The notes beneath the pieces were generated by a model. The model worked only from the letters and a program-made list of their open reading frames with translations. It was not told where the DNA came from and ran no database searches. 64,000 nucleotides of DNA from Candidatus Syntropharchaeum sp. (GTDB lineage: Archaea; Halobacteriota; Syntropharchaeia; Syntropharchaeales; Syntropharchaeaceae). A program made the position numbers and the translations under genes. This document shows positions 1-64,000 of this stretch, piece by piece; within the stretch, counting starts at the first letter, position 1, and each line of letters opens with the position of its first letter. Location: positions 6,008-70,007 of the forward strand of contig JAOQII010000002.1 of assembly GCA_026134025.1 (NCBI GenBank). Reading direction: 5' to 3'.

Positions 1-1
1 C

Positions 2-226
2 GCAGGAAATGTGATTGGTACGTATCTCCATGGCGTATTTGATGAGAAGACCTTCAGGGGGAGTGTGCTCGACCATCTCTTTGAGATGAAAGGCGTTTTG
101 CCACCTCAACATCTTGACTTTGAGACATTCAGGGAGAAAGGGTTTAGGAAGCTGGCAGCGCTTGTATCCAGACACCTTGATCTGGAGCGGGTGATGGAGA
201 TCATTGAGGGAGGCGAATGGGGCTAA
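2..226 (+). CDS. cobQ: C-terminal fragment of cobyric acid synthase (CobQ/CbiP glutamine amidotransferase domain); 5' end lies outside the window
   Basis: The frame is open from the window edge. '..GNVIGTYLHGVFDE..' resembles the conserved GTYLHG(I/V)FD motif near the CobQ C-terminus. The next gene is cobS. Confidence 0.6.
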   Translation, partial: AGNVIGTYLHGVFDEKTFRGSVLDHLFEMKGVLPPQHLDFETFREKGFRKLAALVSRHLDLERVMEIIEGGEWG

Positions 227-474
227 AAAGACCGCTCAATTATAGTCCCCCAAAACTTATCTACAGGGGAGAACGACAGGTGAGGAACTTTGAAGAGGTC
301 AGGTCACTGTTAAAGCATGGTATGAGTGCCTACCGGTCAAGTAGTAGCATTTCGATTTGGTTAAAAAGAATTTTCAGTGGATTGTTAGGGTTGAGGGTAA
401 GGGGTTTTTCAAAATTCTCACCTATATTTATTTGAACTTTACTGATTTATGTAACCTATAAGGTGATCATAGCA

Positions 475-1218
475 ATGCGTCTTATTAAGGGCATCAAAGA
501 TGTTATAGGCTTTTTTACAATAATACCCATAAAGAACGGGGATTTTGAGGGTGCTGCCGACCATGCATACTTGCTTCCAGTACTTGGAGCTTTGATAGCA
601 GTTATATGCTCTCTATTCGCAGTTTTAAGCTTCTATTTATTTCCACCGCTTGTAACAGGTATGCTTGTTTTTCTTGTAGCACTAATTATCACTGGATTTA
701 ATAACATCGACGGGCTTGCGGACGTTGCAGATGGAATGATGGTACACGGTGATGCAATGAGAAAACGATCTGCGATGAAGGATACGAGACTCGGTATAAG
801 TGGTCTTGTGAGCTGTATATTTCTGATAGGACTTGATGTCGCTGCATTTTCCGAGCTTGCGCTTTTAGGGCTTTCAATCTTCATAAAATCGATTCTATTA
901 TCTGAGGTTGGGAGTAAGTACGCGATGCTCCTTATATCATACCTTGGAACGCCATCACACGAGGGGCTTGGTTCAGTATTTCTTGAGAGGATTGGAAACT
1001 TTCAGATCGCAGCTGGAAGCATTCTGACAATCTTACTCGTTTTACTCGTTTCATTTGCAGGTCAGATCGCGCTTGCTGTACTTCTTGTCATTCCAGTGGT
1101 ACTCATCCTGACGTTGATCGCAAGACGGAGTTTTGGCGGTGTATCAGGGGATGTTATAGGCGCATGCGGTGAAACTTCAAGGGTTGCAATTTTACTTGGT
1201 CTTCTCGCCATTTGCTGA
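475..1218 (+). CDS. cobS: Adenosylcobinamide-GDP ribazoletransferase (cobalamin-5'-phosphate synthase)
   Basis: Polytopic membrane protein carrying 'FNNIDGLADVADGM' (the CobS DGLAD motif). ATG 475 sits about 10 nt after aaggtga. GTG 463 is an alternative start. Confidence 0.8.
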   Translation: MRLIKGIKDVIGFFTIIPIKNGDFEGAADHAYLLPVLGALIAVICSLFAVLSFYLFPPLVTGMLVFLVALIITGFNNIDGLADVADGMMVHGDAMRKRSAMKDTRLGISGLVSCIFLIGLDVAAFSELALLGLSIFIKSILLSEVGSKYAMLLISYLGTPSHEGLGSVFLERIGNFQIAAGSILTILLVLLVSFAGQIALAVLLVIPVVLILTLIARRSFGGVSGDVIGACGETSRVAILLGLLAIC

Positions 1219-1246
1219 TCACACCCCGTAAAACAAAAAAACAATC

Positions 1247-1254
1247 TTTATATA
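1247..1254 (+). promoter_or_regulatory. TATA-box-like element (tttatata) upstream of the cdh operon
   Basis: Matches the archaeal TTTAWATA consensus and is preceded by an A-rich BRE-like stretch. It lies about 45 nt upstream of the proposed TTG start of cdhA, and an SD (aaggagag) lies between them. Confidence 0.4.
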
Positions 1255-1298
1255 GAGTTAAAATACAGCTATCACCAAAGGTAAAAGGAGAGATCATT

Positions 1299-3671
1299 TT
1301 GGAAGAGATTGGTGGAACAATCAAGATTGAAGGATGGGAAAATGTCCAGATCAACATCGGTCGTATCGGGGAAGAGGAGGAAGAATGGGAGCCAATGGGT
1401 CCCTACCCGATGCCAAAGATGGCTGATCTCAGAAACTGGGATTACAAGCTACTTAACAGGTATAAACCCTTCTACGCACCGCTCTGTGACGTCTGTGCGC
1501 TCTGTACCTATGGGAAGTGCGATCTTTCCGGGAACAAGTACGGTGCATGTGGTATAAGGATGGATGCGATGCAGGGCAGGATCGTGCTTCTTGCATGCCT
1601 TGTCGGTGCGTCAGCACACATGGCACATGGCAGGCACATGATACATGACCTTGAGCATCGATGGGGCGTTGATATACCATTCGATCTCGGAACAGAGATC
1701 AACGTACCAGCACCGCTGACACAGCTTATAACCGGAATAAAGCCAAAAAAGATCCGAGACTTCCTGCCTGTTCTTGATTACATTGAGGAGAATATCGTGC
1801 AGCTTGCAGACGCACTCCACACAGGACAGGAAGGATCATACATGGACTTTGAGTCAAAAGCACTCCAGATGGGGATGCTCGACTCACTCGGTAAAGAGGT
1901 CGCCGATATGGTGCAGATCGCATACTATGATATGCCACATGGTGAGAGCAATCAGCCGTTCTTCGAGGTTGGGATGGGCTCGATCGATACAAAGAAGCCA
2001 ACGGTTATCGTCATCGGGCACAACGCACCACCAACATTTGATATCGTAGAATACCTCACCGAGAAAGGTCTCGAGGATGAGGTGGAGATCGGTGGTATAT
2101 GCTGTACAGCGATTGATGTAACACGGAAGTATCAGAAGGCGAAGATCGTCTCAGCGCTTGGCAGACAGCTCAGGGTTATCAGGGCTGGATTCGCAGATGT
2201 GATCGTGATCGATGAACAGTGTATCAGGGCGGACATCCTGAAGCAGGCAAAGGTCGTTGGATCGCCTGTCATCTGCACGAACGATAAGGCGATGCACGGA
2301 CTTGTCGACCGCACAGGCGATGACCAGGATGAGATAATCGATGATCTTGTTGAGGGAAGGGTCCCAGGTGTTGTGATCCTTGATCCATTCCAGGTCGGGA
2401 AGGTCGCTGTCGAGGTTGCAAGGAAGATGCACCCGAAGCGGGCAAAGAAGGAGTATATCCTCAGTGATGAAGCGTTCAAAGAATACCTTGAGTCATGTAC
2501 GATGTGTGGCAGCTGTACGTTCGCATGTCCACAGGGATTGAGGATCGGAGGAGCAAACAAGAAGGCACTCGAGGGTGATTTAGAGCCGCTTATCATGATG
2601 TTTGATCAATGTGTTGGGTGCGGCAGGTGTGAACAGGTCTGCAAGAAGCACATCCCGATCGTTGATGTTATGGTGAAAGCTGCACGCCCGGTTATTGAGA
2701 AAGAGAAGGGCAAGATGAGGGCAGGCAGAGGTCCTGTGAGAGATACTGAGATCAGACAGGTCGGAGCGCCGCTTGTGCTTGGAACAATCCCTGGTATTAT
2801 CGCACCGATTGGATGCGGAAACTACCCCAACGGAACAAAGGATGTATACACGATCGTTGATGAGTTTGCATCGAGGGGTTACATCGTGACCCTGACAGGG
2901 TGCATGGCGATCGATTGTGGATTCTATCTGGATGATGAGGGAAAATCGGTGTATGAGAGGTATCCAGATGACTTTGATAAGGGATGCGTGCTTAATATCG
3001 GATCATGTGTCTCAAATGCACACATACACGGTGCTGCGATCAAGGTTGCATCGATCTTTGCCAGGAGAAACATCAGGGCAAACTATGACGAGATCGCAGA
3101 CTATATCATAAACAGGGTAGGAGCATGTGGTGTTGCATGGGGTGCGATGTCACAGAAGGCAGCATCGATTGCAACAGGTTTCAACAGGCTCGGTGTTCCC
3201 GCGGTTGTGGGTCCACACGGTGTTAAGTACAGAAGGGCATTCCTAGGGCGAAGGGATCTACCGGAGCGATGGAAGGTCTATGATACAAGAAACGGAGAAG
3301 AACTCTATTGCGAGCCATGTCCTGAGCATCTGCTTGTTGCAGCAGAGACGATAGAAGAGTGTCTACCACTGATGGCAAAACTCTGCTTCAGGGTTGCTGA
3401 TACGTCCCCTGGACGAATGATCAAGCTGACACACTACATCGACCTCTCGATGAAGTACCTGAAAGTAATGCCCCCAGACTGGCACCTCTATGTGAGAAGT
3501 GAGACCGACCTTCCGCTTGCAAAGAAGGAGTACTACCTACAGCTTCTTGAGGAGGAGCAGGATTGGAAGATCGACTGGAAGAAGAAGAAGATCGTTTCAG
3601 GTCCGGTGAAGGGTGTGGATCCCTCGTTTAATCCAACGCTACTTGAACGATTACTACCTGAGAAGAGGTGA
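1299..3671 (+). CDS. cdhA: Acetyl-CoA decarbonylase/synthase complex alpha subunit (CODH catalytic subunit)
   Basis: Has the Cys-rich N-terminus 'CDVCALCTYGKCDL', then 'GHNAPP' and 'IGGICCTAID', plus the archaeal ferredoxin insert 'CTMCGSCTFACP...CVGCGRCEQVC'. The length is about 790 aa from TTG 1299, which follows SD aaggagag. The ORF-track ATG 1212 overlaps cobS and lies upstream of the TATA box. Confidence 0.9.
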   Translation: MEEIGGTIKIEGWENVQINIGRIGEEEEEWEPMGPYPMPKMADLRNWDYKLLNRYKPFYAPLCDVCALCTYGKCDLSGNKYGACGIRMDAMQGRIVLLACLVGASAHMAHGRHMIHDLEHRWGVDIPFDLGTEINVPAPLTQLITGIKPKKIRDFLPVLDYIEENIVQLADALHTGQEGSYMDFESKALQMGMLDSLGKEVADMVQIAYYDMPHGESNQPFFEVGMGSIDTKKPTVIVIGHNAPPTFDIVEYLTEKGLEDEVEIGGICCTAIDVTRKYQKAKIVSALGRQLRVIRAGFADVIVIDEQCIRADILKQAKVVGSPVICTNDKAMHGLVDRTGDDQDEIIDDLVEGRVPGVVILDPFQVGKVAVEVARKMHPKRAKKEYILSDEAFKEYLESCTMCGSCTFACPQGLRIGGANKKALEGDLEPLIMMFDQCVGCGRCEQVCKKHIPIVDVMVKAARPVIEKEKGKMRAGRGPVRDTEIRQVGAPLVLGTIPGIIAPIGCGNYPNGTKDVYTIVDEFASRGYIVTLTGCMAIDCGFYLDDEGKSVYERYPDDFDKGCVLNIGSCVSNAHIHGAAIKVASIFARRNIRANYDEIADYIINRVGACGVAWGAMSQKAASIATGFNRLGVPAVVGPHGVKYRRAFLGRRDLPERWKVYDTRNGEELYCEPCPEHLLVAAETIEECLPLMAKLCFRVADTSPGRMIKLTHYIDLSMKYLKVMPPDWHLYVRSETDLPLAKKEYYLQLLEEEQDWKIDWKKKKIVSGPVKGVDPSFNPTLLERLLPEKR

Positions 3672-3677
3672 TAAAAT

Positions 3678-4244
3678 ATGGGTTGTGATTCTTGTGGGGG
3701 TTCATGTTCTCCACAAAATTATCTTTCGTTTGACGCAGGAAACACACATGGTCCAGAGAGCGGCAGGCTGGCAGCACCAGAAACAATCGGGAGATTGATA
3801 AAATCTGCAAAGCGACCGCTCTTGATCGTGGGTTCAGAGATACTTGAGGATGATGGTATGCTCGACAGGGCGATCGCCATCGGTAAGAAAGGGATTCCGA
3901 TCGCTGCAACAGGCCCTGCTATTCGGGGTTTTGTTGAGCGTGAGTACGATGGAGAGGTATACTATTACCAGCTCCATGAGCTTACCAACTGTATCCTTGA
4001 TCCGGAATGGAAGGGACTTGATGGTCAGGGCAATTACGATGTCGTGGTCTTCTTCGGGATTATATACTACTATGCATCAGCAATGCTATCAGCGATCAAG
4101 AACTTTGGAACCGATCCGTTGATACGTGGTGTCTCGATCGATAAGTACTACCATCCACACGCCCGCATGACCTTTGGGAACTATAGCCCAAAGCGCCAGG
4201 CAGAATATTTAGAGATGCTGGATAAGTTAATTACTGTATTGTAA
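3678..4244 (+). CDS. cdhB: ACDS complex epsilon subunit
   Basis: 188 aa, immediately after cdhA. '..IGRLIKSAKRPLLIVGSEILED..' is typical of CdhB, and the operon position fits. Confidence 0.85.
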   Translation: MGCDSCGGSCSPQNYLSFDAGNTHGPESGRLAAPETIGRLIKSAKRPLLIVGSEILEDDGMLDRAIAIGKKGIPIAATGPAIRGFVEREYDGEVYYYQLHELTNCILDPEWKGLDGQGNYDVVVFFGIIYYYASAMLSAIKNFGTDPLIRGVSIDKYYHPHARMTFGNYSPKRQAEYLEMLDKLITVL

Positions 4245-4256
4245 AGGAGGTTTTAA

Positions 4257-5681
4257 ATGGCAGAAGAGTTTCCATTTGAGATTAGCCCGATGTATGAGGG
4301 CGAGCGAGTAAGAAAAGGAGATATGTATGTCGAGCTTGGAGGATCGACAAAAGATGGCTTCGAGCTTGTACAGGTGGTTGACGATCCGAACGAGGTTGAG
4401 GACGGAAAGGTAACGCTCATTGGTCCTGACATCCTTGATATGGAAGAAGGCGGGTTTTATCCCTACGGTATGATCTACAAGGTGGCAGGCGAGCAGCTTG
4501 AGACAGATCTTGAGGCGGTCCTTGAGCGAAGGCATCACGAGTTCCAGCCATACATGCAGGGGTATATGCACTTAAACCAGCGGTATGATATCTGGGTACG
4601 TATCAGTAAGGACATGATCAAGAACGGACTGAAATCATTTGAACAGATCGCAAAGGCGACGATGATGCTCTACAAGAACGAGCTCCCATTCATTGAGAAG
4701 ATGGAAGCGATCTATATCACAGATGAAGAGAAGGTGAAGGAAGAGCTTGCAAAAGCGATGGAAATCTACAAGGCAAGGGATGAGCGAGCACGTGCGATGC
4801 ATGATGAGGATGCGGACGTCTTCTATGGCTGCACACTCTGTCAGGCGTTTGCACCAACAAGCGTCTGTGTCGTAACACCCGATCGAACATCACTCTGTGG
4901 TGCGATGACATGGTTTGACTGCAGAGCCGCTGCAAAAGTAGATCCAGAAGGACCAAATTTCCCGATCGAGAAGGGTGAGTGCCTTGATGAGCTGAAGGGT
5001 GAGTACACGGGGGTCAACGAAAAGGCGGTTGAGCTATCAGGTGGTGAGTATGACAGGATAATGCTCTACACGTTCATGGAGTACCCACACACATCCTGTG
5101 GTTGTTTCGAGGTGATCGGGTTCTACATGCCAGAGGTGCAGGCGATCGGATGGGTCGATCGAAACTTCCCAGCTGCAACACCTAACGGACTTCCATTCTC
5201 CTCGATGGCAGGGCAGGCTGGTGGTGGTAAGCAGACACTCGGGTTCCTCGGTATCGGTATTCAGTACTTCTTCTCCCCGAAGTTCCTTCAGGGTGAAGGG
5301 GGATGGACAACGACTGCCTGGCTTCCAAAAGATCTGAAAGATCGTATACTCGAGGCGATTCCTGAGGATATGCGTGATAAGATCGCAACAGAGGAGGATG
5401 CAACAGACGTCACCCAGCTGATGGAGTTCATGAAGAAGGTCAATCACCCGATGGTCGCAAAATGGGCAGCAGAAGAAGAGGAGGAAGTCGAAGAGGCTGC
5501 AGAAGCAGCAGCACCAGAGGCAGCAGCAATGCCACAGATGCCAATGATGCAGCCCGGCATGATGCCACAGATGCAGCTTCCCGCATTTGCACCTTCTGGT
5601 GGAGCAGCAGGCGGGATCAAGCTGGTTTTGAAGAACGCCAATATCAAGGTGGAGAAGATAATACTCAAGAAGAAGGAGTGA
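4257..5681 (+). CDS. cdhC: ACDS complex beta subunit (acetyl-CoA synthase, A-cluster)
   Basis: A-cluster region 'CQAFAPTSVCVVTPDRTSLCGAMTWFDCRAA' and the Cys-Gly-Cys motif 'HTSCGCFE'. The C-terminal tail is low-complexity and rich in Ala, Glu, Met, Pro and Gln. Confidence 0.95.
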   Translation: MAEEFPFEISPMYEGERVRKGDMYVELGGSTKDGFELVQVVDDPNEVEDGKVTLIGPDILDMEEGGFYPYGMIYKVAGEQLETDLEAVLERRHHEFQPYMQGYMHLNQRYDIWVRISKDMIKNGLKSFEQIAKATMMLYKNELPFIEKMEAIYITDEEKVKEELAKAMEIYKARDERARAMHDEDADVFYGCTLCQAFAPTSVCVVTPDRTSLCGAMTWFDCRAAAKVDPEGPNFPIEKGECLDELKGEYTGVNEKAVELSGGEYDRIMLYTFMEYPHTSCGCFEVIGFYMPEVQAIGWVDRNFPAATPNGLPFSSMAGQAGGGKQTLGFLGIGIQYFFSPKFLQGEGGWTTTAWLPKDLKDRILEAIPEDMRDKIATEEDATDVTQLMEFMKKVNHPMVAKWAAEEEEEVEEAAEAAAPEAAAMPQMPMMQPGMMPQMQLPAFAPSGGAAGGIKLVLKNANIKVEKIILKKKE

Positions 5682-5715
5682 TCCTTCTCTCTTCTTTTTC
5701 ATATTTTTCACAGAA

Positions 5716-6468
5716 ATGACAACCATCGTGATATCTGGAAAGGGCGGCACAGGAAAGACAAATATAGCCGCGCTTCTCGTTCGAATCCTCTCGGAAAATA
5801 AACTTGTTCTTGCGATAGATGCAGATCCTGATACCAACCTGGCTGATGCACTCGGTTTTCCCGTTACAAAGACGGTAGGTGACATCAGGGAAGGATTTCT
5901 CGATGAGAAGGATGAACTGGCACCTGAACTTGATAAGCAATCATACTTTGAGTCCAGAGTGATGAGTATCATCGAGGAGGCTGATCGGTTTGATATCATT
6001 GCGATGGGAAGACCTGAAGGACCGGGTTGCTACTGTTATGCCAACAACATCTTAAGAGCCGTTATCGAGAAACTTGAGGGAAATTACGAGATGGTTGTGA
6101 TCGATACCGAGGCAGGGCTTGAACATTTGAGCCGCAGGACCGTCAGAGACATAGATTTACTCCTTGTTGTGAGCGATGTATCAAAGAGAGGGCTTGATAC
6201 GGCAGATCGCATCAGGGCCCTTGCAAATGAGCTCAATATCAGGGTAAAACGGATTGCAGTCATTGCAAACAGGGTCAGAAATGAACACGATCGCGAGAAG
6301 TTGAAAAATATGGCAGAGAAGATGAATCTTGAGTTAATTGGCTTCATACCTTTTGACGAGGAACTTGCAGCGCTTGATCTGGATGGGTTACCTTTAACTC
6401 AGTTAAAAGATGACTCTCCAGCCTTTGAAGCGGTTAAAGATCTCGTTGAGAGGTTAGATTTGAACTAA
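5716..6468 (+). CDS. cooC: CooC/AcsF-type nickel-insertion accessory ATPase
   Basis: P-loop 'GKGGTGKT' and the CxC metal motif 'GPGCYCYANN'. It sits between cdhC and cdhD, as in Methanosarcinales cdh operons. Confidence 0.85.
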   Translation: MTTIVISGKGGTGKTNIAALLVRILSENKLVLAIDADPDTNLADALGFPVTKTVGDIREGFLDEKDELAPELDKQSYFESRVMSIIEEADRFDIIAMGRPEGPGCYCYANNILRAVIEKLEGNYEMVVIDTEAGLEHLSRRTVRDIDLLLVVSDVSKRGLDTADRIRALANELNIRVKRIAVIANRVRNEHDREKLKNMAEKMNLELIGFIPFDEELAALDLDGLPLTQLKDDSPAFEAVKDLVERLDLN

Positions 6469-6498
6469 AAAATATGTTGGGTGAGGTGATAGTTTAAA

Positions 6499-7809
6499 AT
6501 GACCACGATTAATTTCCAGGATCTAATAAAGATCCTTGAGAAGTACGAGATAGCAGAGCTTGAGAATGTAGTGATAGATGGTGATGTAGAGATCGAGATG
6601 TTGGAAGGCGGTGGTGGAGATGCCGCGGCACTGCAGCTTGCAATCGGACAGGGAGCAGCACAGATTGGGATGAACCTGATGCAGCTTGCTCAGATGCTTG
6701 GGTACCCGGTTGGGGCGTTGATGCAACCTGTGGGCGTTCCACCTGCTGTGGGTGCTGCTGAGGCAGAGATACTTGAGAAACTACTCGATGAGAAGTTCTC
6801 GGTTGAGCATGAGAAGTACACAACCGCAGTGGAAGAGGTCACAATCGGTGCAACAAAAGCAGATGGCGGAACACGTGAGACAACGGTCACAATCGGCGGT
6901 GAGCGTGCTCTACCATTCTTCAATTACGCAGCTCCAATGCCAAATCCCATTGCAATAACACTTGACTGCTTTGATATGCCAATCGGACTTGCAAAAGCGG
7001 TGAAGGTTCATTATGAGGATGTAATGGAGAGTCCAGGCGAGTGGGCAAAGAAGAATGTTGAGAAGTTTGGGGCTGATATGGTAACGATTCACCTGATCAG
7101 TACCGATCCTCTCATCAAGGATACTCCACCAAAAGAGGCTGCAAAGGTTGTTGAGGAGGTTTTGCAGGCTGTAAAGGTCCCGATTGTGATCGGTGGTTCA
7201 GGAAATCCTGACAAAGATCCAGCAGTCCTCGAGGCTGCGGCAGAGGTTGCAGAGGGTGAGAGGTGTTTGATCGCATCGGCAAACCTCAACATGGACTATG
7301 AACGGATCGCAAAGGCAGCGATGGACCACGGACATGTTATTCTCTCATGGACACAGCTTGATATAAACAACCAGAAGACCCTGAACAGGTACCTCTTCAA
7401 GGCTGGCGTGAACAGGAAGGATATCGTGATCGACCCAACAACCGCTGCCTTGGGATATGGTATCGACTATGCCTTCACGAATATCGAGCGGATGCGGCTG
7501 ATGGCGCTCAAAGGCGATACAGACCTGAACTTCCCGATCTCATGTGGTATCACGAACGCATGGGGTGCGAGAGAGGCATGGATGAAAGAGTCGCCACTGA
7601 AAGAAGACTCAGACTGGGGACCCCGTGAGTACAGAGGGCCATTGTTCGAGATCATTACAGGTCTGACACTCGGGGTGGCAGGAGGCGATCTTTTCATGAT
7701 GATGCACCCAGGCGCTGCTGCAACGGTCAAGGAGATTACCCGAACACTCAGAGGGGATGTTGAAGCAAAACCGGTCCCGATCGATGATTGGGTAACACTG
7801 GAGGTGTGA
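6499..7809 (+). CDS. cdhD: ACDS complex delta subunit (corrinoid protein small subunit)
   Basis: 436 aa in the expected operon position. A Gly/Ala/Gln-rich N-terminal linker is followed by a TIM-barrel-like body ('[10 protein letters not shown]', '[10 protein letters not shown]'). Confidence 0.85.
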
Positions 7810-7812
7810 AGG

Positions 7813-9219
7813 ATGAAGTTATCAAGTCCACTCGAGATCTATGACTATCTCCCAAAGACCAACTGCGGTGAGTGCGGTGAAGCAACGTGCATGGCGTTTG
7901 CTGCAAAGCTCATCGAGCGAGAGGTTAAGCTTGAAACCTGCAAGCCGATACTTGAGGATAAGTTCAGGAAGAAGTACGAGGAGCTTTCAGAGCTTTTAGC
8001 ACCAGAGATAAAGGAGATTGTACTTGGCGTTGGTGAGCGCGCGATAAAGATCGGTGGCGAGGACGTGATGCACCGTCACCAGCTAACATTCTTCGATGAG
8101 ACCGCACTCGTCTATGATGTCTGGGATACGATGGATGAGGCAGATCTCGTTGCAAGGGTAAAGGCGATCACAGACTGGCAGAAGTTCTATGTAGGGGACT
8201 TTCTGAGGCTCTATGGTGTTGCTGTAAGATCGACATCTAACGATCCAGCAAAGTTTGGAGCATGTGTCAGGAAGGTTCTTGAGACGACACCTCTCCCGCT
8301 TGTTCTCTGCTCATTTGATCCAAAGGTTCTGGAGGCAGGGCTTGAGGTTGCAGCCGATAAGAATCCACTCATCTATGCAGCAAACAAGGACAACTGGAAG
8401 GATGTTGCAAAACTTGTAAAGAAGTACAACGTTGCTGTCACGCTCTACGCACCCGCTGACCTCGATCTCTTGAAGTCAATGGCGGTATCATTTGAGAAGA
8501 TGGGGATCAGTGACCTGGTGCTTGATCCAGGGACATACCCAACAGGGAAGGATCTTGAGCAGACACTCCAGCGATTTCTCCAGATAAGGCGTGCGGGGAT
8601 CGTTGAAGGTCAGAAAGATATCGCATACCCGATTATGTCTGTCCCATTAACGACATGGATGGTATATGATGACCCTGTCGATGCAACTTACTGGGAGACT
8701 GTGCTGGCAGATGTCTTCACGATCAGGTATGCTGACATCATGATCCTCCACTCGATCGAGCCGTACGCCGTGATGATCCAGCGAACGCTTGTTGATAACA
8801 TCTATGTCGATCCAAGAAGACCTGTACAGGTTGATCCAGGCGTCAATGTGATCGGTAACCCGACAGCGGATTCACCTGTATTTATGACAACGAACTTCGC
8901 ACTGACATACTACACGGTGGAGAGTGACGTTGCATCCAACAACATCGACTGTTACATCCTTGTGGTTGATACAGAAGGTATCGGTGTTGAGGCAGCACTT
9001 GCAGGTGGGCAGTTAACGTCAGCCAAGGTCAAGGATACGATGGAGAAGGCGGATATTAACCTTGAGGAGGCGGTGACACACAAGACCCTGATCATACCGG
9101 GACTTACGGCAAGAATATCCGGCGAGCTTGAGGATACACTTGGCTGGAATATCCTCGTGGGTCCAGGCGACTCAGGACGTATACCCGGATTTTTGGAAGA
9201 GAAGTGGCCCCCCAAGTAG
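7813..9219 (+). CDS. cdhE: ACDS complex gamma subunit (corrinoid/Fe-S protein large subunit)
   Basis: The N-terminal [4Fe-4S] motif 'LPKTNCGECGEATCMAFAAKL' is typical of CdhE/AcsC. 468 aa. Confidence 0.9.
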   Translation: MKLSSPLEIYDYLPKTNCGECGEATCMAFAAKLIEREVKLETCKPILEDKFRKKYEELSELLAPEIKEIVLGVGERAIKIGGEDVMHRHQLTFFDETALVYDVWDTMDEADLVARVKAITDWQKFYVGDFLRLYGVAVRSTSNDPAKFGACVRKVLETTPLPLVLCSFDPKVLEAGLEVAADKNPLIYAANKDNWKDVAKLVKKYNVAVTLYAPADLDLLKSMAVSFEKMGISDLVLDPGTYPTGKDLEQTLQRFLQIRRAGIVEGQKDIAYPIMSVPLTTWMVYDDPVDATYWETVLADVFTIRYADIMILHSIEPYAVMIQRTLVDNIYVDPRRPVQVDPGVNVIGNPTADSPVFMTTNFALTYYTVESDVASNNIDCYILVVDTEGIGVEAALAGGQLTSAKVKDTMEKADINLEEAVTHKTLIIPGLTARISGELEDTLGWNILVGPGDSGRIPGFLEEKWPPK

Positions 9220-9233
9220 GGGGGTTTGTTTTT
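9208..9233 (+). terminator. Hairpin plus T-tract at the end of the cdh operon
   Basis: CCCCCC (9208-9213), loop aagta, GGGGGG (9219-9224), straddling the cdhE TAG stop. It is followed by tttgttttt. Confidence 0.5.
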
Positions 9234-9513
9234 ATATTACTGAGAGCATCTTGCGTAATTATCCATACTCAGACCATCTCTTCTTATAATATTCCCAGAC
9301 TATTTCTGAAACAGGGGTATATTGAGCCTCTGGTCAGGAAATGCATCCCCCGCTCTAAAAGAAGATACACAGGAAGACAATATGATACGATGAGCTGGAG
9401 TTTAATTGTGAAGGGGGTCTATTGTAGTGGATGATGTTTGGGTCAAGTATTGTAGGGTCAGAAGCGGATACCCCCCAATTCGCTCGGGTGTGGACATGTT
9501 ATCGAATATCACC

Positions 9514-12315
9514 TTATAGCACCCGCTTCAACCACTCCCCTGTATACGTCCCTGACGCTGCAACCTCCTCTGGTGATCCCACTGCCACAACCTCGCCCCC
9601 TTCATCCCCACCTTCAGGCCCGAGATCGATGATATAATCCGCGGACTTTATCACGTCAAGGTGATGCTCGATCACGACGATCGTATTCCCTTCATCCCGC
9701 AACCTGAAGAGCACACCAAGAAGCTTCTTCACATCCGCAAAATGAAGTCCTGTCGTTGGTTCATCGAGGATGTAGAGCGTTCTTCCTGTGCTACGCTTGC
9801 TTAACTCTGCCGAAAGCTTTATCCGCTGTGCTTCTCCTCCTGAGAGCGTTGTTGCAGGCTGACCCAGACGAACGTACCCCATCCCGACATCAAGAAGTGT
9901 CTTAAGCTTCTTTTCAATCGCTGGAATATCCTTGAAAAACTCATACGCCTCCTCAACAGACATATTCAATACATCAAGAATCGACTTACCCTTGTACTTT
10001 ACCTCAAGCGTCTCACGGTTGTATCTCGATCCCTTGCACACCTCACACTCGACATACTTCTCAGGCAGAAAGTGCATCTCGATCGTGATAAATCCTGCGC
10101 CCTCACATGCTTCGCACCTTCCACCTTTGACATTGAAGCTGAACCTTCCTGGTTTATATCCGCGTTTACGCGCCTCAGGAGTCTTTGCAAAAAGTTCTCG
10201 AATCGGTGTGAACGCGCCTGTGTAGGTTGCAGGGTTTGATCTTGGTGTTCGCCCGATAGGTGACTGATCGATCACGATGACCTTATCGATGAGCGTAACG
10301 CCATCAATCCCACTGTGCCTGCCAGGGTAGGTCTTTGCACGGTTCACCCTCCTCGCAAGTGCCTTGTAGAGGATCTCATTCACGAGCGTGGACTTACCAG
10401 AGCCTGATACGCCAGTCACACACGTGAAAAGTCCGATCGGTATCGAAACATCGATATTTTTGAGGTTATTCTCACGCGCACCTCGTACCACAATAAAACC
10501 TTTTTCTGGCTTTTTTCGAACTTTGGGGATCGAAATTATCTCTTTTTTTAATAAAAACCTTCCTGTGACTGAGTTCTCAACCTTACAGATCTCATCGACT
10601 GTGCCCGCTGCAACGACCCATCCACCATGCTCCCCTGCTCCAGGTCCAAGATCCACGATGTGATCCGCGCTTCTTATGATTCCTTCATCATGTTCAACGA
10701 TTATGAGCGTATTTCCAAGATCACAGAGCCTTCTGAGGGTCTCAATCAGCCGCTCATTATCTCGCTGGTGAAGACCGATCGAAGGCTCATCCAGCACGTA
10801 GAGTACACCAACAAGCCCAGATCCGATCTGTGATGCAAGTCTGATCCGCTGTGCCTCCCCTCCTGAGAGTGTTGCAGATCCTCGATCGAGTGTCAGATAC
10901 CCGAGTCCAACACTCACAAGAAACTCAAGCCGTCCCTCGATCTCTCGAAGGATCTCTTTTGCGATGATCTTATCCTTCTCCGAGAGCTTGAGATCCCTGA
11001 TGAACTTAAGGGCATCGCATATCGCAAGCCCCGTAAACTCGGCAATTCCCATCTCTCCAACTGTAACCGCCCGCGCCACGGCTCTCAGCCTTGTACCACC
11101 ACATGCATCACAGGGGATCATCCGCATGTACCGTTCGATCTCACGCCTTGACCAGCTTGAACCCGTATCCTGGTAACGGCGCATCATGCCGGGGATTACG
11201 CCCTCAAATGCCCTTATTAACCGGTGGCTCATTCTCTTTCCACGGAGATTCATCTCAATCTCTTCATCACCTGAGCCATAGAAGATCATCTCCTGAATCG
11301 CTGGGGCAAGATCTTCAAAAGGGGTAGACATGCTGAATCCATAGTGATCCGCAAGCCCTCGAAGCATCTGGTACGCATATCCTTTCGTTCCCCATGGCTG
11401 GATTGCTCCATCAGCAAGTGATAGCGACCTGTCAGGGACAACGAGATCCTCATCGATTACCATTCTGATACCAAGCCCCTGGCAGGATGAGCATGCACCG
11501 TACGGTGAGTTGAACGAGAATACGCGGGGACTCAACTCCTCAAAATCAATCCCGCACTCAGGACAGGAGAAAGCCTCACTGAAGATTAACTCATTCTCAT
11601 CAATCACCGCCCTCAGAATTCCATCTCCTTCTTTAAGTGCGAGCTCCACGGCCTCGGTTACTCGTTCCACGATATTATCTTCATCCTGCACCCTGATCCG
11701 ATCGATTACAAGGTCTATACGGTGTTTAATATTCTTATCAAGTGGAATTTCTTCATCTAAATGGTAGAGACTCCCATCAACTCTCACCCGCGCAAACCCC
11801 CGTCGCTTCAAATCCTCAAAGAGCTGCCTATATTCTCCTTTTCGATCCTTCACAAGTGGACTCAGAATCTGGATTTGCTCTCTAACAGATGAGCGTATGC
11901 GATCAACAATCTCATCAACACTCTGCCGTTTGACCTCTTTCCCACACTCCGGACAGTGAACCACGCCAATTTTCGCATATAATATCCTCAAATAATCATA
12001 GATCTCTGTGATCGTCCCAACGGTTGATCGCGGATTTCTACCTGCACTCTTCTGATCTATCGAGATCGCAGGCGATAGCCCCTCGATGTAATCGACCTCA
12101 GGCTTCTTCATCTGCTCTAAAAATTGTCTGGCATAGGCTGAGAGCGATTCCACATAACGTCGCTGACCCTCAGCATATATTGTGTCAAATGCTAAAGAAG
12201 ACTTGCCAGAGCCAGATACGCCTGTTATCACGATAAATTTATCTCTTGGGAGCGTTAAATCGAAGTCCTTCAAGTTATGCGCTTTCACACCTTTTATTAT
12301 GATATTTTTCTGCAT
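9514..12315 (-). CDS. uvrA: Excinuclease ABC subunit A
   Basis: 933 aa with two ABC ATPase modules ('GVSGSGKSS', 'GVSGSGKST', 'LSGGEAQR' twice) and zinc-finger Cys pairs. Confidence 0.95.
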
Positions 12316-12420
12316 TTAACCTCATGATTGATAGATTTAGAAAACTTTATTAGTGTGATCCTGTGAGAATGTGTAAGTATAAAATATATGTTTATTCATC
12401 TTTAGAGAGGAGAAGCATAA

Positions 12421-13569
12421 ATGATGGAAATTGCAGGAGAGCCGTTTGCTCAAAAATTTGATCTTTACACCTGTATGCAATGCGGTAAATGCACGGGTGG
12501 ATGCACTGTTTCTTTGAAATCACCGCTGAATGTTCGCAGGATGATGAGAACGGCACTTGTAAGTGAGAGTTCTGATGCTGTTCTGGGCTTGAAAGAACTC
12601 TGGGACTGCACATCCTGTGGCACCTGCACGAGTCGATGCCCGCGAAGCCTTGATCCAGCAGAGGTAATCTTCGGTATGAGAAGCCTTCTCATCGAAGAGG
12701 GGCGTGGCGTTCCAAAGACGATAATGGAAGCACTTGAATCTACGGTCAAGAACGGCAACCCCTGGGGCAGATCTAAGATGAAGCGGACCGAATGGCTCCA
12801 GGACTTTGAAGGGGAGGTCAAAGATCTCACCGGTGGCGCAACTGCAGAACTCCTTGCTTTTATCGGATGCACACCGTCTTACGATCCGCGCGTCCAGGAT
12901 GTGGCGAGGGCGTTTGCAACAGTTTTCAATGCCGCAGGTGTTGACTATGGCATTCTTGGAAATGAGGAGTCATGCTGCGGGAGTGAGATGCATGCGATGG
13001 GTGAGGAAGGACTCTTCGAGATGCTTGTAGAGGAGAACATCGAGTTATTTGGTGGCTTTGAGGTCAAAGATATGGTCACAATCTCGCCCCACTGCTATAA
13101 CGCATTCTCAAACAAGTACAGTGAGTATGCGGATGTTAACTTCGGGGTAAAGCATTATACGCAATTTCTGGCAGAGTTGATTGATAAAGATGGGCTGGAG
13201 TTATCAAAGGAGCTTGGAAAGGTTGTCACATATCACGATCCATGTTATCTTGGAAAACATAACTCAATCTATGACGAGCCACGAAAAGTGATCGAGGCGA
13301 TCCCTGGTGTGACATTTGTCGAGATGGAACGTTCAAGGGAACGAAGTCTCTGCTGTGAAGGCGGTGGCGGCATGATGTGGAACGAGGGGGCAGAAGGAGA
13401 GCGTACCGCTGTTGTGCGGGTGCGAGATGCGGCTGAGCAGGGTGCAGAGATCATCGCTGTCGCATGTCCGTTCTGCATGTTAACCCTGGAGGATGCGGTC
13501 AAGACCGCGGGATATGATGATCAGATCATTGTAAAAGATATTCTTGAACTCCTTGCGGAGTCGTTATAG
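12421..13569 (+). CDS. HdrD-like (HdrC/HdrB fusion type) iron-sulfur oxidoreductase with two CCG domains; no membrane anchor
   Basis: N-terminal ferredoxin motifs 'CMQCGKCTGGC' and 'CTSCGTCTSRCP'. CCG-domain motifs 'ESCCGSE' and 'SLCCEGGGG', and 'ACPFCMLTL'. No hydrophobic segments. Confidence 0.75.
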   Translation: MMEIAGEPFAQKFDLYTCMQCGKCTGGCTVSLKSPLNVRRMMRTALVSESSDAVLGLKELWDCTSCGTCTSRCPRSLDPAEVIFGMRSLLIEEGRGVPKTIMEALESTVKNGNPWGRSKMKRTEWLQDFEGEVKDLTGGATAELLAFIGCTPSYDPRVQDVARAFATVFNAAGVDYGILGNEESCCGSEMHAMGEEGLFEMLVEENIELFGGFEVKDMVTISPHCYNAFSNKYSEYADVNFGVKHYTQFLAELIDKDGLELSKELGKVVTYHDPCYLGKHNSIYDEPRKVIEAIPGVTFVEMERSRERSLCCEGGGGMMWNEGAEGERTAVVRVRDAAEQGAEIIAVACPFCMLTLEDAVKTAGYDDQIIVKDILELLAESL

Positions 13570-13604
13570 TTTTAGGATCAGATAAGATACTGGAGAGGAA
13601 CAAT

Positions 13605-14387
13605 ATGGAGATAGTAGTCTGTGTAAAACGGGTTCCTGACACATCTGAGGCGGATGTGGTAATCACAGGAAAAGACATCAAGAAAGATGATCTCGCCTTT
13701 GAGATCAACGAGTGGGACAACTATGCAGTCGAAGAAGCGGTGCAGATCAAGGAGAAGCTTGGTGGCAATATCACCGTGATCAGTGTCGGAGACGAGGAAG
13801 CAAAAGAGGTAATACGTCGTGGACTTGCGATGGGAGGAGATACGGGAATCAGGATCGACCATCCTGCACTGGCGGGATCTGACTCAATGGCGATCGCAAA
13901 GACGCTTGCAGCCGCGATAAAGGATATTGATTATGATCTGGTCCTAACAGGCGCTCAGGCAGGCGATCTTGGTGCTGGAATTGTACCTGTCGCACTCGCA
14001 GAGATGCTCGGTGTGCCACATGCAACGCTCGCTGTGGGACTTGATATCGAGGATGGCAAGGCAAAGGTGAAGCGTGAGCTTGAAGGCGGACTTATGGAAG
14101 TTCTGGAGATGGATCTACCAGCCGTTGTTGGCGTTCAGACCGGGATCAATGAACCACGATATGTCTCAATTATGGGCATCCGAAAAGCCTCGAAGAAGGA
14201 GATAAAACTGCTTGACATCAGCGATCTTGGACTTTTACCCAAGGATGTCGGAGAGGAAGGTTCATTGACGGTTATCGAAGAGCTGAGCGTACCACCGGTG
14301 ACAAAGGTGGCTGAGATCCTTGAAGGTGATCCGGCAGAGGCTGCTTCCAAGCTTGCAGAAATCATGAAAGAGAAGGGGGTGCTTTAG
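13605..14387 (+). CDS. etfB: Electron transfer flavoprotein beta subunit
   Basis: 'MEIVVCVKRVPDTSE' N-terminus, 260 aa, directly followed by etfA. Confidence 0.9.
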   Translation: MEIVVCVKRVPDTSEADVVITGKDIKKDDLAFEINEWDNYAVEEAVQIKEKLGGNITVISVGDEEAKEVIRRGLAMGGDTGIRIDHPALAGSDSMAIAKTLAAAIKDIDYDLVLTGAQAGDLGAGIVPVALAEMLGVPHATLAVGLDIEDGKAKVKRELEGGLMEVLEMDLPAVVGVQTGINEPRYVSIMGIRKASKKEIKLLDISDLGLLPKDVGEEGSLTVIEELSVPPVTKVAEILEGDPAEAASKLAEIMKEKGVL

Positions 14388-15356
14388 ATGGCTGAAATTT
14401 TTGTACTGGCTGAGCACAGAGAGGGTGAACTGAGAGAGATCACATTTGAGATGCTTGGTGCAGCAAAATATCTTGGAAAAGATATGGGTGCAACCGTAAC
14501 AGCTGTACTTCTCGGGCATGATGTCGACACTTATGCAGAGAAACTTGGGAGTTATGCAGACACCGTGCTTGTTGTTGATGATCCTAAACTTGATTACTTC
14601 AATGCAGAGATCTATCAGAAGGTTCTCTCAAAGTTGATCAGTGATAAGAACCCCGTGGTCACGCTCATCGGACATACTGCCTTCGGGATGGATCTTGCAC
14701 CAGCCCTGGCAGTTGAACTTGGACTTCCGCTTGCAACAGACTGTATAGGCCTTGAGGTTGATGGCGGCAAGCTCTTTGTAACCCGCCAGATCTACAGTGG
14801 TAAAGTGAACGCTAAAGTATCGCTCAAAGGCGATCAATACATGGTGACGATAAGATCTGCTGCATTTCCAGTTGAGGAAGGAACATTAAGCGGTGAAATC
14901 GTCAAAGAAGCAGTTGCGATCGAGGATGTACCATACAGGAAGTTCATCGGGTATGAGGAAGCTCCAGCCGGCGAGGTTGATATCACACAGGCTGACTATA
15001 TTATTGGTATCGGAAGGGCAATCGGAGATCCCGAGAACATCCCAATGGTAGAGGAGCTTGCAGAAGCACTTGGAGGTGTTCTTGCATGTTCAAGACCGGT
15101 GGTTGATAAGAACTGGCTTCCAAAGGATAGACAGGTCGGATCATCGGGCAAGATCGTGAAGCCGAAGCTCTATCTTGCACTTGGTATCAGCGGTGCGTTC
15201 CAGCATGTTGCAGGAATGAAGGATTCTGGGCTTATCGTTGCGATCAATAAGGATCCAAAGGCACCGATATTCAATGTTGCGGATTATGGAATCGTAAATG
15301 ATCTTTTCAAGATAGTACCAGTACTAAAAGAGAAGATAACTGAGCTTAAAGGCTAA
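14388..15356 (+). CDS. etfA: Electron transfer flavoprotein alpha subunit
   Basis: FAD-binding C-terminal signature 'LYLALGISGAFQHVAGMKDSGLIVAINKDPKAPIF'. Confidence 0.9.
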   Translation: MAEIFVLAEHREGELREITFEMLGAAKYLGKDMGATVTAVLLGHDVDTYAEKLGSYADTVLVVDDPKLDYFNAEIYQKVLSKLISDKNPVVTLIGHTAFGMDLAPALAVELGLPLATDCIGLEVDGGKLFVTRQIYSGKVNAKVSLKGDQYMVTIRSAAFPVEEGTLSGEIVKEAVAIEDVPYRKFIGYEEAPAGEVDITQADYIIGIGRAIGDPENIPMVEELAEALGGVLACSRPVVDKNWLPKDRQVGSSGKIVKPKLYLALGISGAFQHVAGMKDSGLIVAINKDPKAPIFNVADYGIVNDLFKIVPVLKEKITELKG

Positions 15357-15380
15357 TTCAGATTGAAGGAGGTAAAGAAA

Positions 15381-16529
15381 ATGGACTTTGAGTTAAATGA
15401 GGAGCAGAAAGACATCGCAAATGCAGCGCGAGAGTTTGCACAGGGTGAGTTCGATAAGGACTATGCAATGGAGTGCGATCAGGAGCACAAGTTCCCACGT
15501 GAGCTTGTCAAAAAGGCAGGACAGCTTGGTTTCATCGGTGTCCACTATGAGGAGGAATATGGTGGAGCCGGGCTTGGTGCACTTGAGAACACGCTGATCG
15601 TTGAGGAGATGTGCAGAGTTGATTCAACACTCGGGATCTGTATGGCACTCCCTGACTTTGGATGTGAGATCATCAAGTGGTGTGGTACAGAAGAACAGAA
15701 GAAGAAGTACCTGCCAAAGGTCTGTTCCGGTGAGTGGATCTCTGCTGGGATCTTCACCGAGCCTGATCATGGATCCGATATCACCGAGATGTCGACCACC
15801 GCTGTGAAGGATGGCGATGAGTGGGTGATAAACGGTACAAAGACGTTCATCACAAATGGTGAGATTGCAGACTTTGGAGTTATTCTTGTACAGACAGATC
15901 CTGATGCAAACCCAAAATATCGTGGGATGTCAACGATTATCGTTGAGAAAGACTGCTGGGAGGCAGCAGACGTTGGACCGAAGATGGGGATCAGGTCAAC
16001 CTCGACAGCGGAGTTGTCATTCTCTGATGCTCGTGTCCCACTTGAGAACCTTATCGGCGTTGAGAACAAAGGCTTCTATCAGGTTCTTGAGTTCTTTGAT
16101 GAGTCAAGGATTGAGATTGCAGCCCAGGCGCTCGGAACCGCTGAAGCAGCCTATGATCGTGTGATGGACTACATCAAACAGCGAGAACTCCATGGAAGAA
16201 AACTCGCATCATTTCAGATAACCCAGCACAAGATCGCTGATATGGCAACAAAGATCGAGGCTGCAAAGCTGCTTGTCTACAAGTCTGCATGGAACTACGA
16301 CAAAGAGCGAAAGATAGATCCTGTACTTACGTCGATGGCAAAGTGGTTTGCAGCCCGTACTGCAGTGGAGGTTGCTGATGAAGCGATCCAGCTATTTGGT
16401 GGTTACGGCTACATAACCGATTACGAGGTTGAGCGGATTTACAGGGATGCAAAGATCTGTGAGATCTACGAAGGTACGAGAGAAGTTCAGAAGAATACGA
16501 TCGCAAGTGGCGTGATCGGAAAGTTTTAA
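15381..16529 (+). CDS. Acyl-CoA dehydrogenase (short/medium-chain type, canonical catalytic Glu)
   Basis: 'TEPDHGSD', 'GTKTFITNG' and 'YRDAKICEIYEGTREVQ' (the YEGT Glu base). ATG 15381 follows gaaggaggt. Confidence 0.9.
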   Translation: MDFELNEEQKDIANAAREFAQGEFDKDYAMECDQEHKFPRELVKKAGQLGFIGVHYEEEYGGAGLGALENTLIVEEMCRVDSTLGICMALPDFGCEIIKWCGTEEQKKKYLPKVCSGEWISAGIFTEPDHGSDITEMSTTAVKDGDEWVINGTKTFITNGEIADFGVILVQTDPDANPKYRGMSTIIVEKDCWEAADVGPKMGIRSTSTAELSFSDARVPLENLIGVENKGFYQVLEFFDESRIEIAAQALGTAEAAYDRVMDYIKQRELHGRKLASFQITQHKIADMATKIEAAKLLVYKSAWNYDKERKIDPVLTSMAKWFAARTAVEVADEAIQLFGGYGYITDYEVERIYRDAKICEIYEGTREVQKNTIASGVIGKF

Positions 16530-16537
16530 TTGAGCAT

Positions 16538-16585
16538 TCCTCCGGCCAGCGTCGGAGGATACACTTTATTTTTTTATTTTTTGGA
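16538..16585 (+). terminator. Stem-loop plus long T-tract after the acyl-CoA dehydrogenase gene
   Basis: tcctccg (16538-16544) pairs with cggagga (16553-16559) across an 8-nt loop, followed by tttatttttttatttttt. Confidence 0.55.
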
Positions 16586-16640
16586 AATTAGATAAATAAT
16601 CCTGATAATTACCCTCTAAACGCTACAGGAAACCGAAAGC

Positions 16641-16648
16641 TTTATAGT
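16641..16648 (+). promoter_or_regulatory. TATA-like box (tttatagt) upstream of the Fpo-like operon
   Basis: Lies in the 150-nt AT-rich spacer, about 31 nt before ATG 16679. This would give a very short leader or a leaderless mRNA. Confidence 0.3.
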
Positions 16649-16678
16649 TAGTCTGATTGAACCTGTACTGTGATCCTT

Positions 16679-17161
16679 ATGACGGAAGAGACGCTTTTAC
16701 TCGGAATTCTCGCAGTTGTCACGATCATATTTGCCACAGGGGTGCTTCTTGTCAGGGATAACTTCTTTGCTGCGATGTACATGTCTGCAACACTGATCAT
16801 GGTCGCAACGATCTCTGCTTTTTTTGGCATCGAGCCCGCGTTTGTGCTCATCGTCTTTATCTTCGTTGGTGCGATCGGAGTCGTGACCGTCGCGCTTGCT
16901 TCAACCTACAGAGAACATTCAGAAAATGGCAATTCATGGAAGATGTGGTTGATCCCGGCGATTGTAACGGCTGGTGTTATTGCCATATCTCTCTATACCA
17001 CACTTGGCAGGGTGCCCGTTGGGCGAACGATCGCCTTTGAGCTTGCATCTTTTCTCTCAAATCCTGAATATATCCTGCTTGTAATATCACTCACAGCGCT
17101 TGGAATTCTTCTAATGTTTTCTGTTTTAAAGATGATAGGAGGCGCAGACGAATGTCAGTAG
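16679..17161 (+). CDS. fpoJ: Complex I-like subunit J (NuoJ/FpoJ family)
   Basis: Five-TM protein. 'VRDNFFAAMYMSATLIMVATISAFFGIEPAFVLIVFIFVGAIGV' resembles the NuoJ core. It is followed by a NuoK-like gene. Confidence 0.65.
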   Translation: MTEETLLLGILAVVTIIFATGVLLVRDNFFAAMYMSATLIMVATISAFFGIEPAFVLIVFIFVGAIGVVTVALASTYREHSENGNSWKMWLIPAIVTAGVIAISLYTTLGRVPVGRTIAFELASFLSNPEYILLVISLTALGILLMFSVLKMIGGADECQ

Positions 17162-17469
17162 ATCCGATCAATTTATCCATCATCTACATAACCTCATTTA
17201 TATTGCTCATCATCGGTTATTCAACCGCGATATCGAGTAAAGATATTGTAAGACTTCTGATATCACTTGAACTCATGTTTGGTGCGGTCTTTCTCACATT
17301 GATACCGCTCTTCTCGAACTTGAGCGAGACCGCATTTGGGATAACGCTTGTTGCTATATTTACAAGCAGTGCTGAGCTTTTAGTCCTCATTGCTGCGATC
17401 ATACTCTTTGACAGAAAACATAAAGATCTCTCAACAGGGCTGATCGATGTGGGAGGTGATCGGGTATGA
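17152..17469 (+). CDS. fpoK: Complex I-like subunit K (NuoK/FpoK family)
   Basis: 105 aa, 3 TM. 'LLISLELMFGAVFL' and 'SSAELLVLIAAIILFDR' match the NuoK pattern. Confidence 0.75.
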   Translation: MSVDPINLSIIYITSFILLIIGYSTAISSKDIVRLLISLELMFGAVFLTLIPLFSNLSETAFGITLVAIFTSSAELLVLIAAIILFDRKHKDLSTGLIDVGGDRV

Positions 17470-18959
17470 TACCTGTAGAATACATGCCACTTCTTGCAAT
17501 TCTGGTTCCTGCAGTTGCATCAGTTCTGATCCTGCTATCTGGTAAGCATCCAAACATCCGTGAAGGCTGGACACTTCTTGCAAGCATCATCACCTTCCCG
17601 ATCGTCCTCTCGCTCGTTCCAGTTATCCTCGATGGAGGGACCATCTCTTACACGCTCTTCAATCTCTACCCGGGACTGAGCTTTTCATACACCGTCGATG
17701 CCTTTGGGCTGATCTTTGCGATAACATCATCCTCTCTCTGGATACTTGTATCGTTATATTCCATAGGCTACATGCGAACACTGGAAGAGCACGCACAGAC
17801 AAGATTTTACTTCTGCTTTGCCTGGGCAATATTCGGTGCACTCGGAATTGCATTCTCAGATAACCTCGTAACGATGTACCTTCACTACGAGATACTCACG
17901 ATCTCAACTTATCCGCTGGTCGCACATCTTGAGACCCCAGAAGCGCTGGCTGCAGGTCGTAAGTACCTTTACTATCTGCTTACGTCTGGAGCTTTCTTCT
18001 TCATCGCGATCGTGGTAACATACTACCTCACAGGAACAACAGACTTTAAAGCAGGTGGGATACTCTCGCTTGCATCGAGTTCGGCGCTGCTTTTGCAGGC
18101 ACTATTTGTATGCTACCTCCTTGGGTTTATGAAAGCTGCCTGGATGCCATTCCATTCATGGCTTCCAACCGCGATGATCGCGCCAACGCCTGTTAGTGCG
18201 CTGCTTCATGCTGTTGCAGTTGTGAAAGCAGGTGTATTTGGTGTTATACGGATCGTCTGCTATATCTATGGCGTGGATCTGATGCACGCGCTTGGGCTTG
18301 GCGTATTTCTGGCAATACTTGTCTCTATCACGGTAATTCTTGCGAATCTATTTGCAATCGGGGAGGATAATCTGAAACGGAGACTCGCATACTCAACGAT
18401 AAATCAGCTCTCGTTCATTCTCCTGGGTGTTGCAATGCTTGGCCCAAAGGGGGTTATGGGCGCGATGATGCACATTCCATTCCACGGGTTCATGAAGATC
18501 ACACTCTTCCTCTGTGCCGGGGCATTGATGGCGATAACCGGCAAGACAAAGGTGAGTGAGATGGCAGGCATAGCGAAGGAGACACCGATAACGATGATTG
18601 CATTCACGGTAGGTGCGCTCGGGATGTGCGGACTGCCGCCTGTTGTAGGATTTATAAGCAAGTGGTATATCTGTCTGGGCACGATCGAGGCGGGGCTGCC
18701 GATCTTTTTAGCTGTTGCGCTTATCGCCTCGCTTCTGGATGTTGTCTATTTCTTCCCGATAATAAAAACCGCGTTCTTTGATAAGCCCTCAGGTGAGGTT
18801 ATTCCAGGAAAAGAGAGAACTCAATCTCTTTATCTTTTCATGATCATACCACTTGCTATAACTGCTCTCTTCTCGATTATACTCTTTGTAGCACCCGATA
18901 CTTTCCATATATTTGATCTCGCCCGGATGGCGATAACCGATCTCTTTGGGGGTGTGTGA
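17466..18959 (+). CDS. Antiporter-like subunit (NuoL/M/N - MrpD family)
   Basis: 497 aa, polytopic. 'APTPVSALLHAVAVVKAGVFGVIRI' is the proton-pump family signature. ATGA overlap with the upstream gene. Confidence 0.85.
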   Translation: MIPVEYMPLLAILVPAVASVLILLSGKHPNIREGWTLLASIITFPIVLSLVPVILDGGTISYTLFNLYPGLSFSYTVDAFGLIFAITSSSLWILVSLYSIGYMRTLEEHAQTRFYFCFAWAIFGALGIAFSDNLVTMYLHYEILTISTYPLVAHLETPEALAAGRKYLYYLLTSGAFFFIAIVVTYYLTGTTDFKAGGILSLASSSALLLQALFVCYLLGFMKAAWMPFHSWLPTAMIAPTPVSALLHAVAVVKAGVFGVIRIVCYIYGVDLMHALGLGVFLAILVSITVILANLFAIGEDNLKRRLAYSTINQLSFILLGVAMLGPKGVMGAMMHIPFHGFMKITLFLCAGALMAITGKTKVSEMAGIAKETPITMIAFTVGALGMCGLPPVVGFISKWYICLGTIEAGLPIFLAVALIASLLDVVYFFPIIKTAFFDKPSGEVIPGKERTQSLYLFMIIPLAITALFSIILFVAPDTFHIFDLARMAITDLFGGV

Positions 18960-18960
18960 T

Positions 18961-19194
18961 ATGGAGATACCGACAGGACCTTACTTCAAACTCTACTACG
19001 TCATTCTTATAATCTCAGTAATCGCAGGTGTGCTGCATGACGTTATGGCGCATCACGAAGTTCACTTTGTATGGGATAAGATACCAGCGTTTCATGCAGT
19101 ATTCGGATTTCTCGGTTGTTTTGTTCTGATCTTCGTATCAAAGACGCTGGGACATTATCTTCTCATGAGGAGGGAGGACTACTATGACGATTGA
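18961..19194 (+). CDS. Small two-TM membrane protein of unknown family inside the Fpo-like operon
   Basis: 77 aa from ATG 18961, wedged between two antiporter-like genes with 1-11 nt spacing or overlap. I recognise no motif. Confidence 0.45.
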   Translation: MEIPTGPYFKLYYVILIISVIAGVLHDVMAHHEVHFVWDKIPAFHAVFGFLGCFVLIFVSKTLGHYLLMRREDYYDD

Positions 19195-20905
19195 GTGGAT
19201 ACATCCAGGGCTTATACTCATCTTTGGAGCGCTTTTAATTCCTTTTATTAGAAATAGGAAGCTCAAACAGGCTTATTTCCTCCTTTTGCCGGTTATAGCC
19301 CTCATCGACCTTCTGATGATGCAGCATGGCTCATACTGGAACGTCAATTTCATGGAATATGAGCTTGTGCTTGGAAGGGTTGACAGGTTGAGCATCGTCT
19401 TTGCCTATGTCTTTGTCATCGCTGCAATCTGTATGAATATCTACGCACTTCACCTTGAACGGGACTGGGAGCATGTCTCTGCGATGATGTACGCAGGAGC
19501 TGGACTTGGGGCTGTCTTTGCGGGCGATCTCTTCACCCTTTATATTTTCTGGGAGGTTATGGCATGGGCTTCGCTCTTCTTGATCTGGTTCAGGGGCACA
19601 AAAGCTGCACATAATGCAGGCTTCAGGTATATCATGTGGCATCTTGCAGGTGGCGTAATCCTGCTCGGTGGGATCGTGATGTATACCCAGAGCACAGGCT
19701 CAATCGAGTTCACGTCATTCACCCAATTCTGGGGCACAGGTCTCTGCTACTATCTTATCCTGCTTGGGTTTATCATAAATGCAGCCGTGCCACCACTCCA
19801 TCCATGGCTCGCTGATGCTTATCCAGAGGCGACCGTTACCGGCGCTGTATACATGACCGCATTCACGACAAAGAGCGCTGTTTATGTCCTTGCCAGAGGA
19901 TTTCCTGGTGTCGAGATCCTGATGTGGCTTGGTGCGATCATGGCGGTCTATGGGGTTATTTTTGCGATGCTTCAGAATGATGGCAGGCGGCTTCTCGCAT
20001 ACCACATCGTCTCGCAGGTCGGTTACATGGTCTGTGGTGTTGGGATGGGAATCTTCGGACTTGCTGCAGGGGAGATGGCGATAAACGGTGCAACTGCACA
20101 TGCATTCTGTCATATCCTCTACAAAGCGCTTCTCTTTATGGGCATGGGCGTTGTTTTGGAGGTTACAGGAAAGAGCAAGTTCACCGAGCTTGGGGGATTG
20201 TATAAGTATATGCCGGTCACCTTCTGGCTCTACATGATCGGTGCATTCTCGATCTCTGGATTTCCACTCTTCAACGGGTTTGTGAGTAAAACGATGACCG
20301 TGGAGGCGTCTGCGATGCTACATGAACCGATTATATGGCTGCTTCTTGAGGGAGCATCGATCGGTACATTCTTCTGTATCGCACTCAAACTCCCGAGAAA
20401 CGTCTGGTTTGGTGGTGAAAAACCTGCTTCGATCGAGGTGAAAAAGCCACCAAAGAATATGCTTGCTGGCATGGGCTTAACAGCAGCGCTCTGCGTTATC
20501 CTTGGGGTTTACCCAGAACCACTCTACAATATCTTACCTTATGCGGTTGAGTTTGTGCCATACACCGCAGGGCATGTCATCGCGATGTCACAGCTCTTCA
20601 TCTTTGCATTCATCCCATTCTGGATAATGCGTGAGAAGTTCAGGGGTGAGCCTGAGATCGTGCTTGATACCGACTGGTTTGTCAGAAAGCCCGGGCGGTG
20701 GTTTATCCGCTTCTGTGAGAATACGCTGATAAAATACGCAGAGTTTGATGAGAAGAGGTGCTTCATCTTCCCTGCTCTCTTTGAGCGATTGTCAAAAGCT
20801 ATTAGATCGATCCAGACTGGATACCTCACATATTATCTCCAGATCGTGCTTCTGATCGTGATGGTGACACTCGTTCTCGCTTCAATCGGAGGGATGCTTC
20901 TATGA
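19184..20905 (+). CDS. Antiporter-like subunit with C-terminal extension (NuoL/FpoL-like)
   Basis: 573 aa. 'PPLHPWLADAYPEATVTGAVYMTAFTTKSAVYVLAR'. The C-terminal roughly 100 aa form an amphipathic segment plus a final TM helix, consistent with a lateral helix. Confidence 0.8.
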   Translation: MTIEWIHPGLILIFGALLIPFIRNRKLKQAYFLLLPVIALIDLLMMQHGSYWNVNFMEYELVLGRVDRLSIVFAYVFVIAAICMNIYALHLERDWEHVSAMMYAGAGLGAVFAGDLFTLYIFWEVMAWASLFLIWFRGTKAAHNAGFRYIMWHLAGGVILLGGIVMYTQSTGSIEFTSFTQFWGTGLCYYLILLGFIINAAVPPLHPWLADAYPEATVTGAVYMTAFTTKSAVYVLARGFPGVEILMWLGAIMAVYGVIFAMLQNDGRRLLAYHIVSQVGYMVCGVGMGIFGLAAGEMAINGATAHAFCHILYKALLFMGMGVVLEVTGKSKFTELGGLYKYMPVTFWLYMIGAFSISGFPLFNGFVSKTMTVEASAMLHEPIIWLLLEGASIGTFFCIALKLPRNVWFGGEKPASIEVKKPPKNMLAGMGLTAALCVILGVYPEPLYNILPYAVEFVPYTAGHVIAMSQLFIFAFIPFWIMREKFRGEPEIVLDTDWFVRKPGRWFIRFCENTLIKYAEFDEKRCFIFPALFERLSKAIRSIQTGYLTYYLQIVLLIVMVTLVLASIGGMLL

Positions 20906-22137
20906 ATGATCTGATGCTGATGCTCGCTGCGATTGTTGTGATCGTGCTTGGATCGATAGTCTCAGTCAGAACCCCAAAAGCAGGGCTTTATGGGGCGATA
21001 CTTGCGCTTATAATCGCATTCCTGGCCTGTGATTTACCCCAGTATGGCGTCTTCATCTTTGCGATAGCAATCCTGAATCTTGCATCACTTGGCGCACTGA
21101 AGAGCAAGATACAGGGCATCGACTACGGGCTCGTCGGTCTTATGGGTGTTGTAACGATGTACATCTTCAACACTGCGGATCTCTCGCTCGTTCTGGCATC
21201 GCTTGTGCTTGTATCAACGCCAACATATCTGCTTGTCATGATCCGCGAGGGTGGGGTAGATGTTGAGGTTGGGATAAAGTATATCACTTTCATGGTCATC
21301 GCAACCGTGTTATTCCTGATAGGCGCTGTGATCCTTGCAACAGAGATAAAATCGCTCTACATACTCGGATATGTGACACTCGTGATCGGACTTGCGCTCG
21401 AGGTGGGAATCGCACCGCTTCATGAGTGGGTGCCCGATATTTTCGCCCGTGCTGATCCAGTACCTGTATCGATCATCGCATCGATGGCTAAAGTGGTACC
21501 GTTTGTTGCAGCCATGAGGATACTTTACTCAACGTCCACAGAGCTTACCGCAGTTGTTACAGTATTTACAGCCGTTCTGGCAGCAGTATCAATGTTTATC
21601 GGAAATATCGGAGCTCTAACATCAAAGGAAGCTGCAAGAGTGCTTGGTTACTCGACCGTGGCAAACATGGGATATGTGCTCTCCTGCATGGTTGCAGTCA
21701 TAAACCCGGAATTTTTGGGTATTGCGCTTGCCGGCGGACTTCTGCTCCTCTTCTCAAATGCCGCAGGTAAGATCGGATTCCTCAATGCGATAAAAGGTGA
21801 GAACGCGTACTCGCCGCTGATGTATCTGCTTGCATTCTCATTCCTGGGCGTGCCACCGCTTCTTGGTTTCTGGGGGAAGTTATTTGTTGCAATAGCCCTT
21901 TTGAAGGTTGGATACCTCTGGCTTGCTGCAATACTTGTTATAAATGCTGCAATATCGATCCCCTATTATCTGCGGCTCGCAAAGGTTCTTGGCGGAGACT
22001 GGCATATTAACTTCACAAATATCATCGCAGTTGCGGTTGTGATCTTTGTAATGGTCACAATCATCCCGCCAACGTGGTTTGTTGAGGCAATCGAGACGCT
22101 CATTCCGCTGTTAGGTCTTACAGGAATTGGAGGGTAA
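20902..22137 (+). CDS. fpoN: Antiporter-like subunit (NuoN/FpoN-like)
   Basis: 411 aa. 'GIAPLHEWVPDIFARADPVPVSIIASMAKVVPF' matches the NuoN motif (PfH.W.PDvy.G). Confidence 0.7.
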   Translation: MNDLMLMLAAIVVIVLGSIVSVRTPKAGLYGAILALIIAFLACDLPQYGVFIFAIAILNLASLGALKSKIQGIDYGLVGLMGVVTMYIFNTADLSLVLASLVLVSTPTYLLVMIREGGVDVEVGIKYITFMVIATVLFLIGAVILATEIKSLYILGYVTLVIGLALEVGIAPLHEWVPDIFARADPVPVSIIASMAKVVPFVAAMRILYSTSTELTAVVTVFTAVLAAVSMFIGNIGALTSKEAARVLGYSTVANMGYVLSCMVAVINPEFLGIALAGGLLLLFSNAAGKIGFLNAIKGENAYSPLMYLLAFSFLGVPPLLGFWGKLFVAIALLKVGYLWLAAILVINAAISIPYYLRLAKVLGGDWHINFTNIIAVAVVIFVMVTIIPPTWFVEAIETLIPLLGLTGIGG

Positions 22138-22141
22138 AAAA

Positions 22142-22486
22142 ATGATAGAGAACGCTATTGTAATCGGAGTGATTCTTGCAGTCTGTGTGCTTACAGACGT
22201 GATGATCCTTGCACTTTCAAAGATTCTACCAACCTATCATCTATCTGATCTGAAGGTATCAAGATGGGAGGCTGGTAACCTGCCTGTACCTGCACCAAAG
22301 TCGCTCTTGCCGATGGAGTATCTCGGGTACATGTTCATATTCATGGCAGTGGAGCCTGTGGTTGTTGCAATACTTGTCCTCTCAGCCGTACCAGCTTTGA
22401 ATTTTATTATACTCCTCGCACTTTCATTTGTTCTCATCGTGCCAGCGATATACGTGGGGATAAAATCAACGACGGAGGCGATCTAA
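22142..22486 (+). CDS. fpoA: Complex I-like subunit A (NuoA/FpoA family)
   Basis: 114 aa, 3 TM. 'SRWEAGNLP...YLGYMFIFMAVE' resembles the NuoA YECG...F.iFDvE pattern. Its position before the NuoB-like gene fits. Confidence 0.6.
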   Translation: MIENAIVIGVILAVCVLTDVMILALSKILPTYHLSDLKVSRWEAGNLPVPAPKSLLPMEYLGYMFIFMAVEPVVVAILVLSAVPALNFIILLALSFVLIVPAIYVGIKSTTEAI

Positions 22487-22487
22487 A

Positions 22488-24809
22488 ATGATGAAAGAGG
22501 AGGAAACACGAAACATTAATATCGTTAATTCAGAGCCGCTTTCACCCCTCAAGAAATGGTCAGCAAAATGGAGTTTATGGCCCTGCCACTTTGTAACCTC
22601 ATGCTGTGGTGTGGAGCTTGCCCATGCCTATGGCTGTGGTTATGATGGTGAGCGACTTGGATCGCTGGCGATGGGTATCTCACGGCAGGCGAACACGATC
22701 ATCGTTGAGGGTACAATTACCAGGAAAATGGCACGTCCATTGAGGGTTGTCTGGGAGCAGATGCCTGATCCGAAGTTTGTGAATGTGATCGGCGCGTGTG
22801 GAGAGCGCGGCGGGATATTCTGGAACAGCTATCATATCACACACCCCCACAGGATCGTGCCTGTCGATTTCTTCGTACCTGGCTGTCCTGTAACACCTGA
22901 AGCACTGTTGAGGGGCATACGTGCACTTCAGGACAAGATTGAGGGAGATGACCGATCAACAATCTCATTCAGGACTGTGGATCTTTCAGGAGCCGGGGGT
23001 AAGAAGAACCGGGTACCCGAAAGTCCAAAGATCATCGCACCAACCCCGCTTGTGAAGCCAGACATCCCATCTGGAGTTCGCTGGGAGGAGGGTGAGCAAA
23101 TCGTTGAGATGTTAAAAAAAGTGCTTGGAGAGCTTGTAATTTCAATCACAGTAACTGATAAGGATAGAATTGCCATAAAGACCACACCTGAGAATATCAG
23201 GGAAGTTGCAGCCCGATTATCAGCTGAGATGAAGATCGACCACGTAAAGAGCGTGAACGTCATCGATGTACCGCATGAGCGGAAGTTCATCATCGAGTAC
23301 ACAGCAGGAAGCTACGAGAAGGAGTTGATGCCTGTTTTATTCACGATATTTGCAGATCTTAGATCAGGTAAGGATGAAATCTCATTCCCGAGTCTTGCTG
23401 ACATCTGGATGAGTGCCGATTACACCGAGCGTGAGCTGCAGGATTTCTTTGGAGTTAAATTTGAGGGAAACCCAGGCAGGGAAGGAAACTTCCTATTAGC
23501 ACCTGATACGCCAAAGTTCCCGCTCAGAAGATCTTTTAAACTCGAAGAGGAGCGATACGTCCTTGAAGATGATAAGCCGTTCGCACCTGTGATCGACCCA
23601 CCGACCGAGTTTGATATACCGCTTCCCCCGGGGCTTGAAGAGGAGGTTGGGGCAGCAGGTGAGTATCTGCTTCTTGTTGGACCGCACCATACAGGAAGCG
23701 GACATCTGAGGTGGATCATGCGATTGAAGGGTGATACACTGAGCGAGGTTATACCAGATCCTGGATATGTCCACCGTTCGATGGAGAAACTTGCTGAGAA
23801 CAGACTGTATATCCAGAATATTCCACTATTTGAACGGCTATGTATTGTTGATCCCTTTAATGTGAACCTTGGTTATGTCAGAACAATCGAGAAAGCTCTC
23901 AAGATCGATGTACCAGAGCGTGCAACCTACATCAGGACGTTGATGGCAGAACTATCAAGGATTGACGCCTTCACGTACGATGCAGGAATATTCTCGCTCT
24001 TTATGGGTCACTCAACCGGTTTCATGTACCTGTGGGCGATAAGAGAGATGCTACTTGAGATGATAACCGCGATGACAGGCTCAAGGTGCAGTCCATCATT
24101 CATCATCCCTGGGGGTATAAGGCGCGACATCTCAGATGAGGTGCTCAATCTTGTGGAAAAGCTTCCAACCGCGGTTCAGGGTAGACTCCGTAAGTTTGAG
24201 GATATATTTGTGAATAACCCGGTTCTTATATCACGGGTCAAAGGTGTAGGCGTTTTATCAAGGGAGGATGCGATAAAAGCAGGGATTGTTGGACCATTTT
24301 TGAGGGCATCTGGCGTTGAGTATGACATCAGAAAGATTGAGCCTTATGAAGCCTATGGTGACCTTGACTGGGAAGTAATCGGTGCAGATGATGGGGATTG
24401 CCTTGTAAGATTCCTTGTAAGGCTTGAAGAGATGCAAGAGAGCCTCAATATCGTGAAACAGTGTGTAGAGAAGCTTAAGTCGATGGAGCGCGGAGGCGTG
24501 ATGAGTGAAGCTATACTTGGGGAGTACAGCGAGGCAAAAGATGACATACGCGGCTCATTCTACCGTGTCTTTGGCAATCTGGTTCTTCCACGGGGCGAGT
24601 GGAGCACGGTGACAGAGGCAGCACGTGGCACACTCTTCTTCTCTATACTGAGTGATGGTGACTCGAACGTACCCTATCGCGTGAGAACGATCTCGCCCAG
24701 CTGGTATAACCTGAGAGGGATCATTGAGGCATCGCGGGGTGAGAAGATGGCAGATTTCTGGGCGGTTTATGGAAGTTTTGGATATTTCCCGCCTGAGGCA
24801 GATAGGTGA
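22488..24809 (+). CDS. Fused NuoB-NuoC-NuoD homologue (FpoBCD)
   Basis: One 773-aa ORF with three parts. The NuoB part has the N2 cluster cysteines ('SCCGVE', 'GACGERGG', 'PGCPVTPE'). The NuoC part has 'ADYTERELQDFFGVKFEGNP'. The NuoD part has 'VGPHHTGSGHLRW' and the C-terminal 'PPEADR'. There are no NiFe-hydrogenase Cys motifs. Confidence 0.9.
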   Translation: MMKEEETRNINIVNSEPLSPLKKWSAKWSLWPCHFVTSCCGVELAHAYGCGYDGERLGSLAMGISRQANTIIVEGTITRKMARPLRVVWEQMPDPKFVNVIGACGERGGIFWNSYHITHPHRIVPVDFFVPGCPVTPEALLRGIRALQDKIEGDDRSTISFRTVDLSGAGGKKNRVPESPKIIAPTPLVKPDIPSGVRWEEGEQIVEMLKKVLGELVISITVTDKDRIAIKTTPENIREVAARLSAEMKIDHVKSVNVIDVPHERKFIIEYTAGSYEKELMPVLFTIFADLRSGKDEISFPSLADIWMSADYTERELQDFFGVKFEGNPGREGNFLLAPDTPKFPLRRSFKLEEERYVLEDDKPFAPVIDPPTEFDIPLPPGLEEEVGAAGEYLLLVGPHHTGSGHLRWIMRLKGDTLSEVIPDPGYVHRSMEKLAENRLYIQNIPLFERLCIVDPFNVNLGYVRTIEKALKIDVPERATYIRTLMAELSRIDAFTYDAGIFSLFMGHSTGFMYLWAIREMLLEMITAMTGSRCSPSFIIPGGIRRDISDEVLNLVEKLPTAVQGRLRKFEDIFVNNPVLISRVKGVGVLSREDAIKAGIVGPFLRASGVEYDIRKIEPYEAYGDLDWEVIGADDGDCLVRFLVRLEEMQESLNIVKQCVEKLKSMERGGVMSEAILGEYSEAKDDIRGSFYRVFGNLVLPRGEWSTVTEAARGTLFFSILSDGDSNVPYRVRTISPSWYNLRGIIEASRGEKMADFWAVYGSFGYFPPEADR

Positions 24810-24815
24810 TTTAAG

Positions 24816-25904
24816 ATGATGGGAACTATTGAAGCACTGATAAATTTGATGATGGCGGATCAGGTGGCGATACCGCTTCTTGATCCAATCTTAAATATCC
24901 TCTACGGGATACCACTTCTTGGGTATCTACTTGCCTTCATCCTCTGGAAGCCAATCTTTGCAGGGCTTGTATGTCCTGGCTTTGCAACGCTCGGGGTTAT
25001 CCTGATGCTCTTTCCATGGATTGAGCGAAAGCTTGTTGCACGGATGCAGTGGCGTGTTGGACCCAGAGAGATACTCCCGCAGTTTGGCGGCATCATCCAG
25101 CTTCTTGCAGACTCACTCAGATTCCTCTTCCAGGAGGTGATCGTCCACAGAGATGCAAAGCAACCTTACTTCGTGCAGTTCCCTGTGCTCTCATTCATCC
25201 CAGCACTTCTACCGCTTCTATTCATCCCTGCAGGGGTGATCGTTGCCGTTAAATCAGCCTACGGCGTCCAGATCATACTTGCACTCGTCTGCCTCTTTCC
25301 GTTCTTCATACTGGGGCTTGGCTGGGCATCAAACTCGAGGTTTGCATATATCGGGACGGTGAGAGAGGCGTTCATGTACTTTGCCTATGAGATCCCATTT
25401 ATAATCGCTGTTCTTGCGATGATTGTCCTCTATGGCACATCAGATCCCGTGGCAATCGCGGGAATGTCAGTTCCAGGAATCATCCTGAACCCGCTTGCAG
25501 CCCTCACATTCTTTATAGCTGCAGCGATGGCAACATCCCGTCTGCCCTTTGAGATTGCTGAGGCAGATCAGGAGCTTGCAGCAGGACCTCATGTTGAGTA
25601 TTCAGGGATCTTATTCGGGCTGATCTATGTGATGTGTTATGAGAAGATGTATATCCTTTCAGGGCTGATGACGATTCTATTTCTGGGAGGTGGCAGCGGC
25701 CCTGAGATTGCGATACTTGGCGACCTCTCAGGGGTTGTCTACTTCATGATAAAGACGGTGATTGTTATGACGCTTCTGGCCGCCCTACGTGGTGTCTATC
25801 CAAGATACAGGCTTGATCAGGGATTGAAGATTGGGTGGAGTTCGATGCTGATCATGGGTACACTTGCACTTGTAATATCACTCGCGGAGGTTCTGATCTT
25901 ATGA
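24816..25904 (+). CDS. fpoH: Complex I-like subunit H (NuoH/FpoH)
   Basis: 362 aa, polytopic. 'RKLVARMQWRVGPRE', 'LADSLRFLFQE' and 'PFEIAEADQELAAG' are NuoH hallmarks. Confidence 0.85.
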   Translation: MMGTIEALINLMMADQVAIPLLDPILNILYGIPLLGYLLAFILWKPIFAGLVCPGFATLGVILMLFPWIERKLVARMQWRVGPREILPQFGGIIQLLADSLRFLFQEVIVHRDAKQPYFVQFPVLSFIPALLPLLFIPAGVIVAVKSAYGVQIILALVCLFPFFILGLGWASNSRFAYIGTVREAFMYFAYEIPFIIAVLAMIVLYGTSDPVAIAGMSVPGIILNPLAALTFFIAAAMATSRLPFEIAEADQELAAGPHVEYSGILFGLIYVMCYEKMYILSGLMTILFLGGGSGPEIAILGDLSGVVYFMIKTVIVMTLLAALRGVYPRYRLDQGLKIGWSSMLIMGTLALVISLAEVLIL

Positions 25905-26635
25905 AGAAGATTGTAGCACCTGATTACGGGCTTGGCGAGACTGTAAAGTCTCATGCTGCTGCTATCAAGGTTGCAATCAAAGAAGCTATCCTACCACAGA
26001 CTGTCACATCTCACTACCCAGGAGAGCGACGCAGGATGCCAGACTGCTTCAGGGGCTATCTTCGCTTTGACCCTGAGATGTGCATAAGCTGCTTCCAGTG
26101 CAGCTTCATCTGCCCTGCAAACGCAATTGGGATGCGTGAGGCACCTGATAATCGCTACTATCCAACGATAGACTATGGGAAGTGTATCTTCTGCTACTTC
26201 TGTCTTGATTCATGTCCAGGCGGTGCGCTCAAGCCGACAAAAGTTCATGATGTTGCGTACAATGATGTGGATGAGATGTTGACTCCTACCTGTGATATGA
26301 TCGATATGCCCGAGATTATCCGTGAAGATGAACGGTATGTCGAGTATAAGATAGACGAGCATGACCTCAGCCTCGAGCGCGTAAAAGGACTGGATGACCT
26401 TGCAGTTGAGCTTCCAGAGCTGGAAAAGATCTCTATGGTCTCAGTCTGTGTTGCTCCTGAGAACTGTCTTTCCTGCAGGGTCTGTGAAGAGGTATGCGAG
26501 AGTGGAGCGATCACGTCAGCATTGGATGGAGATGAAATCAGAATGACCATTGATACCACGACCTGCAACGGTTGTGGGTTGTGTGTCAAGGAGTGTTCAA
26601 TGCAGGTACTGAGGCTTGTCAGGAGGGAGATTTAG
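25901..26635 (+). CDS. fpoI: Complex I-like subunit I (NuoI/FpoI) with an extra C-terminal 2x[4Fe-4S] domain
   Basis: ATGA overlap with fpoH. The NuoI motifs are 'CISCFQCSFICP' and 'CIFCYFCLDSCP'. An additional pair is 'CLSCRVCEEVCESG' and 'CNGCGLCVKECS'. Confidence 0.85.
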   Translation: MKKIVAPDYGLGETVKSHAAAIKVAIKEAILPQTVTSHYPGERRRMPDCFRGYLRFDPEMCISCFQCSFICPANAIGMREAPDNRYYPTIDYGKCIFCYFCLDSCPGGALKPTKVHDVAYNDVDEMLTPTCDMIDMPEIIREDERYVEYKIDEHDLSLERVKGLDDLAVELPELEKISMVSVCVAPENCLSCRVCEEVCESGAITSALDGDEIRMTIDTTTCNGCGLCVKECSMQVLRLVRREI

Positions 26636-26637
26636 TA

Positions 26638-27702
26638 ATGGCAGCAGCAGGGAAGTTTGAGTGGAAAATCGCCATTGTCAATAAACCGTTGAAGGATAAG
26701 ACATACTTTGAGAACCTGAAAGAAACAGTGATCGATACAGGGATCTGCAGTCGATGCCTGACGTGCGCGTGTATCTGCCCTGTTGATGGAATAATCGCAG
26801 CAAAACCTGTGGACTTTCCTGACTACAAAGAGCGGTGTACCGATTGTGGTGCCTGTGTAAGGGTATGTCCCAGGTTTGATTATAAGCCAAAGTACGGGAT
26901 GGGCGAGTACCTGGAGTTTGTCGCGGCAAAATCAAACCGTTTTGTTGGACAGGACGGTGCGATGGTAACAGAGATCATGATGTCAGCGATTGAGATGGGT
27001 ATGATCGATCGGGCGCTCTTTGTGGGTAGAAACGATGAATGGATGACTGAAGTCTTTCACGTCTACGATCCATCTCAGCTTGAGATGGGAACGCTCACCG
27101 GGACAAAGTACACATTTGCAACAGTCCTTAAGGATCTTAAAAAAGCGGTTCTATTATCAAAGAAAGGTGTTGGGATCGTTGGAACGCCCTGCATCGTATC
27201 AGGTGTTAAGAAGCTACAGAAGGAATATCCACTCTTTCGTGAGCGGGTGAAACTTGTTGTGGGACTGTTCTGTACAGAAAACTTCCACTACGAGGAGCTC
27301 GCAGCATTCTTAAGTGAGAAGGGTGTTGACCATAACAGACTCATAAAGACGGATATCACAAAGGGCAAGTTCATCGCCACAATGGAGGGTGAAGAAGAGC
27401 CTGTTACCTTCAAGGTGAAAGAGCTGGAGGAGATACTACCATCAGGCTGTAGCGTCTGTACCGACTTTACCGCAGTTGAGGCCGATGTCAGTGTGGGCAG
27501 TGTGGGTAGCAAGCCAGGCTTCTCAAGTGTGGCGGTTCGTGAGAAGAATGCGGCAGAGGTCATGGACTATATCCGTGAAAAGGGGTATGCAGAGTTTGGT
27601 GGTGATGCGGTGGAGAAACAGCTTGAATTCCTGATCAACTACAAGATCGGGAGGTTCTATGTCGAGACCGCCGAGGAAGAAGGAAGAGATAAAAGTTTAT
27701 AA
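26638..27702 (+). CDS. fpoF: FpoF/FqoF-like F420H2-oxidising subunit (FrhB family with N-terminal 2x[4Fe-4S])
   Basis: 'CSRCLTCACICP' and 'CTDCGACVRVCP', then FrhB N- and C-domain motifs ('GQDGAMVTEIMMSAIEMGMIDRALFV', 'GIVGTPCIVSG', 'CSVCTDFTAVEADVSVGSVG'). ATG 26638 lies 2 nt after the fpoI stop. Confidence 0.8.
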   Translation: MAAAGKFEWKIAIVNKPLKDKTYFENLKETVIDTGICSRCLTCACICPVDGIIAAKPVDFPDYKERCTDCGACVRVCPRFDYKPKYGMGEYLEFVAAKSNRFVGQDGAMVTEIMMSAIEMGMIDRALFVGRNDEWMTEVFHVYDPSQLEMGTLTGTKYTFATVLKDLKKAVLLSKKGVGIVGTPCIVSGVKKLQKEYPLFRERVKLVVGLFCTENFHYEELAAFLSEKGVDHNRLIKTDITKGKFIATMEGEEEPVTFKVKELEEILPSGCSVCTDFTAVEADVSVGSVGSKPGFSSVAVREKNAAEVMDYIREKGYAEFGGDAVEKQLEFLINYKIGRFYVETAEEEGRDKSL

Positions 27703-27738
27703 TGATAATGATAGTATTCAGGTAATGGTGGGGATATA

Positions 27739-28185
27739 TTGAAGACAGACCTGGTCTATTGGGAAGATGAGATTGGAAAGACGCCAAAGAAGATTTCAGT
27801 AGACGTAAGTCCCTATGGTATACAATTGGGGACGAGAGCAGAGTGGCAGATGGGAATTGCTGCAGAGGATAAGAAGGTTGAGGCAAATGTATTGACGCCG
27901 ATCAAAATAATGCCGGTAACGGTCCCAGAAGGGGCGATTGTGCTACCATGTATCTTCATGCGACACGCACTTGGAATCGTTACAGGTATTACATGCAGTG
28001 GAAGATGTAAACCCGTCGAAGAGGAACGTACAATCTCTGAGGTTCTCTTTCATCCGATTGAAAGTGGCGTAATTTATAAAAATGAGCTTTTGACCGTTAT
28101 AAACATCATACCTGCTGCAATTGAGGAAGAGCTGCCGAGCAAAGAAGCGGTATACAGGTGGATGCAAAAGCGATATGAGGAATGA
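27739..28185 (+). CDS. Hypothetical protein (weak resemblance to the FwdD / molybdopterin-dinucleotide-binding beta-barrel)
   Basis: 148 aa with a TTG start and an ATGA overlap with mvhD. 'VTVPEGAIVLP' loosely recalls the FwdD 'MPEGMIYIP'. No firm assignment. Confidence 0.45.
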   Translation: MKTDLVYWEDEIGKTPKKISVDVSPYGIQLGTRAEWQMGIAAEDKKVEANVLTPIKIMPVTVPEGAIVLPCIFMRHALGIVTGITCSGRCKPVEEERTISEVLFHPIESGVIYKNELLTVINIIPAAIEEELPSKEAVYRWMQKRYEE

Positions 28186-28604
28186 GCTGGCAACCAAAAA
28201 TACTTGCATTCTGCTGTAACTGGTGCTCGTATGCAGGGGCTGATCTTGCAGGGGTTGAACGGAGGCAGATGCCACCCACGGTCAGGATCATACGCGTCAT
28301 GTGCTCAGGCACGGTTGATCCTGCCTGGGTACTTGAGGCTTTTTTAGAGGGTGTGGACGGCGTACTGATAACAGGTTGCCATCCTGGAGAATGTCATTAC
28401 CTTAATGCAAATTATCATACGGCGAGGAGATACCGCCTGCTCGAGGCGTTTGTTAAGGAGTTCGGGCTTGAACCAGCACGACTGCGACTTGAGTGGATCG
28501 CAGCAACAGAGGGCGTTAAGTTTGCAGAGGTTGTGCGAGATATGACCGATAAAATCAGGGCACTTGGCCCAAGCCCGCTAAGGCCAGAAGAGGGGGTTAG
28601 GTGA
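28182..28604 (+). CDS. mvhD: MvhD-type [2Fe-2S] protein (methyl-viologen-reducing hydrogenase delta subunit family)
   Basis: 'KILAFCCNWCSYAGADLAG...IRVMCSGTVDPAWVLEAF..GVDGVLITGCHPGECHY' is the classic MvhD signature. Confidence 0.85.
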   Translation: MSWQPKILAFCCNWCSYAGADLAGVERRQMPPTVRIIRVMCSGTVDPAWVLEAFLEGVDGVLITGCHPGECHYLNANYHTARRYRLLEAFVKEFGLEPARLRLEWIAATEGVKFAEVVRDMTDKIRALGPSPLRPEEGVR

Positions 28605-29749
28605 CGGGTCAATCATACCTTGCATGGGCTAAAGACCCTGAGATCAGAAAACGTGGTGGTTCAGGTGGGTTTGTGACAGCAGCACTTATTGCAGGCATCA
28701 AAGAGGGGATCATCGATGAAGTGCTCCTTGTCAGGCGGATCGATCAGTTCGAGAGTGTACCATACCTGACTCATGATCCTGAGGAGGTTAAATCAGCGAG
28801 CAGTCCACAGCTTGCAGCACCATTAAATCTCTCATCCTACATACCCAGGGGCGTAAAGGTTGCTGTCACGACGAAGCCATGTGATGCAAGGGCGATCATT
28901 GAACGTGCAAAGCGCGGACGTTTCGAGCTTGAGGATGTCTACATGGTTGGACTCAACTGCGGGGGTACGATGCCACCGGTATCAACCGTAGCGTCGGTTC
29001 GTGATATCTTCGGAGTTGATCCTGATACGGTTACAGGTATTGAGATCGAGAGAGGAGAGCTTATCTTCAAGCGAGATAGAGGCGAAGATTTGACCATCTC
29101 AATCGATGAAGCTGAGAAGAAGGGCTATGGTAGGCGTGAGTCGTGTAAGTACTGTAATACCAACATCCCTGAAATGGCAGATCTTGCATGTGGGAACTGG
29201 GGTGTGCCATCTGATCAAAGAGCAACATTTGTCGAGATCCTGAGTGCAAAGGGTGAAGAGCTTTTTGAGGCTGCAAAGAAAACTTCCATGATCGAGTTTG
29301 AGGATGCAACTCAGAAAGAGCTCGAAAAGCGCCTGAAAATAGACAGGCGAATGCGTGAACTTGCGAATCGAAGGTGGGATGAGGTTGCTGGTGTGCTTGA
29401 TGAAATGGATCGCTTAGCCTATTATATCAACGAGTTTAGCCGTTGTATCCATTGTGAAAGCTGTAAGATCGTCTGTCCAGTATGTGTTTGTGAGGCTGAT
29501 GCCAAGTGCCTTGATATGGGACAGGGAAACAATCATTACAGGATCTCACTCTATAATATGATCAGGCTCTTTCATCTGATGGACTCGTGCATCGGTTGTG
29601 GGCAGTGTGAGGACGTATGCCCGGTTGATATACCACTCACCATGATTCACCAGCGATTTGAGAGGCGGATGGAGGAGATGATTGGCTATCGACCTGGTTT
29701 TGATCTTCAAAAGCCACCGCTGCAAAAGCCAGAGGAAGGGGTGAAGTGA
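28601..29749 (+). CDS. FrhB/FdhB-family F420-binding Fe-S protein with C-terminal 2x[4Fe-4S]
   Basis: 'RGGSGGFVTAALIAGIKEGIIDEVLLV' and 'CKYCNTNIPEMADLACGNWG' (FrhB N and C domains). The C-terminus has 'CIHCESCKIVCP' and 'CIGCGQCEDVCP'. This is the FdhB-like architecture. GTGA overlap with mvhD. Confidence 0.75.
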   Translation: MTGQSYLAWAKDPEIRKRGGSGGFVTAALIAGIKEGIIDEVLLVRRIDQFESVPYLTHDPEEVKSASSPQLAAPLNLSSYIPRGVKVAVTTKPCDARAIIERAKRGRFELEDVYMVGLNCGGTMPPVSTVASVRDIFGVDPDTVTGIEIERGELIFKRDRGEDLTISIDEAEKKGYGRRESCKYCNTNIPEMADLACGNWGVPSDQRATFVEILSAKGEELFEAAKKTSMIEFEDATQKELEKRLKIDRRMRELANRRWDEVAGVLDEMDRLAYYINEFSRCIHCESCKIVCPVCVCEADAKCLDMGQGNNHYRISLYNMIRLFHLMDSCIGCGQCEDVCPVDIPLTMIHQRFERRMEEMIGYRPGFDLQKPPLQKPEEGVK

Positions 29750-30738
29750 TGGAGTTTATACCGAGTATCTGTCCTGGGTGCTGTATCAACTGCGGGCTTT
29801 ACATCGTGAGGGATGAAGATGGTGGTATCAGGATTGACTACCGTAAATCATCCTCGGTCAATGAGGGTAAACTATGCAGATTCGGGGTAGAGCTTGGAGA
29901 CCTTTACTCACAGGAGCATCTTAAAGCCACCGTGAATGGTAAAGAGGTTGATTTTAATACCGCAAAAAAAGAAGCTTTGAAGCGGTTGAAGAAAACTGAT
30001 CCCAGATCGACAGGATTTTTAGCAATGGGTAACTCAACGAATGAGGAGATACGGGCGTTCAAGAAACTTGCAGGGGAGCTAGGAATTCGGAATATCGACT
30101 GTGGTCTATCAAAGCAGATTTTGAACGTGCCTGAAGCTGCAAGAAATTATCTCACAGCAGGAGTACCACTCAGAGAGATTGAGCAGGCAGAGAAGATCCT
30201 GCTGATCTCGTTCAACCCGGAAAACTACCCACTTATCATCAGGAGATTGCTTCGCGCAGAGCGGAATGGTGCTGAACTTCTCAAGGTCGGGTCCGGTGAG
30301 CCATATGTGGGAAGGGGTGCGATTATAGTCTCAGAGCTTGCCCCAACGAGTGATCCTGCATCCATCAGGCAAATCATTGAAGAAGCAGATGATACAGCCA
30401 CAATTCTTTTCATGAAGCCGTATGCAAACTTAAATGGTGCAATTAGACTTGGCTTCTATGGGTTTGACCTGATCGAGGCAATAAGAAGCGATGAGATAAA
30501 ATCACTATTTCTGCTTGATCCTCCACCAGGTTATGAAGATATATTCCACGACCTTGAGCTTCTTGTTGTTCAATCAGATCATGAGAGTGAGGTAACAGAG
30601 ATGGCAGATATTACACTTCCTTCACCACGTTTTTTCGAGCGAAGAGGGACGGTCGTGAATGTTGAGGGTGACGTGCTGCCAGTCGGTGGCGATTCGGGAG
30701 CAGGTGTTGAGATTCCCTCAAAGATCATTTTTCCTTAA
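29746..30738 (+). CDS. Truncated molybdopterin-oxidoreductase-like protein (FdhA/FwdB N-terminal part only)
   Basis: The N-terminal Fe4S4 motif is 'CPGCCINCG...NEGKLCRFG', followed by 'LAMGNSTNEEIRAFKKLAGELGIRNIDCG'. It is only 330 aa, against 680 aa or more for FdhA, and ends at a TAA. Confidence 0.65.
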   Translation: MMEFIPSICPGCCINCGLYIVRDEDGGIRIDYRKSSSVNEGKLCRFGVELGDLYSQEHLKATVNGKEVDFNTAKKEALKRLKKTDPRSTGFLAMGNSTNEEIRAFKKLAGELGIRNIDCGLSKQILNVPEAARNYLTAGVPLREIEQAEKILLISFNPENYPLIIRRLLRAERNGAELLKVGSGEPYVGRGAIIVSELAPTSDPASIRQIIEEADDTATILFMKPYANLNGAIRLGFYGFDLIEAIRSDEIKSLFLLDPPPGYEDIFHDLELLVVQSDHESEVTEMADITLPSPRFFERRGTVVNVEGDVLPVGGDSGAGVEIPSKIIFP

Positions 30739-30747
30739 AACCACTAA

Positions 30748-30757
30748 GTATATATAG
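30748..30757 (+). promoter_or_regulatory. TATA-like element (agtatatata) upstream of the McrA-like operon
   Basis: Lies in the 86-nt spacer after the upstream module, about 68 nt before ATG 30825. That ATG has the SD aaaggagg at 30811-30818. Confidence 0.35.
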
Positions 30758-30824
30758 AAGGAGTAGCAATAAGCTTACTCGCAACGATATATGTGAATTA
30801 ATTGTGATCGAAAGGAGGCATTAA

Positions 30825-31949
30825 ATGGAGAAGATAGGAAGACCACATCATGATTTTACAGAGGAATGGGCTTATGAACGTTGGATGTTTGAGACGCACA
30901 TACTTGGAAGACCTGGCGATTCCAAGCGAGAGACGCCGATAAAGCTTACGCAGTCGCTTGATAAGTATCTGCAGACTGAGGTCTCGCAGTGGTGGAGAAT
31001 CGGAATGCTTGAGAGTTCTCAGACGGTCAATCTGTGGACACAGGGTCTCTTAGTAGATCCAGAGAATACCACCGTGACACTGGGTTATCCACCCTGTTAC
31101 TCCGCGGCTGTGCCGCTTGACCCTGCTGCAACGATTGCATTATTTGGTAAATCACTCGATCTCTGCTGGTTGCAATCCGATAACTTCTCAGGGAGGGCAA
31201 ACCCTCATACCGTCTCATATCACTACGAGGATGGTGTGATGACGTACATCGCGATGACCGACCCGGGTGAGGGGCAGGAGCTTGTTGAGCGGAAGCACAT
31301 GAAGGTCGGTAAGGAGGTAAAAGATCTCCCATACAATTATCCCGCGTTTGAGGCCGTGATGCTGATCAGGGATGTGATGATGGATGCAAGGAACGAGGAT
31401 ACCCCGGAGTATGCGATGTCTGCGTACCATCAGGGATGCTGGCAGGCACACCACGGCTACAACGAGTCTTTCCCCTCAAGATCGACGATGGATGCGATCA
31501 TGGGTATGTATCCGTTCTTCAACTGTGAGAAGATGGGGTGGCCCTTCAAGTCAACCTGTGATGAGCTACCAAGGCCCGTGGGGCTTGAGCTTTTAGTTGA
31601 GAACCCACCAGATATCTTCACATGGAGATGGAACGCACTGATTCTGGGTGAGAACTGGTCGAGCAAGTACACGATCTCACCCCACGAGCTGCACCTCGAG
31701 CTGCAGGGTATGGAGACGATTCCATGCACACCAGAAGAGACTGCCCGCAGGATCATCAGATATGGTATGGATAGATACGTCTTCCCTGAGACGTTCAAGC
31801 AGTCGACGTACATCTATGGGGATGAGGCAAGGGTACAGGAGCCAACAGAGTATCCACTCCCTGCCAAGACTGTTGTCTCTCACAAGGATGCAACCGATCT
31901 GATCTATAAAGCGCGAAAAGAACATCCTGAATGGATAATGGAGGTATAA
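30825..31949 (+). CDS. Hypothetical protein, 374 aa, rich in Trp, Tyr and His (occupies the position of mcrB but has no McrB motifs)
   Basis: Strong SD and a long ORF with a 3-nt gap to the next gene. I recognise no family. The McrB signatures (for example SHSIYGGGGPG) are absent. Confidence 0.7.
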   Translation: MEKIGRPHHDFTEEWAYERWMFETHILGRPGDSKRETPIKLTQSLDKYLQTEVSQWWRIGMLESSQTVNLWTQGLLVDPENTTVTLGYPPCYSAAVPLDPAATIALFGKSLDLCWLQSDNFSGRANPHTVSYHYEDGVMTYIAMTDPGEGQELVERKHMKVGKEVKDLPYNYPAFEAVMLIRDVMMDARNEDTPEYAMSAYHQGCWQAHHGYNESFPSRSTMDAIMGMYPFFNCEKMGWPFKSTCDELPRPVGLELLVENPPDIFTWRWNALILGENWSSKYTISPHELHLELQGMETIPCTPEETARRIIRYGMDRYVFPETFKQSTYIYGDEARVQEPTEYPLPAKTVVSHKDATDLIYKARKEHPEWIMEV

Positions 31950-31952
31950 AAG

Positions 31953-32498
31953 ATGCCGATAGATTACAGTGTTTCAAAGAAGATTGTCGAGAATGGCATG
32001 GTGAACGTGGATAAACTCTGCCCTCACTCAGGGTTTGACAACGATATATATAATATACCGGCATGCAAGGCACCGATCGTTAACAAAGAGCTTTTATACT
32101 CGTACGTCCCAGATTGTGGGGTCTTCATGGGTCCAAAGACGACAAAGGCAAAATCACTTGTATATGGTGGAGAAGCAGAACCGCTCTATACGTATACCTG
32201 TGAGAAGGGGCACAAGTTTGTACGATGGTCTGGATGGTGTGATGTTCCCGAGGTTGAGCCTGGAACGAATGACCTGCACATGAGCGCTGAGACACTTGTC
32301 AAAGAGGGTAAGATGTTCGGGAGGCTTGAGAACTTTGAACCAAGGAGTACCCCAGGCTATGTATCAGTGGTCAAGAAGATTGAGGAAGAGGGATACACCC
32401 CAACCCAGGACGAGATGGAACAGTTCGGCATAACCCCAGAGGGAAAGGGACATGGAAATCCAGCCGTGCATGAATTGAAGAAGTGGGGATTGAAGTAG
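31953..32498 (+). CDS. Hypothetical protein, 181 aa, with 5 Cys (occupies the position of mcrG but has no McrG motifs)
   Basis: Starts 3 nt after the previous stop. Cys/His pattern: 'CPHSG', 'PACK', 'PDCG', 'YTCEKGH' and 'GWCDVP'. The McrG signature (RYRG.D.GTLSGRQ) is absent. Confidence 0.65.
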   Translation: MPIDYSVSKKIVENGMVNVDKLCPHSGFDNDIYNIPACKAPIVNKELLYSYVPDCGVFMGPKTTKAKSLVYGGEAEPLYTYTCEKGHKFVRWSGWCDVPEVEPGTNDLHMSAETLVKEGKMFGRLENFEPRSTPGYVSVVKKIEEEGYTPTQDEMEQFGITPEGKGHGNPAVHELKKWGLK

Positions 32499-32528
32499 TT
32501 ATTTAGTTAATTATAAGTATAAAAGAAG

Positions 32529-34412
32529 GTGAATAAATTGGCTAAGAAGAAGAAGGCGACCAAGGGAGGGGTAAGTACTGGGCTTACAGATCTCGAGGAT
32601 AAGTATCGGAACAAGATGTTCCATGAGGTAACCGAGGGGACCGTCATCTCAACAGAGCTTGCATACAGTTACGATCCACTGAAACTGAAAGATGAGTTCA
32701 TGCCAGTAGAGCGTCAGCGGGAGATTTACAAGGCTCTCGATACGCTCTTCAATGGCGAACCGATGGATACTGTCGATGAGGAATCGTATCGGCATGGTGG
32801 TGTCCAGCAGTGTAAATCAAAGCGAGACTGGACTGAGTGGGGTAAGAAAATCTCGGTTGAGCGTGGAATCCCGCAGTACAACCGTGAGATGGGTATCCCG
32901 CTGGGTCAGCGATACTATGAACCTATTCTTGTATCAAATACCGACTATGTCGTGGACTATGATGACTTCTCGATCTACAACAACTGCGCGATCCAGCAGT
33001 TGATGGATGATATGAGAAAGACCGTGATAATCGGGCTTGATGTCCCGCATCGAGTCATCCAGCTCAGGCTCGGTAAGGAGATCTCTCCTGAGTCGATGAA
33101 CCTCTACATGGAGACGATGCAGCACGTGCTCGCAGGCGGTGCGGTTGTCCAGGAACACATGGCAGAGGCACATCCAGGTCTTGTTACTGATGCGTATGCG
33201 AAGATTATCACAGGAAACGCGGATCTTGCAGAGCAGTTCGATAGAAGATGGGTGATGAGTATTGAGAAAGAGTTCCACCCATCAAGGGCTGAACCTCTCC
33301 ACGAAACGATCGGAAACAGGCTCTACAATACGATCAGAACCCATACGCTCAGGCTGAGGATGACAAATGGAGCGGCTGTCATCAGGAGTGCGGCTATCGC
33401 TGTCACGATGTCATTTGTCGCGGCATACAAATTAACAGGCGAGTCGGTCCTATCTGATATCTCATTTGCAACACGGCATGCACAGGCGATTCACATGGGG
33501 CTTCCAACGTGGCTCTCGAGATCGCAGTCGCCGAACGAGCCTGGAGGAATCCCACTGGGGTACTGGGCTGATATGTGCTGTGCTGAGAAGGAGCTGCCGA
33601 ATACACCATGGATGAAGGCTGTTACCATCGAGCGGGACATGCAGCTCGGAAAAGATATGACCCAGGCTGTGCTTGAGTGCTGTGCTATCGCTTCACATAT
33701 GGATTCGGTATGGTATGGCATCTACATGTCAGGTGGACTTGGATTCCCGGCGTTTGCATATCTCTACTGTGGTAACATCCTCGATGACTGGCTCAACCGT
33801 TTCACTGAACTGTGCTACTACAACTTTGAGGGGCATGAGCGTTTCCCGGATTCGTGGGACTGTGCCAAGGGGATGGGTGAGGTTGCAGCCCTCTACCTCA
33901 TGGAGACGTATGAGAAGTACCCAACACTTCAGGAGCTTCACTGGGGCGGTGCGATCAGGTGCTTCATAACCTCAGCGATCGCAGATTCCTTTGCCGCACT
34001 TTTAACAGGTGATGCACTCCAGGGCTCGATGATCCAGAACTACATCGTCTCACTCCTCATGAAGGAGGGGTGGCTCAGGACCGGCTTTGGTGGACAGGAG
34101 GTGCAGGCACACTGTGGGCCCGCGTACGGGACATCGCTCAGGATCGAAGAGGGTGGACTCCCGGAACTTCGAGGGTCGAACTATCCAATGATGTCCTATA
34201 CAGCGACACACACACCAGGCTATATCACAGGGATTTATGCAGCGATGATAGGTCGAGGATCGTCATGGTCCTGCAGTCCCCTTGTGAAGGTTGCGTTTGC
34301 AGATCCTGATTCGTCATTTGACTTCAAGAATGCGCGGCTCTGCATCGCAAAGGGCTGCGCAAACGAGTTTGAACCGCAGGGTGAGCGTGACCTGATAAGG
34401 CCTGCACGATAA
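32529..34412 (+). CDS. mcrA: Divergent methyl-/alkyl-coenzyme M reductase alpha-subunit homologue (orphan McrA-like protein)
   Basis: It aligns by eye with McrA along its whole length. Matching blocks are 'ERGIPQYNREMGIPLGQR', 'RKTVIIGLD..RLGKEISPE', 'GGAVVQEHMAEAHPGLVTDAY', 'SPNEPGGIPLGYWADM', 'YMSGGLGFPAFAY..GNILDDW', 'LPELRGSNYP', 'SPLVKVAFAD' and 'EFEPQGERDLIRPA'. It is 627 aa with an N-terminal extension of about 60 aa. The start is GTG 32529 or TTG 32538. Confidence 0.9.
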   Translation: MNKLAKKKKATKGGVSTGLTDLEDKYRNKMFHEVTEGTVISTELAYSYDPLKLKDEFMPVERQREIYKALDTLFNGEPMDTVDEESYRHGGVQQCKSKRDWTEWGKKISVERGIPQYNREMGIPLGQRYYEPILVSNTDYVVDYDDFSIYNNCAIQQLMDDMRKTVIIGLDVPHRVIQLRLGKEISPESMNLYMETMQHVLAGGAVVQEHMAEAHPGLVTDAYAKIITGNADLAEQFDRRWVMSIEKEFHPSRAEPLHETIGNRLYNTIRTHTLRLRMTNGAAVIRSAAIAVTMSFVAAYKLTGESVLSDISFATRHAQAIHMGLPTWLSRSQSPNEPGGIPLGYWADMCCAEKELPNTPWMKAVTIERDMQLGKDMTQAVLECCAIASHMDSVWYGIYMSGGLGFPAFAYLYCGNILDDWLNRFTELCYYNFEGHERFPDSWDCAKGMGEVAALYLMETYEKYPTLQELHWGGAIRCFITSAIADSFAALLTGDALQGSMIQNYIVSLLMKEGWLRTGFGGQEVQAHCGPAYGTSLRIEEGGLPELRGSNYPMMSYTATHTPGYITGIYAAMIGRGSSWSCSPLVKVAFADPDSSFDFKNARLCIAKGCANEFEPQGERDLIRPAR

Positions 34413-34425
34413 GGAGGTATTAGCG

Positions 34426-35013
34426 ATGGTATACTATGGAGAGGTTGCACCAACTGCATATGAAAACGTACCAGGGCACTTTCTACCAACACCGCCACTG
34501 CCTGACAGGTGGTGGGATGATGTTGACTGGATCATCCTGAAGGATCACGAACCGACAGCGTACGAGATGCTCTTTGACTTCTACATCAACATGATCGTGC
34601 CAAATCCGAAGTGCACGATGGTTTCATCGAGATTTCCGCCAAGGTCAATCCTTATCGAGACGTGGCACCCCGAGCGTGGGCTTGAGGTTAACAGGTTCAT
34701 GATATCCCCTGGTGGGATCAGAGAGGGTGCACCTGAGCCAGGATCAGGTGTTGAGGTCGATACAATCTTCAGGATCGACTACTATGACCTCGCAAATATC
34801 CTGCTCGGCAATAAGCGACCAACCGATCCTGTGGCTGATAACGCAAGGATCAATGAGCTCTATGGTGGTCCGTGTCTCAGGGGAAACCTGACGGCACTCA
34901 TCGATTTCAAGGATATCATCATGCTTGCACATGGTAAGCGATGGAAGACTGAGTGTGATGATGATCTCGGAAAGGAAGTAAGAGCGATGATGTGGCCTGA
35001 TGGCCACCCCTAA
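34426..35013 (+). CDS. Hypothetical protein, 195 aa, with a possible SCP2-like (lipid/alkyl-binding) C-terminal half
   Basis: Starts 13 nt after the mcrA-like stop, with SD aaggaggt. 'FRIDYYDLANILLGNKRPTDPV...LRGNLTALIDFKDI' resembles the SCP2 pattern 'D..D...l..GK.nP..af..GklkikGnm.la.kl'. The assignment is tentative. Confidence 0.55.
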   Translation: MVYYGEVAPTAYENVPGHFLPTPPLPDRWWDDVDWIILKDHEPTAYEMLFDFYINMIVPNPKCTMVSSRFPPRSILIETWHPERGLEVNRFMISPGGIREGAPEPGSGVEVDTIFRIDYYDLANILLGNKRPTDPVADNARINELYGGPCLRGNLTALIDFKDIIMLAHGKRWKTECDDDLGKEVRAMMWPDGHP

Positions 35014-35043
35014 TTTTTTTTCTTTTTTAATCAAAATATTTTT

Positions 35044-36108
35044 TTGATGAAACTCTGTGCACCCCTGCCCGGGCATCTTGACGCAACAAAGAAGATTCTA
35101 AAAGAAGAAGCTTCCAATCTCCATGAAGTCTTCATGGCTGGGTCTTCAGATTATATCCCAACAGGCAGGCAGGCTCTTGGAGAATCCTTCAGTGAGACGA
35201 TAGAAGAGACAACGAGGCTTGTACATGAAGATAACCTTCGCATGGACGTTGTGATGAACGCCTCGTGCATGGGAGGAAGACACCTCACGGATGAGGGTTT
35301 GCACCGTTACATGAGCTACCTTGAGATACTCGCACGTGCGGGTGTTGATGCTGTGACGCTTGCAGATCCCTACCTCATCGAGGTTGCATCCAGAAACTTC
35401 TCGTTTGATGTCATCGTCTCATGTATCTCCTTTGTGGATTCTCCAGAGAAGGCTATCTTCTATGAAGAGCTTGGTGCGGATGGTATAACAGTTGATACGA
35501 GTATAAACAGAGATTTCCACGTGCTTGAGGCGATTAGAGATGCTGTATCCTGTGATATCAGGGTTCTTGTCAATGAAGGGTGTCTCTATAAATGTCCTTT
35601 CAGGTACTTTGACTTCAACGTCGTATCGCATACCTCAGGTCCTCCGCCAGTACCAAAGATCTCATTCAACTACTACCAGCGCAAATGCAGATCTTTGAGG
35701 GTTAAGAAGCCGTGGCTTCTGATGAAGGCAAACTGGGTAAGGCCAGAAGACCTGAAGGCATACGAAGAGATCGGGATCGATACCTTCAAGATAAGCGGGA
35801 GAAATCAACCTGTAAACTGGGTGATCGAGACCATCAAGACCTATAAAAGCAGGGACTTTTCCGGAAATCTCATCGATCTTCTCGATTATTCAAGGAGTAT
35901 GAAGCATCTCTTCTACATCCCAAATAAGAAACTCGATGGGGCGATAGATAGATGGAAGTCATGTGACAGGAACTGTCATCGATGTGGGTTCTGCAAAGAT
36001 CTGACAGCGCAGATCATGAAGGTATATCTTGAGAGGGGGACGGATCGAGAAATGCTTGTAAGTCTAACTGAGTTGAATGAAGGAGTTCCTGATGAATACC
36101 CTGAATAA
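35044..36108 (+). CDS. Peptidase-U32-family protein (the family that includes UbiU/UbiV, RlhA and TrhP)
   Basis: TIM-barrel-like layout: 'ILARAGVDAVTLADPYLIEVA', 'EELGADGITVDTSINRDF' and 'IRVLVNEGCLYKCPFRY', which resembles the U32 'EvFvhGalC...G.C' motif. There is also a C-terminal Cys cluster 'CDRNCHRCGFC'. Confidence 0.6.
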   Translation: MMKLCAPLPGHLDATKKILKEEASNLHEVFMAGSSDYIPTGRQALGESFSETIEETTRLVHEDNLRMDVVMNASCMGGRHLTDEGLHRYMSYLEILARAGVDAVTLADPYLIEVASRNFSFDVIVSCISFVDSPEKAIFYEELGADGITVDTSINRDFHVLEAIRDAVSCDIRVLVNEGCLYKCPFRYFDFNVVSHTSGPPPVPKISFNYYQRKCRSLRVKKPWLLMKANWVRPEDLKAYEEIGIDTFKISGRNQPVNWVIETIKTYKSRDFSGNLIDLLDYSRSMKHLFYIPNKKLDGAIDRWKSCDRNCHRCGFCKDLTAQIMKVYLERGTDREMLVSLTELNEGVPDEYPE

Positions 36109-36469
36109 TTTGCTCGATCATCGAGGATCGATTGAGAAGCGTCTCATGAAACTGACAGGACGTGTGATCTGGGTTGTACAGCTCAATCTATCCTCCTTCA
36201 GCTGCGGGTGCACCGGGATAACGATATTTTTTGCGGGGCTTGAGAAAGAGGACGTTGAGGTATTTGCATCCAGGATCGTCGAGATACTCAACGAGGTCAC
36301 AGCAAGCGTGAGACTTGATCCTGATATCATCTATGCGTCGCTGGTACCTGGATCATCAGAGGTTGGCTCGATCTCACTGAAACGCCTATGTGATGAATGC
36401 AGAAAAGACTATGGCGGAGATGTAAGGCCCTGGAGTAACATAAGCATTCTTTATAAAAAAGCGTGCTAA
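36092..36469 (+). CDS. Hypothetical protein (about 125 aa), last gene of the McrA-like operon
   Basis: The ORF overlaps the U32 gene's 3' end by 17 nt (32 nt if it starts at 36077). I recognise no family. Confidence 0.4.
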   Translation: MNTLNNLLDHRGSIEKRLMKLTGRVIWVVQLNLSSFSCGCTGITIFFAGLEKEDVEVFASRIVEILNEVTASVRLDPDIIYASLVPGSSEVGSISLKRLCDECRKDYGGDVRPWSNISILYKKAC

Positions 36470-36516
36470 ACCCTCCAAAAACATTCACGCCCTACGACAA
36501 TTATATGCGAGAAAGA

Positions 36517-36524
36517 CTTAAATA
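36517..36524 (+). promoter_or_regulatory. TATA-like box (ttaaataa) for tRNA-Asp
   Basis: Lies 28-35 nt upstream of tRNA position 1, which fits the archaeal spacing of about -27. Confidence 0.35.
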
Positions 36525-36551
36525 ATGTGGAGAGAGTGATAGTATATCTCT

Positions 36552-36624
36552 GCCCGGGTAGTGTAGAGGCCCATCATGGAGCCCTGTCGAGGCTTCGACT
36601 CGGGTTCGAATCCCGACCTGGGCG
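36552..36624 (+). tRNA. tRNA-Asp (anticodon GTC)
   Basis: Cloverleaf folded by hand. The acceptor stem GCCCGGG/CCTGGGC has one G-U pair. The anticodon stem GAGCC/GGCTT closes the loop CTGTCGA. The T-arm is GGGTTCGAATCCC. 73 nt, no encoded CCA, and a T6 tract follows at 36629-36634. Confidence 0.9.
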
Positions 36625-36659
36625 TACATTTTTTATCTATTGAGATTGTTAATCAAAAT

Positions 36660-39600
36660 ATGCGTTCTTATTACACTAATATTAAGCGAATGAGGGAGAT
36701 CATTAAAAATTGTGAGGGCTTTGATCGGATCATCGTTGTAACATCAAATAAGAATCAGGCGGCATTCTGGAAAAAGAGGCTTGATGGGGTCAAAGATCAG
36801 ATCATAGGTCAAAATTCGAAGATCTATGTTGTTCTTGAAGAATGGAAGGCTGGACAGCTTCTTGGCACATTGAACGCGTGGAATGAAGCCTGTAAGGAGG
36901 AGGATCTTGATGCACTTCTGGAGAATGGGGGGAAGGTTGCTATATACCACACCGCGGGTCTTGGGAAGCGTATGGCGCCGATTGTTCAATCAGAGGGGGG
37001 AGATAAATCTGCGATTAAGCTTCCAGGGTTACTTGAATATGACGGGCAAAAGGTACCAATGAGACTGCTTGAAGCTGTAATATACCAGTCTTCGATATTT
37101 GCACCGTCTCGTAGGGGCAGGATCTGCGTTTTCTGGACAGATCAGGTCTTTATTCCATCAGGAGATGTGGAGTTTGAAGGAAAGCATCACGTCGAACTCT
37201 TGAGTATCAGAAGAGAAGCACCGAGAACCCGGGAGGATTGGGACCAGAACTGGCGGTCTTACGGGCTTGTAATCCCTGATGATGATGGGGCAATGATGCT
37301 CGAGAAGCAAACCTGGGATGAGTTTACGAGGCTCATCGATGGTGGCATCATAAAGCCAAAGAAAGGGAAGTTTGTAATCGCAAAAGGACTTGGATGTTTC
37401 TCGATATCACATAAATTCTTCATTGAAGTTCTTGCTGCGTTCAGGAAGGATCTGGAAGAGCGAGGGAAGCTTGATACAGATCCTGATCTGTGGATGCCCC
37501 TGACATCACCCCAATTTGTTGAGACCGAGAAAAGGGCAAGAGTTGAAGGTTTGATAGATAAATTTGCACCGGGAGATCTGATCTTTAAAGATAAAGACGT
37601 GGGTGCTGATACATACTGGTGGGACTTTGGACAGGTCAGGCTCTACCATCAAAACCTGTTGAAACTGACAGAGGAGACAGAAGAGGGGGAGGTGATGCGT
37701 ACCTTCTTCAGGATCTGGAATGGCTCATCTGTGGTTGATAGCGTGATTAAGGATTCAGATCTTAGAGCGTGTGTCGTGATCTCAAGCCGGCTCAAGGGCG
37801 TGAGAGCGAAAAACTCTGTCATCTACAACTGTATCGAGCTTTCTGGATTCTCGGCTGAGAAGGAGGTTGTTGCAGATATTTTTCATCCGCTCAAGGGAAA
37901 GATAAGGATGAGAGCAGAGATATCTCGGGATGGAAAAAAAGACTGGAACCAGCGAATTTCTCCAAACTCATATACCTACGAGGAGCTTGAGTGTTTGATG
38001 AGAGATGTCTCGATGGATGAAATACACAAAGAGAGGCGTGTCTGGGAGAACTACTTCACACTGGATCTTGGAGCGGAATTTGATAGACTTAAATATTCAG
38101 GTGTACGGTTTAAGGAGAATCTCGTTCTGAAGGCATGGGGATACGAGTCCTGGCTCTGCTCTGCTCATCCCGCAAACCCATCGATGATAAGGGTTAGAGA
38201 TCTTGATATACCCCTGATTCACCTCCTGAATCATTGTGGAAGCTCGATAATCGGTAAGCAGATTTACAGCGATTTCAAGGGTGAGTTTCCGATACTGACC
38301 AAGTTCATAAACGCAGAGGAGAACCTATCTGTCCAGGTCCACCCATCTGATGAGGATGCTGAGCTTTTAGGTGAGGTTGAACGAGGAAAGACCGAGAGCT
38401 GGTACGTGATCGATGCAAAGCCAGGTGCAAAGATATATCTTGGCCTTAAAGAGGGGATCTCTGATCTTTCTGCGATTACAGAGGATGACCTGAATGCGAT
38501 CGAGGTTAAAGCTAATGATGTGTTCCTCATTCCTGCAGGAACACTTCATGCGATAGGTGGGGGAATTCTCCTCTTTGAGATTCAGGAATCGTCTGATATA
38601 ACATACAGGGTCTGGGATTGTGGGAGGGGGAGAGAACTTCATCTTGAGAAGGCGAGAGTAGTTTGCGTCTTTGATCAGGATCCAACTAATTTAAAACAAA
38701 GTCCTGAGCAAGTTAATGGCGAGATAGTACTTGTTGATACGCTTTATTTCACTTTATCGCTTATAGAAAGCGGTAAAGAGGAGACCATGGGATCATTTCA
38801 TCTTCTGACCGCGATCGAAGAAGATGCTGTGCTGGAGGTTGATGGAAGGCACGAGGAGTTAAAAAAAGGTGATACGGTCTTGATTCCAGCATCTATCCCG
38901 GCATACAGGATCAGATCGCGTGGAAAGGTTCTGAAGTCGTATCTTCGCACGCCTGAACAGATAGATCCTGTGATCTTCCAGACGTATGATGTGAGAGCTC
39001 ATGAGAGCAAACTTCCAGACCGGGTCTGCTATTACCTTGGAAAGGGATATGGGACCTATCTGCGCAGGCTTAAAGGTGCACCAGAAGGTGAGTTATGGGT
39101 CTGCATCGGCGGTGGGATCAGGCTCTCAACCCCACGGATAAGAAAGTCGCTCATCGCTGGAGTCTTATCAAGTGGTGTCAACGTCTACGATCTTGGGATA
39201 ACCTCAACACCAGAACTTTACTTCTCAATCCCCTTCCTCGGTGCGGATGGTGGGATAAATATAACAGCATCTCACAACCCGGCTTTTTACAACGGCCTTA
39301 AACAGGTCATAAAAAGTGATGATGGTTTCATATCAAGCATAAATCGTGATGAGATGCTTGAGATAAAAAGGACGATCCTCGAATCGGATTTTCTTGAGGG
39401 GAAAGGAAGGTCGATGAAGGTCGAGGAGGGATCGATCCCCAGATACCATAACATTCTCGTTGAGTCAAATTGCAGACTCGGCAGGGAGATCTGGATTCAT
39501 CTTTTAAAGAATTGGAACCTGAGAGAACTTCTCGATACGCTCTCAAACGTGAGCTTTCCAGAAAAGGCAGATCGAAAAAGCTTGAAAGCGATTAAGGAGA

Positions 39601-40661
39601 GGCTTCGGATTCCAGATGACCTTGAGTTGCCCATTACAGCGGTTGATAAGCCACTGGCTGGTCTGAAAGTTGTTATAGACTTTGGTAACGGCTCTGCATG
39701 GAGGACACAACGTGTGTATGAAAATCTGGGCTGTGAGGTCATTGGCTTGAATCAAAAACCTGATGGAAATTTCCCAGCCCATCATCCTGACCCCATCAAG
39801 GCAAAATACCGAAAAGAGCTTGAAGAAACTACTGTCAGGGTTGCAGCACAGGAGAAAGAGAAGGAAGTTGTGGGGTTCGGGCACGACGAGGATGGGGATC
39901 GCGTAATTTTTGTCAGATCTGATGGAAAGGTTGTTGAGGGAGATCGGACGCTTGCGATACAGGCGAAAGATATAATAGAGGATTACAGCACAAGAGGGAA
40001 AAAACCAAAATTCATCGGTGAGGTTAAGTTCTCACGGGTTACAGAAGAGTTCATAACGTCGAGTGGGGGCGAGTATATCATGACACCGACGGGTTTTGCC
40101 TTCATAAAGGAGCGGATAAAGGAAGAATACAAGAAGGGGGAAGATGTTGTGCTTGCAGCAGAGCTTTCAGGACATCAGATGACAGGGCATGAAGAGAACT
40201 GGATGTTTGATGACGGAACAATGGCAGCCTGTAAACTTCTTATTGTAATCGCAAAGGCAAGGTCTGAGGGCAAGACGTTCATCGATCTTGATGAGGCTAT
40301 TCCACGCTATCCTGCAACACCTGAGATAAACATAAAACTTCCAACGAATGCGCTCGATGAGAAGGAGGAGATTGTGAGAACAGCTCTCAGGCGATTTGAA
40401 GAGATGGATTTTGAGATAGATTACACTGATGGTGGCTTGATAAAGTGGTATGATGACGAGGGTTGGGCGGGGCAGGCACTCATCAGAAAATCAAACACAC
40501 AGCCGATGATAATATGCAGGGTTGAAGGCAGGGATGAAGCGAGAAAGGAAAGGGTCGAGGCAGAGTTCTTCGGCGTGCTTGAGCAAATATCGACCGATGT
40601 TCTCGATAAGCTTGATCTTGAGTCTGATGATTACCTCAGGGAATGGAAAGTTAAGAGATAA
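36660..40661 (+). CDS. Three-domain fusion: FPGT/fucokinase-N-like sugar-1-phosphate nucleotidyltransferase + type I mannose-6-phosphate isomerase + phosphomannomutase/phosphoglucomutase
   Basis: The N-terminus has 'RIIVVTSNKNQAAFWKKRL' (FPGT-like). The middle part has the PMI cupin motifs 'QVHPSDEDAE', 'TESWYVID' and 'IPAGTLHAIGGG..EIQESSDITYRVWD'. The C-terminus has the PGM/PMM motifs 'NITASHNPAFYNG', 'GHDEDGDR' and 'AELSGH'. The start was moved to ATG 36660 because the ORF-track start overlaps tRNA-Asp. Confidence 0.85.
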   Translation: MRSYYTNIKRMREIIKNCEGFDRIIVVTSNKNQAAFWKKRLDGVKDQIIGQNSKIYVVLEEWKAGQLLGTLNAWNEACKEEDLDALLENGGKVAIYHTAGLGKRMAPIVQSEGGDKSAIKLPGLLEYDGQKVPMRLLEAVIYQSSIFAPSRRGRICVFWTDQVFIPSGDVEFEGKHHVELLSIRREAPRTREDWDQNWRSYGLVIPDDDGAMMLEKQTWDEFTRLIDGGIIKPKKGKFVIAKGLGCFSISHKFFIEVLAAFRKDLEERGKLDTDPDLWMPLTSPQFVETEKRARVEGLIDKFAPGDLIFKDKDVGADTYWWDFGQVRLYHQNLLKLTEETEEGEVMRTFFRIWNGSSVVDSVIKDSDLRACVVISSRLKGVRAKNSVIYNCIELSGFSAEKEVVADIFHPLKGKIRMRAEISRDGKKDWNQRISPNSYTYEELECLMRDVSMDEIHKERRVWENYFTLDLGAEFDRLKYSGVRFKENLVLKAWGYESWLCSAHPANPSMIRVRDLDIPLIHLLNHCGSSIIGKQIYSDFKGEFPILTKFINAEENLSVQVHPSDEDAELLGEVERGKTESWYVIDAKPGAKIYLGLKEGISDLSAITEDDLNAIEVKANDVFLIPAGTLHAIGGGILLFEIQESSDITYRVWDCGRGRELHLEKARVVCVFDQDPTNLKQSPEQVNGEIVLVDTLYFTLSLIESGKEETMGSFHLLTAIEEDAVLEVDGRHEELKKGDTVLIPASIPAYRIRSRGKVLKSYLRTPEQIDPVIFQTYDVRAHESKLPDRVCYYLGKGYGTYLRRLKGAPEGELWVCIGGGIRLSTPRIRKSLIAGVLSSGVNVYDLGITSTPELYFSIPFLGADGGINITASHNPAFYNGLKQVIKSDDGFISSINRDEMLEIKRTILESDFLEGKGRSMKVEEGSIPRYHNILVESNCRLGREIWIHLLKNWNLRELLDTLSNVSFPEKADRKSLKAIKERLRIPDDLELPITAVDKPLAGLKVVIDFGNGSAWRTQRVYENLGCEVIGLNQKPDGNFPAHHPDPIKAKYRKELEETTVRVAAQEKEKEVVGFGHDEDGDRVIFVRSDGKVVEGDRTLAIQAKDIIEDYSTRGKKPKFIGEVKFSRVTEEFITSSGGEYIMTPTGFAFIKERIKEEYKKGEDVVLAAELSGHQMTGHEENWMFDDGTMAACKLLIVIAKARSEGKTFIDLDEAIPRYPATPEINIKLPTNALDEKEEIVRTALRRFEEMDFEIDYTDGGLIKWYDDEGWAGQALIRKSNTQPMIICRVEGRDEARKERVEAEFFGVLEQISTDVLDKLDLESDDYLREWKVKR

Positions 40662-40680
40662 AAAGCGTGAGGTCTTATCC

Positions 40681-42006
40681 TCACAGTATCGGAAGAAGCT
40701 TCTCCAGCTCATAAGGTGTGATACGCACCCTGTAATTATCCCACTCAACTTTCTTGCTCGTTATGAAGTTCTGGAATATATGATCACCCAGCGTCTTTCT
40801 GATTAGTTCACTCTCTTCCGTGATACCTATCGCTTCTATCAGGCTTCCAGGGAGGGAATTGATCCCGAGTTTTGCTTTTTCATCTTCGGTGAGGTGGTAG
40901 ACGTCCTGCTCAACCGGGTCAGGCAGTTCATACTTATTCTTGATCCCCTCAAGCCCTGCTGCAAGCATAACAGAGAACGCAAGATAGGGGTTACACGCCG
41001 GGTCAGGACTTCTATATTCAACCCTTGTAGCCCTCTCCTTTCCAGGCTTGTACATCGGAACTCTCACAAGGGTTGATCTGTTCCTTCGTGCCCATGTAAT
41101 GTAGACCGGTGCTTCATATCCTGGAACGAGACGCTTGTATGAGTTCATCCACTGGTTTGTAACAGCGGTGATCTCCTGTGCATGACTGAGAAGTCCTGCT
41201 ATGTAGTACCTGCATGTATCTGATAGACCAGCTGGATCGTTTGCATCGAAGAATGCGTTACGATCCCCCTTGAAGAGGGACTGGTGCACATGCATACCCG
41301 AGCCGTTCACACCAAAGATCGGCTTTGGCATGAATGTTGCATAGACCCCGTGCATCCTTGCAATCTCCTTTACAACCATACGGTAGGTCATGACATTGTC
41401 TGCCATCGTGAGTGCATCCATGTATCTCAGATCGATCTCATGCTGGGATGGTGCAACCTCGTGATGGCTATACTCAACATATATACCCATTGCCTCGAGG
41501 GCAAGGATCGTATCTCTCCTCCAGTCTGATGCTGCATCAAGCGTTGTCAGATCGAAGTATCCGCCTTCATCAAGTACCTCGGTGCCGAGTTCATCCTTGA
41601 AGTAAAAGTACTCAAGCTCAGGTCCGATATACATCGTATAACCCATCTCATCCAGTTGCTCGAGGTTGCGTTTCAGGGCATATCTTGGGTCCCCCTCGTA
41701 AGGGCTTCCGTCTGGCTGTAGAATATCGCAGAACATCCTCCCAACCGCTTTTTCCTTTGGTTTCCATGGTATCAGCTGAAAAGTTGTAGGATCTGGCTTT
41801 GCGAGCATATCACTCTCATCTATCCGTGCAAATCCCTCGATAGATGATCCATCAAAACCCATCCCTTCGGCAAATGCGCCTTCAAGCTCAGCCCTCTGGA
41901 TCGCAAAGCTCTTGAGCTGCCCGAGGATGTCTGTGAACCACATCTGGACGAACCTTACATCTTTCTCTTCGATCTCCTTATATACTTCATCTACATTATT
42001 CGTCAT
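40681..42006 (-). CDS. glnA: Glutamine synthetase type I
   Basis: 441 aa with 'VRFVQMWFTDILGQLKSF', 'GSGMHVHQSLF' and 'NPYLAFSVMLAAGLEGI'. Confidence 0.95.
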   Translation of the reverse strand: MTNNVDEVYKEIEEKDVRFVQMWFTDILGQLKSFAIQRAELEGAFAEGMGFDGSSIEGFARIDESDMLAKPDPTTFQLIPWKPKEKAVGRMFCDILQPDGSPYEGDPRYALKRNLEQLDEMGYTMYIGPELEYFYFKDELGTEVLDEGGYFDLTTLDAASDWRRDTILALEAMGIYVEYSHHEVAPSQHEIDLRYMDALTMADNVMTYRMVVKEIARMHGVYATFMPKPIFGVNGSGMHVHQSLFKGDRNAFFDANDPAGLSDTCRYYIAGLLSHAQEITAVTNQWMNSYKRLVPGYEAPVYITWARRNRSTLVRVPMYKPGKERATRVEYRSPDPACNPYLAFSVMLAAGLEGIKNKYELPDPVEQDVYHLTEDEKAKLGINSLPGSLIEAIGITEESELIRKTLGDHIFQNFITSKKVEWDNYRVRITPYELEKLLPIL

Positions 42007-42046
42007 CTATGAACCTCAGTTACATACTTTTCATTCAGTAGGCTTC

Positions 42047-42054
42047 TATATAAA
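42047..42054 (-). promoter_or_regulatory. TATA box (tttatata on the minus strand) for glnA
   Basis: Matches the archaeal consensus and lies 41-48 nt upstream of the glnA ATG. Confidence 0.35.
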
Positions 42055-42142
42055 CTTAATTGAGAACTTTTAATAAATCTTATGAAAAATTACTGATTCA
42101 ACAACAAAAAATATATAGTAGTAAAAATTTAATAGTCGAATG

Positions 42143-42155
42143 AGGATATTATCCT
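42143..42155. promoter_or_regulatory. Perfect 6-1-6 palindrome AGGATA-T-TATCCT in the glnA/lrp divergent spacer
   Basis: The inverted repeat was checked by hand. This is a candidate regulator site, but function is not established. Confidence 0.2.
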
Positions 42156-42308
42156 GAAACCCCCAACACGTCTCACTCTTGCCCTTGATGATGAGACCGT
42201 GAGGATCTCCCAGAGTGAGCATATCAGAAGAGCTTTGAGGTTTTATCGTGACTATAAATCGATCGTTGATCCTTGGGGGAAGAGATGCTCCATGAAGGTG
42301 AGCACATA

Positions 42309-42761
42309 ATGACACAAAGAACAGATGAACTGGATATTAAGGTGATAAGGGAGCTTAAGAAGGATGCAAGAAGAAGCTACAGGGAGATAGCAGAACGGCT
42401 CGGGGTTTCAGAGGGGACGGTATATAATAGAGTTCAGAAACTCAGAGAGAACGGCGTGATAAAGCGGTTCATACTTGATATTGATTATTCCCTGCTTGGA
42501 TATGATCTCACTGCATTAATCGGGTTGACTGTGGAAGGGGGACACCTCACAGAGGTTGAGGGGATAATAGCAGAAGAACCGAACGTCTCTGCGGTCTTTG
42601 ATGTTACAGGAGATTATGATGCGGTCATTGTAGCAAAGTTTAAGGGTAGAAAGGAACTCAACGATCTTGTAAAAGATATTCTATCGATCCCGCATGTTTT
42701 AAGGACACATACGATGATAGTCCTGAATGTTGTCAAGGAGGAGCACGGGGTTGAGGTTTAG
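42309..42761 (+). CDS. Lrp/AsnC-family transcriptional regulator
   Basis: HTH 'SYREIAERLGVSEGTVYNRVQKL' followed by a RAM/ACT-like C-terminal domain. 150 aa from ATG 42309. Confidence 0.85.
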   Translation: MTQRTDELDIKVIRELKKDARRSYREIAERLGVSEGTVYNRVQKLRENGVIKRFILDIDYSLLGYDLTALIGLTVEGGHLTEVEGIIAEEPNVSAVFDVTGDYDAVIVAKFKGRKELNDLVKDILSIPHVLRTHTMIVLNVVKEEHGVEV

Positions 42762-42983
42762 GGATCTGTTTATAATCCGTCAAAGGTTGAATAGAAGTGA
42801 CCCAGCAGAAAGTATCACAAAATCACAGATAAGGGACGGGGGGAGTTTGAAAGGGCAAGAGAGATTGATATCGGCTTTCAATGTGCATTTTGAATGAGAA
42901 TTAGCTACCAGATATCTCCACGTCTTGATGCCTGATCGTACAATGTCGCCTAGCAAAATCCAAAAAAAAGGAGGAAAAGGGGC

Positions 42984-44057
42984 TTATCGCCACTTTCCAA
43001 GATATGTCGCGATGGCAAGCGCCACAATACCGAACACAATCTCAAACCCAGGTGGCTCTTCTGGTGTTGCGGTTACTGGAACTTCTGTTTCTGTTTCAGC
43101 AGGCATGGTGCTGATCCCATAGATCCTATCGATCGTCTCCTGGGGTATGAACGAACCTCCCTGTCCGAGTATTTCACCTTCACAACCATCGCAGAGTACT
43201 TCCTTGTTCTCGTGACAGAATGCACAATCCTTTGCTTCAGCTGTTACCGTGTGTGCGAACCATTCACCATAGCCTGTATGTGTTGCATTAGATTCATTCA
43301 TAGCTGTCATTTTAACAAATGGCTTCACCTTACCATCAGCAGCAACGCCAAGATAGAACTGTGTGCTGTCAAAGGTGGTGCCTTTCCTGGTATCCAGATG
43401 GCAGTTCTCACACGTCACCATCCATCCCGAATGGCAGGCGGTACAGTCAAGCTTTCCTTCGTGCCTGCTGTGCGCTTCAATATTGGAATCGTACTGCGTC
43501 ACGGGCATGTCCTTGACAGTCTTTCCTGGACTTACGTGACAATCTTCACACGTCGTCGTGACTGCTTCAAGCTGGCTCGTGTACACGTTCCCATCACCGT
43601 GTAATTCCGTGGCTGTATGACAATCTATACAGGTAAGCCCTTTCTCATAGTGGATGTCTGCATGAGGGGCTTTGCTCTTGTGTACCGGCATATCACCGAT
43701 AAACGTCGCGGTTTGCTTCTTGAAATGACACTGATCACAGGTATCGATCGTTATCTCTCCACCATGTCCACCTTCATGACACTTCTCGCAGGTTGTGGCG
43801 TGACACTTGGAACAGTTCCACTCTGCATAATATTCGTCCATATCGATGCCAAAATGCTCTGCTGCGTATTTCTCGTACTCTCCCTTCATCCCTGCACCCG
43901 TATAGTGGAGTGATGTTGCAAAGTTTGCTGCAATCTCTGGATGACAGCCTTCACACCCGCCAAAGTCCTGGGTTTCGTCCGCCATAACCGAATTCACAGC
44001 CCAAATTGAGAATATTACAGCCATAAATATGACTGACATCTTTCCGATCTTCTTCAT
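42984..44057 (-). CDS. Nonahaem c-type cytochrome with signal peptide and PGF-CTERM sorting signal
   Basis: Nine CxxCH motifs: CEGCH, CSKCH, CEKCH, CDQCH, CIDCH, CEDCH, CTACH, CENCH and CAFCH. It has an N-terminal hydrophobic leader. The C-terminus reads 'TETEVPVTATPEEPPGFEIVFGIVALAIATYLGKWR'. Confidence 0.9.
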   Translation of the reverse strand: MKKIGKMSVIFMAVIFSIWAVNSVMADETQDFGGCEGCHPEIAANFATSLHYTGAGMKGEYEKYAAEHFGIDMDEYYAEWNCSKCHATTCEKCHEGGHGGEITIDTCDQCHFKKQTATFIGDMPVHKSKAPHADIHYEKGLTCIDCHTATELHGDGNVYTSQLEAVTTTCEDCHVSPGKTVKDMPVTQYDSNIEAHSRHEGKLDCTACHSGWMVTCENCHLDTRKGTTFDSTQFYLGVAADGKVKPFVKMTAMNESNATHTGYGEWFAHTVTAEAKDCAFCHENKEVLCDGCEGEILGQGGSFIPQETIDRIYGISTMPAETETEVPVTATPEEPPGFEIVFGIVALAIATYLGKWR

Positions 44058-44240
44058 TTTATTTCACCTCCCTGTATATTTGTTCTCTTTTTCACCTCTA
44101 AATGATACCTTACGCGTAGAATCAGAGGCATACTTTGATAGTATCATATATGGCTACCATTTAATGTAACTATTATATAAATTTATTGATTTTTTTGGGG
44201 ATAAGCTATGGAGAATCTTGAGATCGTATCAAAGATAAAT

Positions 44241-44250
44241 TTTATATAAA
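44241..44250 (+). promoter_or_regulatory. TATA box (tttatataaa) upstream of aglB
   Basis: A consensus-like element 45-54 nt before the start at 44295. The SD ggagtgagg lies between them. Confidence 0.35.
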
Positions 44251-44294
44251 GAAATAGCATACTCGTTACATGTAAAAAGACGGAGTGAGGTCTT

Positions 44295-46793
44295 TTGAAG
44301 TTGCAAAATCCGTTCAAAGATCAGGATACGGTGATAACGTCCATCTATGGCATACTTGTTGCGATAATCACTGGCATTGCGTTTTATATACGGTGTCTCC
44401 CAAAAGCAGATGTTTTTGGCGGTAGTTTTGTCAAGTTTGGCGGGAATGATCCATGGTATAATATGCGGATCGTTGAAAATACGCTTACACACTTTCCACA
44501 CCGCATCAACTTTGATGCCTATACATATTTTCCACATGGTCAATATCATCCGTTTGCCTTCCTTTTTGATCAGATACTTGCATTCATCATATGGGTGGCA
44601 GGGCTTGGCTCACCATCACATGAACTCATGGAGTTTATAGGTGCCTATTATCCTGCCGTGCTTGGTGCACTCACCGTTATACCGGTCTATATCATCGGAA
44701 AGGAGATATACAACAGGAATGTTGGTATCCTGTCAGCCGCACTCATCGCTGTTCTGCCAGGGCAGTTTCTCTCACGTTCACTTCTCGGATTTACAGATCA
44801 CCACGTGATGGAGACGCTTTTTGCAACGTGGGTGATTGCGTTCTTTGTGATCGCTGTAAAGTCTGCACAGGATCGCGTAACACTGGATCACATCCTGAAT
44901 AAAGACCTTAATCATCTCAAAAAGCCGATCTTCTACTCAATTCTTACAGGGATCATGCTCGGCTCATATATACTTGCATGGAAGGGTGGTGTGCTCTCGG
45001 TCTTTGTGATTCTCGTCTATCTGCTGCTTCAGGCGGTAATTGATCATATGAAGGGAAAGGATCTTGCATGGCTTCTTTTAATCTCAATTCCTGCATTCAT
45101 GATTGCAATTTTGATGATCCTGCCTTATATTCATCCATCAACGATCGATATAAGAACCGTTGCAGCGCTCTCAGCATCGATTCTCGGGGTGGCGATTCTT
45201 GCTGGAATCTCACATCTATTGCGAGTGAAAGAAATTGAACGGGCTGCATATCCTTTTGTACTCATCGTCCTTGCAGGAACTGGTCTTTTTGCTTTCAGTA
45301 TCATCGCACCTGATCTATATCACTCGATGATGGCGATGTTCAATGTCTTCTCACCCAAAGCAGGTGCGCTCACGGTTGCCGAGGTTCATCCAATGACGGT
45401 CTTTGATCCTTCCATTTCACAGAGTGAAGCATGGGTCTGGTTTACAACACCATTCTTCATCGCGTTCATTGCGTATGCCTGGATTGTATACAACCTCCTT
45501 TTTAAAGATGGAAAAGGAGAGGAACTGCTCTTGATCACGTGGAGTGCTCTGATGCTCTATGCATCGCTTGGTCAGAACAGGTTTGCCGCATACTATGCGA
45601 TCAATGTTGCGATACTCACAGGATTCATTTCATGGAAGTTCATTGAGTTTGGTCTGGGATCACAGAAGCACGAACCTGTAAAAGCAGATGCAAAGAAGCG
45701 GCATGAGCATAAGGACAATAGGTTTGCAAGCTTGAAGAAGTACATTAACCTTGACATCATCCTCATCCTTGTAATCATCTTTGTCGTTATCTTCTACCCA
45801 CCGATCTTCACGCCCAGAACAGGCGCACTTGATAGCGCCAGATATACAGGTGGTCCACAGACAGACTGGTATGAATCTCTCACATGGATGCGTGAAAATA
45901 CACCCGACTTTGCAACCGATAGTTTTAATTATTACACGCTCTATCCGGATATCCCGCGGGGAGAAGACTATCCATATCCATCGAGTGCATACGGCGTCAT
46001 GTCATGGTGGGATTACGGGCACTGGATCACGAGAATCGCCCACAGGATCCCGATCGCAAACCCGTTCCAGGCCGGGATCGGAGGTCCACATCAGGGAGAT
46101 AGACCTGGAGCATGTGTCTTCTTCATCACAAGAAATGAAACAGTAGCAAACGAGGTGATGGACGCACTCGGTGGAAGATATGTCATCTCTGACTTCATGA
46201 TGGCAGATGCGTGGAACTCCTTCTACAACAAATTCGGAGCGATGACGGTCTGGGCAGATGATACTGGTGGCTATTATGGGAGGATATTAAACGAAAAGGG
46301 GCAATATGAGACCGTGCTCACAGAGAAGTACTACTCAACGATGGAAGCACGATTACACATCCTGGATGGAACGTGGATTGAGAGGATTGAGCCGCTCAAG
46401 AACTATCGATTGATCCATGAGTCAAAGAGCATGATGCCGATAACGATAGGTGACGACCCCATCAGGTTTGTCAAGATCTTTGAGTACGTTAAGGGCGCAG
46501 ACCTTGTTGTAACTCCTTCTCCTGGCTTGAATGAGACATTTGCCACCGTCACGGTTGAGGTCTTAACGAACCAGGGCAGAACCTTCAACTACACACAACC
46601 CGCAACGCTTGCTGACGATGGTAAGTTTCATTTCACACTTCCATACTCGACCGAAGGACCGATTGAGGGCGAGACTCAGTTCGATACCGCGCCAACAGGT
46701 CCGTACACAATTGAGGTCGGGAATGTAACACGTGAGGTCAGGGTTACAGAGCGGGACGTGCTCGATGGTGGTCTGATTGAGGTAAATATGTAA
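44295..46793 (+). CDS. aglB: Archaeal oligosaccharyltransferase (STT3/AglB)
   Basis: 832 aa with a polytopic N-terminal half and the catalytic 'WWDYGHW' motif in the C-terminal soluble domain. Confidence 0.9.
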   Translation: MKLQNPFKDQDTVITSIYGILVAIITGIAFYIRCLPKADVFGGSFVKFGGNDPWYNMRIVENTLTHFPHRINFDAYTYFPHGQYHPFAFLFDQILAFIIWVAGLGSPSHELMEFIGAYYPAVLGALTVIPVYIIGKEIYNRNVGILSAALIAVLPGQFLSRSLLGFTDHHVMETLFATWVIAFFVIAVKSAQDRVTLDHILNKDLNHLKKPIFYSILTGIMLGSYILAWKGGVLSVFVILVYLLLQAVIDHMKGKDLAWLLLISIPAFMIAILMILPYIHPSTIDIRTVAALSASILGVAILAGISHLLRVKEIERAAYPFVLIVLAGTGLFAFSIIAPDLYHSMMAMFNVFSPKAGALTVAEVHPMTVFDPSISQSEAWVWFTTPFFIAFIAYAWIVYNLLFKDGKGEELLLITWSALMLYASLGQNRFAAYYAINVAILTGFISWKFIEFGLGSQKHEPVKADAKKRHEHKDNRFASLKKYINLDIILILVIIFVVIFYPPIFTPRTGALDSARYTGGPQTDWYESLTWMRENTPDFATDSFNYYTLYPDIPRGEDYPYPSSAYGVMSWWDYGHWITRIAHRIPIANPFQAGIGGPHQGDRPGACVFFITRNETVANEVMDALGGRYVISDFMMADAWNSFYNKFGAMTVWADDTGGYYGRILNEKGQYETVLTEKYYSTMEARLHILDGTWIERIEPLKNYRLIHESKSMMPITIGDDPIRFVKIFEYVKGADLVVTPSPGLNETFATVTVEVLTNQGRTFNYTQPATLADDGKFHFTLPYSTEGPIEGETQFDTAPTGPYTIEVGNVTREVRVTERDVLDGGLIEVNM

Positions 46794-47106
46794 GAACGAT
46801 TCTCTCTCCTTTCTTCAGATCTGCCCGCTCAATTATCCCTGCTGGTAGTTCAATTACAAACGAGACCGGTACCTTCGATGATCTGTATCCGATAAAGGGT
46901 TTCAGGGTTGCGAGATCCAGGATTTGGAGTGATTTATTCAGAAATAGCAGATCGATCGGAAAGAAAACGAATAACATGTGGATCCTGACAACTGTTTCCT
47001 TTTTGAACGGAAAAACGAGTGCCGTATCCTTGAACGTACGCCTTAACATCAACCCTCTCACCTTTCTGAGGTAACTGTCTGCACACTCAACGTTTTCTGC
47101 GATCAC
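46744..47106 (-). CDS. DUF192-like protein (start uncertain)
   Basis: 'KVRGLMLRR...ALVFPF...IHMLFVFFPIDLLFL' resembles the DUF192/COG1430 pattern. The ORF-track ATG 47214 would overlap the upstream gene by 88 nt. GTG 47106 is the first canonical start after that gene's stop. Confidence 0.5.
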   Translation of the reverse strand: MIAENVECADSYLRKVRGLMLRRTFKDTALVFPFKKETVVRIHMLFVFFPIDLLFLNKSLQILDLATLKPFIGYRSSKVPVSFVIELPAGIIERADLKKGERIVLTYLPQSDHHRARPAL

Positions 47107-47126
47107 ACGTCCATCCGCCTTTATGA

Positions 47127-48815
47127 TCAGGTTATCCCCTCCATGGCCCCAAATCCACCTATCATCGATGCTGTACCTTTCAGCGTGAGAACCGAACTCA
47201 TCGCACCGATCCACATCATTATAACAAAGTGCAGTGTTGCACCTTTGAGGCTCCCCCCTTCAACAAGTTTGATCATGATAGCAGATGCGAATGAGTGTCC
47301 TACGAGAATCACCAGGAGGAGAACATTCAGTATCGTGGGATCAAGCGTCTCCTGGAGCATGCCGCCAACAACCTCCTGGGGAAGTGATGTTGATGAGAAT
47401 AGGTCCTGCATCGTCCCAACGATTCCAAGCGATAGATAGAGTGTGACCGCAACACCCGCCGTGAGACCGTACATCACACCCACAAGACTGCTTCCTGTCT
47501 GGTATCGCTGTGTCCTCAACCCCATGATATGTATGAAGTTATTTGAGATGATATTACCTGCGGAATCTGCCTTGCCACCAACATCGATCGACTCGATGAA
47601 CATATCAGAGAAACGCTGAATCAGGCTGCTTCCGGTCTCTGCTGCAAAGTGATACCATGAGCGCATCTTGTTGACACGAATCGCCAGCCGCTGATAGAGG
47701 TTGTTGACGTCCTGAGTTAATGCCCCAAAATCATGTGCCCTCAGATCTTTGAGCGCAACATCCACGATCCCCCCTCTTGCAGCAGCAGACGCACCCAGTG
47801 AACGGATGAAGGATGCAAAGTTATCATCCCTACGCTTTATATCCGCCTCTGCCTTTTTGATCACATGACCTATGAGTATGAGCGGCGTGAAGATAATCGC
47901 AGCCTTGAGCTGTAGTGGAAGATCGAGTTGCAGGAGAAGAATTAAAATCAGCATTAGAAGGCATCCTGTGATTGCGACAGGAATTGTTCGCTTTATCTTT
48001 TGCTCCCTCTCTGTCTCCAGATTGACCGTGTGCCAGAGTTTCTCATGAGGGGTCTTTGTATTGACAAAGAAGACCAGAACCGCTTCCATGAATATGAACA
48101 TGAAGACCGTCATCGTGATCATCTGTGCCGGATCGACACCGGTTATAAGAGGCATTATGATCGCGAACGATGCCATAAATATCAGCGCCATCACCATAGA
48201 TAGGTACATCTCTTTCATCAGCTCGATCTGGTAGAGCTGTCCTCTGTATACAACGTCATACTGCTTCATCACAACCTCCTGCTCACTCGTCAGGAAAACA
48301 TCCATCGCCTCACCTGCATCCATCGCGTGTGCCAATCGATCGAGAAAGTCTGAGAGAAGAAGTGAAGGAGTTCTTCTGCCGACAAACCTGCACGCCTCTG
48401 ACATGCTTAAATGCCATGTATCGACCATCAGGAAGATCTTACTGATCTCGTCTGCAAGCGCCCCGTATTCCTCTTTTTTCTTGCGAAGAAGCTCAAATAT
48501 ACCTGTCAGTGTGAGATCAGAGGTTGCTAAAACGCCCATGTGAGTTATGAAGTAGTGCATGTTGTTGTTGATGTCTGCCCGCTTCTTATCGACCGCCATC
48601 TTCGGATAGGCGACAGCGACCAGGGCGCCAAAGAGCGGGATCAAATAGATGACCATCCTGAATATTCCTTCACCAAATACATCAGGAAAAAGCAGGAGCA
48701 CAACAGCCGCAAATGTGAAGCTCATCAGGATGATGGGTGCAGCAAATCGCTTGATATACCGATCCACTGGCATATCAAAGCAATCCATTGTGCCTGGCAT
48801 ACTTTTTATCACCAA
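47127..48815 (-). CDS. FlaJ/ArlJ-TadC-type polytopic membrane platform protein (type IV pilus/archaellum assembly family)
   Basis: 562 aa with multiple TM blocks separated by two cytoplasmic helical domains. It lies immediately downstream of the FlaI-like ATPase, and the stop and start abut. Confidence 0.75.
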   Translation of the reverse strand: MVIKSMPGTMDCFDMPVDRYIKRFAAPIILMSFTFAAVVLLLFPDVFGEGIFRMVIYLIPLFGALVAVAYPKMAVDKKRADINNNMHYFITHMGVLATSDLTLTGIFELLRKKKEEYGALADEISKIFLMVDTWHLSMSEACRFVGRRTPSLLLSDFLDRLAHAMDAGEAMDVFLTSEQEVVMKQYDVVYRGQLYQIELMKEMYLSMVMALIFMASFAIIMPLITGVDPAQMITMTVFMFIFMEAVLVFFVNTKTPHEKLWHTVNLETEREQKIKRTIPVAITGCLLMLILILLLQLDLPLQLKAAIIFTPLILIGHVIKKAEADIKRRDDNFASFIRSLGASAAARGGIVDVALKDLRAHDFGALTQDVNNLYQRLAIRVNKMRSWYHFAAETGSSLIQRFSDMFIESIDVGGKADSAGNIISNNFIHIMGLRTQRYQTGSSLVGVMYGLTAGVAVTLYLSLGIVGTMQDLFSSTSLPQEVVGGMLQETLDPTILNVLLLVILVGHSFASAIMIKLVEGGSLKGATLHFVIMMWIGAMSSVLTLKGTASMIGGFGAMEGIT

Positions 48816-50468
48816 TTATATATTGAACGGAATCGATTCTGGACCTTTGCGGTAGAAGTCAACAAAGATCTGGTTCACCTGATAATAATCTGTTATACCA
48901 AGTTCGAGCATTCGTTCGATTATCCTTGCCCGATACATCATATCTTCATATATCTTACGCTTATCCTCGTAACCGAGCGTTTCTGCGATTTTCTGTTCAA
49001 GAATGTATGAGTTATTCATTCCCCTGAAAAAGTGTCTGTCCATTCCCGGATCCCACTGGAATACCGCCCTTGTTACAACTCCACCTGCGTCTGCATAATA
49101 CCCCTCGATCTCATCGATGGACGTGCACCTTCTCAGGAACTTTCCCTTTCGGTAAACCGCCTGCTGGATGAGAGCGATGTTGAGATTATCGATGAACGTG
49201 ATCGGAACGTTGATTGGATCACCTGTGAAACGCTGGATCATCTTTCCCACAGATGAGGCATGGAATGTGGCGAGCACTGGATGTCCTGTCTGCATTGCCT
49301 GGAATGCGACAGCGCCTTCTGCACCCCGAATCTCGCCCACGATGATGTAGTTGGGTCTTGACCTCAAAGCTGCTTTCAGGAGATCGAAGAGGGTTACCCG
49401 TGAGTCTTCAGGTCCCTCATCACGGGTTATCAACTGCTGCCAGATATCATGCGGTGGAAGTACCTCTGCTGTATCCTCTGCTGTGAATATCTTTGATTGA
49501 GGCAGGATAAACGGAAGCATTGCGTTCAGTGCGGTTGTTTTACCCGATGCGGTCTCACCGCAGACAAATATACTCATACCATTCTCAAGACAGAGCCATA
49601 GATAGCCTGCAGCCTCTGCACTCAGCGTACCCCACCCAACGAGCTGAACGATACTTATAGGTGTTGAAGAGAACTTTCTGATCGTGAAGCTTGAACCGCG
49701 CCTGCTCACATCGTTCGAGTATATCGCGTTCAGTCTTGAACCATCGGGAAGCGCGCCGTCAACGATCGGATGTGCCTCTGATACGGGTCGCCCAATCCGC
49801 TCGCACATCCCGCGCAGAAATCTTGTAAGCTCGAGGTCATCTTTGAATCTAACATTTGTTCGGGTCATATCGAAGATCTTGTGGATGATATGGATATACC
49901 CTGTACCGATCGAATGTATGTCTTCGATATATGGATCACGAATCAGCGGCTCTATGACTCCACTCCCGATGATATCACGCTCGATGAAGTACCTGATATG
50001 ATCGTATTCAAGCCCGGTCATCCTGACCTTCTTTTGTTTAACGAAATTGAACTTCCGCTTCTTCTCATCTGTTTCTTCTTCTGCTTCATCCGTTACTATC
50101 ACGGACTCACGTAAGAGTTTATTTATTACCTCTCGCAATTCCTCCTCTTTCTCAGGGACGGGTTCATAAGGAGCCTTTTCAAGAACGATCTCAAGCACTC
50201 TATCATATTTTGTTTTTTCGACATCATTTAGAACGGGTTCGATCGCGTGATATTTTATCACTCCTTCTGCATCATCCAGATAAACGTGGATGAATATAGG
50301 ATCGCCGACCGGATAGATGATGTTGAGTGCCTCTTTTGAGATATCTCTGCCAACCTGAACCATAAATTCTGGTAATTTCTTCTTATTCGCCTTCCAGCGC
50401 TTCAGGTATTCTCCAAGATGTGGATTATTCTTTACCGCGGTCTTGAATGTTCTATCTGTCGCTGCCAT
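48816..50468 (-). CDS. FlaI/ArlI-type secretion ATPase (type II/IV secretion NTPase family)
   Basis: Walker A 'VCGETASGKTT', 'PNYIIVGEIRGAEG' and 'TGHPVLATFHA'. ATG 50468 follows aggggggaaa. Confidence 0.9.
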   Translation of the reverse strand: MAATDRTFKTAVKNNPHLGEYLKRWKANKKKLPEFMVQVGRDISKEALNIIYPVGDPIFIHVYLDDAEGVIKYHAIEPVLNDVEKTKYDRVLEIVLEKAPYEPVPEKEEELREVINKLLRESVIVTDEAEEETDEKKRKFNFVKQKKVRMTGLEYDHIRYFIERDIIGSGVIEPLIRDPYIEDIHSIGTGYIHIIHKIFDMTRTNVRFKDDLELTRFLRGMCERIGRPVSEAHPIVDGALPDGSRLNAIYSNDVSRRGSSFTIRKFSSTPISIVQLVGWGTLSAEAAGYLWLCLENGMSIFVCGETASGKTTALNAMLPFILPQSKIFTAEDTAEVLPPHDIWQQLITRDEGPEDSRVTLFDLLKAALRSRPNYIIVGEIRGAEGAVAFQAMQTGHPVLATFHASSVGKMIQRFTGDPINVPITFIDNLNIALIQQAVYRKGKFLRRCTSIDEIEGYYADAGGVVTRAVFQWDPGMDRHFFRGMNNSYILEQKIAETLGYEDKRKIYEDMMYRARIIERMLELGITDYYQVNQIFVDFYRKGPESIPFNI

Positions 50469-50559
50469 TTTCCCCCCTTTTAAACTCACCATTTAATTGT
50501 TTGAGATGTTATAAAAAGTTTCTTTGGTGTCTAAAGATATATTTTATTCTATTTAGTTA

Positions 50560-50892
50560 TTATTCTTCATTTTCAGTATTTTCCCCTTCTTCGTCGATTC
50601 TACCTGTGTACTCAAGATACCAGCTCAGGAACTCGGTGTACACAATGACGGATAAGAACCCAGCCCATACCGCAAGGAGTACATGGATATTACATATCGA
50701 TATCGCACCATTTACGCCCGCGAAAAGTTCAAAGGAGAAGAACTTAAGGCTCTGTTCAGGTATTGTGATGATACCTATAATCGGTATAAAGAACATCAAA
50801 GCAGCACCAACACGAGATGAAATATAGGTGATTATCAGTGCTACCATAACCGCGTACACGAGAAAGAATAGTAATGAAGTTATAATATTCAT
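50560..50892 (-). CDS. Small polytopic membrane protein, paralogue A (unknown family)
   Basis: 110 aa. It shares long blocks with the next gene upstream, including 'NIHVLLAVWA.FL..V.YTEFLSWY'. Confidence 0.6.
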   Translation of the reverse strand: MNIITSLLFFLVYAVMVALIITYISSRVGAALMFFIPIIGIITIPEQSLKFFSFELFAGVNGAISICNIHVLLAVWAGFLSVIVYTEFLSWYLEYTGRIDEEGENTENEE

Positions 50893-50911
50893 CTAAACCC
50901 CCCTCACATAA

Positions 50912-51451
50912 CTATTTAATATTGTTCTCCATAGTATAAATGATTTCGTTACCCTTCTCTGGGGTTATATCTTCATCAGCCGCGGATATTTTACCTTTCC
51001 AGTTCTTCCAGTTAGCCACCATCTCTTTCATCTCATTGAGTTCAACCACCTCATCATCACTGAAACTACCCATAACGTTCTCTGCTTTCAATTTTATGGG
51101 AGAGGACGCATCATCCAGCGAATAAACCGGCTCTGTAGTGTCCTTGATATTGTCTTCCTGACGTATATAGCTCATATACCAGCTCAAGAACTCGGTATAC
51201 AGAACGATAGCCAAGAACGCAGCCCATACAGCAAGTAGTACGTGGATATTGTGCACCGCAATCATGCCATCCATACATGTAAAGAGTTTGAAAGAGAGAA
51301 ACTCAGCCATATGCTCAGGTATGATCAAGACCCCGATTAGTGGTATGATCAGCATGAGCGCCGTACCGATGAGTGTCGAGATGTAGATCAGGATAAGCCC
51401 TATAAGAACAGTATATAGGATAAGAATCAGTATAGAAACGAAAAACTCCAT
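50912..51451 (-). CDS. Small polytopic membrane protein, paralogue B, with a soluble C-terminal tail of about 70 aa (unknown family)
   Basis: 179 aa. The first 100 aa or so are collinear with paralogue A. The stop and start abut the upstream gene. Confidence 0.6.
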   Translation of the reverse strand: MEFFVSILILILYTVLIGLILIYISTLIGTALMLIIPLIGVLIIPEHMAEFLSFKLFTCMDGMIAVHNIHVLLAVWAAFLAIVLYTEFLSWYMSYIRQEDNIKDTTEPVYSLDDASSPIKLKAENVMGSFSDDEVVELNEMKEMVANWKNWKGKISAADEDITPEKGNEIIYTMENNIK

Positions 51452-52675
51452 TTAACCACCTTTGAATCGCTTTATAACAAGCGCAATCGTCCCGAGTATG
51501 CCCCCTATCATGGCCCCCATCACTATAAACGATTTTGTTAAAAAGAAACCCATCGCGCGTCTTGTGAAATCTCCTGTGGCGTTATCCTCTGGCCTATCTG
51601 ATCTGCTGGACTCATTGGAGGTTTCATTCTCGATGCTCTCCCACCGGTCAAAAGTCTCAATGACCGTGGGTCTTGAGATGTTGGCAGGTTCTATCGATAG
51701 GGGTTTTTCCAGGAGTGTGATCGATAAAGGAGAGGTCATCGTCAGGCTACAGGGGGATGTTGAGTTTCCAACCGTCTCTACTGTGTAGTTCAGGAAGGTT
51801 GGAGGCACGGAATCTGCGTATATGGTTGTTGCAAGTAGATTAAAGCTCACAGATCCGTTTTTATCGGTGGTTGAGTCTCCTATTATGTTATCATTCTCAT
51901 CAAGTATCAGAACCTCTCTTCCCTCTACAGATTCGTGCGTGGCATTTTTAACCACGACTTCGAGGGTGTTGTAGACTGGAATTACTGGATCTCCAAGTAC
52001 GGTCAGGTTTGACCAGTCGAGATACGCATCGCTGATCTGGATCAATGGATCACCACCAGAAAAGATACTCCCAATTGTGACGTCTCCAGTCAGCGTCACA
52101 TCATTGATATTCAGGTACTCAAGACAGATGAAATCGATCTTTGAAGATATGATCTCAGAACCCTCAAGGTTCATAAATACAGAAGCTAAATTTACGTTAT
52201 CTGCTTGAACGCCAGCGTCATCAAACTCCACAACTCTTCCTTCCCCTGTAAGGTTGGTCGCGTCGATCGTTGATGATACAGATCGTATCTCAGTGGCCTG
52301 AATCTGGATCTCGTTTGCAGTTATGCTTGAATTCGTGATCTGGATCGCTTTCATCGAAGATCCTGTGATCGTTGATGCATTTACCACCGATGAGGACACG
52401 ATGAGTGTAGCGTTGGTCTCCATCAAAATCGCTGTACTATCATTTTTCCACCGTCTTATGCTTGTGTTCTTCAATATGAGCGTCGCATCAGGCTCGATAG
52501 TTATATTCTCGCCTATAAAGAGATCGTCAGCCTCGATCGTCATCGTCTCACCCTCCTCCACCACGAGCACCTTTACGCCTCTTGCAAGGGCCGGCTCGCC
52601 CGAGCATATAATAAAAATTAGCATAATTAAGGATATTAAATATATACAATGATATATTTTTTCATTAAGAGGCAT
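51452..52675 (-). CDS. Secreted or anchored surface protein with many N-glycosylation sequons, an N-terminal signal and a C-terminal TM anchor
   Basis: The leader is 'IYLISLIMLIFIICSGEPALA'. There are at least 14 N-x-S/T sequons and a repetitive Ile/Thr/Ser/Asn-rich (beta-helix-like) body. The C-terminal TM is 'FIVMGAMIGGILGTIALVI' followed by KRFKGG. Confidence 0.6.
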   Translation of the reverse strand: MPLNEKIYHCIYLISLIMLIFIICSGEPALARGVKVLVVEEGETMTIEADDLFIGENITIEPDATLILKNTSIRRWKNDSTAILMETNATLIVSSSVVNASTITGSSMKAIQITNSSITANEIQIQATEIRSVSSTIDATNLTGEGRVVEFDDAGVQADNVNLASVFMNLEGSEIISSKIDFICLEYLNINDVTLTGDVTIGSIFSGGDPLIQISDAYLDWSNLTVLGDPVIPVYNTLEVVVKNATHESVEGREVLILDENDNIIGDSTTDKNGSVSFNLLATTIYADSVPPTFLNYTVETVGNSTSPCSLTMTSPLSITLLEKPLSIEPANISRPTVIETFDRWESIENETSNESSRSDRPEDNATGDFTRRAMGFFLTKSFIVMGAMIGGILGTIALVIKRFKGG

Positions 52676-52793
52676 AAAATATTATTGTAGTTAGATTTAT
52701 TAAGGGTTTTGGTTGCGTCTAAAATAGAGATATTTCTTGAACCACTCCCAACCCTTATAAACTACCATAGCTGAAATTAGATAGGCGATTTCG

Positions 52794-54044
52794 ATGAAAG
52801 ATGCTTGGGTTAAAGATATAGAGCTTGCAGATACTGGTAATGATCGGATCGAGTGGGCGAGGCGCCACATGCCGGTCCTTGAACTCATAAAGACGAGGTT
52901 CGAAGAGGAGAAGCCACTTGAGGGCATTAAGATCGCGGCATGCTTGCATGTCACGGTCGAGACGGCAAACCTCATAAAGACGCTTAAAGCCGGGGGTGCA
53001 GAGATCGCACTTGCAGGATCGAATCCGTTGAGCACGCAGGATGATGTCGCGGCTGCACTCGCTCGTGAGGGTATCTGGGTCTATGCGTTTCGGGAGAATG
53101 CAGAGGCGTATTATGACTGTCTTGATGCCGCACTTGAGATCAGACCTGATATTGTACTGGATGACGGGGCTGATACGATTGCACGCATCCATGAACTTCA
53201 TCCTGACTGGCTGCACTCGATCAGAGGAGGGTGTGAGGAGACAACGACCGGAGTCATCCGACTGAGGGCACTTGAGAAATCTGAAAAACTCGGTTTTCCT
53301 GTGATCGCGGTTAATGATGCTGAGACGAAGATGATGTTCGATAATCGGTATGGGACCGGACAATCGACACTTCATGGGATCATGAACGCAACCAACCTCC
53401 TCTTTGCAGGCAAGAAGGTCGTGGTTGTCGGGTATGGCTGGTGTGGCAGAGGTGTTGCGATGCGCGCCAGGGGGATTGGTGCAAACGTGATCGTGGTAGA
53501 GGTCAGTCCGAGAAAAGCCCTTGAGGCTGCGATGGATGGATACCAGGTGATGTCGATGCGCGATGCTGCAAAGATTGGAGAGATATTCATCACGGTCACA
53601 GGGAATACATCGGTTATAAGGGGTGAACACATCGAGCTTATGCAGGATCAGGTGGTTCTTGCAAACTCAGGCCACTTCAATGTCGAGATCTCGACAAAGG
53701 ATCTTGAGTCACTCGCGGTCTCTAAAGAACAGGTCAAAGAGGAGATCGATGAGTATAAAATGGCTGATGGAAGGCGAATTTATCTCTTGAGTGGGGGACG
53801 GCTCATAAATCTGGCAGCAGCATACGGACATCCTCCTGATGTGATGGATATGTCCTTTGCAAATCAGGCGCTCGCTGTTGAGTACATCGCAAAGGCAGAG
53901 GGACTTGGAAGAAAAGTCTATGGTGTACCGATCGAGATCGATGAACGGGTTGCAGAACTCAAGCTCGAGGCGATGGGGATTACGATCGAGAAGCTCACCT
54001 CAGAACAGCGAGCATATTTATCATCCTGGGATCTGGGGACGTGA
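52794..54044 (+). CDS. ahcY: S-adenosyl-L-homocysteine hydrolase
   Basis: '[11 protein letters not shown]', '[20 protein letters not shown]' and the NAD-binding '[14 protein letters not shown]'. Confidence 0.95.
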
Positions 54045-54050
54045 ATATCC

Positions 54051-54839
54051 CTATGCTTTCCCTCTCACCCGCTCTAAAATTGCCTCTTCTTCGCAATTTA
54101 CGCCAAATTTCTTGAAATATCTGCAGATATTATGAACATCCCGCTTCAGGAATTCTTCTGCGTTCGGGTGATCCAGTGTCACACCCTGCCCTATATCGAT
54201 AAAAACAGGCATCGCATCCGTTCCATCCCCTCCTTCAACAAGGATATTGAACTCAGAGAGATCTGCATGAACGAGTGAGGCTTTCTGATAGAGCTTCGCG
54301 GTATAATCGATCACAATCTCGAAGAATGAAGCAGGATCTTCAAGCTGATCACCCACATCTTTCAATCTTGGTGCATGCATTTCACCTTTGCCGATAAATT
54401 CCATTATCAGGATATTTCGCTCTGAAACAATCGGCTCAGGAACTCTCACGCCGACTTCTTGCGCCCGCATCAAATTCTTGAACTCTTTTTTAGTCCATTC
54501 AAAGACAATAGACTTTTTAGAATGCCTGATATTTGCAAATCGTGGATCTCCCAGGAGATAATCCGTCATCGCCTTGAAGTTTGATGTTGTGATACGGTAG
54601 ATCTTTATGGCAAGTCCTCTTTCGGCCTCGCCAAGCGCATAGAAGACGTTCGCCTCTTTACCTGTGCTGATCGAGCCGCCCATCGCTGTGATGAAGCCTT
54701 TATTCACAAGCCTGTAGAGGGCTTCAAGTGTTGGTTTATCAAAGACATCCTCCTCTACTTTGAAATCTTCTACCCCCTGATCCCGTATATGGAGTTTTGA
54801 GATCTCTGCTTCGATCTTTCTGAAGATTTTATCGGTCAT
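54051..54839 (-). CDS. rio1: RIO1-type atypical serine protein kinase
   Basis: 'ISTGKEANVF', 'HADLSEFNIL' and 'IDIGQGV'. 262 aa with no N-terminal wHTH. Confidence 0.9.
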   Translation of the reverse strand: MTDKIFRKIEAEISKLHIRDQGVEDFKVEEDVFDKPTLEALYRLVNKGFITAMGGSISTGKEANVFYALGEAERGLAIKIYRITTSNFKAMTDYLLGDPRFANIRHSKKSIVFEWTKKEFKNLMRAQEVGVRVPEPIVSERNILIMEFIGKGEMHAPRLKDVGDQLEDPASFFEIVIDYTAKLYQKASLVHADLSEFNILVEGGDGTDAMPVFIDIGQGVTLDHPNAEEFLKRDVHNICRYFKKFGVNCEEEAILERVRGKA

Positions 54840-54853
54840 CTGTCACCTGACTT

Positions 54854-55153
54854 TTAAGCACCTTTAAGGTACCCTCTTTTCCTCAGCCATTCAACCTGTG
54901 GATGTGTGTACCTCCAGACAACCTCTGCCTTCTCATCCTGAAAGTCCCATGGTATCACGATAACAATATCACCTTCGCGCACCCAGACTTTCTTCTTCAT
55001 CTTTCCGATGATCCGTCCCATCCTCGTCTTACCGTCAAGGCATCGAACTCTGATCCTGCTTGAGCCGAGCATGCTCTCAACGACTCCAAGGATCTCGCCC
55101 TTATCCTTTCGCGGTGTCCTGACCCGTATTACTTCACCAGTTTCTTCTACCAG
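54854..55153 (-). CDS. eif1A: Translation initiation factor aIF-1A (start codon unresolved)
   Basis: '[65 protein letters not shown]' is the aIF-1A OB fold. The homology begins about 27 codons upstream of the first ATG (55072). No in-frame ATG, GTG or TTG lies between the stop at 55163-55165 and that ATG. Confidence 0.8.
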
Positions 55154-55192
55154 TTCATCACCTCAGATCTAATCATAGATGTAACTCAAGGT

Positions 55193-55840
55193 TTAAACCT
55201 TTTCGGCTCTCCATCGAAGAAGCACCCCATCTCCAACCCGTTCAAGATCTATGAGTTCGAGTGGCATGAATCGATCATCCTTCGAGAAGCCATCGCCATC
55301 AACGAGCGTTGGGGCGTTCTTTCCGCCAATTACGAGATTTCCGATGAATGTATATATTTCATCGACGAGCCCCTCCTTCAAGAGCGACCAGTTAAGCGTA
55401 CCGCCACCCTCGACCATCAGACGGTTCAAACCCTGCCTTTTTAGTTCGATGAGCCCTGCTCTTAGATCAACTCGCTCGGTTCCAACAATTACGATCTCTG
55501 CATTCTCAGATAAAGCATTTATACGCTCAAGTGGGGCATTCTCTGAGACCAGGATGATACGTTTACCCTCTCCTTTATTGAGGATCTCAGCATCAGGCGG
55601 TGTTCTGGCGAGGCTATCTACAACGACCCTCACAGGATTTGGATAACCTTTTGCCTTCACGGTGAGGGACGGATCATCTGCAAGAATGGTTCCAACCCCG
55701 ACCATGATCGCATCAGCAGTGCATTTAAGCTCATCCACACGTCTAAAATCCTCTTCACCGCTGATTCTGACCTGAACTCGCTCTTTTGTCGAGATCTTAC
55801 CATCTGCGCTCATCGCGGCATTGATAAAAACAAAAGGCAG
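55193..55840 (-). CDS. 2,5-diamino-6-ribosylamino-4(3H)-pyrimidinone 5'-phosphate reductase (RibD C-terminal domain family; start unresolved)
   Basis: 'FVFINAAMSADGKIST' and 'RLMVEGGGTLNWSLL' are motifs of the DHFR-like fold. The first beta-strand lies upstream of the first ATG (55813), and there is no canonical in-frame start there. Confidence 0.8.
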   Translation of the reverse strand: MPFVFINAAMSADGKISTKERVQVRISGEEDFRRVDELKCTADAIMVGVGTILADDPSLTVKAKGYPNPVRVVVDSLARTPPDAEILNKGEGKRIILVSENAPLERINALSENAEIVIVGTERVDLRAGLIELKRQGLNRLMVEGGGTLNWSLLKEGLVDEIYTFIGNLVIGGKNAPTLVDGDGFSKDDRFMPLELIDLERVGDGVLLRWRAEKV

Positions 55841-55850
55841 TGGAAAAGTT

Positions 55851-57038
55851 TCAGAAATCGGTCATCACCCTGCGTTGATCTATCTCTTCTTTATTCAGGG
55901 CTTTGAGGAACCTGCGACAGGCTGCCTCGACATCCTTGCTCTTCGTTATCGCACGTCCAACGATAAGAATATCTGCCCCATTCTCCAGTGCGAGTTCAAC
56001 CGTATCCTCTGTTATTCCCCCTGCAACCCCAACCAGGATCTTTCCAAGCTCCTTTATCGCTTTGATGTTTCCCCAGGCTTCGGTAGAGCCTTCACCATAG
56101 AGTTCAACATCGATCGCACGGTGGAGTTCGACAACTTCGGGAAGTGTCTTTAACCGCTTCAAGACATCAAGAGGTTTCTCCACATTGAGCATATCAATAG
56201 CAGCATAGATCCCAGTCTTTTTTGCTTCCTCTATAGCCTTATCGATCGTCTCGATCGGTGCAAGCCCCGAAATCACGACAGCATCTGCGGTAACGTCAGA
56301 AGCCATCCTGGCCTCCAGATTTCCAGTATCCAAGGTCTTTAAATCTGCAACGATAAACGCATCGGGTTTTATCTCACGGATGCGGGCAACAATATCGAGA
56401 CCGTATCGCTTTATCAATGGCGTTCCTGCCTCGATGATTAAGTGATCGTTCTTTGGCACCTGGGCAAGTACCCTGGATGTCAAGTTCCAATCAGGTACGT
56501 CCAGAGCGATCTGGAGATATGGTGGATCCCATAGCTTTGTAACCCTGAATCCCATAACAGGATGGGTTGAACGATCCTTCTCATACAGCACCTTATCGGC
56601 ATCAGGAAAACCGCTCAGAGCACGCTTCAATGCAAGTTTCGTCGCACCATAGTTGTACCGATAGATCTTATTGTAATCTTTAGCCTCTGGATGAATAAAT
56701 ACGCTCGCAATAATCACCTGATCCTCTGCCTCCTCCTTCTGGATTATTCCCTCATCCATCGCATCTGCAATCGCCTTTGCAACACCTGTCTGAGCCGGAC
56801 CAAAGATCTTTGATGCCTGATCAAGGTTCTTGACCGTCACCTTTGGGACGATCAGCGTGGATGGCTTCACCGGGAGGTTTGGTCTGATCACAGCAAAGAG
56901 CGGTGTGTGACCTGCCGAGAGCTGTGTCATACCATTCGTAAACGCTGTACCGACCGGACCGCTTTTGCTTCCTATTACAAGATCGATATGTGCAAGCTCT
57001 TCGCCCTCACCCATCAATGCCTCGCCTACTTTAAACAA
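55851..57038 (-). CDS. fae-hps: Bifunctional formaldehyde-activating enzyme / 3-hexulose-6-phosphate synthase
   Basis: The N-terminal Fae part is '[31 protein letters not shown]'. The C-terminal Hps part is '[10 protein letters not shown]...ADLKTLDTG'. Confidence 0.9.
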
Positions 57039-57123
57039 GATTTATGCACCCCATTTTCTTGATCTTATCTTCACAGTGGATATATATATAATGTACGTTG
57101 AGCGATATCTGACAGGTGAATTG

Positions 57124-58455
57124 ATGAAGCGAAGCATACCGCCTGTTGGGATGTTCATAGGTGGTTGGGGGATGCGTCTCTCCACGATCACGAAAGCCGC
57201 GCTAACAAAGATCTTTCTTCCAATGCCCATACAGCTTGGTGATCGAGCTAAAATCGCAGAAGAACTACAGCGAGCGGTTTTTGAAACTTTGATGGAGATC
57301 ACCCATGAAGAGGATGTGAAGATACTGGAAGGAATCTCCTGTTTTGGAATACTTGAGGCGATTCCCTTTACCTGTAAAGCTGTGATCAAGATTATTGAAG
57401 AGGGCGAGGATAACTATGAAAACATCGAGCGCAAGGTTGAGGTACTGGTAAAGAGAAAAATAGAGAGCTTTCAAATGAGATATTCAAGAGATCTTGTCAG
57501 AGGACTTGAGCATAAAGTAGTTGAGGGAGATTTTTTGACAGCGTCGTACCCTGCACTCAAAGAAGCGTTATCCAGGATACCTGATACTGAACGGTTGTCC
57601 GCATTCTGGGGAGTATGGCGAGAGACATCGCTTCTTGCAGAGCCTTTGAGCATGTTGAGAGCTTCAGGCATCGATGAGGTTCATGCTGTTGTCGCCGATG
57701 ACCTGGCTGGCTGGTTCAATGCGATATGTGGTGGCAATACTGAAAAACCATCGATCGTTGGGATATTTGAAAAGAAGCGACGAGATACAGGGGGGGCGCT
57801 TGCAAACGCATTTAACGCTTTTGGAAAGCTCAATCTCGATCAGGATGATCCTGTGATTCTTATGAGCGGCGATATCTGGTTCAACTTCTTCCTGAGACCT
57901 GCTGTTGAGAGGCACATGAGAATACAGGAAAAGGTTGATAAGCCAATCTGCACCGTGATTCTATATCCAATCCTTGAGAAGGAAGCATACAGGTTTGGCG
58001 TGATAGATGCAGATTCCCGGGAAGTTGATGGAGGGTTATACCAGATCAAACGGTTCATCGAGAAGCCGCAACCCAGAACACCCGAATGGGATGAGAAGCT
58101 TGTTATTGGGGGAAGAGCACTCATCAACACGGGAATCACGATCTACTCTTATGGGATTCATGATGAGATCGAAGCGATCGACAGCTCTTACGGCGATGAA
58201 AAGTGGAGGGAGGCTGATGTTGTTTTAACGAAGCTTGCAGGGGAAGGTAGGCTTTATGGATACGATGTAGGTCTCCAGCAGGATAAAATCTCGAAGTTCG
58301 ATGGGGCATCGCTCTACTGGGCAGATATCGGGACGATCGATGCTTATATCAAAGAGATTACGAATTGGGGGGTGAATATCATGCCGTTATATCAGATAAT
58401 AGAGAAAAATGTTAAGATAAGAGATTATGCACGGAAAATGGGTCTGATCTGGTGA
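57124..58455 (+). CDS. Sugar-phosphate nucleotidyltransferase-family protein with an inserted domain
   Basis: 'GMFIGGWGMRLSTIT...KIFLPM' resembles the GGxGxRL loop. Later motifs are 'ILMSGDIWFN', 'YRFGVIDAD' and 'IKRFIEKPQ'. ATG 57124 lies downstream of the tatatatataa at about 57082. Confidence 0.7.
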   Translation: MKRSIPPVGMFIGGWGMRLSTITKAALTKIFLPMPIQLGDRAKIAEELQRAVFETLMEITHEEDVKILEGISCFGILEAIPFTCKAVIKIIEEGEDNYENIERKVEVLVKRKIESFQMRYSRDLVRGLEHKVVEGDFLTASYPALKEALSRIPDTERLSAFWGVWRETSLLAEPLSMLRASGIDEVHAVVADDLAGWFNAICGGNTEKPSIVGIFEKKRRDTGGALANAFNAFGKLNLDQDDPVILMSGDIWFNFFLRPAVERHMRIQEKVDKPICTVILYPILEKEAYRFGVIDADSREVDGGLYQIKRFIEKPQPRTPEWDEKLVIGGRALINTGITIYSYGIHDEIEAIDSSYGDEKWREADVVLTKLAGEGRLYGYDVGLQQDKISKFDGASLYWADIGTIDAYIKEITNWGVNIMPLYQIIEKNVKIRDYARKMGLIW

Positions 58456-58508
58456 AAGGTTAAAATATATGAGTCGTAAAAATAAAAAAAGAGCATAATC
58501 CTTAAAGA

Positions 58509-59069
58509 TTACGCTTCTCCTCTATTTCCTAATTTTTCGTAGGATACGAACGCTGTAACTTCTCTTCTTGGCGGTGCTTTCCCCTCCTTTGCAGGATGTC
58601 CGAGCGGTATCAACTCCACCACGGTGTATTCATCCGGGAGATCCAGCACCCTCTCAGCCGCCTTGAAGTCGAATAACCCGACATGAACCGTCCCAAGTCC
58701 GATCGAGTGGGCGGCGAGCATCAGGTTATGGATAGCAATGGCTGTATCAAACATTAGCCAGTTATCGCCTCTGTCTGTTGCTGGATTGCCATCATAGTAA
58801 CCAGATTTACCCTTAACAGCACACGCTACAAGAACGATCGGTGCCTGCGTGAAGGCTTTCTTCGCCGGGTTCTTTGTCGTCAGGGTCGCTGCAAGCTTCT
58901 CCTTGGTTTCAGGATCTTTCACAACGATAAACTCCCAGCACTGCGTATTTGCCCACGAGGGGGCCCAGCGTGCAGCCTCAAAGATGAACGCAAGATCGTC
59001 ATCTGTGACAGGTTCATCCGTATAGTTCCTGATGCTTCTTCGCCCTTTTATCGCTTCGATTAGATCCAT
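58509..59069 (-). CDS. Nitroreductase-family flavoprotein
   Basis: 'IEAIKGRRSIRNYTDEPV' and 'AARWAPSWANTQCWEF'. ATG 59069 lies 1 nt after the upstream stop. Confidence 0.8.
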   Translation of the reverse strand: MDLIEAIKGRRSIRNYTDEPVTDDDLAFIFEAARWAPSWANTQCWEFIVVKDPETKEKLAATLTTKNPAKKAFTQAPIVLVACAVKGKSGYYDGNPATDRGDNWLMFDTAIAIHNLMLAAHSIGLGTVHVGLFDFKAAERVLDLPDEYTVVELIPLGHPAKEGKAPPRREVTAFVSYEKLGNRGEA

Positions 59070-59070
59070 A

Positions 59071-60594
59071 CTAAAACTTGTCCTCCTCTCTGTACCATGC
59101 CGGGAACCAGCTGTAATACTCCGCAGGGTGCTCTTCCAGCAGTGCTTTGTATGTTGCCTTTGCAAGCTTTATCCTGCCTTTTTTATCTTTATAAAGGTCA
59201 ACAAGGTCTTTTTCTTCTAAGGAGAGGAGTATCTCATTCAGCTTCTCGTCATCGACATCGAATTCATCTTTTATGTCACTCGTAGCCATGTGAAGCCCTG
59301 GATTGGATCTGTAGTCTTCGCAAAGAAGCTCAATAAGTTTCTTCTCATCCAAATCCGTTCTTTTGCCTGTTCTCGGTGTCGAGATCGCTACACCAAGCTC
59401 CTCATCCATTACCCGCTTGTAATTGACCTCTAAATAATCTTTCATATCTCTAAGGCCAGCGCGGTATATCAGCATCTTCATGATCTCGTTCGTGCCCATC
59501 GTGATCTGATGTACCTTTGCATCCCGCAGTAGCCATTCAACACCGTAGAACTTCGTTAGACCATCTCCTCCCATGAGCTGGATCGCCTCTGTAGCAGATT
59601 TCACGAGCGCATCTGAAGCAAAGTTTTTTAGAATAGCACTCTCTGATGCAGGCTCCTTGCCCATATCGATCAGGTTTGCGACATGATACAGCATCAGCCT
59701 TGAAAGCTTAAAGTTTGTGATGATATCAGATAGTTTGAACTGGTTTGTCGGGAGGTCGGCCGTAACCTGTCCGAACTGGACGCGCCTGTTCATATACCAG
59801 ACAGGCTGTTTGATAGCTTCCCCCAGCATTCCGACAAGCATGCATGATCCTATCGTCCGCTCATAGTTTAAGCCTGACATCATCGCCATCCAGCCATCAC
59901 CGATGTTTCCGACCATATTCGCTTCGGGAACCTCGACATTATTCAGGCTCAGGACACCATTGGGGGTTGTATCAAACCCGATCAGATCATTTATCTTCTC
60001 AAGCTTGAAACCCGGCATGCCCTTCGTGACCAGGAAGGCAGATAGATGTTTGTATCTCTTCCTATCCTGTGGGTCGTCGCTCGTCCTTGCATAGACCATG
60101 TACCGATCCGCCACACCGGCATTTGTCGCAAATCGTTTCTTCCCGCTGATTATGTAGTGATCGCCTTCCTTCACGGCGATGGTTGCCGTTGCTGCTGCAT
60201 CTGACCCAACAAATGGTTCTGTGATGCATACCGCACCTATCTGACCCTTCGCTATATCAGGGAACCACTTCGCCTTCTGCTCCTCTGTCCCATAGACGTG
60301 GAGCTGGTGATTACCTCCAAGCGAACTTACAAGATATGTAAGCCCGATCGTTGGGAGTCTACTTAAGGCTTCGGTGACGATGCATGCTGCCGTCAATCCA
60401 GCCCCCATCCCACCATACTTCTCAGGGATATCCACACCAAGATAGCCTTTCTCACCAATCTTTTTCATGATGCCGTGTGGATACTCACGCTTCCACCATG
60501 CTCGCTCTGCTTCTGGTCTTATCTCATCGACAAAACTATCGATCTCATCTGAAAGCTTTATCTGCTTCTCGTTCCACCAGGGAAATTTTTCCAT
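59071..60594 (-). CDS. Acyl-CoA dehydrogenase-family protein with a C-terminal extension of about 115 aa
   Basis: 'CITEPFVGSD' and 'GKKRFATNAG'. The 'YEGT' position reads 'TMGTNEI', so the Glu is absent. A Glu is present in 'GLNYERTIG', the IVD/LCAD-type position. The tail includes 'LLSLEEKDLVDLYKDKKGRIKLAKAT'. Confidence 0.85.
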   Translation of the reverse strand: MEKFPWWNEKQIKLSDEIDSFVDEIRPEAERAWWKREYPHGIMKKIGEKGYLGVDIPEKYGGMGAGLTAACIVTEALSRLPTIGLTYLVSSLGGNHQLHVYGTEEQKAKWFPDIAKGQIGAVCITEPFVGSDAAATATIAVKEGDHYIISGKKRFATNAGVADRYMVYARTSDDPQDRKRYKHLSAFLVTKGMPGFKLEKINDLIGFDTTPNGVLSLNNVEVPEANMVGNIGDGWMAMMSGLNYERTIGSCMLVGMLGEAIKQPVWYMNRRVQFGQVTADLPTNQFKLSDIITNFKLSRLMLYHVANLIDMGKEPASESAILKNFASDALVKSATEAIQLMGGDGLTKFYGVEWLLRDAKVHQITMGTNEIMKMLIYRAGLRDMKDYLEVNYKRVMDEELGVAISTPRTGKRTDLDEKKLIELLCEDYRSNPGLHMATSDIKDEFDVDDEKLNEILLSLEEKDLVDLYKDKKGRIKLAKATYKALLEEHPAEYYSWFPAWYREEDKF

Positions 60595-60663
60595 ACCTTA
60601 TGCCTCCTTTGATCTCATTCGTTCATTAACATTTACTGAATCAAAAAATAAAGAAGAGAAAGC

Positions 60664-61455
60664 TTACTTACCCTTGAAGTCGGGCTTCCGCTTCTCGAGG
60701 AATGCTGATGTCCCTTCTTTGAAGTCTTCTGTTGAAGCTGCGGTTCCGAAGCACTCAGCCTCGTAGTATAGCGCGCGATCCAGATCCATCTCGATTCCTT
60801 TGTTCACGGCAAGCTTGATGATCCCTACCGTGGCAGCACTCAGGCCTTTGAGCTTCTTGATGTACTCATCAACCTTTGCATCAAGTTCATCAACAGGCAC
60901 GACACAGTTTATGAGGTTCAGCCTTGCTGCCTCTGCTGCATCAAAGAGTGCTCCCTGACCGAGCATATTGATCTCAAGTGACTTCGTCTTACCAACGAGC
61001 CTTGTCAATCGCTGCGTACCGCCAGCACCAGGTATTACACCGAGATTGATCTCAGGCTGGCCGAACGTTGACTTATCGGATGCAATCCTGAAATCACACG
61101 CCATCGCAACCTCAAGACCGCCTCCAAGACAGAACCCATTGATCTTTGCGATGATCGGGGTCTGCATGGCTTCCATCTCCCGGGTTATCATCTGAAGCCA
61201 CATCGACCAGTTGCGAGCCTCGATCGGGCTTTTTGATTGTAACTCCGGGATATCAGCGCCTGCGCAGAATGCCTTACCGCCTGTACCTGTCAGCACAACT
61301 ACCCTGATCGATTCGTCCGCCTCTGCGTCCTGCATTGCCGCTCTTACATCGGTCATGACAGCAGTGTTCAGCGCGTTCAACGCCTTTGGACGGTTTAACG
61401 TTATCGTTGCAACACCATCTGCCTTCTCATATAAAATATTCTCAAAATCCACCAT
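60664..61455 (-). CDS. Enoyl-CoA hydratase (crotonase family)
   Basis: 'VLTGTGGKAFCAGADI', 'GGGLEVAMACDFRIA' and 'FGQPEINLGVIPGAGGTQRL'. Confidence 0.9.
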   Translation of the reverse strand: MVDFENILYEKADGVATITLNRPKALNALNTAVMTDVRAAMQDAEADESIRVVVLTGTGGKAFCAGADIPELQSKSPIEARNWSMWLQMITREMEAMQTPIIAKINGFCLGGGLEVAMACDFRIASDKSTFGQPEINLGVIPGAGGTQRLTRLVGKTKSLEINMLGQGALFDAAEAARLNLINCVVPVDELDAKVDEYIKKLKGLSAATVGIIKLAVNKGIEMDLDRALYYEAECFGTAASTEDFKEGTSAFLEKRKPDFKGK

Positions 61456-61491
61456 TTATTTCACCTCCTCTTAAAAAAATAAAAGAGGGGT

Positions 61492-61896
61492 TCACTCCTC
61501 AAGACTCCAGAGTGCAGAGACCATCTCGCCTGCCGAGTACTTGTCTGCTGGTAGGACATAGTGGGTTGCCGTAACTCTCTTACCAATGAGATCCTGTGTT
61601 GCAGCGTCTGCATCAACATTGAGCCTGCCCGGAACCCATGGGCCCTCATCGGTCTCGACGATGCATGGGCAGTATGGTGCCTCAAACCCTTCAGGTGGAA
61701 CTCTACTCACGGTAAATGTCCTGAGCGTTCCCTTTCCACTGAGCTGCACAACCTCAAGATCCTCACTGCCACATGTATCGCAGACCTTCATCGGAGGACA
61801 GGTCACAGCACCACAACTCTTGCATTTTAGCCCCATGAGCTTATTTTCTCTCAGTCCGTTGTAGTAATCCTCTGCGGTCAGTATATATTCAGCCAT
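61492..61896 (-). CDS. Zn-ribbon/OB-fold DUF35 protein (thiolase-associated)
   Basis: 'LKCKSCGAVTCPPMKVCDTCGS' followed by an OB-fold region. ATG 61896 lies 1 nt after the thiolase stop. Confidence 0.8.
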   Translation of the reverse strand: MAEYILTAEDYYNGLRENKLMGLKCKSCGAVTCPPMKVCDTCGSEDLEVVQLSGKGTLRTFTVSRVPPEGFEAPYCPCIVETDEGPWVPGRLNVDADAATQDLIGKRVTATHYVLPADKYSAGEMVSALWSLEE

Positions 61897-61897
61897 G

Positions 61898-63088
61898 TTA
61901 CTTCCTCCTCTTCGAAAGACTGAGTACGATATGAGCAATCGTTCCGAAGTCTCCACCAAGTGTATCTGTCATACCAATCTCTGGGCCATCAACCTGCATG
62001 CCCTGCGGCATCTCGCCTCTCAACTGCTCGCAGATCGCATGAACCTGTGCTGCGCCTGTTGCACCAACCGGGTGACCTTTGCCGATAAGCCCACCTGAGA
62101 TGTTAGTCGGGTACGTTCCATCTATATCGGTGTCACCATCATCAGACGCTTTGGCGGCTGTTCCCCAGTCATAGAAGCCCATGGCCTCGAGAGCAATCGC
62201 TTCAGCCGGTGTGAAACAGTCATGAAGCTCGATCACATCGATATCACTCGGGGAGAGTCCTGCCATCTTGAGTGCCATCCGAGCCGATGCAACACGGGAC
62301 TTTGGCTTTGTAAAGTCTTTTTGTCTGAATAATGCACCTGCAGAGCCCTGCCCTGTTCCAACGATGTAAACCGGTGTGTCTGTAAGCTCCCTTGCAATTT
62401 CTGCCGTTGTTATGACAACAGCCGATCCACCATCAGAGAACGGGCAGCAATCATAAAGCCCAAGTGGTTCTGCAATCCTTGGGCCTGAAAGTACCTTCTC
62501 AACGGTGAGATCTCCCATCTTCCCATAGAACTGACCCAAAGGATTGAGCGCCCCGTACTTGTGGTTCTTGATCGTGACCGAGGCAAGCATCTCCATCAAC
62601 TTATCGAGTGGAATGTCATAGTTCACTGCGTAGAGCCTTGCAGCCATCGCAAACGCACCTGGGAACGTGTTACCTGTCACAGCTTCATACTTAGCATCTC
62701 CCCCCATCGCGAACGTCCTTGTTGCAAAAGGAGTACCCATCGTGAACGCTCGCTCGGTACCACCTGCAAGCACGATATCAAACTGACCTGATGCAACCCA
62801 CATCGCAGCATCTCTCACTGCAACGGTTGCTGATGCGCAGGCGCCCTCAAACCTTGTTGCAGGGATGTTCCCAAGCCCAATCTCAGCACCACCGAATCCA
62901 GCCATATTGACCTGCCCCTCTTCAAAATCACTGAATACGGTACCCAAAAAGAGGGCTTCTATATCCTTCTGGCTCAGACCTGATTTGTTGATTGCGTCGA
63001 TTGCTGCTTCTGCAAAAAGCTCGACATTTGACTTCGGTAGTTTACCAAATTTTGTCTGACTTGATCCAACTATCGCTACGTCTCTCAT
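61898..63088 (-). CDS. Thiolase (archaeal/SCP-x-type acetyl-CoA C-acyltransferase)
   Basis: 'FEGACASATVAV' (active-site Cys), 'ELHDCFT' and 'GKGHPVGATG'. Confidence 0.9.
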   Translation of the reverse strand: MRDVAIVGSSQTKFGKLPKSNVELFAEAAIDAINKSGLSQKDIEALFLGTVFSDFEEGQVNMAGFGGAEIGLGNIPATRFEGACASATVAVRDAAMWVASGQFDIVLAGGTERAFTMGTPFATRTFAMGGDAKYEAVTGNTFPGAFAMAARLYAVNYDIPLDKLMEMLASVTIKNHKYGALNPLGQFYGKMGDLTVEKVLSGPRIAEPLGLYDCCPFSDGGSAVVITTAEIARELTDTPVYIVGTGQGSAGALFRQKDFTKPKSRVASARMALKMAGLSPSDIDVIELHDCFTPAEAIALEAMGFYDWGTAAKASDDGDTDIDGTYPTNISGGLIGKGHPVGATGAAQVHAICEQLRGEMPQGMQVDGPEIGMTDTLGGDFGTIAHIVLSLSKRRK

Positions 63089-63215
63089 TTACTCACCTTT
63101 TTAATTATGAAAAACAATCGCCTCAGGTAGTTTAAAAGTTTTTCTTTTTGCCTGCTCTAATTTTGTAAGCCCAGGCGTAATTTTACATGATTGACAAAAG
63201 TACTTGATTACAAAC

Positions 63216-63695
63216 CTATCCAACTGTGACAGGGTCGATCACACCGTCTATCACATAATCAAATGGTATCACCTTCCGCCATCCCATTTTCTCAAAGCTT
63301 CCCATGAAACACAATCCCAGGATCCTCGCATGAATCGAGATCTTCTGAATCATCGCAAAAACATCCTCTGCTGTTGTGGGATACTTCGGCATCGAAAGTC
63401 CACCGAGGATCAGGATCACATCAGGATTCATCGGGTCAGCGTGGTCGTCTGTGACCCTGTACCCGATACCCTCAACAAGTTCCATCCTTCTTGCAGACGC
63501 AATATCAGCGTTGGCGATATAGATCATCTCAAAATCCTTATTTCTCACAGCATACGCAAGAAGCTCGGCAAGCGGTGTGCAGACCCCGATCGATCCCACA
63601 AATACGATCTTCGATCCAGATTTGAACTCCTTTACCAGATCCTTAAAGGCTGTGAGAATGCCTCCAATCCCACTGTAACCCATCTTTATCGCCAT
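63216..63695 (-). CDS. Conserved-looking hypothetical protein (159 aa; possibly a Rossmann-like fold)
   Basis: The ORF overlaps the upstream TrkA-C gene by 10 nt and has an ordinary composition. I cannot name a family with confidence. Confidence 0.5.
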   Translation of the reverse strand: MAIKMGYSGIGGILTAFKDLVKEFKSGSKIVFVGSIGVCTPLAELLAYAVRNKDFEMIYIANADIASARRMELVEGIGYRVTDDHADPMNPDVILILGGLSMPKYPTTAEDVFAMIQKISIHARILGLCFMGSFEKMGWRKVIPFDYVIDGVIDPVTVG

Positions 63696-64000
63696 CCAAT
63701 ATACCTTCTTATTGCATCCACCCGATCATCAGGCGAGAATATCACGAGACGATCGCCTGCCCTGATCAACGTATCACCTCTTGGGATTATTATACCTTCC
63801 TCCCTAAGTATCGCTATGATGATGCCGCCAGGCAACGTGATATCTGAAAGTCCAACCCCAATCAACCTGTGGTGAGGGGGTATAGGTACCTCGAAGATTC
63901 TTGTCCCATAGATCGGTGACCTGTCAACCGCGCGTTTTCTTCTTGATGCGATCACATCACCTGCCATCGCCTTCACATGCGCCCTTGCGATATCAGACCT
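63686..64000 (-). CDS. TrkA-C (RCK_C) domain-containing protein, C-terminal part; 5' end lies outside the window
   Basis: 'IFEVPIPPHHRLIGVGLSDITLPGGIIIAILREEGIIIPRGDTLIRAGDRLVIFS' is a typical RCK_C domain. The frame is open to the window edge. Confidence 0.7.
   Translation of the reverse strand, partial: RSDIARAHVKAMAGDVIASRRKRAVDRSPIYGTRIFEVPIPPHHRLIGVGLSDITLPGGIIIAILREEGIIIPRGDTLIRAGDRLVIFSPDDRVDAIRRYIGWR

Follow-up and report, generated by a model that had tools for sequence, protein, structure and literature searches.

Can an McrA homologue that is encoded with no McrB or McrG nearby belong to an ordinary alkyl-coenzyme M reductase (ACR), and what are the genes packed around it for? The question is raised by a cluster of six genes, all on the + strand (30825 to 36469), in a window of 64 kb, the whole stretch of DNA that was analyzed. 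A sequence-only reading had described six co-directional genes behind a TATA-like box and a Shine-Dalgarno sequence, which was confirmed, and had proposed an undescribed MCR-derived enzyme system. That proposal is now unlikely because the McrA homologue is a normal ACR-clade member, the separation of its gene from acrB and acrG has been published, and relatives of its upstream neighbors lie beside true acrB and acrG. The explanation that we favor, and consider probable with some room for doubt, is that this is a split-locus acrA whose beta and gamma subunits are encoded elsewhere, that the products of ORF1 (X), ORF2 (Y), and ORF4 (S) are its partners, and that the two last genes, U32-DUF5402, are separate.

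Organization of the cluster

An 86-nt spacer (30739 to 30824, + strand) precedes the first gene and, as read from the sequence, serves as its promoter and 5' leader; the spacer includes a TATA-like box, TATATATA (30749 to 30756, + strand), and the Shine-Dalgarno sequence GGAGG (30814 to 30818, + strand). The genes that follow are ORF1 (30825 to 31949; 374 aa), ORF2 (31953 to 32498; 181 aa), acrA (32529 to 34412; 627 aa), ORF4 (34426 to 35013; 195 aa), ORF5 (35044 to 36108; 354 aa), and ORF6 (36077 to 36469; 130 aa). Gaps of 3, 30, 13, and 30 nt separate ORF1 through ORF5, and ORF5 and ORF6 overlap by 32 nt.

The source is a different species from Ca. Syntrophoarchaeum butanivorans. Leader conservation between the two starts at the TATA box, with none farther upstream, and the genes upstream of the acrA cluster are not the same. 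Across all six genes the dN/dS values against S. butanivorans were 0.04 to 0.24, which indicates purifying selection; the neighborhood recurs in other genomes, with no sign of decay. As noted before, the surroundings also encode CODH/ACS, ETF, two beta-oxidation sets, an Fpo-like complex, and a multiheme cytochrome.

Identity of the McrA homologue

The central 627-aa protein had been taken for an McrA homologue, and its Pfam matches to MCR_alpha_N (1.5e-85) and MCR_alpha (6.4e-21) bear this out. It aligns end to end with solved McrA (7.7e-131), and its homology to canonical McrA, at ~40 to 45% identity, extends over the whole length. Its TIGR03256 score, 480 bits, is under the canonical cutoff of 767.75, and phylogenetic placement in a neighbor-joining tree put it inside the ACR clade. 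Its closest relatives are from Syntropharchaeales (96% identity), S. butanivorans (~84 to 85%), and Ca. Alkanophaga (55 to 57%).

The alpha subunit is intact, with a dN/dS of 0.078 against S. butanivorans. It retains the VVQEHM motif of canonical McrA, which we take to be the nickel-ligand glutamine site, and, in the GFYGYxLQDQCG loop, both G522 and C529, presumably the thioglycine and S-methylcysteine positions, in each case by reference to the Methanothermobacter marburgensis enzyme. It differs from canonical McrA in an N-terminal extension of ~57 aa and an insertion of ~20 to 25 aa near residues 359 to 385. The protein is thus an ordinary ACR-clade alpha subunit, the catalytic part of an alkyl-coenzyme M reductase that activates alkanes. 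The Ca. Alkanophaga orthologue of the gene is the acrA which that genus expresses most highly. The source archaeon, related to Ca. Syntrophoarchaeum, has several ACRs, and the present locus is the acrA cluster of one of them.

Separation of acrA from acrB and acrG

No mcrB or mcrG was found within the 64-kb window, in agreement with the sequence-only reading, and the cluster differs from canonical mcrBDCGA in that mcrB, mcrG, mcrC, and mcrD are all missing from it. An acrA apart from acrBG has already been published for Ca. Alkanophaga and Ca. Syntrophoarchaeum (PMC10322722; PMC9081873). The non-operonic acrA of S. butanivorans (Laso-Perez 2016, as recounted in PMC9081873 and PMC10322722) is of the same clade and has the same flanks: X, Y, S, U32, DUF5402, and PMI/PGM. 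The "third cluster" acrA of Alkanophaga likewise lies apart from acrBG. That site differs from the present one in having ycaO between X and acrA, in its Y-X rather than X-Y order, and in lacking S, U32, and DUF5402. X and Y beside ycaO-acrA were left without annotation, and an unpaired acrB-acrG is found at another site in each of the two Alkanophaga genomes (PMC10322722, supplement 9).

In sister lineages the gene order is B-G-X-Y-A-S, true acrB and acrG included, and X, Y, and S share one cluster with genuine acrB/acrG at loci L020, L022, L023, L032, L012/L025, L019, and L027/L028. The adjacent acrB-acrG that the sister lineages have kept has been lost from the present cluster. We infer that alpha joins beta and gamma subunits whose genes lie at other sites in the genome to give the usual alpha2-beta2-gamma2 F430 enzyme, which would convert an alkane and the CoM-S-S-CoB heterodisulfide to alkyl-CoM and HS-CoB. 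The window encodes neither beta nor gamma. Scans of S. butanivorans recovered a single acrB, which belongs to a complete B-G-A operon, so that support for such split assembly comes from the literature and from the sister genus.

Protein families that accompany ACR

ORF1 and ORF2 had been reported to have no recognizable family, and for neither did Pfam or NCBIfam give anything at E <= 1, nor did PDB sequence searches find a match. Both are under constraint (dN/dS of 0.066 for ORF1 and 0.098 for ORF2 against S. butanivorans). The X family is rare: a set of 1.84e9 proteins yielded only 72 representative clusters of it. Its tree co-diverges with that of AcrA (r = 0.85), and between the two Syntrophoarchaeum species X is 91% identical, above the 84% of AcrA. 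X adjoins ACR-clade acrA genes in multiple lineages and was found in Syntropharchaeia, Alkanophagales, Archaeoglobi, Helarchaeota/Lokiarchaeota, Hadarchaeales, Bathyarchaeota BA2, and Methanoliparum, in a sample that lay outside the ethane oxidizers.

At least one X-Y pair was present in 11 of the 18 sampled X-bearing loci with acrA, and X alone was found in the other 7. X adjoins Y, often abutting or overlapping it, in all 17 sampled Y-bearing loci; no Y was detected in Helarchaeota, Hadarchaeota, BA2, or Methanoliparum. The C-terminal extension of ORF2 is genus-specific.

S is directly 3' of acrA in 17 of 29 ACR-clade loci, an order seen in Archaeoglobi, Helarchaeota, Hadarchaeota, and Methanoliparia. 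The earlier description of this 195-aa protein as SCP2-like holds at the family level only. ORF4 itself falls below SCP2 in Pfam, but members of the S family, gathered by jackhmmer, from BA2 and Methanolliviera pass the Pfam SCP2 gathering score, and the profile of the family hits structures of sterol carrier protein 2 (4uei, 2e-5). S may bind the hydrophobic alkane or the alkyl-CoM product and hand it to or from ACR.

X, Y, and S were absent from all 51 canonical mcr loci, and the ACR-linked set appears to be undescribed. All three families are conserved, had gone unannotated, and accompany ACR across archaea; they are candidates for a part in assembling the enzyme or in the step that follows it in alkane oxidation.

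Possible roles of X and Y

X and Y may assemble into a heteromer specific to their cognate ACR. For a role in maturation or assembly, or as an auxiliary subunit, we consider the case evenly balanced. Canonical mcrBDCGA also has accessory genes within the operon, and X-Y, at the D-C position of an ancestral B-G-X-Y-A order, hold the operon place of McrD and McrC. Like McrD, McrC, and component A2, X-Y occur inside the structural operon; in contrast to them, no ATPase motifs were identified in X-Y. None of X, Y, and S is related to McrC or McrD: Pfam gave no MCR_C or MCR_D match, and X-Y showed no similarity to McrD in sequence or profile.

A less likely possibility, which nevertheless deserves consideration, is that the missing alkyl-CoM-processing enzyme is X, acting with Y in lineages that have it and perhaps with S to carry the substrate. 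X-Y would release HS-CoM and an oxidized C1 product, such as an aldehyde, which AOR would convert to a fatty acid and an AMP-forming synthetase to acyl-CoA for beta-oxidation. The slot for such an enzyme is vacant, as the step from alkyl-CoM to acyl-CoA has no assigned enzyme, with AOR put forward only tentatively (PMC10322722), and the confinement of X to multi-carbon-ACR lineages favors this role. So does gene context. In the complete Methanoliparum genome X is located away from the ACR genes, in the order unknown-X-ferredoxin-AOR-...-acyl-CoA synthetase, which gives some support to the earlier suggestion of an alkyl-thioether processing module for ORF1/ORF2. At locus L242 a distant X is found with FixC-like and ferredoxin genes, with an AOR gene 5 kb away, and at locus L006 an acyl-CoA synthetase gene is 4 kb from X. 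An enzymatic role fits the Methanoliparum and L242 contexts better than an assembly role does. The conserved His, Glu, Asp, and Arg residues of X and the Cys23/Cys38/Cys83/His87 set of Y, invariant in a 17-sequence alignment and a putative metal site, would also suit catalysis.

However, X has neither a recognizable redox-cofactor motif nor a conserved cysteine, and several lineages that would need the same chemistry have no Y. In several lineages X-Y lie between acrG and acrA and are duplicated with each ACR paralogue, so that some clusters have two X-Y pairs; such placement between structural genes and paralogue-wise duplication are more typical of a subunit or chaperone. Association with YcaO, component A2, and McrD also points to maturation: the ycaO gene between X and acrA in Alkanophaga is of the McrA-thioamidation type, and at L006 X adjoins two component A2 genes and an McrD-like gene.

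Relation of X and Y to the beta and gamma subunits

It is very unlikely that the McrA homologue is active without beta and gamma, with ORF1 and ORF2 as replacement subunits in a new MCR-derived complex. The absence of mcrB and mcrG from the window and the conservation and tight linkage of ORF1 and ORF2 to acrA are in its favor, as is the finding that none of the 18 PDB chains matched by AcrA is from the present ACR clade. However, as established MCR structures show, the active site requires residues of the beta and gamma subunits, to which X and Y have no detectable similarity. Furthermore, X/Y family members share an operon with true acrB/acrG in sister lineages whose AcrA is 49 to 55% identical; therefore, X and Y do not replace beta and gamma. 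The published acrA/acrBG split and the unpaired acrB-acrG pairs in both Alkanophaga genomes likewise make a beta/gamma-free enzyme doubtful.

The reading of ORF1 as a hyper-divergent McrB and of ORF2 as a hyper-divergent McrG, in a divergent acrBGA operon, can be dismissed with near certainty: although the order large-small-acrA resembles B-G-A and some X relatives, at 434 to 442 aa, are as long as McrB, Pfam returned neither MCR_beta nor MCR_gamma at E <= 1, hhalign probabilities for X/Y against McrA, B, G, and D were <1% (X versus B, 0.1%; Y versus G, 0.1%; B-versus-A control, 38%), a Foldseek search of the PDB with the confident AF2 model of ORF1 (pLDDT, 89.5; pTM, 0.87) gave nothing significant (top match E = 0.13, TM ~0.15) and did not return McrB, and real B and G occur alongside X/Y in L020, L022, L023, and L032. 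Thus, the identification of ORF1 as McrB is refuted by sequence, fold, and co-occurrence with real acrB, and sequence and co-occurrence with McrG argue against ORF2 as McrG.

The U32-DUF5402 genes and the 3' limit

ORF5, previously recognized as a U32-family neighbor, matched Peptidase_U32 in Pfam (1.2e-12) and has a C-terminal CxxxCxxCxxC motif. In NCBIfam it matched no UbiU or TrhP equivalog (UbiU, 13.8 bits versus a cutoff of 440). ORF6 had been described as a protein of about 125 aa with no family; its 130 aa match DUF5402 (PF17393; 4e-27), and its dN/dS against S. butanivorans was 0.24. Among the sampled loci, U32-DUF5402 is beside acrA only in Syntrophoarchaeum, and a Methanomicrobia MAG has a U32-U32-DUF5402 arrangement (L245) in a 9-kb locus free of acr genes. 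U32-DUF5402 is a module independent of the ACR unit, and in the cluster ORF5 and ORF6 would be merely co-directional with that unit. Therefore, although the six genes do share one direction, as first described, the functional unit probably comprises four.

The O2-independent hydroxylation system of E. coli, UbiT-UbiU-UbiV, consists of an SCP2 protein and two U32 proteins. Here, too, an SCP2-like ORF4 is directly upstream of a U32-family ORF5 with a Cys-rich C terminus. However, the present locus has a single U32 gene, S is tied to acrA in lineages without a nearby U32, and the L245 module has no SCP2 partner. The resemblance is probably coincidental.

The 3' limit of the cluster is a tRNA-Asp (GTC) gene identified with ARAGORN (36551 to 36625, + strand). 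The mechanical start of the next ORF, at 36576, lies within this tRNA gene.

Organization of the acrA cluster

The cluster comprises six genes on the plus strand: ORF1 (30825 to 31949; 374 amino acids), ORF2 (31953 to 32498; 181 amino acids), acrA (32529 to 34412; 627 amino acids), ORF4 (34426 to 35013; 195 amino acids), ORF5 (35044 to 36108; 354 amino acids), and ORF6 (36077 to 36469; 130 amino acids). The intergenic gaps from ORF1 through ORF5 are 3, 30, 13, and 30 nt, and ORF5 and ORF6 overlap by 32 nt. The 86-nt spacer 5' of ORF1 contains a TATA-like box (TATATATA, 30749 to 30756) and the Shine-Dalgarno sequence GGAGG (30814 to 30818). The layout and leader were thus as the sequence-only reading had described them, with six codirectional genes behind a TATA/Shine-Dalgarno spacer. 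From the TATA box onward the leader is conserved between the window and "Candidatus Syntrophoarchaeum butanivorans"; 5' of the TATA box the two sequences are unrelated and the adjacent genes are different. A conserved leader next to an unrelated 5' flank supports the presence of a promoter of the cluster's own. Comparison of the window with S. butanivorans indicated purifying selection on all six genes (dN/dS, 0.04 to 0.24).

The cluster ends at a tRNA-Asp(GTC) gene (36551 to 36625) directly 3' of ORF6. The mechanical start of the following 1361-amino-acid ORF (36576 to 40661), a phosphomannose isomerase/cupin/phosphoglucomutase fusion with approximately 500 N-terminal residues that lack a Pfam match, lies inside this tRNA, which places the actual start of the gene farther downstream. 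On the 5' side, an Fpo-like cluster (22488 to 24809 and 27739 to 30738) includes a fused NuoB-NuoC-NuoD protein of 773 amino acids, followed by DUF22, MvhD/FlpD-like, and FrhB-like genes and a short (330 amino acids) molybdopterin/Fdh-like gene that is the immediate upstream neighbor of the acr cluster.

Assignment of the central protein

The 627-amino-acid protein scored well above the Pfam gathering cutoffs for MCR_alpha_N (287.2 bits; cutoff, 27) and MCR_alpha (75.6 bits; cutoff, 25), and its residues 64 to 626 aligned to the solved McrA chain 1e6v_A (7.7e-131). It is full length and collinear with solved McrA chains, from which it differs in an N-terminal extension of approximately 57 amino acids and one insertion. 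The two domains and the full-length alignment establish it as a genuine McrA homologue, as had been proposed. It retains the VVQEHM motif and, in the GFYGYxLQDQCG loop (here GFGGQEVQAHCG), both the Gly and the Cys. We take these positions to be the axial Gln, thioglycine, and S-methylcysteine by M. marburgensis numbering.

The score on TIGR03256 was 480 bits, below the equivalog cutoff of 767.75, which indicates that the protein is not the canonical methanogenic enzyme and is consistent with the divergent clade of alkyl-coenzyme M reductases (ACR). The protein is 96% identical to that of a Syntropharchaeales MAG, 85% identical to that of S. butanivorans, 60% identical to those of other Syntropharchaeia, and 55 to 57% identical to those of "Ca. 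Alkanophaga"; further near relatives are found in Helarchaeota, Hadarchaeota, and Bathyarchaeota. Placement on a McrA phylogeny, which the sequence-only reading had proposed, located it within the ACR clade, beside S. butanivorans and Alkanophaga cluster 3, in a neighbor-joining distance tree without bootstrap. As judged from these sequence comparisons, the protein is the alpha subunit of an ACR (AcrA).

A second, deep-branching mcrA-like gene (558 to 566 amino acids) was observed at positions 1617 to 3317 of another Syntropharchaeia locus (L002; GCA_054799345.1). It lies directly 3' of a CdhA/Prismane-type gene, with no mcrB or mcrG nearby, and 1.2 kb upstream of genes for ORF2 and ORF1 homologues and acrA, with a 336-amino-acid opposite-strand gene between.

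Separation of acrA from acrB and acrG

No McrB or McrG was found within the 64-kb window. The description of an orphan McrA homologue stands in this respect, but the separation of acrA from acrBG has already been published, including for "Ca. Syntrophoarchaeum" (PMC10322722). The orphan status of acrA is real but not itself new, and its value is as a lead to three conserved, unannotated, ACR-linked families, here designated X (ORF1), Y (ORF2), and S (ORF4).

The published source table (PMC10322722) places an unpaired acrG-acrB (894 and 1380 bp) on contig 2 of A. volatiphilum and an unpaired acrB-acrG (1380 and 900 bp) on contig 29 of A. liquidiphilum, with the 1908-bp Alkanophaga acrA elsewhere, beside ycaO and two ORFs with blank annotation fields. 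The documented unpaired pairs are from this sister genus only. Among the loci listed in our acrB scans of reference genomes, only operonic copies were recovered (L174, L175, L166, and L167); the same scans yielded neither an unpaired acrB-acrG for S. butanivorans nor those of Alkanophaga, a gap probably explained by the choice of peptide patterns and the number of loci listed. L175 was considered as an unpaired pair and rejected because a partial acrA is present at the contig end (PMC10322722 table).

The window, Syntrophoarchaeum, Alkanophaga, and other Syntropharchaeia form a monophyletic group in the AcrA tree, and this group has simply lost acrB and acrG from its acr cluster. The parsimonious expectation is that an alpha2-beta2-gamma2 enzyme would be built from separately encoded subunits. 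The orphan acrA most likely represents a split operon of this kind, rather than the undescribed MCR-derived enzyme that had been suggested, and Alkanophaga has the unpaired acrB-acrG. The sequence-only reading was accurate in what it observed, and its interpretation is supported in part.

ORF1 and ORF2 compared with known MCR proteins

ORF1 and ORF2 had no Pfam (E ≤ 1), NCBIfam, or PDB sequence match, sequence and profile searches of the PDB with families X and Y gave nothing, and neither family matched the Pfam MCR_D or MCR_C domains. Family alignments built from 88 loci were compared with sets of 68 McrB, 73 McrG, 47 McrD, and 86 McrA sequences. Profile-profile probabilities of X and Y against McrA, McrB, McrG, and McrD were below 1%, compared with 38% for a control of McrB against McrA. 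For example, hhalign gave 0.1% for X against McrB (68 sequences), 0.1% for Y against McrG (73 sequences), and 0.2% and 0.1% for X and Y, respectively, against McrD (47 sequences).

An AlphaFold2 model of ORF1 from 59 homologues had a pLDDT of 89.5 and a pTM of 0.87; this confidence depends on the alignment, with a pLDDT of 30.6 with 5 sequences versus 89.5 with the 59 from an exhaustive search. Foldseek comparison of the model with 350,542 PDB chains gave no match with E ≤ 1e-3, and the 50 matches listed included no MCR chain. Weak matches to ASKHA/RNase-H-like subdomains (PilM, FtsA, Hsp70, and PanK-III) had E ≥ 0.13 and TM ≤ 0.2 and were not taken as evidence for an ATPase.

The most telling argument is that, in sister lineages, X and Y occur in clusters that also contain genuine acrB and acrG genes. 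The possibility, raised at the outset, that ORF1 and ORF2 might score or fold as McrB and McrG was not borne out in these comparisons: ORF1 as McrB is ruled out by Pfam, hhalign, the fold of the model, and coresidence with acrB, and Pfam, hhalign, and co-occurrence with true McrG in operons argue against ORF2 as McrG.

Families X, Y, and S

Family X is rare, with 72 representative clusters (E ≤ 1e-3) among 1.84 billion proteins, and its named members are all annotated as hypothetical proteins. These named members come from Syntropharchaeia, Alkanophagales, Halobacteriota MAGs from tar biofilms, Helarchaeota/Lokiarchaeota, Hadarchaeales, and Methanoliparum. No Pfam domain was found in any of 59 X members or in long X-like proteins. 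Conserved residues are P89, P90, G108, E135, H158, G162, D187, R189, and P249, and the family alignment contains no conserved cysteine. The X profile matches six separate parts of one 1443-amino-acid protein (P0188, from a 189-kb ENA contig) that lacks any Pfam domain and may represent X in tandem repeat.

Y proteins are 108 to 183 amino acids long, and their genes adjoin X in all 17 sampled Y-bearing loci, often abutting or overlapping. The invariant residues C23, P24, C38, C83, E84, H87, and R91 suggest that Y carries a putative Cys3-His metal site.

ORF4 had been described as SCP2-like. This holds at the family level and for part of the protein, but ORF4 alone gave no Pfam SCP2 match at E ≤ 1. 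S members from BA2, a member of the Bathyarchaeota (34.7 bits), and Methanolliviera (24.5 bits) exceeded the PF02036 SCP2 cutoff of 21.3, and a profile of 21 S sequences matched SCP2 structures (2e-5 to 2e-4) over only positions 102 to 157, the C-terminal 55 or so, of its 171 positions. S is directly 3' of acrA in 17 of the 29 sampled ACR-clade loci, including Methanoliparia.

Conservation of the neighborhood in other genomes, another point raised from the sequence, is evident in that X, Y, and S adjoin ACR genes in several archaeal lineages. At least one of the three is beside ACR genes in at least 18 of the 29 sampled ACR-clade loci, and none was found in 51 canonical mcr loci of methanogen and ANME type; all three families are restricted to archaea that have ACR. 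With A, B, and G denoting acrA, acrB, and acrG, the gene order is B-G-X-Y-X-Y-A-S in L023 and B-G-X-Y-A-S in L022 and L032. "Ca. Polytropus" (L025 and L012) has B-G-A-S with an adjacent Y-X pair on the other strand, Helarchaeota (L019) have X-X-B-G-A-S, and Hadarchaeota (L027 and L028) have A-S-B-G-X-A-S.

The X, Y, and S families are unannotated in the published Alkanophaga table (PMC10322722), their database names are no more specific than "hypothetical protein," and the portions of that study's supplements consulted contained no expression values for X or Y ORFs. In the literature searched, nothing relevant was found on SCP2 or sterol carrier proteins in connection with ACR or Syntrophoarchaeum, or on cryo-EM structures of ACR that contain extra subunits.

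The U32-DUF5402 pair

ORF5 matched Pfam U32 (48 bits; cutoff, 22.4) and reached neither of the equivalogs UbiU (13.8; cutoff, 440) and TrhP (11.2; cutoff, 534). ORF6, initially thought to have no recognizable family, is a DUF5402 protein (PF17393, 95.1 bits; cutoff, 25). Among the loci sampled, the U32-DUF5402 pair is beside acrA only in Syntrophoarchaeum. In Methanomicrobia archaeon LH_S14 (L245, 3000 to 5391), two tandem U32 paralogues, 46 to 49% identical to ORF5, precede DUF5402 in a 9-kb locus from which acr genes are absent. We therefore treated ORF5-ORF6 as a module separate from the ACR unit. The U32 tandem in L245 recalls the UbiU-UbiV heterodimer, and S with U32 in the window resembles UbiT with UbiU. 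However, a firm link of ORF4-ORF5 to a UbiT-UbiU-like pair was rejected because S is linked to ACR without U32 elsewhere and the L245 module has no SCP2 partner, the 195-amino-acid gene that follows it being unrelated to S.

Possible roles of X and Y

For the anaerobic oxidation of multicarbon alkanes by archaea, the reactions that convert alkyl-CoM to acyl-CoA are explicitly stated to be not known (PMC10322722), and poor knowledge of accessory proteins is a bottleneck for heterologous MCR production (PMC9081873). X, for which there is a confident predicted structure without a PDB relative, Y, and S are clonable candidates for ACR assembly, ACR composition, or the alkyl-CoM-to-acyl-CoA step. 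Whether they prove to be assembly factors, additional subunits, or the next enzyme, they make both gaps directly testable. To our knowledge, purification, structure determination, and heterologous production have yet to be reported for any enzyme of the main ACR clade.

The reading that we favor, with about an even chance of being correct, is that X-Y would be a dedicated ACR partner, either a maturation/assembly factor or an extra subunit. Consistent with this, X-Y is placed between acrG and acrA; at least one X-Y pair is present in 11 of 18 sampled X-bearing acrA loci (the other 7 have X only); X and AcrA have parallel trees (Pearson r = 0.85, 171 pairs); and X is more conserved than AcrA. 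Furthermore, in Alkanophaga a gene for a YcaO of the thioamidation type separates X from acrA, and one X gene (L006) adjoins two genes for the MCR activation component A2 and a McrD-like gene. X and Y may be extra subunits of ACR-clade enzymes, beyond alpha2-beta2-gamma2.

It is also conceivable, though we consider it rather unlikely, that X, with Y and possibly S, forms an enzyme system that would process the alkyl-CoM from ACR, releasing CoM and an oxidized product that AOR, an aldehyde-oxidizing enzyme, and an acyl-CoA synthetase would convert to acyl-CoA. X is confined to ACR lineages, and this step has no assigned enzyme (PMC10322722). In the complete genome of "Ca. Methanoliparum," X, which matches the family profile with E = 4.6e-45, is away from the ACR genes, in the order unknown-X-ferredoxin-AOR-...-acyl-CoA synthetase-...-RACo-AOR. 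Elsewhere, genes for acyl-CoA synthetase, FixC-like proteins, ferredoxin, or AOR are neighbors of X. The location of X-Y between acrG and acrA and the parallel X and AcrA trees are among the reasons that we prefer the dedicated ACR partner.

Several X loci were recorded in more detail. In "Ca. Methanoliparum sp." LAM-1 (AP025251.1; L247, 927 to 13828), and also in L246, an island apart from the acrBGA operon is a candidate alkyl-CoM-to-acyl-CoA island; its order in L247 is a 388-amino-acid unknown, an X-like protein (577 amino acids), ferredoxin, AOR, acyl-CoA synthetase, CMD, DUF483, DUF1638, RACo, and a second AOR. X genes without a visible acr cluster occur in L006 (773 to 7738), where the neighbors also include a long-chain acyl-CoA synthetase gene, and in L008 (137 to 3279), a 6.3-kb contig with an X-Y-X-(short Y) array. 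Other Alkanophaga acr operons (contigs 2, 11, 18, 29, and 45; PMC10322722 supplement 9) are flanked by FixC-like flavoprotein genes and a YjiL/HgdC-like activator ATPase gene, and a FixC-like gene is 3' of a distant X gene in L242.

Follow-up and report, generated by a model that had tools for sequence, protein, structure and literature searches.

Two rare orphan protein families linked to one clade of archaeal alkyl-CoM reductase genes

Alkyl-CoM reductases (ACRs) enable archaea to attack butane and the alkanes of petroleum anaerobically. Two questions attach to these enzymes: how long hydrophobic substrates gain access to the buried F430 site, and how alkyl-CoM is converted further. The closest described counterparts of the locus analysed here are the orphan acrA genes of Ca. 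Syntrophoarchaeum and Ca. Alkanophaga (Laso-Perez 2016, as cited in PMC9081873; Zehnle 2023, PMC10322722), which correspond to group d of Lemaire & Wagner 2022 (PMC9118554). The orphan acrA cluster is highly expressed and lies apart from acrB and acrG (PMC10322722), and one of the four S. butanivorans ACR sets lies outside an operon (PMC9081873). The S. butanivorans protein OFV67021 has been modelled with OFV66073 and OFV66072, which are separate GenBank entries whose positions are not given (PMC9118554). This published work suggests that the AcrA clade considered here is the highly expressed, alkane-activating one in both genera. A second described parallel is provided by mcrC and mcrD, non-catalytic accessory genes embedded in the reductase operon between mcrB and mcrG.

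The acrA gene of our window, the whole 64-kb stretch of DNA that was analysed, from a relative of Ca. Syntrophoarchaeum, is orthologous to these orphan genes and likewise stands apart from acrB and acrG, neither of which was found in the window. Whereas the flanking genes of the orphan acrA have been given only as unannotated (PMC10322722), we describe three of them here as X, Y and Z. Neither X, Y nor Z is described in the literature searched on SBU_000314, on genes between mcrG and mcrA, on extra ACR subunits and on native ACR structure, nor is their conservation as a module.

The acrA locus and its upstream genes

The original prediction held that ORFs of 374 and 181 aa lie 5' of a McrA homologue, and both exist exactly where it placed them. 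The co-directional run to which they belong comprises the following features, with S. butanivorans orthologues in brackets.

30749-30756, + strand: candidate archaeal TATA box TATATATA, as read from the sequence, within the 86-nt gap 5' of X
30825-31949, + strand: X, 374 aa, ATG start (SBU_000316 / OFV67023)
31953-32498, + strand: Y, 181 aa, ATG start (SBU_000315 / OFV67022)
32529-34412, + strand: acrA/mcrA homologue, 627 aa (SBU_000314 / OFV67021)
34426-35013, + strand: Z, 195 aa, predicted SCP2-like hydrophobic-ligand-binding domain (SBU_000313 / OFV67020)
35044-36108, + strand: U32-family protein, 354 aa, Pfam Peptidase_U32 at 1.2e-12, with a C-terminal CX3CX2CX2C cluster
36077-36469, + strand: DUF5402 protein, 130 aa, Pfam DUF5402 at 4e-27, closing the co-directional run

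The candidate TATA box is ∼69 nt 5' of the X ATG and a ribosome-binding site, GAAAGGAGG, is 8 nt 5' of it; GGAGG-type ribosome-binding sites precede both X and Y. X and Y are separated by 3 nt, and Y and acrA by 30 nt. Operon signals in the window take the form of 3-nt and 14-nt gaps and ribosome-binding sites. The start codon of acrA is ambiguous (GTG at 32529 or TTG at 32538). Elsewhere in the window, ORFs of 250, 436 and 474 aa (4257-7809) were considered as mcr genes and rejected, as they encode CODH/ACS components (cdhC, a CooC-like ATPase and cdhD).

That the third gene encodes a McrA homologue was borne out by Pfam matches to MCR_alpha_N (PF02745, 1.5e-85) and MCR_alpha (PF02249, 6.4e-21) and by matches to McrA chains in the PDB, the best being M. 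kandleri McrA (1e6v, 441 bits). The segment GGAVVQEHM, which contains the Gln axial ligand motif VVQEHM, aligns with 1e6v. Against TIGR03256 the protein scores 480 bits, under the cut-off of 767.75, indicating that it is not a canonical methane-type equivalog, and by these sequence criteria we assign it as a divergent alpha subunit of alkyl-CoM reductase. Members of its clade share 49-85% identity, with the next-best canonical McrA at ∼42%; the window AcrA is 85% identical to the S. butanivorans protein and 55-57% identical to those of Alkanophaga.

Sequence features of X, Y and Z

X matched no family in Pfam or NCBIfam at E≤1, MCR_beta and MCR_gamma included, and 28 homologues of X likewise matched none in Pfam at the same threshold, MCR_beta_N (PF02783) and MCR_beta (PF02241) included. 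No match to Pfam, NCBIfam or PDB sequences was obtained with either the single sequence or the family profile. Among 5.8 billion proteins the X family accounts for 19 clusters, which makes it very rare. X had been described as unusually rich in Trp, Tyr and His, and its content of these residues (12.0%) does exceed that of the 34 other window proteins (6.3 ± 2.2%, maximum 10.2%); the motif YHQGCWQAHHGYNESF begins at residue 201. Residues invariant in the family alignments include H133, E135, R156, H158, D183, D187, R189, N190, R219, E297, D316, Q326, Y331, R364, H367 and W370. AlphaFold2 (AF2) with a 23-sequence alignment gave a moderate model (pLDDT 64.5, pTM 0.64), and a 17-sequence alignment gave pLDDT 30.6. 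A Foldseek search of the PDB with the moderate model returned no significant fold match and no McrB chain. Most of the top 50 weak matches were ASKHA or RNase H-like proteins (best E 0.14, probability ≤0.41, TM-score ≤0.21), a trend that we noted and did not accept as a fold for the X core, these matches being below significance; no nucleotide-binding motif was recognised in X.

Y gave a similar result, with no match to Pfam, to NCBIfam (E≤1) or to PDB sequences by single sequence or profile, and 23 homologues of Y did not match Pfam either, MCR_gamma (PF02240) included. An exhaustive profile search of 1.84 billion representatives returned 12 proteins at E≤0.001, of which about eight are short Y-like proteins and the rest are partial matches in long multi-stretch proteins. 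The protein consists of a conserved N-terminal module of ∼105 aa and a C-terminal extension of ∼75 aa that is specific to Syntropharchaeales. Five cysteines in a Zn-ribbon-like spacing had been proposed. The five are present (Cys23, Cys38, Cys55, Cys83 and Cys96), but across the 24-member alignment the invariant residues are Cys23, Cys38, Cys83, Glu84, His87 and Arg91, and the spacing of the candidate ligands Cys23-Cys38-Cys83-His87 (15, 45 and 4 residues) departs from the classical CxxC...CxxC. As only three of the cysteines and His87 are invariant among the Cys and His residues, the conserved site is Cys3-His rather than five Cys. On this pattern it is probably a metal site.

Z was recognised through its family. 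Seven of ten members match Alkyl_sulf_C (PF14864, best 7.2e-6) and five of ten match SCP2 (PF02036, best 1.2e-5), whereas the window copy alone reaches neither. The top four PDB matches of the Z profile are all SCP2 but weak (E 0.09-0.35). We class Z, from its family, as probably SCP2-like, a fold that binds hydrophobic ligands. The matches of family members to the SCP2-type domain take in the helix region with G-x-I-x-G-[ND] at the C-terminal end; Z differs from SCP2 and the alkyl-sulfatase C-terminal domain in having an extra N-terminal region of ∼100 aa. No association of an SCP2-like protein with MCR or ACR was found in the literature searched. Z lies directly 3' of acrA in the window, and 3' of acrG in lineages with a split operon. 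The two genes that follow were seen linked to this locus only in Syntrophoarchaeum: the U32-family gene, whose product has weak NCBIfam matches to UbiU and TrhP, is linked to acrA-Z and keeps its position only in S. butanivorans, and the DUF5402 gene is also kept in S. butanivorans. Some U32-family members (UbiU/UbiV, TrhP) are oxygen-independent hydroxylases.

Gene neighbourhoods in relatives

The co-occurrence of X and Y with this McrA clade was examined at loci from Syntrophoarchaeum, two Alkanophaga species, Ca. Polytropus JdFR-42, Archaeoglobaceae S009_4, CSMAG_2293, CSMAG_2992, the tar-biofilm MAG21 and metagenome contigs. X was found within ∼3 kb of acrA at every AcrA-clade locus with upstream flank (∼18 distinct loci), and Y at all of these except CSMAG_2293, where a 140-aa ORF 5' of X was considered as Y and rejected as a different Cys-rich protein. 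X and Y are direct neighbours at nearly all loci. X, Y or Z was found in none of 67 canonical mcr loci. Every genome carrying X also carries the AcrA clade of the window, and neither X nor Y is a familiar housekeeping family found in the absence of mcrA. X and Y are two rare uncharacterised families, strictly linked and conserved with one AcrA clade, and to the extent of this linkage the alternative offered in the original prediction, that they are unrelated partners of AcrA, was upheld. Neither was seen with the other three ACR clades of Syntrophoarchaeum, and contiguous accession numbers suggest that the Methanoliparia ACR operon also lacks both, indicating that their role is not general to alkane activation.

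The usual order in relatives is acrB-acrG-X-Y-(X-Y)-acrA-Z (for example L012, L015, L019, L029, L102 and L111). In Archaeoglobi, X and Y are divergently transcribed from acrB-acrG-acrA-Z, and in L031 and L026 an arrangement Y-p128-X, with Y distal, diverges from mcrB, mcrG, acrA and Z. Real acrB and acrG genes share an operon with X, Y and acrA in all eight of these numbered loci; as controls, the 462-aa and 296-aa proteins of L031 match MCR_beta (1e-82) and MCR_gamma (1e-86) in Pfam. In Alkanophaga the set is split, with Y-X-ycaO-acrA on one contig and acrB-acrG-Z on another, and acrB-acrG-Z also occur together on one contig in CSMAG_2293 and Archaeoglobales B35_G2. The separate acrB-acrG-Z and Y-X-ycaO-acrA contigs indicate that all six genes behave as one unit.

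The available X-Y pairs number ∼40. Some loci carry two to four X-Y pairs per operon, about two per AcrA copy; such numbers are odd for stoichiometric subunits. In L101 the X-Y pairs are separated from acrA by a gene for a B12-binding radical SAM protein, and in L001/L002 an X homologue adjoins McrD and two double-ABC ATPases resembling component A2. X-Y pairs remote from any acr gene were found in L011, L014 and L104/L105, and X alone in L001, so that an ACR-independent role is possible.

Possible roles of the X-Y pair

In the leading idea of the original prediction, X and Y take the place of McrB and McrG, as beta and gamma subunits that have diverged extremely far. Like the genes for those subunits (PF02241, PF02783, PF02240), X and Y lie directly 5' of the alpha gene on the same strand and with tight spacing, long-form X homologues (434-480 aa) are of McrB-like length, and the 64-kb window lacks acrB and acrG. 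The X-Y-acrA order does look like B-G-A, but this likeness appears to be a by-product of operon rearrangement, and the replacement idea is effectively refuted. Relatives with the same AcrA clade encode real McrB and McrG in the very operon that holds X and Y, and orphan acrB-acrG pairs are present on other contigs in Alkanophaga and CSMAG_2293. The published record agrees, in that one of the four S. butanivorans ACR sets is not in an operon (PMC9081873) and the orthologue of the window AcrA was modelled with separately listed McrB and McrG entries (PMC9118554). X and Y share no detected sequence, profile or fold similarity with McrB or McrG, and the predicted absence of any signature of these subunits held in both the Pfam searches and profile comparisons: hhalign of X and Y against McrA, McrB, McrG, McrC and McrD profiles gave probabilities <1% throughout (X against a 60-sequence McrB profile, 0.2%; Y against McrG, 0.6%; Z against McrG, 0.3%; McrC and McrD alignments built from the 67 canonical operons), compared with 43.5% for the McrB-McrA positive control. 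The X model matched no McrB chain by Foldseek, and the conserved core of Y is only ∼105 aa with a Cys3-His site, which is not a known feature of McrG. The opposite extreme, that X and Y have no functional relation to ACR and merely hitch-hike beside acrA, for instance as a mobile or defence-like two-gene cassette, would fit the stand-alone pairs and tandem arrays (L011, L014, L104) and the orphan status of both families. It is nevertheless very improbable: the linkage outlasts several independent operon rearrangements at 28-43% identity, reaches across at least two orders, Syntropharchaeia and Archaeoglobi, and into further MAG lineages that are unclassified, and holds in that all X-carrying genomes also carry this AcrA clade, while no mobile-element genes were seen beside X or Y.

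Two further roles presuppose a connection with ACR. X-Y, with or without Z, may be clade-specific maturation, assembly or activation factors, functional analogues of McrC/McrD or of post-translational modification helpers that act transiently on apo-AcrA. The pair sits inside the operon between acrG and acrA, as mcrD and mcrC sit inside mcrBDCGA, and its neighbours include ycaO, the McrA thioglycine enzyme gene, in Alkanophaga, the radical SAM gene of L101, and mcrD with the A2-like ATPases in L001/L002. However, ycaO and radical SAM genes are common mcrA neighbours anyway, and X-Y differ from mcrC and mcrD in lying between G and A rather than between B and G, in lacking any Pfam match or profile similarity to them (<1%), and in forming multiple paralogous pairs confined to one ACR clade. 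A chaperone would hardly be expected in two to four different pairs per operon, at about two per AcrA copy, and an SCP2-like Z fits small hydrophobic ligands better than protein maturation; we consider this role unlikely. Rather less probably, X-Y would act enzymatically on what ACR produces and catalyse part of the step from alkyl-CoM to an acyl or aldehyde intermediate, with Z carrying the alkyl-thioether. The invariant His, Asp, Glu and Arg residues of X, with Asn190 (H133, E135, H158, D183, D187, R189, N190, E297, D316 and H367), look closer to a catalytic or metal site than to a scaffold, and can be set beside the Cys3-His site and Glu84 of Y, the SCP2-like character of Z and the U32-family gene 3' of Z in Syntrophoarchaeum. 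The expansion of X-Y paralogues in tar-biofilm MAGs with many acrA copies would also fit diversification of substrate range. Against this, the searches revealed neither a cofactor-binding motif nor a known catalytic fold, and the pair is confined to one AcrA clade although the other ACR clades face the same chemical problem.

We consider it probable that X and Y, two rare orphan families encoded as an adjacent pair, make up with Z an accessory module of genes attached to one ACR clade, and are not stand-ins for beta and gamma. The unit that looks ancestral is acrB-acrG-X-Y-acrA-Z. In Syntrophoarchaeum and in the window acrB-acrG would have moved elsewhere, leaving X-Y-acrA-Z behind, and this relocation would create the illusion of a B-G-A operon; the window acrA would still depend on acrB and acrG encoded elsewhere. 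For the activity of the accessory module we can offer only a tentative picture, in which X-Y may be a soluble heterodimer that binds metal, works in physical contact with ACR and, together with the carrier-like Z, brings in poorly soluble alkanes or takes away alkyl-CoM products. On this picture, differences in hydrocarbon substrate would lie behind the tandem X-Y paralogues of tar and oil archaea.

More speculatively, and somewhat doubtfully, the ACR of this clade may not be a simple alpha2-beta2-gamma2 enzyme but a larger assembly that includes an X-Y metal-binding heterodimer and an SCP2-like carrier, or X-Y may be the missing enzyme for handling alkyl-CoM once activation has taken place. 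If true, this would account for the failed functional reconstitution of these ACRs and for the step after alkyl-CoM formation being unknown. The analysis corrects a tempting mis-annotation of X and Y as cryptic beta and gamma subunits. Conserved and uncharacterised, the three genes X, Y and Z within the dominant ACR clade's operon offer concrete, testable candidates for missing components, and are obvious inclusions in heterologous expression and structural work on ACR.

Genes surrounding acrA

The McrA homologue (acrA) lies within a compact run of four genes:

30825-31949, X, ORF of 374 aa
31953-32498, Y, ORF of 181 aa
32529-34412, acrA, McrA homologue of 627 aa (ORF, Pfam)
34426-35013, Z, small ORF of 195 aa starting 14 nt past acrA

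The first three ORFs (374, 181 and 627 aa) were recovered at exactly the coordinates of the original prediction. X and Y are separated by 3 nt, with the ribosome-binding site of Y overlapping the 3' end of X, and a TATATATA element and a GAAAGGAGG site can be read upstream of X. HMMs for McrB and McrG, the beta and gamma subunits, found no match anywhere in the 64-kb window.

AcrA matches Pfam MCR_alpha_N (1.5e-85) and MCR_alpha (6.4e-21) but, at 480 bits, falls under the NCBIfam equivalog cut-off of 767.75; its closest solved structure is M. kandleri McrA, not ethyl-CoM reductase. An N-terminal extension of ~60 aa (32529-32720) opens with a Lys-rich stretch, MNKLAKKKKATKGG, and, compared with solved McrA structures, ~30 aa are inserted around residues 355-385. 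Translation could begin at GTG (32529) or at TTG (32538); orthologues have 623-627 aa. In an AcrA alignment search, members of its clade of alkyl-coenzyme M reductases (ACRs) share 49-85% identity with the window protein, and beyond the clade identity falls to ~42% (canonical McrA). The clade includes S. butanivorans, Ca. Alkanophaga volatiphilum, Ca. A. liquidiphilum and Ca. Polytropus marinifundus JdFR-42, together with Archaeoglobaceae S009_4, MAGs CSMAG_2293 and CSMAG_2992, and the tar-biofilm MAG21. Protein clusters with identical or nearly identical members assign the window to a Ca. Syntrophoarchaeum / Syntropharchaeales genome. In S. butanivorans the orthologues of X, Y and Z are SBU_000316, SBU_000315 and SBU_000313, and that of AcrA is OFV67021 (SBU_000314, assigned by position), which has been modelled with OFV66073/OFV66072 (Lemaire & Wagner, PMC9118554).

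The remaining window carries a CODH/ACS operon, UvrA, an HdrD-like protein, an Fpo-type complex and F420/MvhD-type electron-transfer genes. The CODH/ACS operon is complete (1212-9219; cdhA, cdhB, cdhC, CooC-like ATPase, cdhD, cdhE), as expected of an alkane oxidiser using the reverse Wood-Ljungdahl pathway. An Fpo/complex-I-like operon (17466-26635) is followed, directly upstream of X, by a run of electron-transfer genes (26572-30738) encoding FpoF/FrhB-like, DUF22 and MvhD/HdrA2-C-terminal-like proteins, an FrhB-ferredoxin fusion and a truncated 330-aa molybdopterin (FdhA/NuoG-like) protein; this run could be a dedicated redox module beside acrA. Just downstream of Z is a U32-family protein (35044-36108; Pfam Peptidase_U32 1.2e-12) with weak UbiU and TrhP matches and a C-terminal CX3CX2CX2C cluster, its position 3' of Z being kept in S. 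butanivorans only. Oxygen-independent hydroxylases occur among U32 members, and this protein is thus a possible candidate for alkyl-CoM chemistry. A 1361-aa ORF (36576-40661) fuses phosphomannose isomerase (cupin) and phosphoglucomutase/phosphomannomutase domains, with no Pfam domain found in its N-terminal ~500 aa; the joining of several enzymes of predicted sugar-nucleotide synthesis in one protein is unusual.

Distribution and gene order of X, Y and Z

X is rare: its relatives form 19 clusters among a 5.8-billion-protein collection, with at least 18 loci in 185,579 species genomes and at least 16 in 241 million metagenome records. Family HMMs for X, Y, Z, AcrA, AcrB and AcrG were mapped across all fetched loci. 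In these size-limited, pattern-seeded locus collections X lies near acrA at every AcrA-clade locus with upstream sequence, as does Y at all but one, and neither these nor Z occurred at any of 67 canonical mcr loci. Co-occurrence with this McrA clade, a check set beforehand, was borne out. To judge from these collections, X and Y are likely missing from other ACR clades.

The commonest order is acrB-acrG-X-Y-(X-Y)-acrA-Z (L012, L015, L019, L029, L102, L111). In Archaeoglobi Y, p128 and X are divergent from acrB-acrG-acrA-Z, and the B and G genes are unambiguous (MCR_beta 1e-82, MCR_gamma 1e-86). The unit is split in Alkanophaga, where acrB-acrG-Z and Y-X-ycaO-acrA occupy different contigs, and in CSMAG_2293 (X-acrA and acrB-acrG-Z); Archaeoglobales B35_G2 likewise has an acrB-acrG-Z contig. 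Syntrophoarchaeum and the window have X-Y-acrA-Z, with B and G elsewhere. Z therefore lies 3' of acrA in Syntrophoarchaeum, Archaeoglobi and tar-biofilm MAGs, and 3' of acrG in the lineages with a split operon (Alkanophaga, CSMAG_2293, Archaeoglobales B35_G2). These orders match the literature, in which acrB/acrG of Alkanophaga are reported to lie apart from a highly expressed acrA cluster, as is the case in Syntrophoarchaeum (Zehnle et al., PMC10322722), and three of the four S. butanivorans ACR sets are in operons (PMC9081873).

Up to four X-Y pairs surround a single acrA at L101. In MAG21 and CSMAG_2992 (tar-biofilm and related), X-Y pairs are arrayed in tandem, up to three or four together, and number about two for each acrA copy; each genome has at least 4-6 copies of acrA. 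The orphan p128, between X and Y in Archaeoglobi, encodes 128-129 aa conserved at 76% identity between two MAGs, with no Pfam match. On the ENA metagenome scaffold L001 (773-7738) and on L002, a long-form X homologue lacks an adjacent Y; its neighbours are an AMP-binding gene resembling those of acyl-CoA synthetases, a homologue of McrD and a pair of double-ABC ATPases with component-A2-like architecture.

Features at compared loci
L011 1908-7038, tandem X-Y array
L101 230-11146, tandem X-Y array
L009 3-4916, tandem X-Y array
L031 3622-4008, p128
L026 2549-2938, p128
L009 6919-7515, tar-biofilm Z homologue with insertion
L033 9861-10499, tar-biofilm Z homologue with insertion
L030 9808-10353, tar-biofilm Z homologue with insertion

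Relationship of X, Y and Z to known proteins

The original prediction had allowed that X and Y, in an order resembling B-G-A, might be extremely diverged beta and gamma subunits. True McrB and McrG share an operon with X-Y in relatives; X and Y therefore cannot be their replacements, a reading we regard as practically excluded, and the window looks like B-G-A because acrB-acrG became separated from the rest. When alignments of X, Y and Z were compared by hhalign with McrA, McrB, McrG, McrC and McrD alignments built from fetched operons, probabilities were at most 0.6%, against 43.5% (E 2.4e-4) for the known distant relationship of McrB with McrA. AlphaFold2 modelled X poorly from a shallow alignment (pLDDT 30.6) and moderately from 23 sequences (pLDDT 64.5, pTM 0.64), with a well-predicted core at residues 100-210. 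Foldseek of the moderate model against the PDB, the structural route proposed at the outset, yielded no match at E ≤ 0.001 and did not recover McrB; its weak matches (best E 0.14, TM-score ≤ 0.21) were mostly ASKHA or RNase H-like, an unconfirmed hint for one sub-domain of the model.

Neither X nor Y matched Pfam, NCBIfam or PDB sequences, as single sequence or profile. X, which from its sequence appears soluble with no evident signal peptide or membrane span, is indeed rich in Trp, Tyr and His, as first noticed (12.0% vs 6.3 ± 2.2% in 34 other window proteins). Across 45 X sequences at 28-42% identity, ~25 positions are invariant, mostly His, Asp, Glu and Arg, with conserved motifs WHYEDG, ERRHMRTGE, DIxxDIRNE, YGMD, QSKxxYG and RKEHPEW, a pattern seen more typically in metal or catalytic sites than in scaffolds. 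Short forms, as in the window, are 371-392 aa and long forms, with an acidic helical insert, 423-480 aa. Y has a conserved core of ~105 aa with invariant C23, C38, C83, E84, H87 and R91 and a W-A-D-V-P motif; the 75-aa C-terminal tail of the window protein is Syntropharchaeales-specific. Its five Cys are present, but of the proposed Zn-ribbon-like set only C23, C38 and C83, plus H87, are family-invariant.

Z is probably an SCP2-like protein with a hydrophobic-ligand carrier fold: Alkyl_sulf_C is matched by 7/10 family members (best 7.2e-6) and SCP2 by 5/10 (best 1.2e-5), and the top four PDB matches of its profile are all sterol carrier protein 2. Tar-biofilm lineages have a Met/Gly-rich insertion in Z (e.g. 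MTQMGGAGIMGKMMGMF), missing from the window copy and reminiscent of methionine-rich hydrophobic-binding loops in other carrier proteins. X, Y and Z show faster evolution than the catalytic subunits: between JdFR-42 and MAG21 they share 36%, 42% and 49% identity, as against 53%, 57% and 69% for A, B and G.

Possible function of the X-Y-Z module

X, Y and Z thus form a conserved module tied to one ACR clade and distinct from the catalytic subunits. That their products work physically with ACR is suggested because the genes are translationally coupled members of the operon, because Z remains with either acrA or acrBG wherever the operon is divided, and because X-Y pairs multiply with acrA copies in hydrocarbon-associated MAGs. 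Chance hitch-hiking of X and Y beside acrA is highly improbable. The AcrA clade has been predicted to have a cleft open to mid- and long-chain alkanes (PMC9118554). Given this cleft and the probable carrier fold of Z, we tentatively favour an accessory complex of X, Y and Z that would serve substrate delivery or product hand-off. A clade-specific role of X-Y in maturation or assembly, to which the neighbouring ycaO, B12-binding radical SAM gene, McrD and A2-like ATPases point, is less likely; that X-Y is an enzyme acting on alkyl-CoM, with the invariant residues of X as its putative site, is more doubtful still.

ACRs and the orphan position of AcrA-clade acrA were already known. We found no description of X, Y and Z as conserved families or ACR partners in the literature searched, and Extended Data Fig. 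3 of PMC10322722 draws unannotated genes in grey, unnamed. A known enzyme system thus has three unrecognised, conserved components, which may form an accessory complex for substrate delivery or product hand-off.

Follow-up and report, generated by a model that had tools for sequence, protein, structure and literature searches.

An alkyl-CoM reductase α subunit from a Syntropharchaeales archaeon and the genes conserved beside it

The window, by which we mean the whole 64,000-nucleotide stretch of DNA analysed here, contains at positions 32529-34412 a gene that is very probably acrA, coding for the F430-binding α subunit of an alkyl-CoM reductase (ACR) from a Ca. Syntrophoarchaeum-like archaeon of the Syntropharchaeales, an oxidiser of short multi-carbon alkanes. 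The analysis itself yielded the homology, the residue pattern, the clade membership, the orthology and the gene context; cofactor binding, substrate and quaternary structure we infer. The gene and its neighbours are as follows.

30739-30824, + strand: intergenic region before big; a TATATATA box-like element (~30750) and the ribosome-binding site AAGGAGG are read from the sequence
30825-31949, + strand: big, 374 aa, from an uncharacterised family (S. butanivorans counterpart SBU_000316) and a neighbour of acrA in ACR loci
31953-32498, + strand: small, 181 aa, recognised by a motif in its family alignment and by adjacency to big
32529-34412, + strand: acrA, ACR α (catalytic) subunit, assigned from Pfam, PDB, tree and orthology; probable true start TTG 32538
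34426-35013, + strand: divergent SCP2-like protein (sterol-carrier/alkyl-sulfatase C-terminal type; SBU_000313), assigned from profile matches
35044-36108, + strand: U32-family protein (Pfam Peptidase_U32, 48 bits)
36077-36469, + strand: DUF5402 protein (Pfam DUF5402, 95 bits), overlapping the end of the U32 gene

Results

The acrA open reading frame is intact and codes for 627 residues. The likelier start is the TTG at 32538, which would give a product of 624 aa: a GGTGA stands 6 nt upstream, and translation from this codon begins MAKKKK, matching the S. butanivorans orthologue and the 624-aa gene calls in the same cluster. The product matches Pfam MCR_alpha_N (PF02745, 287 bits) and MCR_alpha (PF02249, 76 bits) and aligns over its full length with solved MCR α chains in the PDB (E = 1e-131), scores at which chance homology to McrA is excluded; the proposal, first made in a sequence-only reading of this DNA, that the ORF encodes a McrA homologue thus holds over the full length and for both domains. 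Against TIGR03256, the canonical McrA equivalog, it scores 480 bits, under the cut-off of 767.75. M. marburgensis McrA (3POT/1HBM) belongs to the same two-domain fold family and is 40.6% identical to the window protein, which differs from this canonical enzyme in an N-terminal extension, a 17-aa insertion (361-377), three single-residue deletions (M. marburgensis positions 242, 315 and 334), and the lack of adjacent mcrBDCG. The extension of about 60 residues with its Lys-rich start, described earlier from the sequence, is confirmed: throughout the ACR clade the final ~25 residues are conserved, while the Lys-rich tip varies. Compared with M. marburgensis McrA, residues 23-284 are 43.7% identical, in agreement with the 45% estimated by eye for the N-terminal half, and residues 285-550 are 37.5% identical, so that the description of the C-terminal half as much less identical was overstated.

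Active-site residues were mapped by two routes, a HMMER alignment against 3pot_A and a MAFFT alignment of some 115 sequences (from the 120 best matches, all that reach 540 aa, together with the window protein and M. marburgensis McrA). The two together uphold every assignment of the hand alignment behind the sequence-only reading except that of Arg271 (10 of 11). Gln147, the axial F430 ligand, is present as Q208, and H257 (H317), F330 (F406), F443 (F520), G445 (G522) and C452 (C529) are conserved as proposed. Arg225 and Met324 of M. marburgensis McrA are conserved too. The substitutions Y333 to F409, Q400 to I476, Y444 to G521, D450 to A527 and N481 to T558 are likewise found by both routes, and to these are added M480 to Y557, V482 to A559 and K256 to R316. 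The alignment of 5-methyl-Arg271 with Gln333 was wrong, being shifted by two positions: the region is gap-free in both alignments, R271 corresponds to R331 and is conserved, Q333 corresponds to R273, and it is the neighbouring CoB-binding R270 that is replaced (S330).

At positions 333, 481, 444 and 400 every one of the 40 or more ACR-clade sequences is changed, while the canonical MCRs that were sampled show no change. The pattern at Tyr333, Tyr444, Asn481, Gln400, Met480 and Arg270 is found across the whole ACR clade, whether or not mcrB/mcrG are adjacent, and at eight loci (L006, L010, L014, L015, L021, L023, L029, L031) an ACR α chain that carries it is encoded directly beside mcrB/mcrG. 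Phe at 333, Ala at 450 and Phe rather than Trp at 443 are specific to the window/S. butanivorans lineage. The Ile/His/Glu substitution at α400, changed CoM- and CoB-binding residues and a one-residue deletion in the loop 239-246 had already been pointed out (Lemaire & Wagner 2022, PMC9118554). Since the pattern recurs across the clade, including the eight loci with ordinary mcrB/mcrG, the substitutions are those of known ACRs with normal β and γ subunits, an outcome that the sequence-only reading had itself named as counting against it. The view that the gene encodes an F430-type enzyme whose substrate pocket is remodelled was therefore right at its core, the protein being an ACR α subunit, and wrong in so far as it implied a new kind of protein; because the residue pattern is a published hallmark of the ACR class, the finding is real but ordinary.

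The closest relatives of the acrA product are a Syntropharchaeales protein (96% identity) and the cluster of Ca. Syntrophoarchaeum butanivorans OFV67021.1 (SBU_000314; 85%), of which, on sequence grounds, it is the orthologue; more distant ACR relatives come from Ca. Alkanophaga liquidiphilum (55%), Helarchaeota (49%) and Bathyarchaeota BA1/BA2 (43-44%), and canonical MCRs are at most 42% identical. In a neighbour-joining tree, a distance tree only, the product falls in the ACR clade with OFV67021.1, Alkanophaga cluster 3, Helarchaeota and Bathyarchaeota, and the match ranking agrees. An ordinary methane-forming or methane-oxidising MCR α subunit, to which the NCBI pipeline name of the 96%-identical protein ('coenzyme-B sulfoethylthiotransferase subunit alpha') and the retained axial Gln, thioglycine-site Gly and methyl-His257 would point, is barely credible: the product scores far under the equivalog cut-off and nests in the ACR clade, it has lost Tyr333, Tyr444, Asn481, Gln400 and Arg270, all invariant in the canonical MCRs sampled, and the organism with the orthologue oxidises butane and propane, not methane (PMC9118554).

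OFV67021.1, the 'group d' ACR of Lemaire & Wagner 2022, is the α subunit of the most expressed ACR of the butane oxidiser S. butanivorans, and it has already been modelled and its coenzyme-site substitutions discussed (PMC9118554). It resembles the window protein in length class and Lys-rich N-terminus, the 85% identity extending over the full length, and is identical to it at all key tabulated positions except 452, the S-methyl-Cys position, where the window protein retains Cys (Cys529) and OFV67021.1 has Ala. Gene order is also identical at the two loci (big-small-acrA-SCP2-U32-DUF5402-PMI/PGM), whereas the genes further upstream differ, being Fpo/FrhB/MvhD/FdhA-like in the window and DNA polymerase X in S. 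butanivorans. The Ca. Alkanophaga 'cluster 3' AcrA (Zehnle et al. 2023), in the same ACR subclade and 55% identical, is highly expressed during C5-C14 alkane oxidation and its gene is 'spatially separated from acrB and acrG' (PMC10322722). As in the window, the same two unannotated genes lie upstream and an Fpo/hydrogenase-like membrane complex lies nearby; the Alkanophaga locus differs in a ycaO inserted before acrA and in having no SCP2-like gene directly downstream, and the protein differs in Ala instead of Phe at 333, Trp instead of Phe at 443, retention of Asp at 450, and action on longer alkanes. The only structurally solved ACR, the ethyl-CoM reductase of Ca. Ethanoperedens thermophilum (7B1S), is an F430 enzyme with an enlarged active site whose α chain is homologous to the window protein (E = 2e-85). 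Compared by its description (PMC9081873), its axial ligand is Met, Phe330 is replaced by Trp373 and the Tyr333 equivalent (Tyr376) is retained, whereas the window protein keeps the Gln and Phe330, loses the Tyr and belongs to a different ACR branch.

An inactive relic or non-catalytic paralogue, as might be suspected of an acrA that stands alone without β and γ genes and carries lineage-specific substitutions (F409, A527), is extremely improbable in view of the intact 627-aa frame, the conserved cofactor and coenzyme ligands, a core residue pattern kept in relatives down to 51% identity, and the S. butanivorans and Alkanophaga counterparts, which are the most highly expressed ACR α subunits (PMC9118554, PMC10322722).

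As an ACR, the enzyme would be expected to work as its homologues do. By homology with these enzymes and MCR, Gln208 would hold F430 from below, and the Ni(I) cofactor would react with the heterodisulfide CoM-S-S-CoB and the alkane to give alkyl-S-CoM and HS-CoB. The ACR signature (Tyr333 to Phe, Tyr444 to Gly, Asn481 to Thr, Met480 to Tyr, Gln400 to Ile, Arg270 to Ser and the one-residue deletion in the loop 239-246) would strip the pocket above F430, sized for methane, of the polar or bulky side chains closing it; opening of the cleft for larger alkyl chains is seen in published ACR models. From orthology and the culture physiology of a related species, the substrate would most likely be butane or propane, alkyl-CoM formation from a multi-carbon alkane having been shown, at culture level only, for Ca. 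Syntrophoarchaeum (PMC9118554). The window also encodes cdhABCDE (CODH/ACS), ETF, two acyl-CoA dehydrogenases, an enoyl-CoA hydratase and a thiolase, together with an Fpo-like complex and a multihaem cytochrome; all of these belong to the gene set published for alkane oxidisers, and the β-oxidation and Wood-Ljungdahl genes are those expected of such an organism.

The expected enzyme would be the usual (αβγ)2 hexamer, with canonical AcrB and AcrG encoded outside the window. No mcrB or mcrG was found anywhere in the 64 kb when Helarchaeota B and G sequences were searched with phmmer against all six-frame ORFs, and Pfam and NCBIfam identify no mcrB, mcrG, mcrC or mcrD among the flanking ORFs and no mcrB(DC)GA operon context; the partner subunits are thus assumed, not seen. 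Lemaire & Wagner 2022 (PMC9118554) pair OFV67021.1 with the normal β and γ subunits OFV66073.1/OFV66072.1. The S. butanivorans β and γ genes (SBU_001010/001009) and the matching ones of Ca. Alkanophaga sit elsewhere in the genome, away from acrA, and S. butanivorans has four AcrA and four AcrG.

Immediately upstream of acrA lie big and small. The intergenic region 30739-30824, with its predicted promoter, is likely the start of a big-small-acrA-SCP2-U32-DUF5402 transcription unit, its six genes all on one strand and separated by 3, 30, 13, 30 and -32 bp. The big protein has no sequence match in Pfam, NCBIfam or the PDB, and its family comprises 25 clusters, all unnamed; small matches nothing in Pfam or the PDB. 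Family members range from 374 to 500 aa (big) and from 110 to 197 aa (small). The small family alignment contains a conserved C...C...YxCExGH...R..WxDVPxV motif that by inspection looks zinc-ribbon-like. An exhaustive HMM search with big reached a distant group of ~390-aa proteins for which there is no Pfam family; one of the contexts of this group (L009) is not ACR-linked. AF2 models of big reached pLDDT 53.6 (window sequence first) and 58.9 (P0123 first), both too poor to give a fold. Its Foldseek matches of actin-like-ATPase type are non-significant (E >= 0.02, TM <= 0.2), the family is without a DxGxS/T phosphate motif, and we do not count them as evidence. In the literature searched, also by the locus tags SBU_000315/316, we found no paper that discusses the pair.

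The association of these genes with acrA is recurrent. A relative of big lies within 4 kb of acrA in 9/9 independent contexts fetched through AcrA, small adjoins big in nearly all of the fetched loci, and a member of the SCP2-like family adjoins acrA in 13 of 17 distinct ACR loci. A mcrB-mcrG-big-small-acrA-SCP2 operon recurs (L010, L023, L029, L031), and in L019 and L021 the contigs carry the same mcrB-mcrG-big-small-acrA order but break off ahead of the SCP2 position; in L014 (Archaeoglobi JdFR-42) and L015 the big-small pair and the ACR operon are transcribed divergently. Scanning the species genomes of GTDB places the big family in 9 genomes only, at least four of them from lineages known to carry ACR genes and the remainder with acrA or mcrB/mcrG in the fetched loci. 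Distances within the big, small and SCP2-like families correlate with AcrA distances (Mantel r = 0.86-0.89, p = 0.0002; r = 0.88 for big), a signal of co-inheritance only and no proof of physical interaction. Up to 5-6 tandem big-small pairs accompany one acrA (L027, L033), and in L022, L028 and L032 there are pairs separated from the nearest ACR gene by more than 6 kb. This association, a by-product of the analysis, may be new.

Given the position of big and small directly upstream of acrA, the absence of mcrB and mcrG from the 64 kb, and loosely comparable sizes (374 aa for big and ~440 aa for McrB, 181 aa for small and ~250 aa for McrG), the pair might be thought to stand in for McrB and McrG, making the reductase a non-canonical one. 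However, homology is undetectable: hhalign gave 0.1% for big with McrB and 0.0% for small with McrG, against 22% for a McrB-McrA control, and neither a PDB profile search nor Foldseek on two low-confidence models returned an MCR chain. Moreover, genuine mcrB and mcrG stand in the same operon as the pair in 8 loci or more, the orphan acrA is matched by an orphan acrB/acrG set in S. butanivorans and likewise in Alkanophaga, and small can be as short as 110 aa. From the null homology searches and the coexistence with real mcrB/mcrG in one operon we conclude that big and small are not McrB and McrG, and a swap of partners is highly unlikely.

Downstream of acrA, the ORF at 34426-35013 belongs to a family whose profile, searched against the PDB, returns four SCP2 chains as its only matches at E <= 10 (best 4uei_A, E = 0.005). 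Of five family members, three match Pfam SCP2 (best 6.8e-4) and one matches Alkyl_sulf_C (1.3e-4); the orthologues in L010 and L011 match SCP2, and that of BA2 is a plain Pfam SCP2 match. The window's copy alone is below Pfam significance, and the matches of its family, weak but consistent, suggest an SCP2-like fold. The succession of SCP2-like and U32 genes is the same in S. butanivorans (L007/L012), and the U32 gene is paired with DUF5402 in the window, in L007/L012 and in L010, where the pair also flanks the ACR operon.

Discussion

The acrA product adds another species' copy of an already described enzyme class, and its residue pattern, the published ACR signature, brings no new biology of its own. 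Its practical value is that the residues of the Syntrophoarchaeum 'group d' ACR are now correctly mapped in a table, with Arg271 corrected and Phe409, Ala527 and Phe520 marked as lineage-specific. The context is more useful; it bears on the steps from alkyl-CoM to acyl-CoA and on what ACR needs for assembly. A published comparative-genomics screen left more than 500 candidate families, and the gene neighbourhood narrows these to three or four small, conserved, co-inherited genes beside acrA.

SCP2 domains bind hydrophobic chains. Compatibly with the identity of acrA, the ACR lineage may work together with big, small and the SCP2-like protein, which could be extra subunits, deliver the hydrophobic alkane, or be enzymes that convert alkyl-CoM to acyl-CoA, steps that have been stated to be unknown (PMC11543930). 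The clade's multi-carbon ACRs might then form the core of a larger module of big, a zinc-ribbon-like small, an SCP2-like carrier and perhaps a U32-type anaerobic hydroxylase, delivering alkanes or taking alkyl-CoM onwards. We advance both proposals tentatively, as real possibilities to which we give somewhat less than even weight. The tight packing of six genes on one strand (gaps <=30 bp), the presence of big near acrA in every context, the recurrent operon, the Mantel correlations and the confinement of the big family to 9 genomes speak for such a system. Against it, the association is purely genomic and operon co-inheritance alone can yield a Mantel signal, 5-6 tandem pairs per acrA argue against subunits of fixed stoichiometry, some pairs and the distant relatives of big lie away from ACR loci, and no fold, cofactor motif or homologue of big or small gives a mechanism. 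If the module is real, big, small and the SCP2-like protein (with U32) would be the first concrete candidates for the missing steps from alkyl-CoM to acyl-CoA or for ACR-specific assembly.

The U32 family includes O2-independent hydroxylases, and the link of the window's U32 protein to ACR is tentative. The only literature mention that we found of SBU_000312 (U32) and SBU_000313 is in a supplementary enrichment table. The U32 family occurs in 5 of 7 ACR-encoding Syntropharchaeia, as against 0 of 54 that encode MCR (Chen 2024 Suppl. Data).

Identity and placement of the acrA product

The McrA homologue that the sequence-only reading placed at 32529-34412 appears in the ORF list at exactly these coordinates, as a 627-aa frame on the + strand. 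Judged by its sequence, the product is a real but non-canonical McrA, since it carries both McrA domains (PF02745, 287 bits; PF02249, 76 bits) and aligns end to end with all solved MCR alpha chains (top M. kandleri 1e6v_A, E = 8e-131; ethyl-CoM reductase 7b1s_A, E = 2e-85), while reaching 480 bits against the 767.75 required by the NCBI equivalog model for canonical McrA. In the stretch 32525-32540, the listed GTG start (32529) overlaps a GGTGA Shine-Dalgarno-like motif, and TTG 32538, six bases 3' of this motif, gives an MAKKKK... N-terminus in agreement with the S. butanivorans orthologue and with 624-aa gene calls in the same 90% cluster; TTG 32538 appears the more likely start. The proposed N-terminal extension of about 60 aa is genuine, with residues ~40-62 conserved across the ACR clade.

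Relatives of the acrA product, by amino acid identity
96%, Syntropharchaeales MAG proteins (closest)
85%, cluster containing OFV67021.1
60%, Syntropharchaeia
55%, Ca. Alkanophaga liquidiphilum
49%, Helarchaeota/Hodarchaeota
43-44%, Bathyarchaeota BA1/BA2
<=42%, canonical methanogen McrAs

OFV67021.1 is the annotated McrA of Ca. Syntrophoarchaeum butanivorans; its 374-aa neighbour is SBU_000316, so that gene order puts OFV67021.1 at SBU_000314, one of the four listed AcrA of this organism. In a neighbour-joining tree the window protein falls inside the ACR clade, in a subclade with OFV67021.1, the Alkanophaga 'cluster 3' AcrA and Syntropharchaeales and Archaeoglobi-type sequences, to which a Helarchaeota and Bathyarchaeota subclade is sister.

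Active-site residues

The M. marburgensis McrA sequence was checked against the HMMER alignment to 3pot_A and aligned by MAFFT with the window protein and with those members of the top 120 homologues that reach 540 aa. The two mappings are concordant and bear out ten of the eleven residue assignments made earlier by hand. Gln147 (Gln208 in the window protein), His257 (His317), Phe330 (Phe406), Phe443 (Phe520), Gly445 (Gly522) and Cys452 (Cys529) are conserved, and Tyr333 (Phe409), Gln400 (Ile476), Tyr444 (Gly521), Asp450 (Ala527) and Asn481 (Thr558) are substituted. The exception is Arg271, which had been set opposite Gln333. The gap-free pairing of LSRSQSPNEPGG with VRRARGENEPGG around this position means that Arg271 is conserved as Arg331, with Gln333 falling opposite Arg273; the residue truly lost here is the CoB-binding Arg270 (Ser330). 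Further changes absent from the hand alignment are Met480 to Tyr557, Val482 to Ala559, Lys256 to Arg316, a 17-residue insertion at 361-377 and one-residue deletions at M. marburgensis positions 242, 315 and 334. The N-terminal identity estimated at about 45% is close to the computed 43.7%, but the C-terminal half, described as much less similar, drops only modestly to 37.5%.

Key positions are changed in every ACR-clade sequence of the alignment.

Residues at key positions in ACR-clade sequences
270, S/N/A/Q/G
333, A/G/T/F
400, H/I/L/V
444, G/S/A
480, Y/F
481, T/S

The same pattern occurs in eight comparison loci where normal mcrB and mcrG directly adjoin acrA (L006, L010, L014, L015, L021, L023, L029, L031), and only Phe at 333, Ala at 450 and Phe (not Trp) at 443 are peculiar to the lineage of the window and S. 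butanivorans. Lemaire and Wagner (2022, PMC9118554) describe OFV67021.1 as the alpha subunit of the MCR that S. butanivorans expresses most, and modelled it with beta OFV66073.1 and gamma OFV66072.1; they also discuss the alpha400 Ile/His/Glu substitution, the changed CoM/CoB-binding residues of the Syntrophoarchaeum enzymes and, in loop 239-246, a one-residue deletion through which a cleft opens towards the CoM site. The sequence-only reading had named the sharing of its substitutions with already-characterised ACRs having normal beta and gamma subunits as what would refute it; since they are so shared, in the eight loci and in the modelled OFV67021.1, their novelty does not stand, and by alignment the residue pattern of the window acrA is not new. 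The window protein is orthologous to an ACR alpha subunit that has already been published and modelled. The picture of an F430-binding protein with a remodelled substrate channel was right in kind, for an enzyme class already characterised.

Beta and gamma subunits

No mcrB or mcrG is detectable within the 64 kb window, the same situation as published for Alkanophaga and S. butanivorans. The highly expressed cluster-3 acrA of Ca. Alkanophaga is 'spatially separated from acrB and acrG', and the source data place an orphan acrB and acrG together on a different contig (Zehnle et al., PMC10322722); S. butanivorans encodes four copies each of AcrA and AcrG, SBU_001010/001009 being the orphan acrB/acrG pair. 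Most simply, the enzyme would be a standard hexamer whose beta and gamma partners are encoded outside the window.

The six-gene set around acrA

The acrA gene lies in a set of six genes on one strand (gaps of 3, 30, 13, 30 and -32 bp), preceded by an intergenic region in which a TATA-like box and a strong ribosome-binding site can be read.

Genes of the set, in order (+ strand)
30825-31949, 'big', 374 aa, unannotated
31953-32498, 'small', 181 aa, unannotated, C..C..YxCExGH motif
32529-34412, acrA
34426-35013, divergent SCP2-like protein, 195 aa, 13 bp after acrA
35044-36108, U32-family protein
36077-36469, DUF5402 protein

Neither 'big' nor 'small' has a match in Pfam, NCBIfam or PDB sequences. 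As a replacement for McrB and McrG the pair is rejected, because it coexists with true mcrB/mcrG; in profile-profile comparison with McrB and McrG it gave probabilities of 0.1% and 0.0%, against 22% for a McrB-McrA positive control. AlphaFold, run twice on the 'big' family, gave models of low confidence (pLDDT 53.6 and 58.9), and Foldseek searches with them yielded no significant hit and no MCR chain. The pair is best described from its gene neighbourhoods as an additional ACR-linked module. Zehnle et al. (PMC10322722) draw the Alkanophaga pair as 'unannotated', and none of the papers in our literature search discusses it.

Local HMMs were built and all fetched loci scanned for relatives of 'big', 'small' and the SCP2-like protein. 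In each of the nine independent contexts reached through AcrA (Syntrophoarchaeum, Alkanophaga, two further Syntropharchaeia, Helarchaeota, Bathyarchaeota BA2 and three metagenomic lineages), acrA has a 'big' relative <4 kb away. The two genes are nearly always adjacent, beside acrA in Syntropharchaeia, Archaeoglobi and related lineages and often between mcrG and acrA; Bathyarchaeota BA2 has a distant 'big' relative near acrA without 'small'. The order mcrB-mcrG-big-small-acrA is found in six loci, with an SCP2-like gene after acrA in the four whose contig continues. JdFR-42 (Archaeoglobi, L014) and an Archaeoglobaceae MAG carry the pair divergently transcribed from an acrBGA-SCP2 operon, and tandem arrays reach five or six pairs (L027, L033). 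In a pattern scan covering 185,579 species genomes, the close family turned up in only nine, among them S. butanivorans, Alkanophaga, JdFR-42 and Syntropharchaeales from tar biofilms (reported with up to six AcrA copies), and an exhaustive HMM search with 'big' recovered just 72 representative proteins among 1.84 billion.

Distances among 'big', 'small' and SCP2-like proteins correlate with those of the adjacent AcrA (Mantel r = 0.86-0.89, p = 0.0002). Synteny and co-inheritance alone link the unannotated partners to ACR, a connection we offer as a lead. Many paralogous pairs per acrA would argue, we infer, against a fixed-stoichiometry subunit or single maturation factor, and would better suit substrate- or isomer-specific adaptors or enzymes.

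Distant ~390-aa 'big' relatives (L009, 6001-7179; Alkanophaga source data) retain the core motifs FPP, HxEDG, RRHMxxG and DxRNExxP outside ACR loci, where their neighbours are a FixC/geranylgeranyl-reductase-like flavoprotein and small ferredoxins; FixC-like genes flank the two other acr operons of Ca. Alkanophaga as well. In a Syntropharchaeia MAG, a second, very divergent McrA homologue (L003, 1641-3317; 558 aa; Phe330 to Ile, Tyr333 to Gly, Asn481 to Ala) lies 2.7 kb upstream of a big/small/acrA set, beside a Prismane/CODH-like gene, and forms a basal branch of the ACR clade in the neighbour-joining tree.

SCP2-like, U32 and DUF5402 proteins

The 195-aa protein is, by profile comparison, a divergent SCP2-like protein of the hydrophobic-ligand-carrier type: in the PDB its family profile finds SCP2 chains and nothing else (E = 0.005), most family members match Pfam SCP2 or Alkyl_sulf_C, and the Bathyarchaeota orthologue is a plain SCP2 match. 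A family member adjoins acrA in 13/17 distinct ACR loci, Helarchaeota and Bathyarchaeota included. The 195-aa protein corresponds to SBU_000313, an entry that a published supplement gives as ACR-enriched and without annotation.

The U32 and DUF5402 genes follow the ACR genes in the window and in S. butanivorans, and in L010 (534-2283) the pair stands divergent beside a 47%-identical ACR operon. O2-independent hydroxylases are among the known U32 enzymes, so that a role in alkyl-CoM chemistry or hydroxylating modifications is conceivable. The U32 family is present in 5/7 ACR-encoding versus 0/54 MCR-encoding Syntropharchaeia (Chen et al., 2024), in a study whose screen for the unknown enzymes leading from butyl-CoM to butyryl-CoA gave >500 candidate families and no assignment.

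Other genes of the window

The remaining gene content fits an alkane oxidiser: CODH/ACS, an HdrD-like protein plus ETF, two acyl-CoA dehydrogenases, an enoyl-CoA hydratase, a thiolase, an Fpo-like complex, FrhB-like proteins, MvhD and a multihaem cytochrome. The Fpo/Nuo-like membrane complex (17466-25904) includes a 773-aa fusion of NuoB-, NuoC- and NuoD-like domains (22488-24809). Behind it, directly upstream of the ACR gene set, come a NuoI-like ferredoxin, two FrhB-like proteins, DUF22, MvhD/FlpD and a molybdopterin-oxidoreductase-like protein truncated to 330 aa, and the Alkanophaga cluster-3 acrA (L001) likewise adjoins such a complex. A 1361-aa fusion of phosphomannose-isomerase/cupin domains with a four-domain phosphogluco/phosphomannomutase (36576-40661) has its S. 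butanivorans counterpart, SBU_000310, also after the ACR gene set, and is listed for 3/7 ACR-encoding Syntropharchaeia versus 0/54. Finally, a 357-aa multihaem c-type cytochrome (42984-44057, - strand; Cytochrom_c3_2/Cytochrome_C7 matches) lies near type IV pilus-like ATPase and platform genes (47127-50492), an arrangement consistent with direct electron transfer to a partner bacterium.
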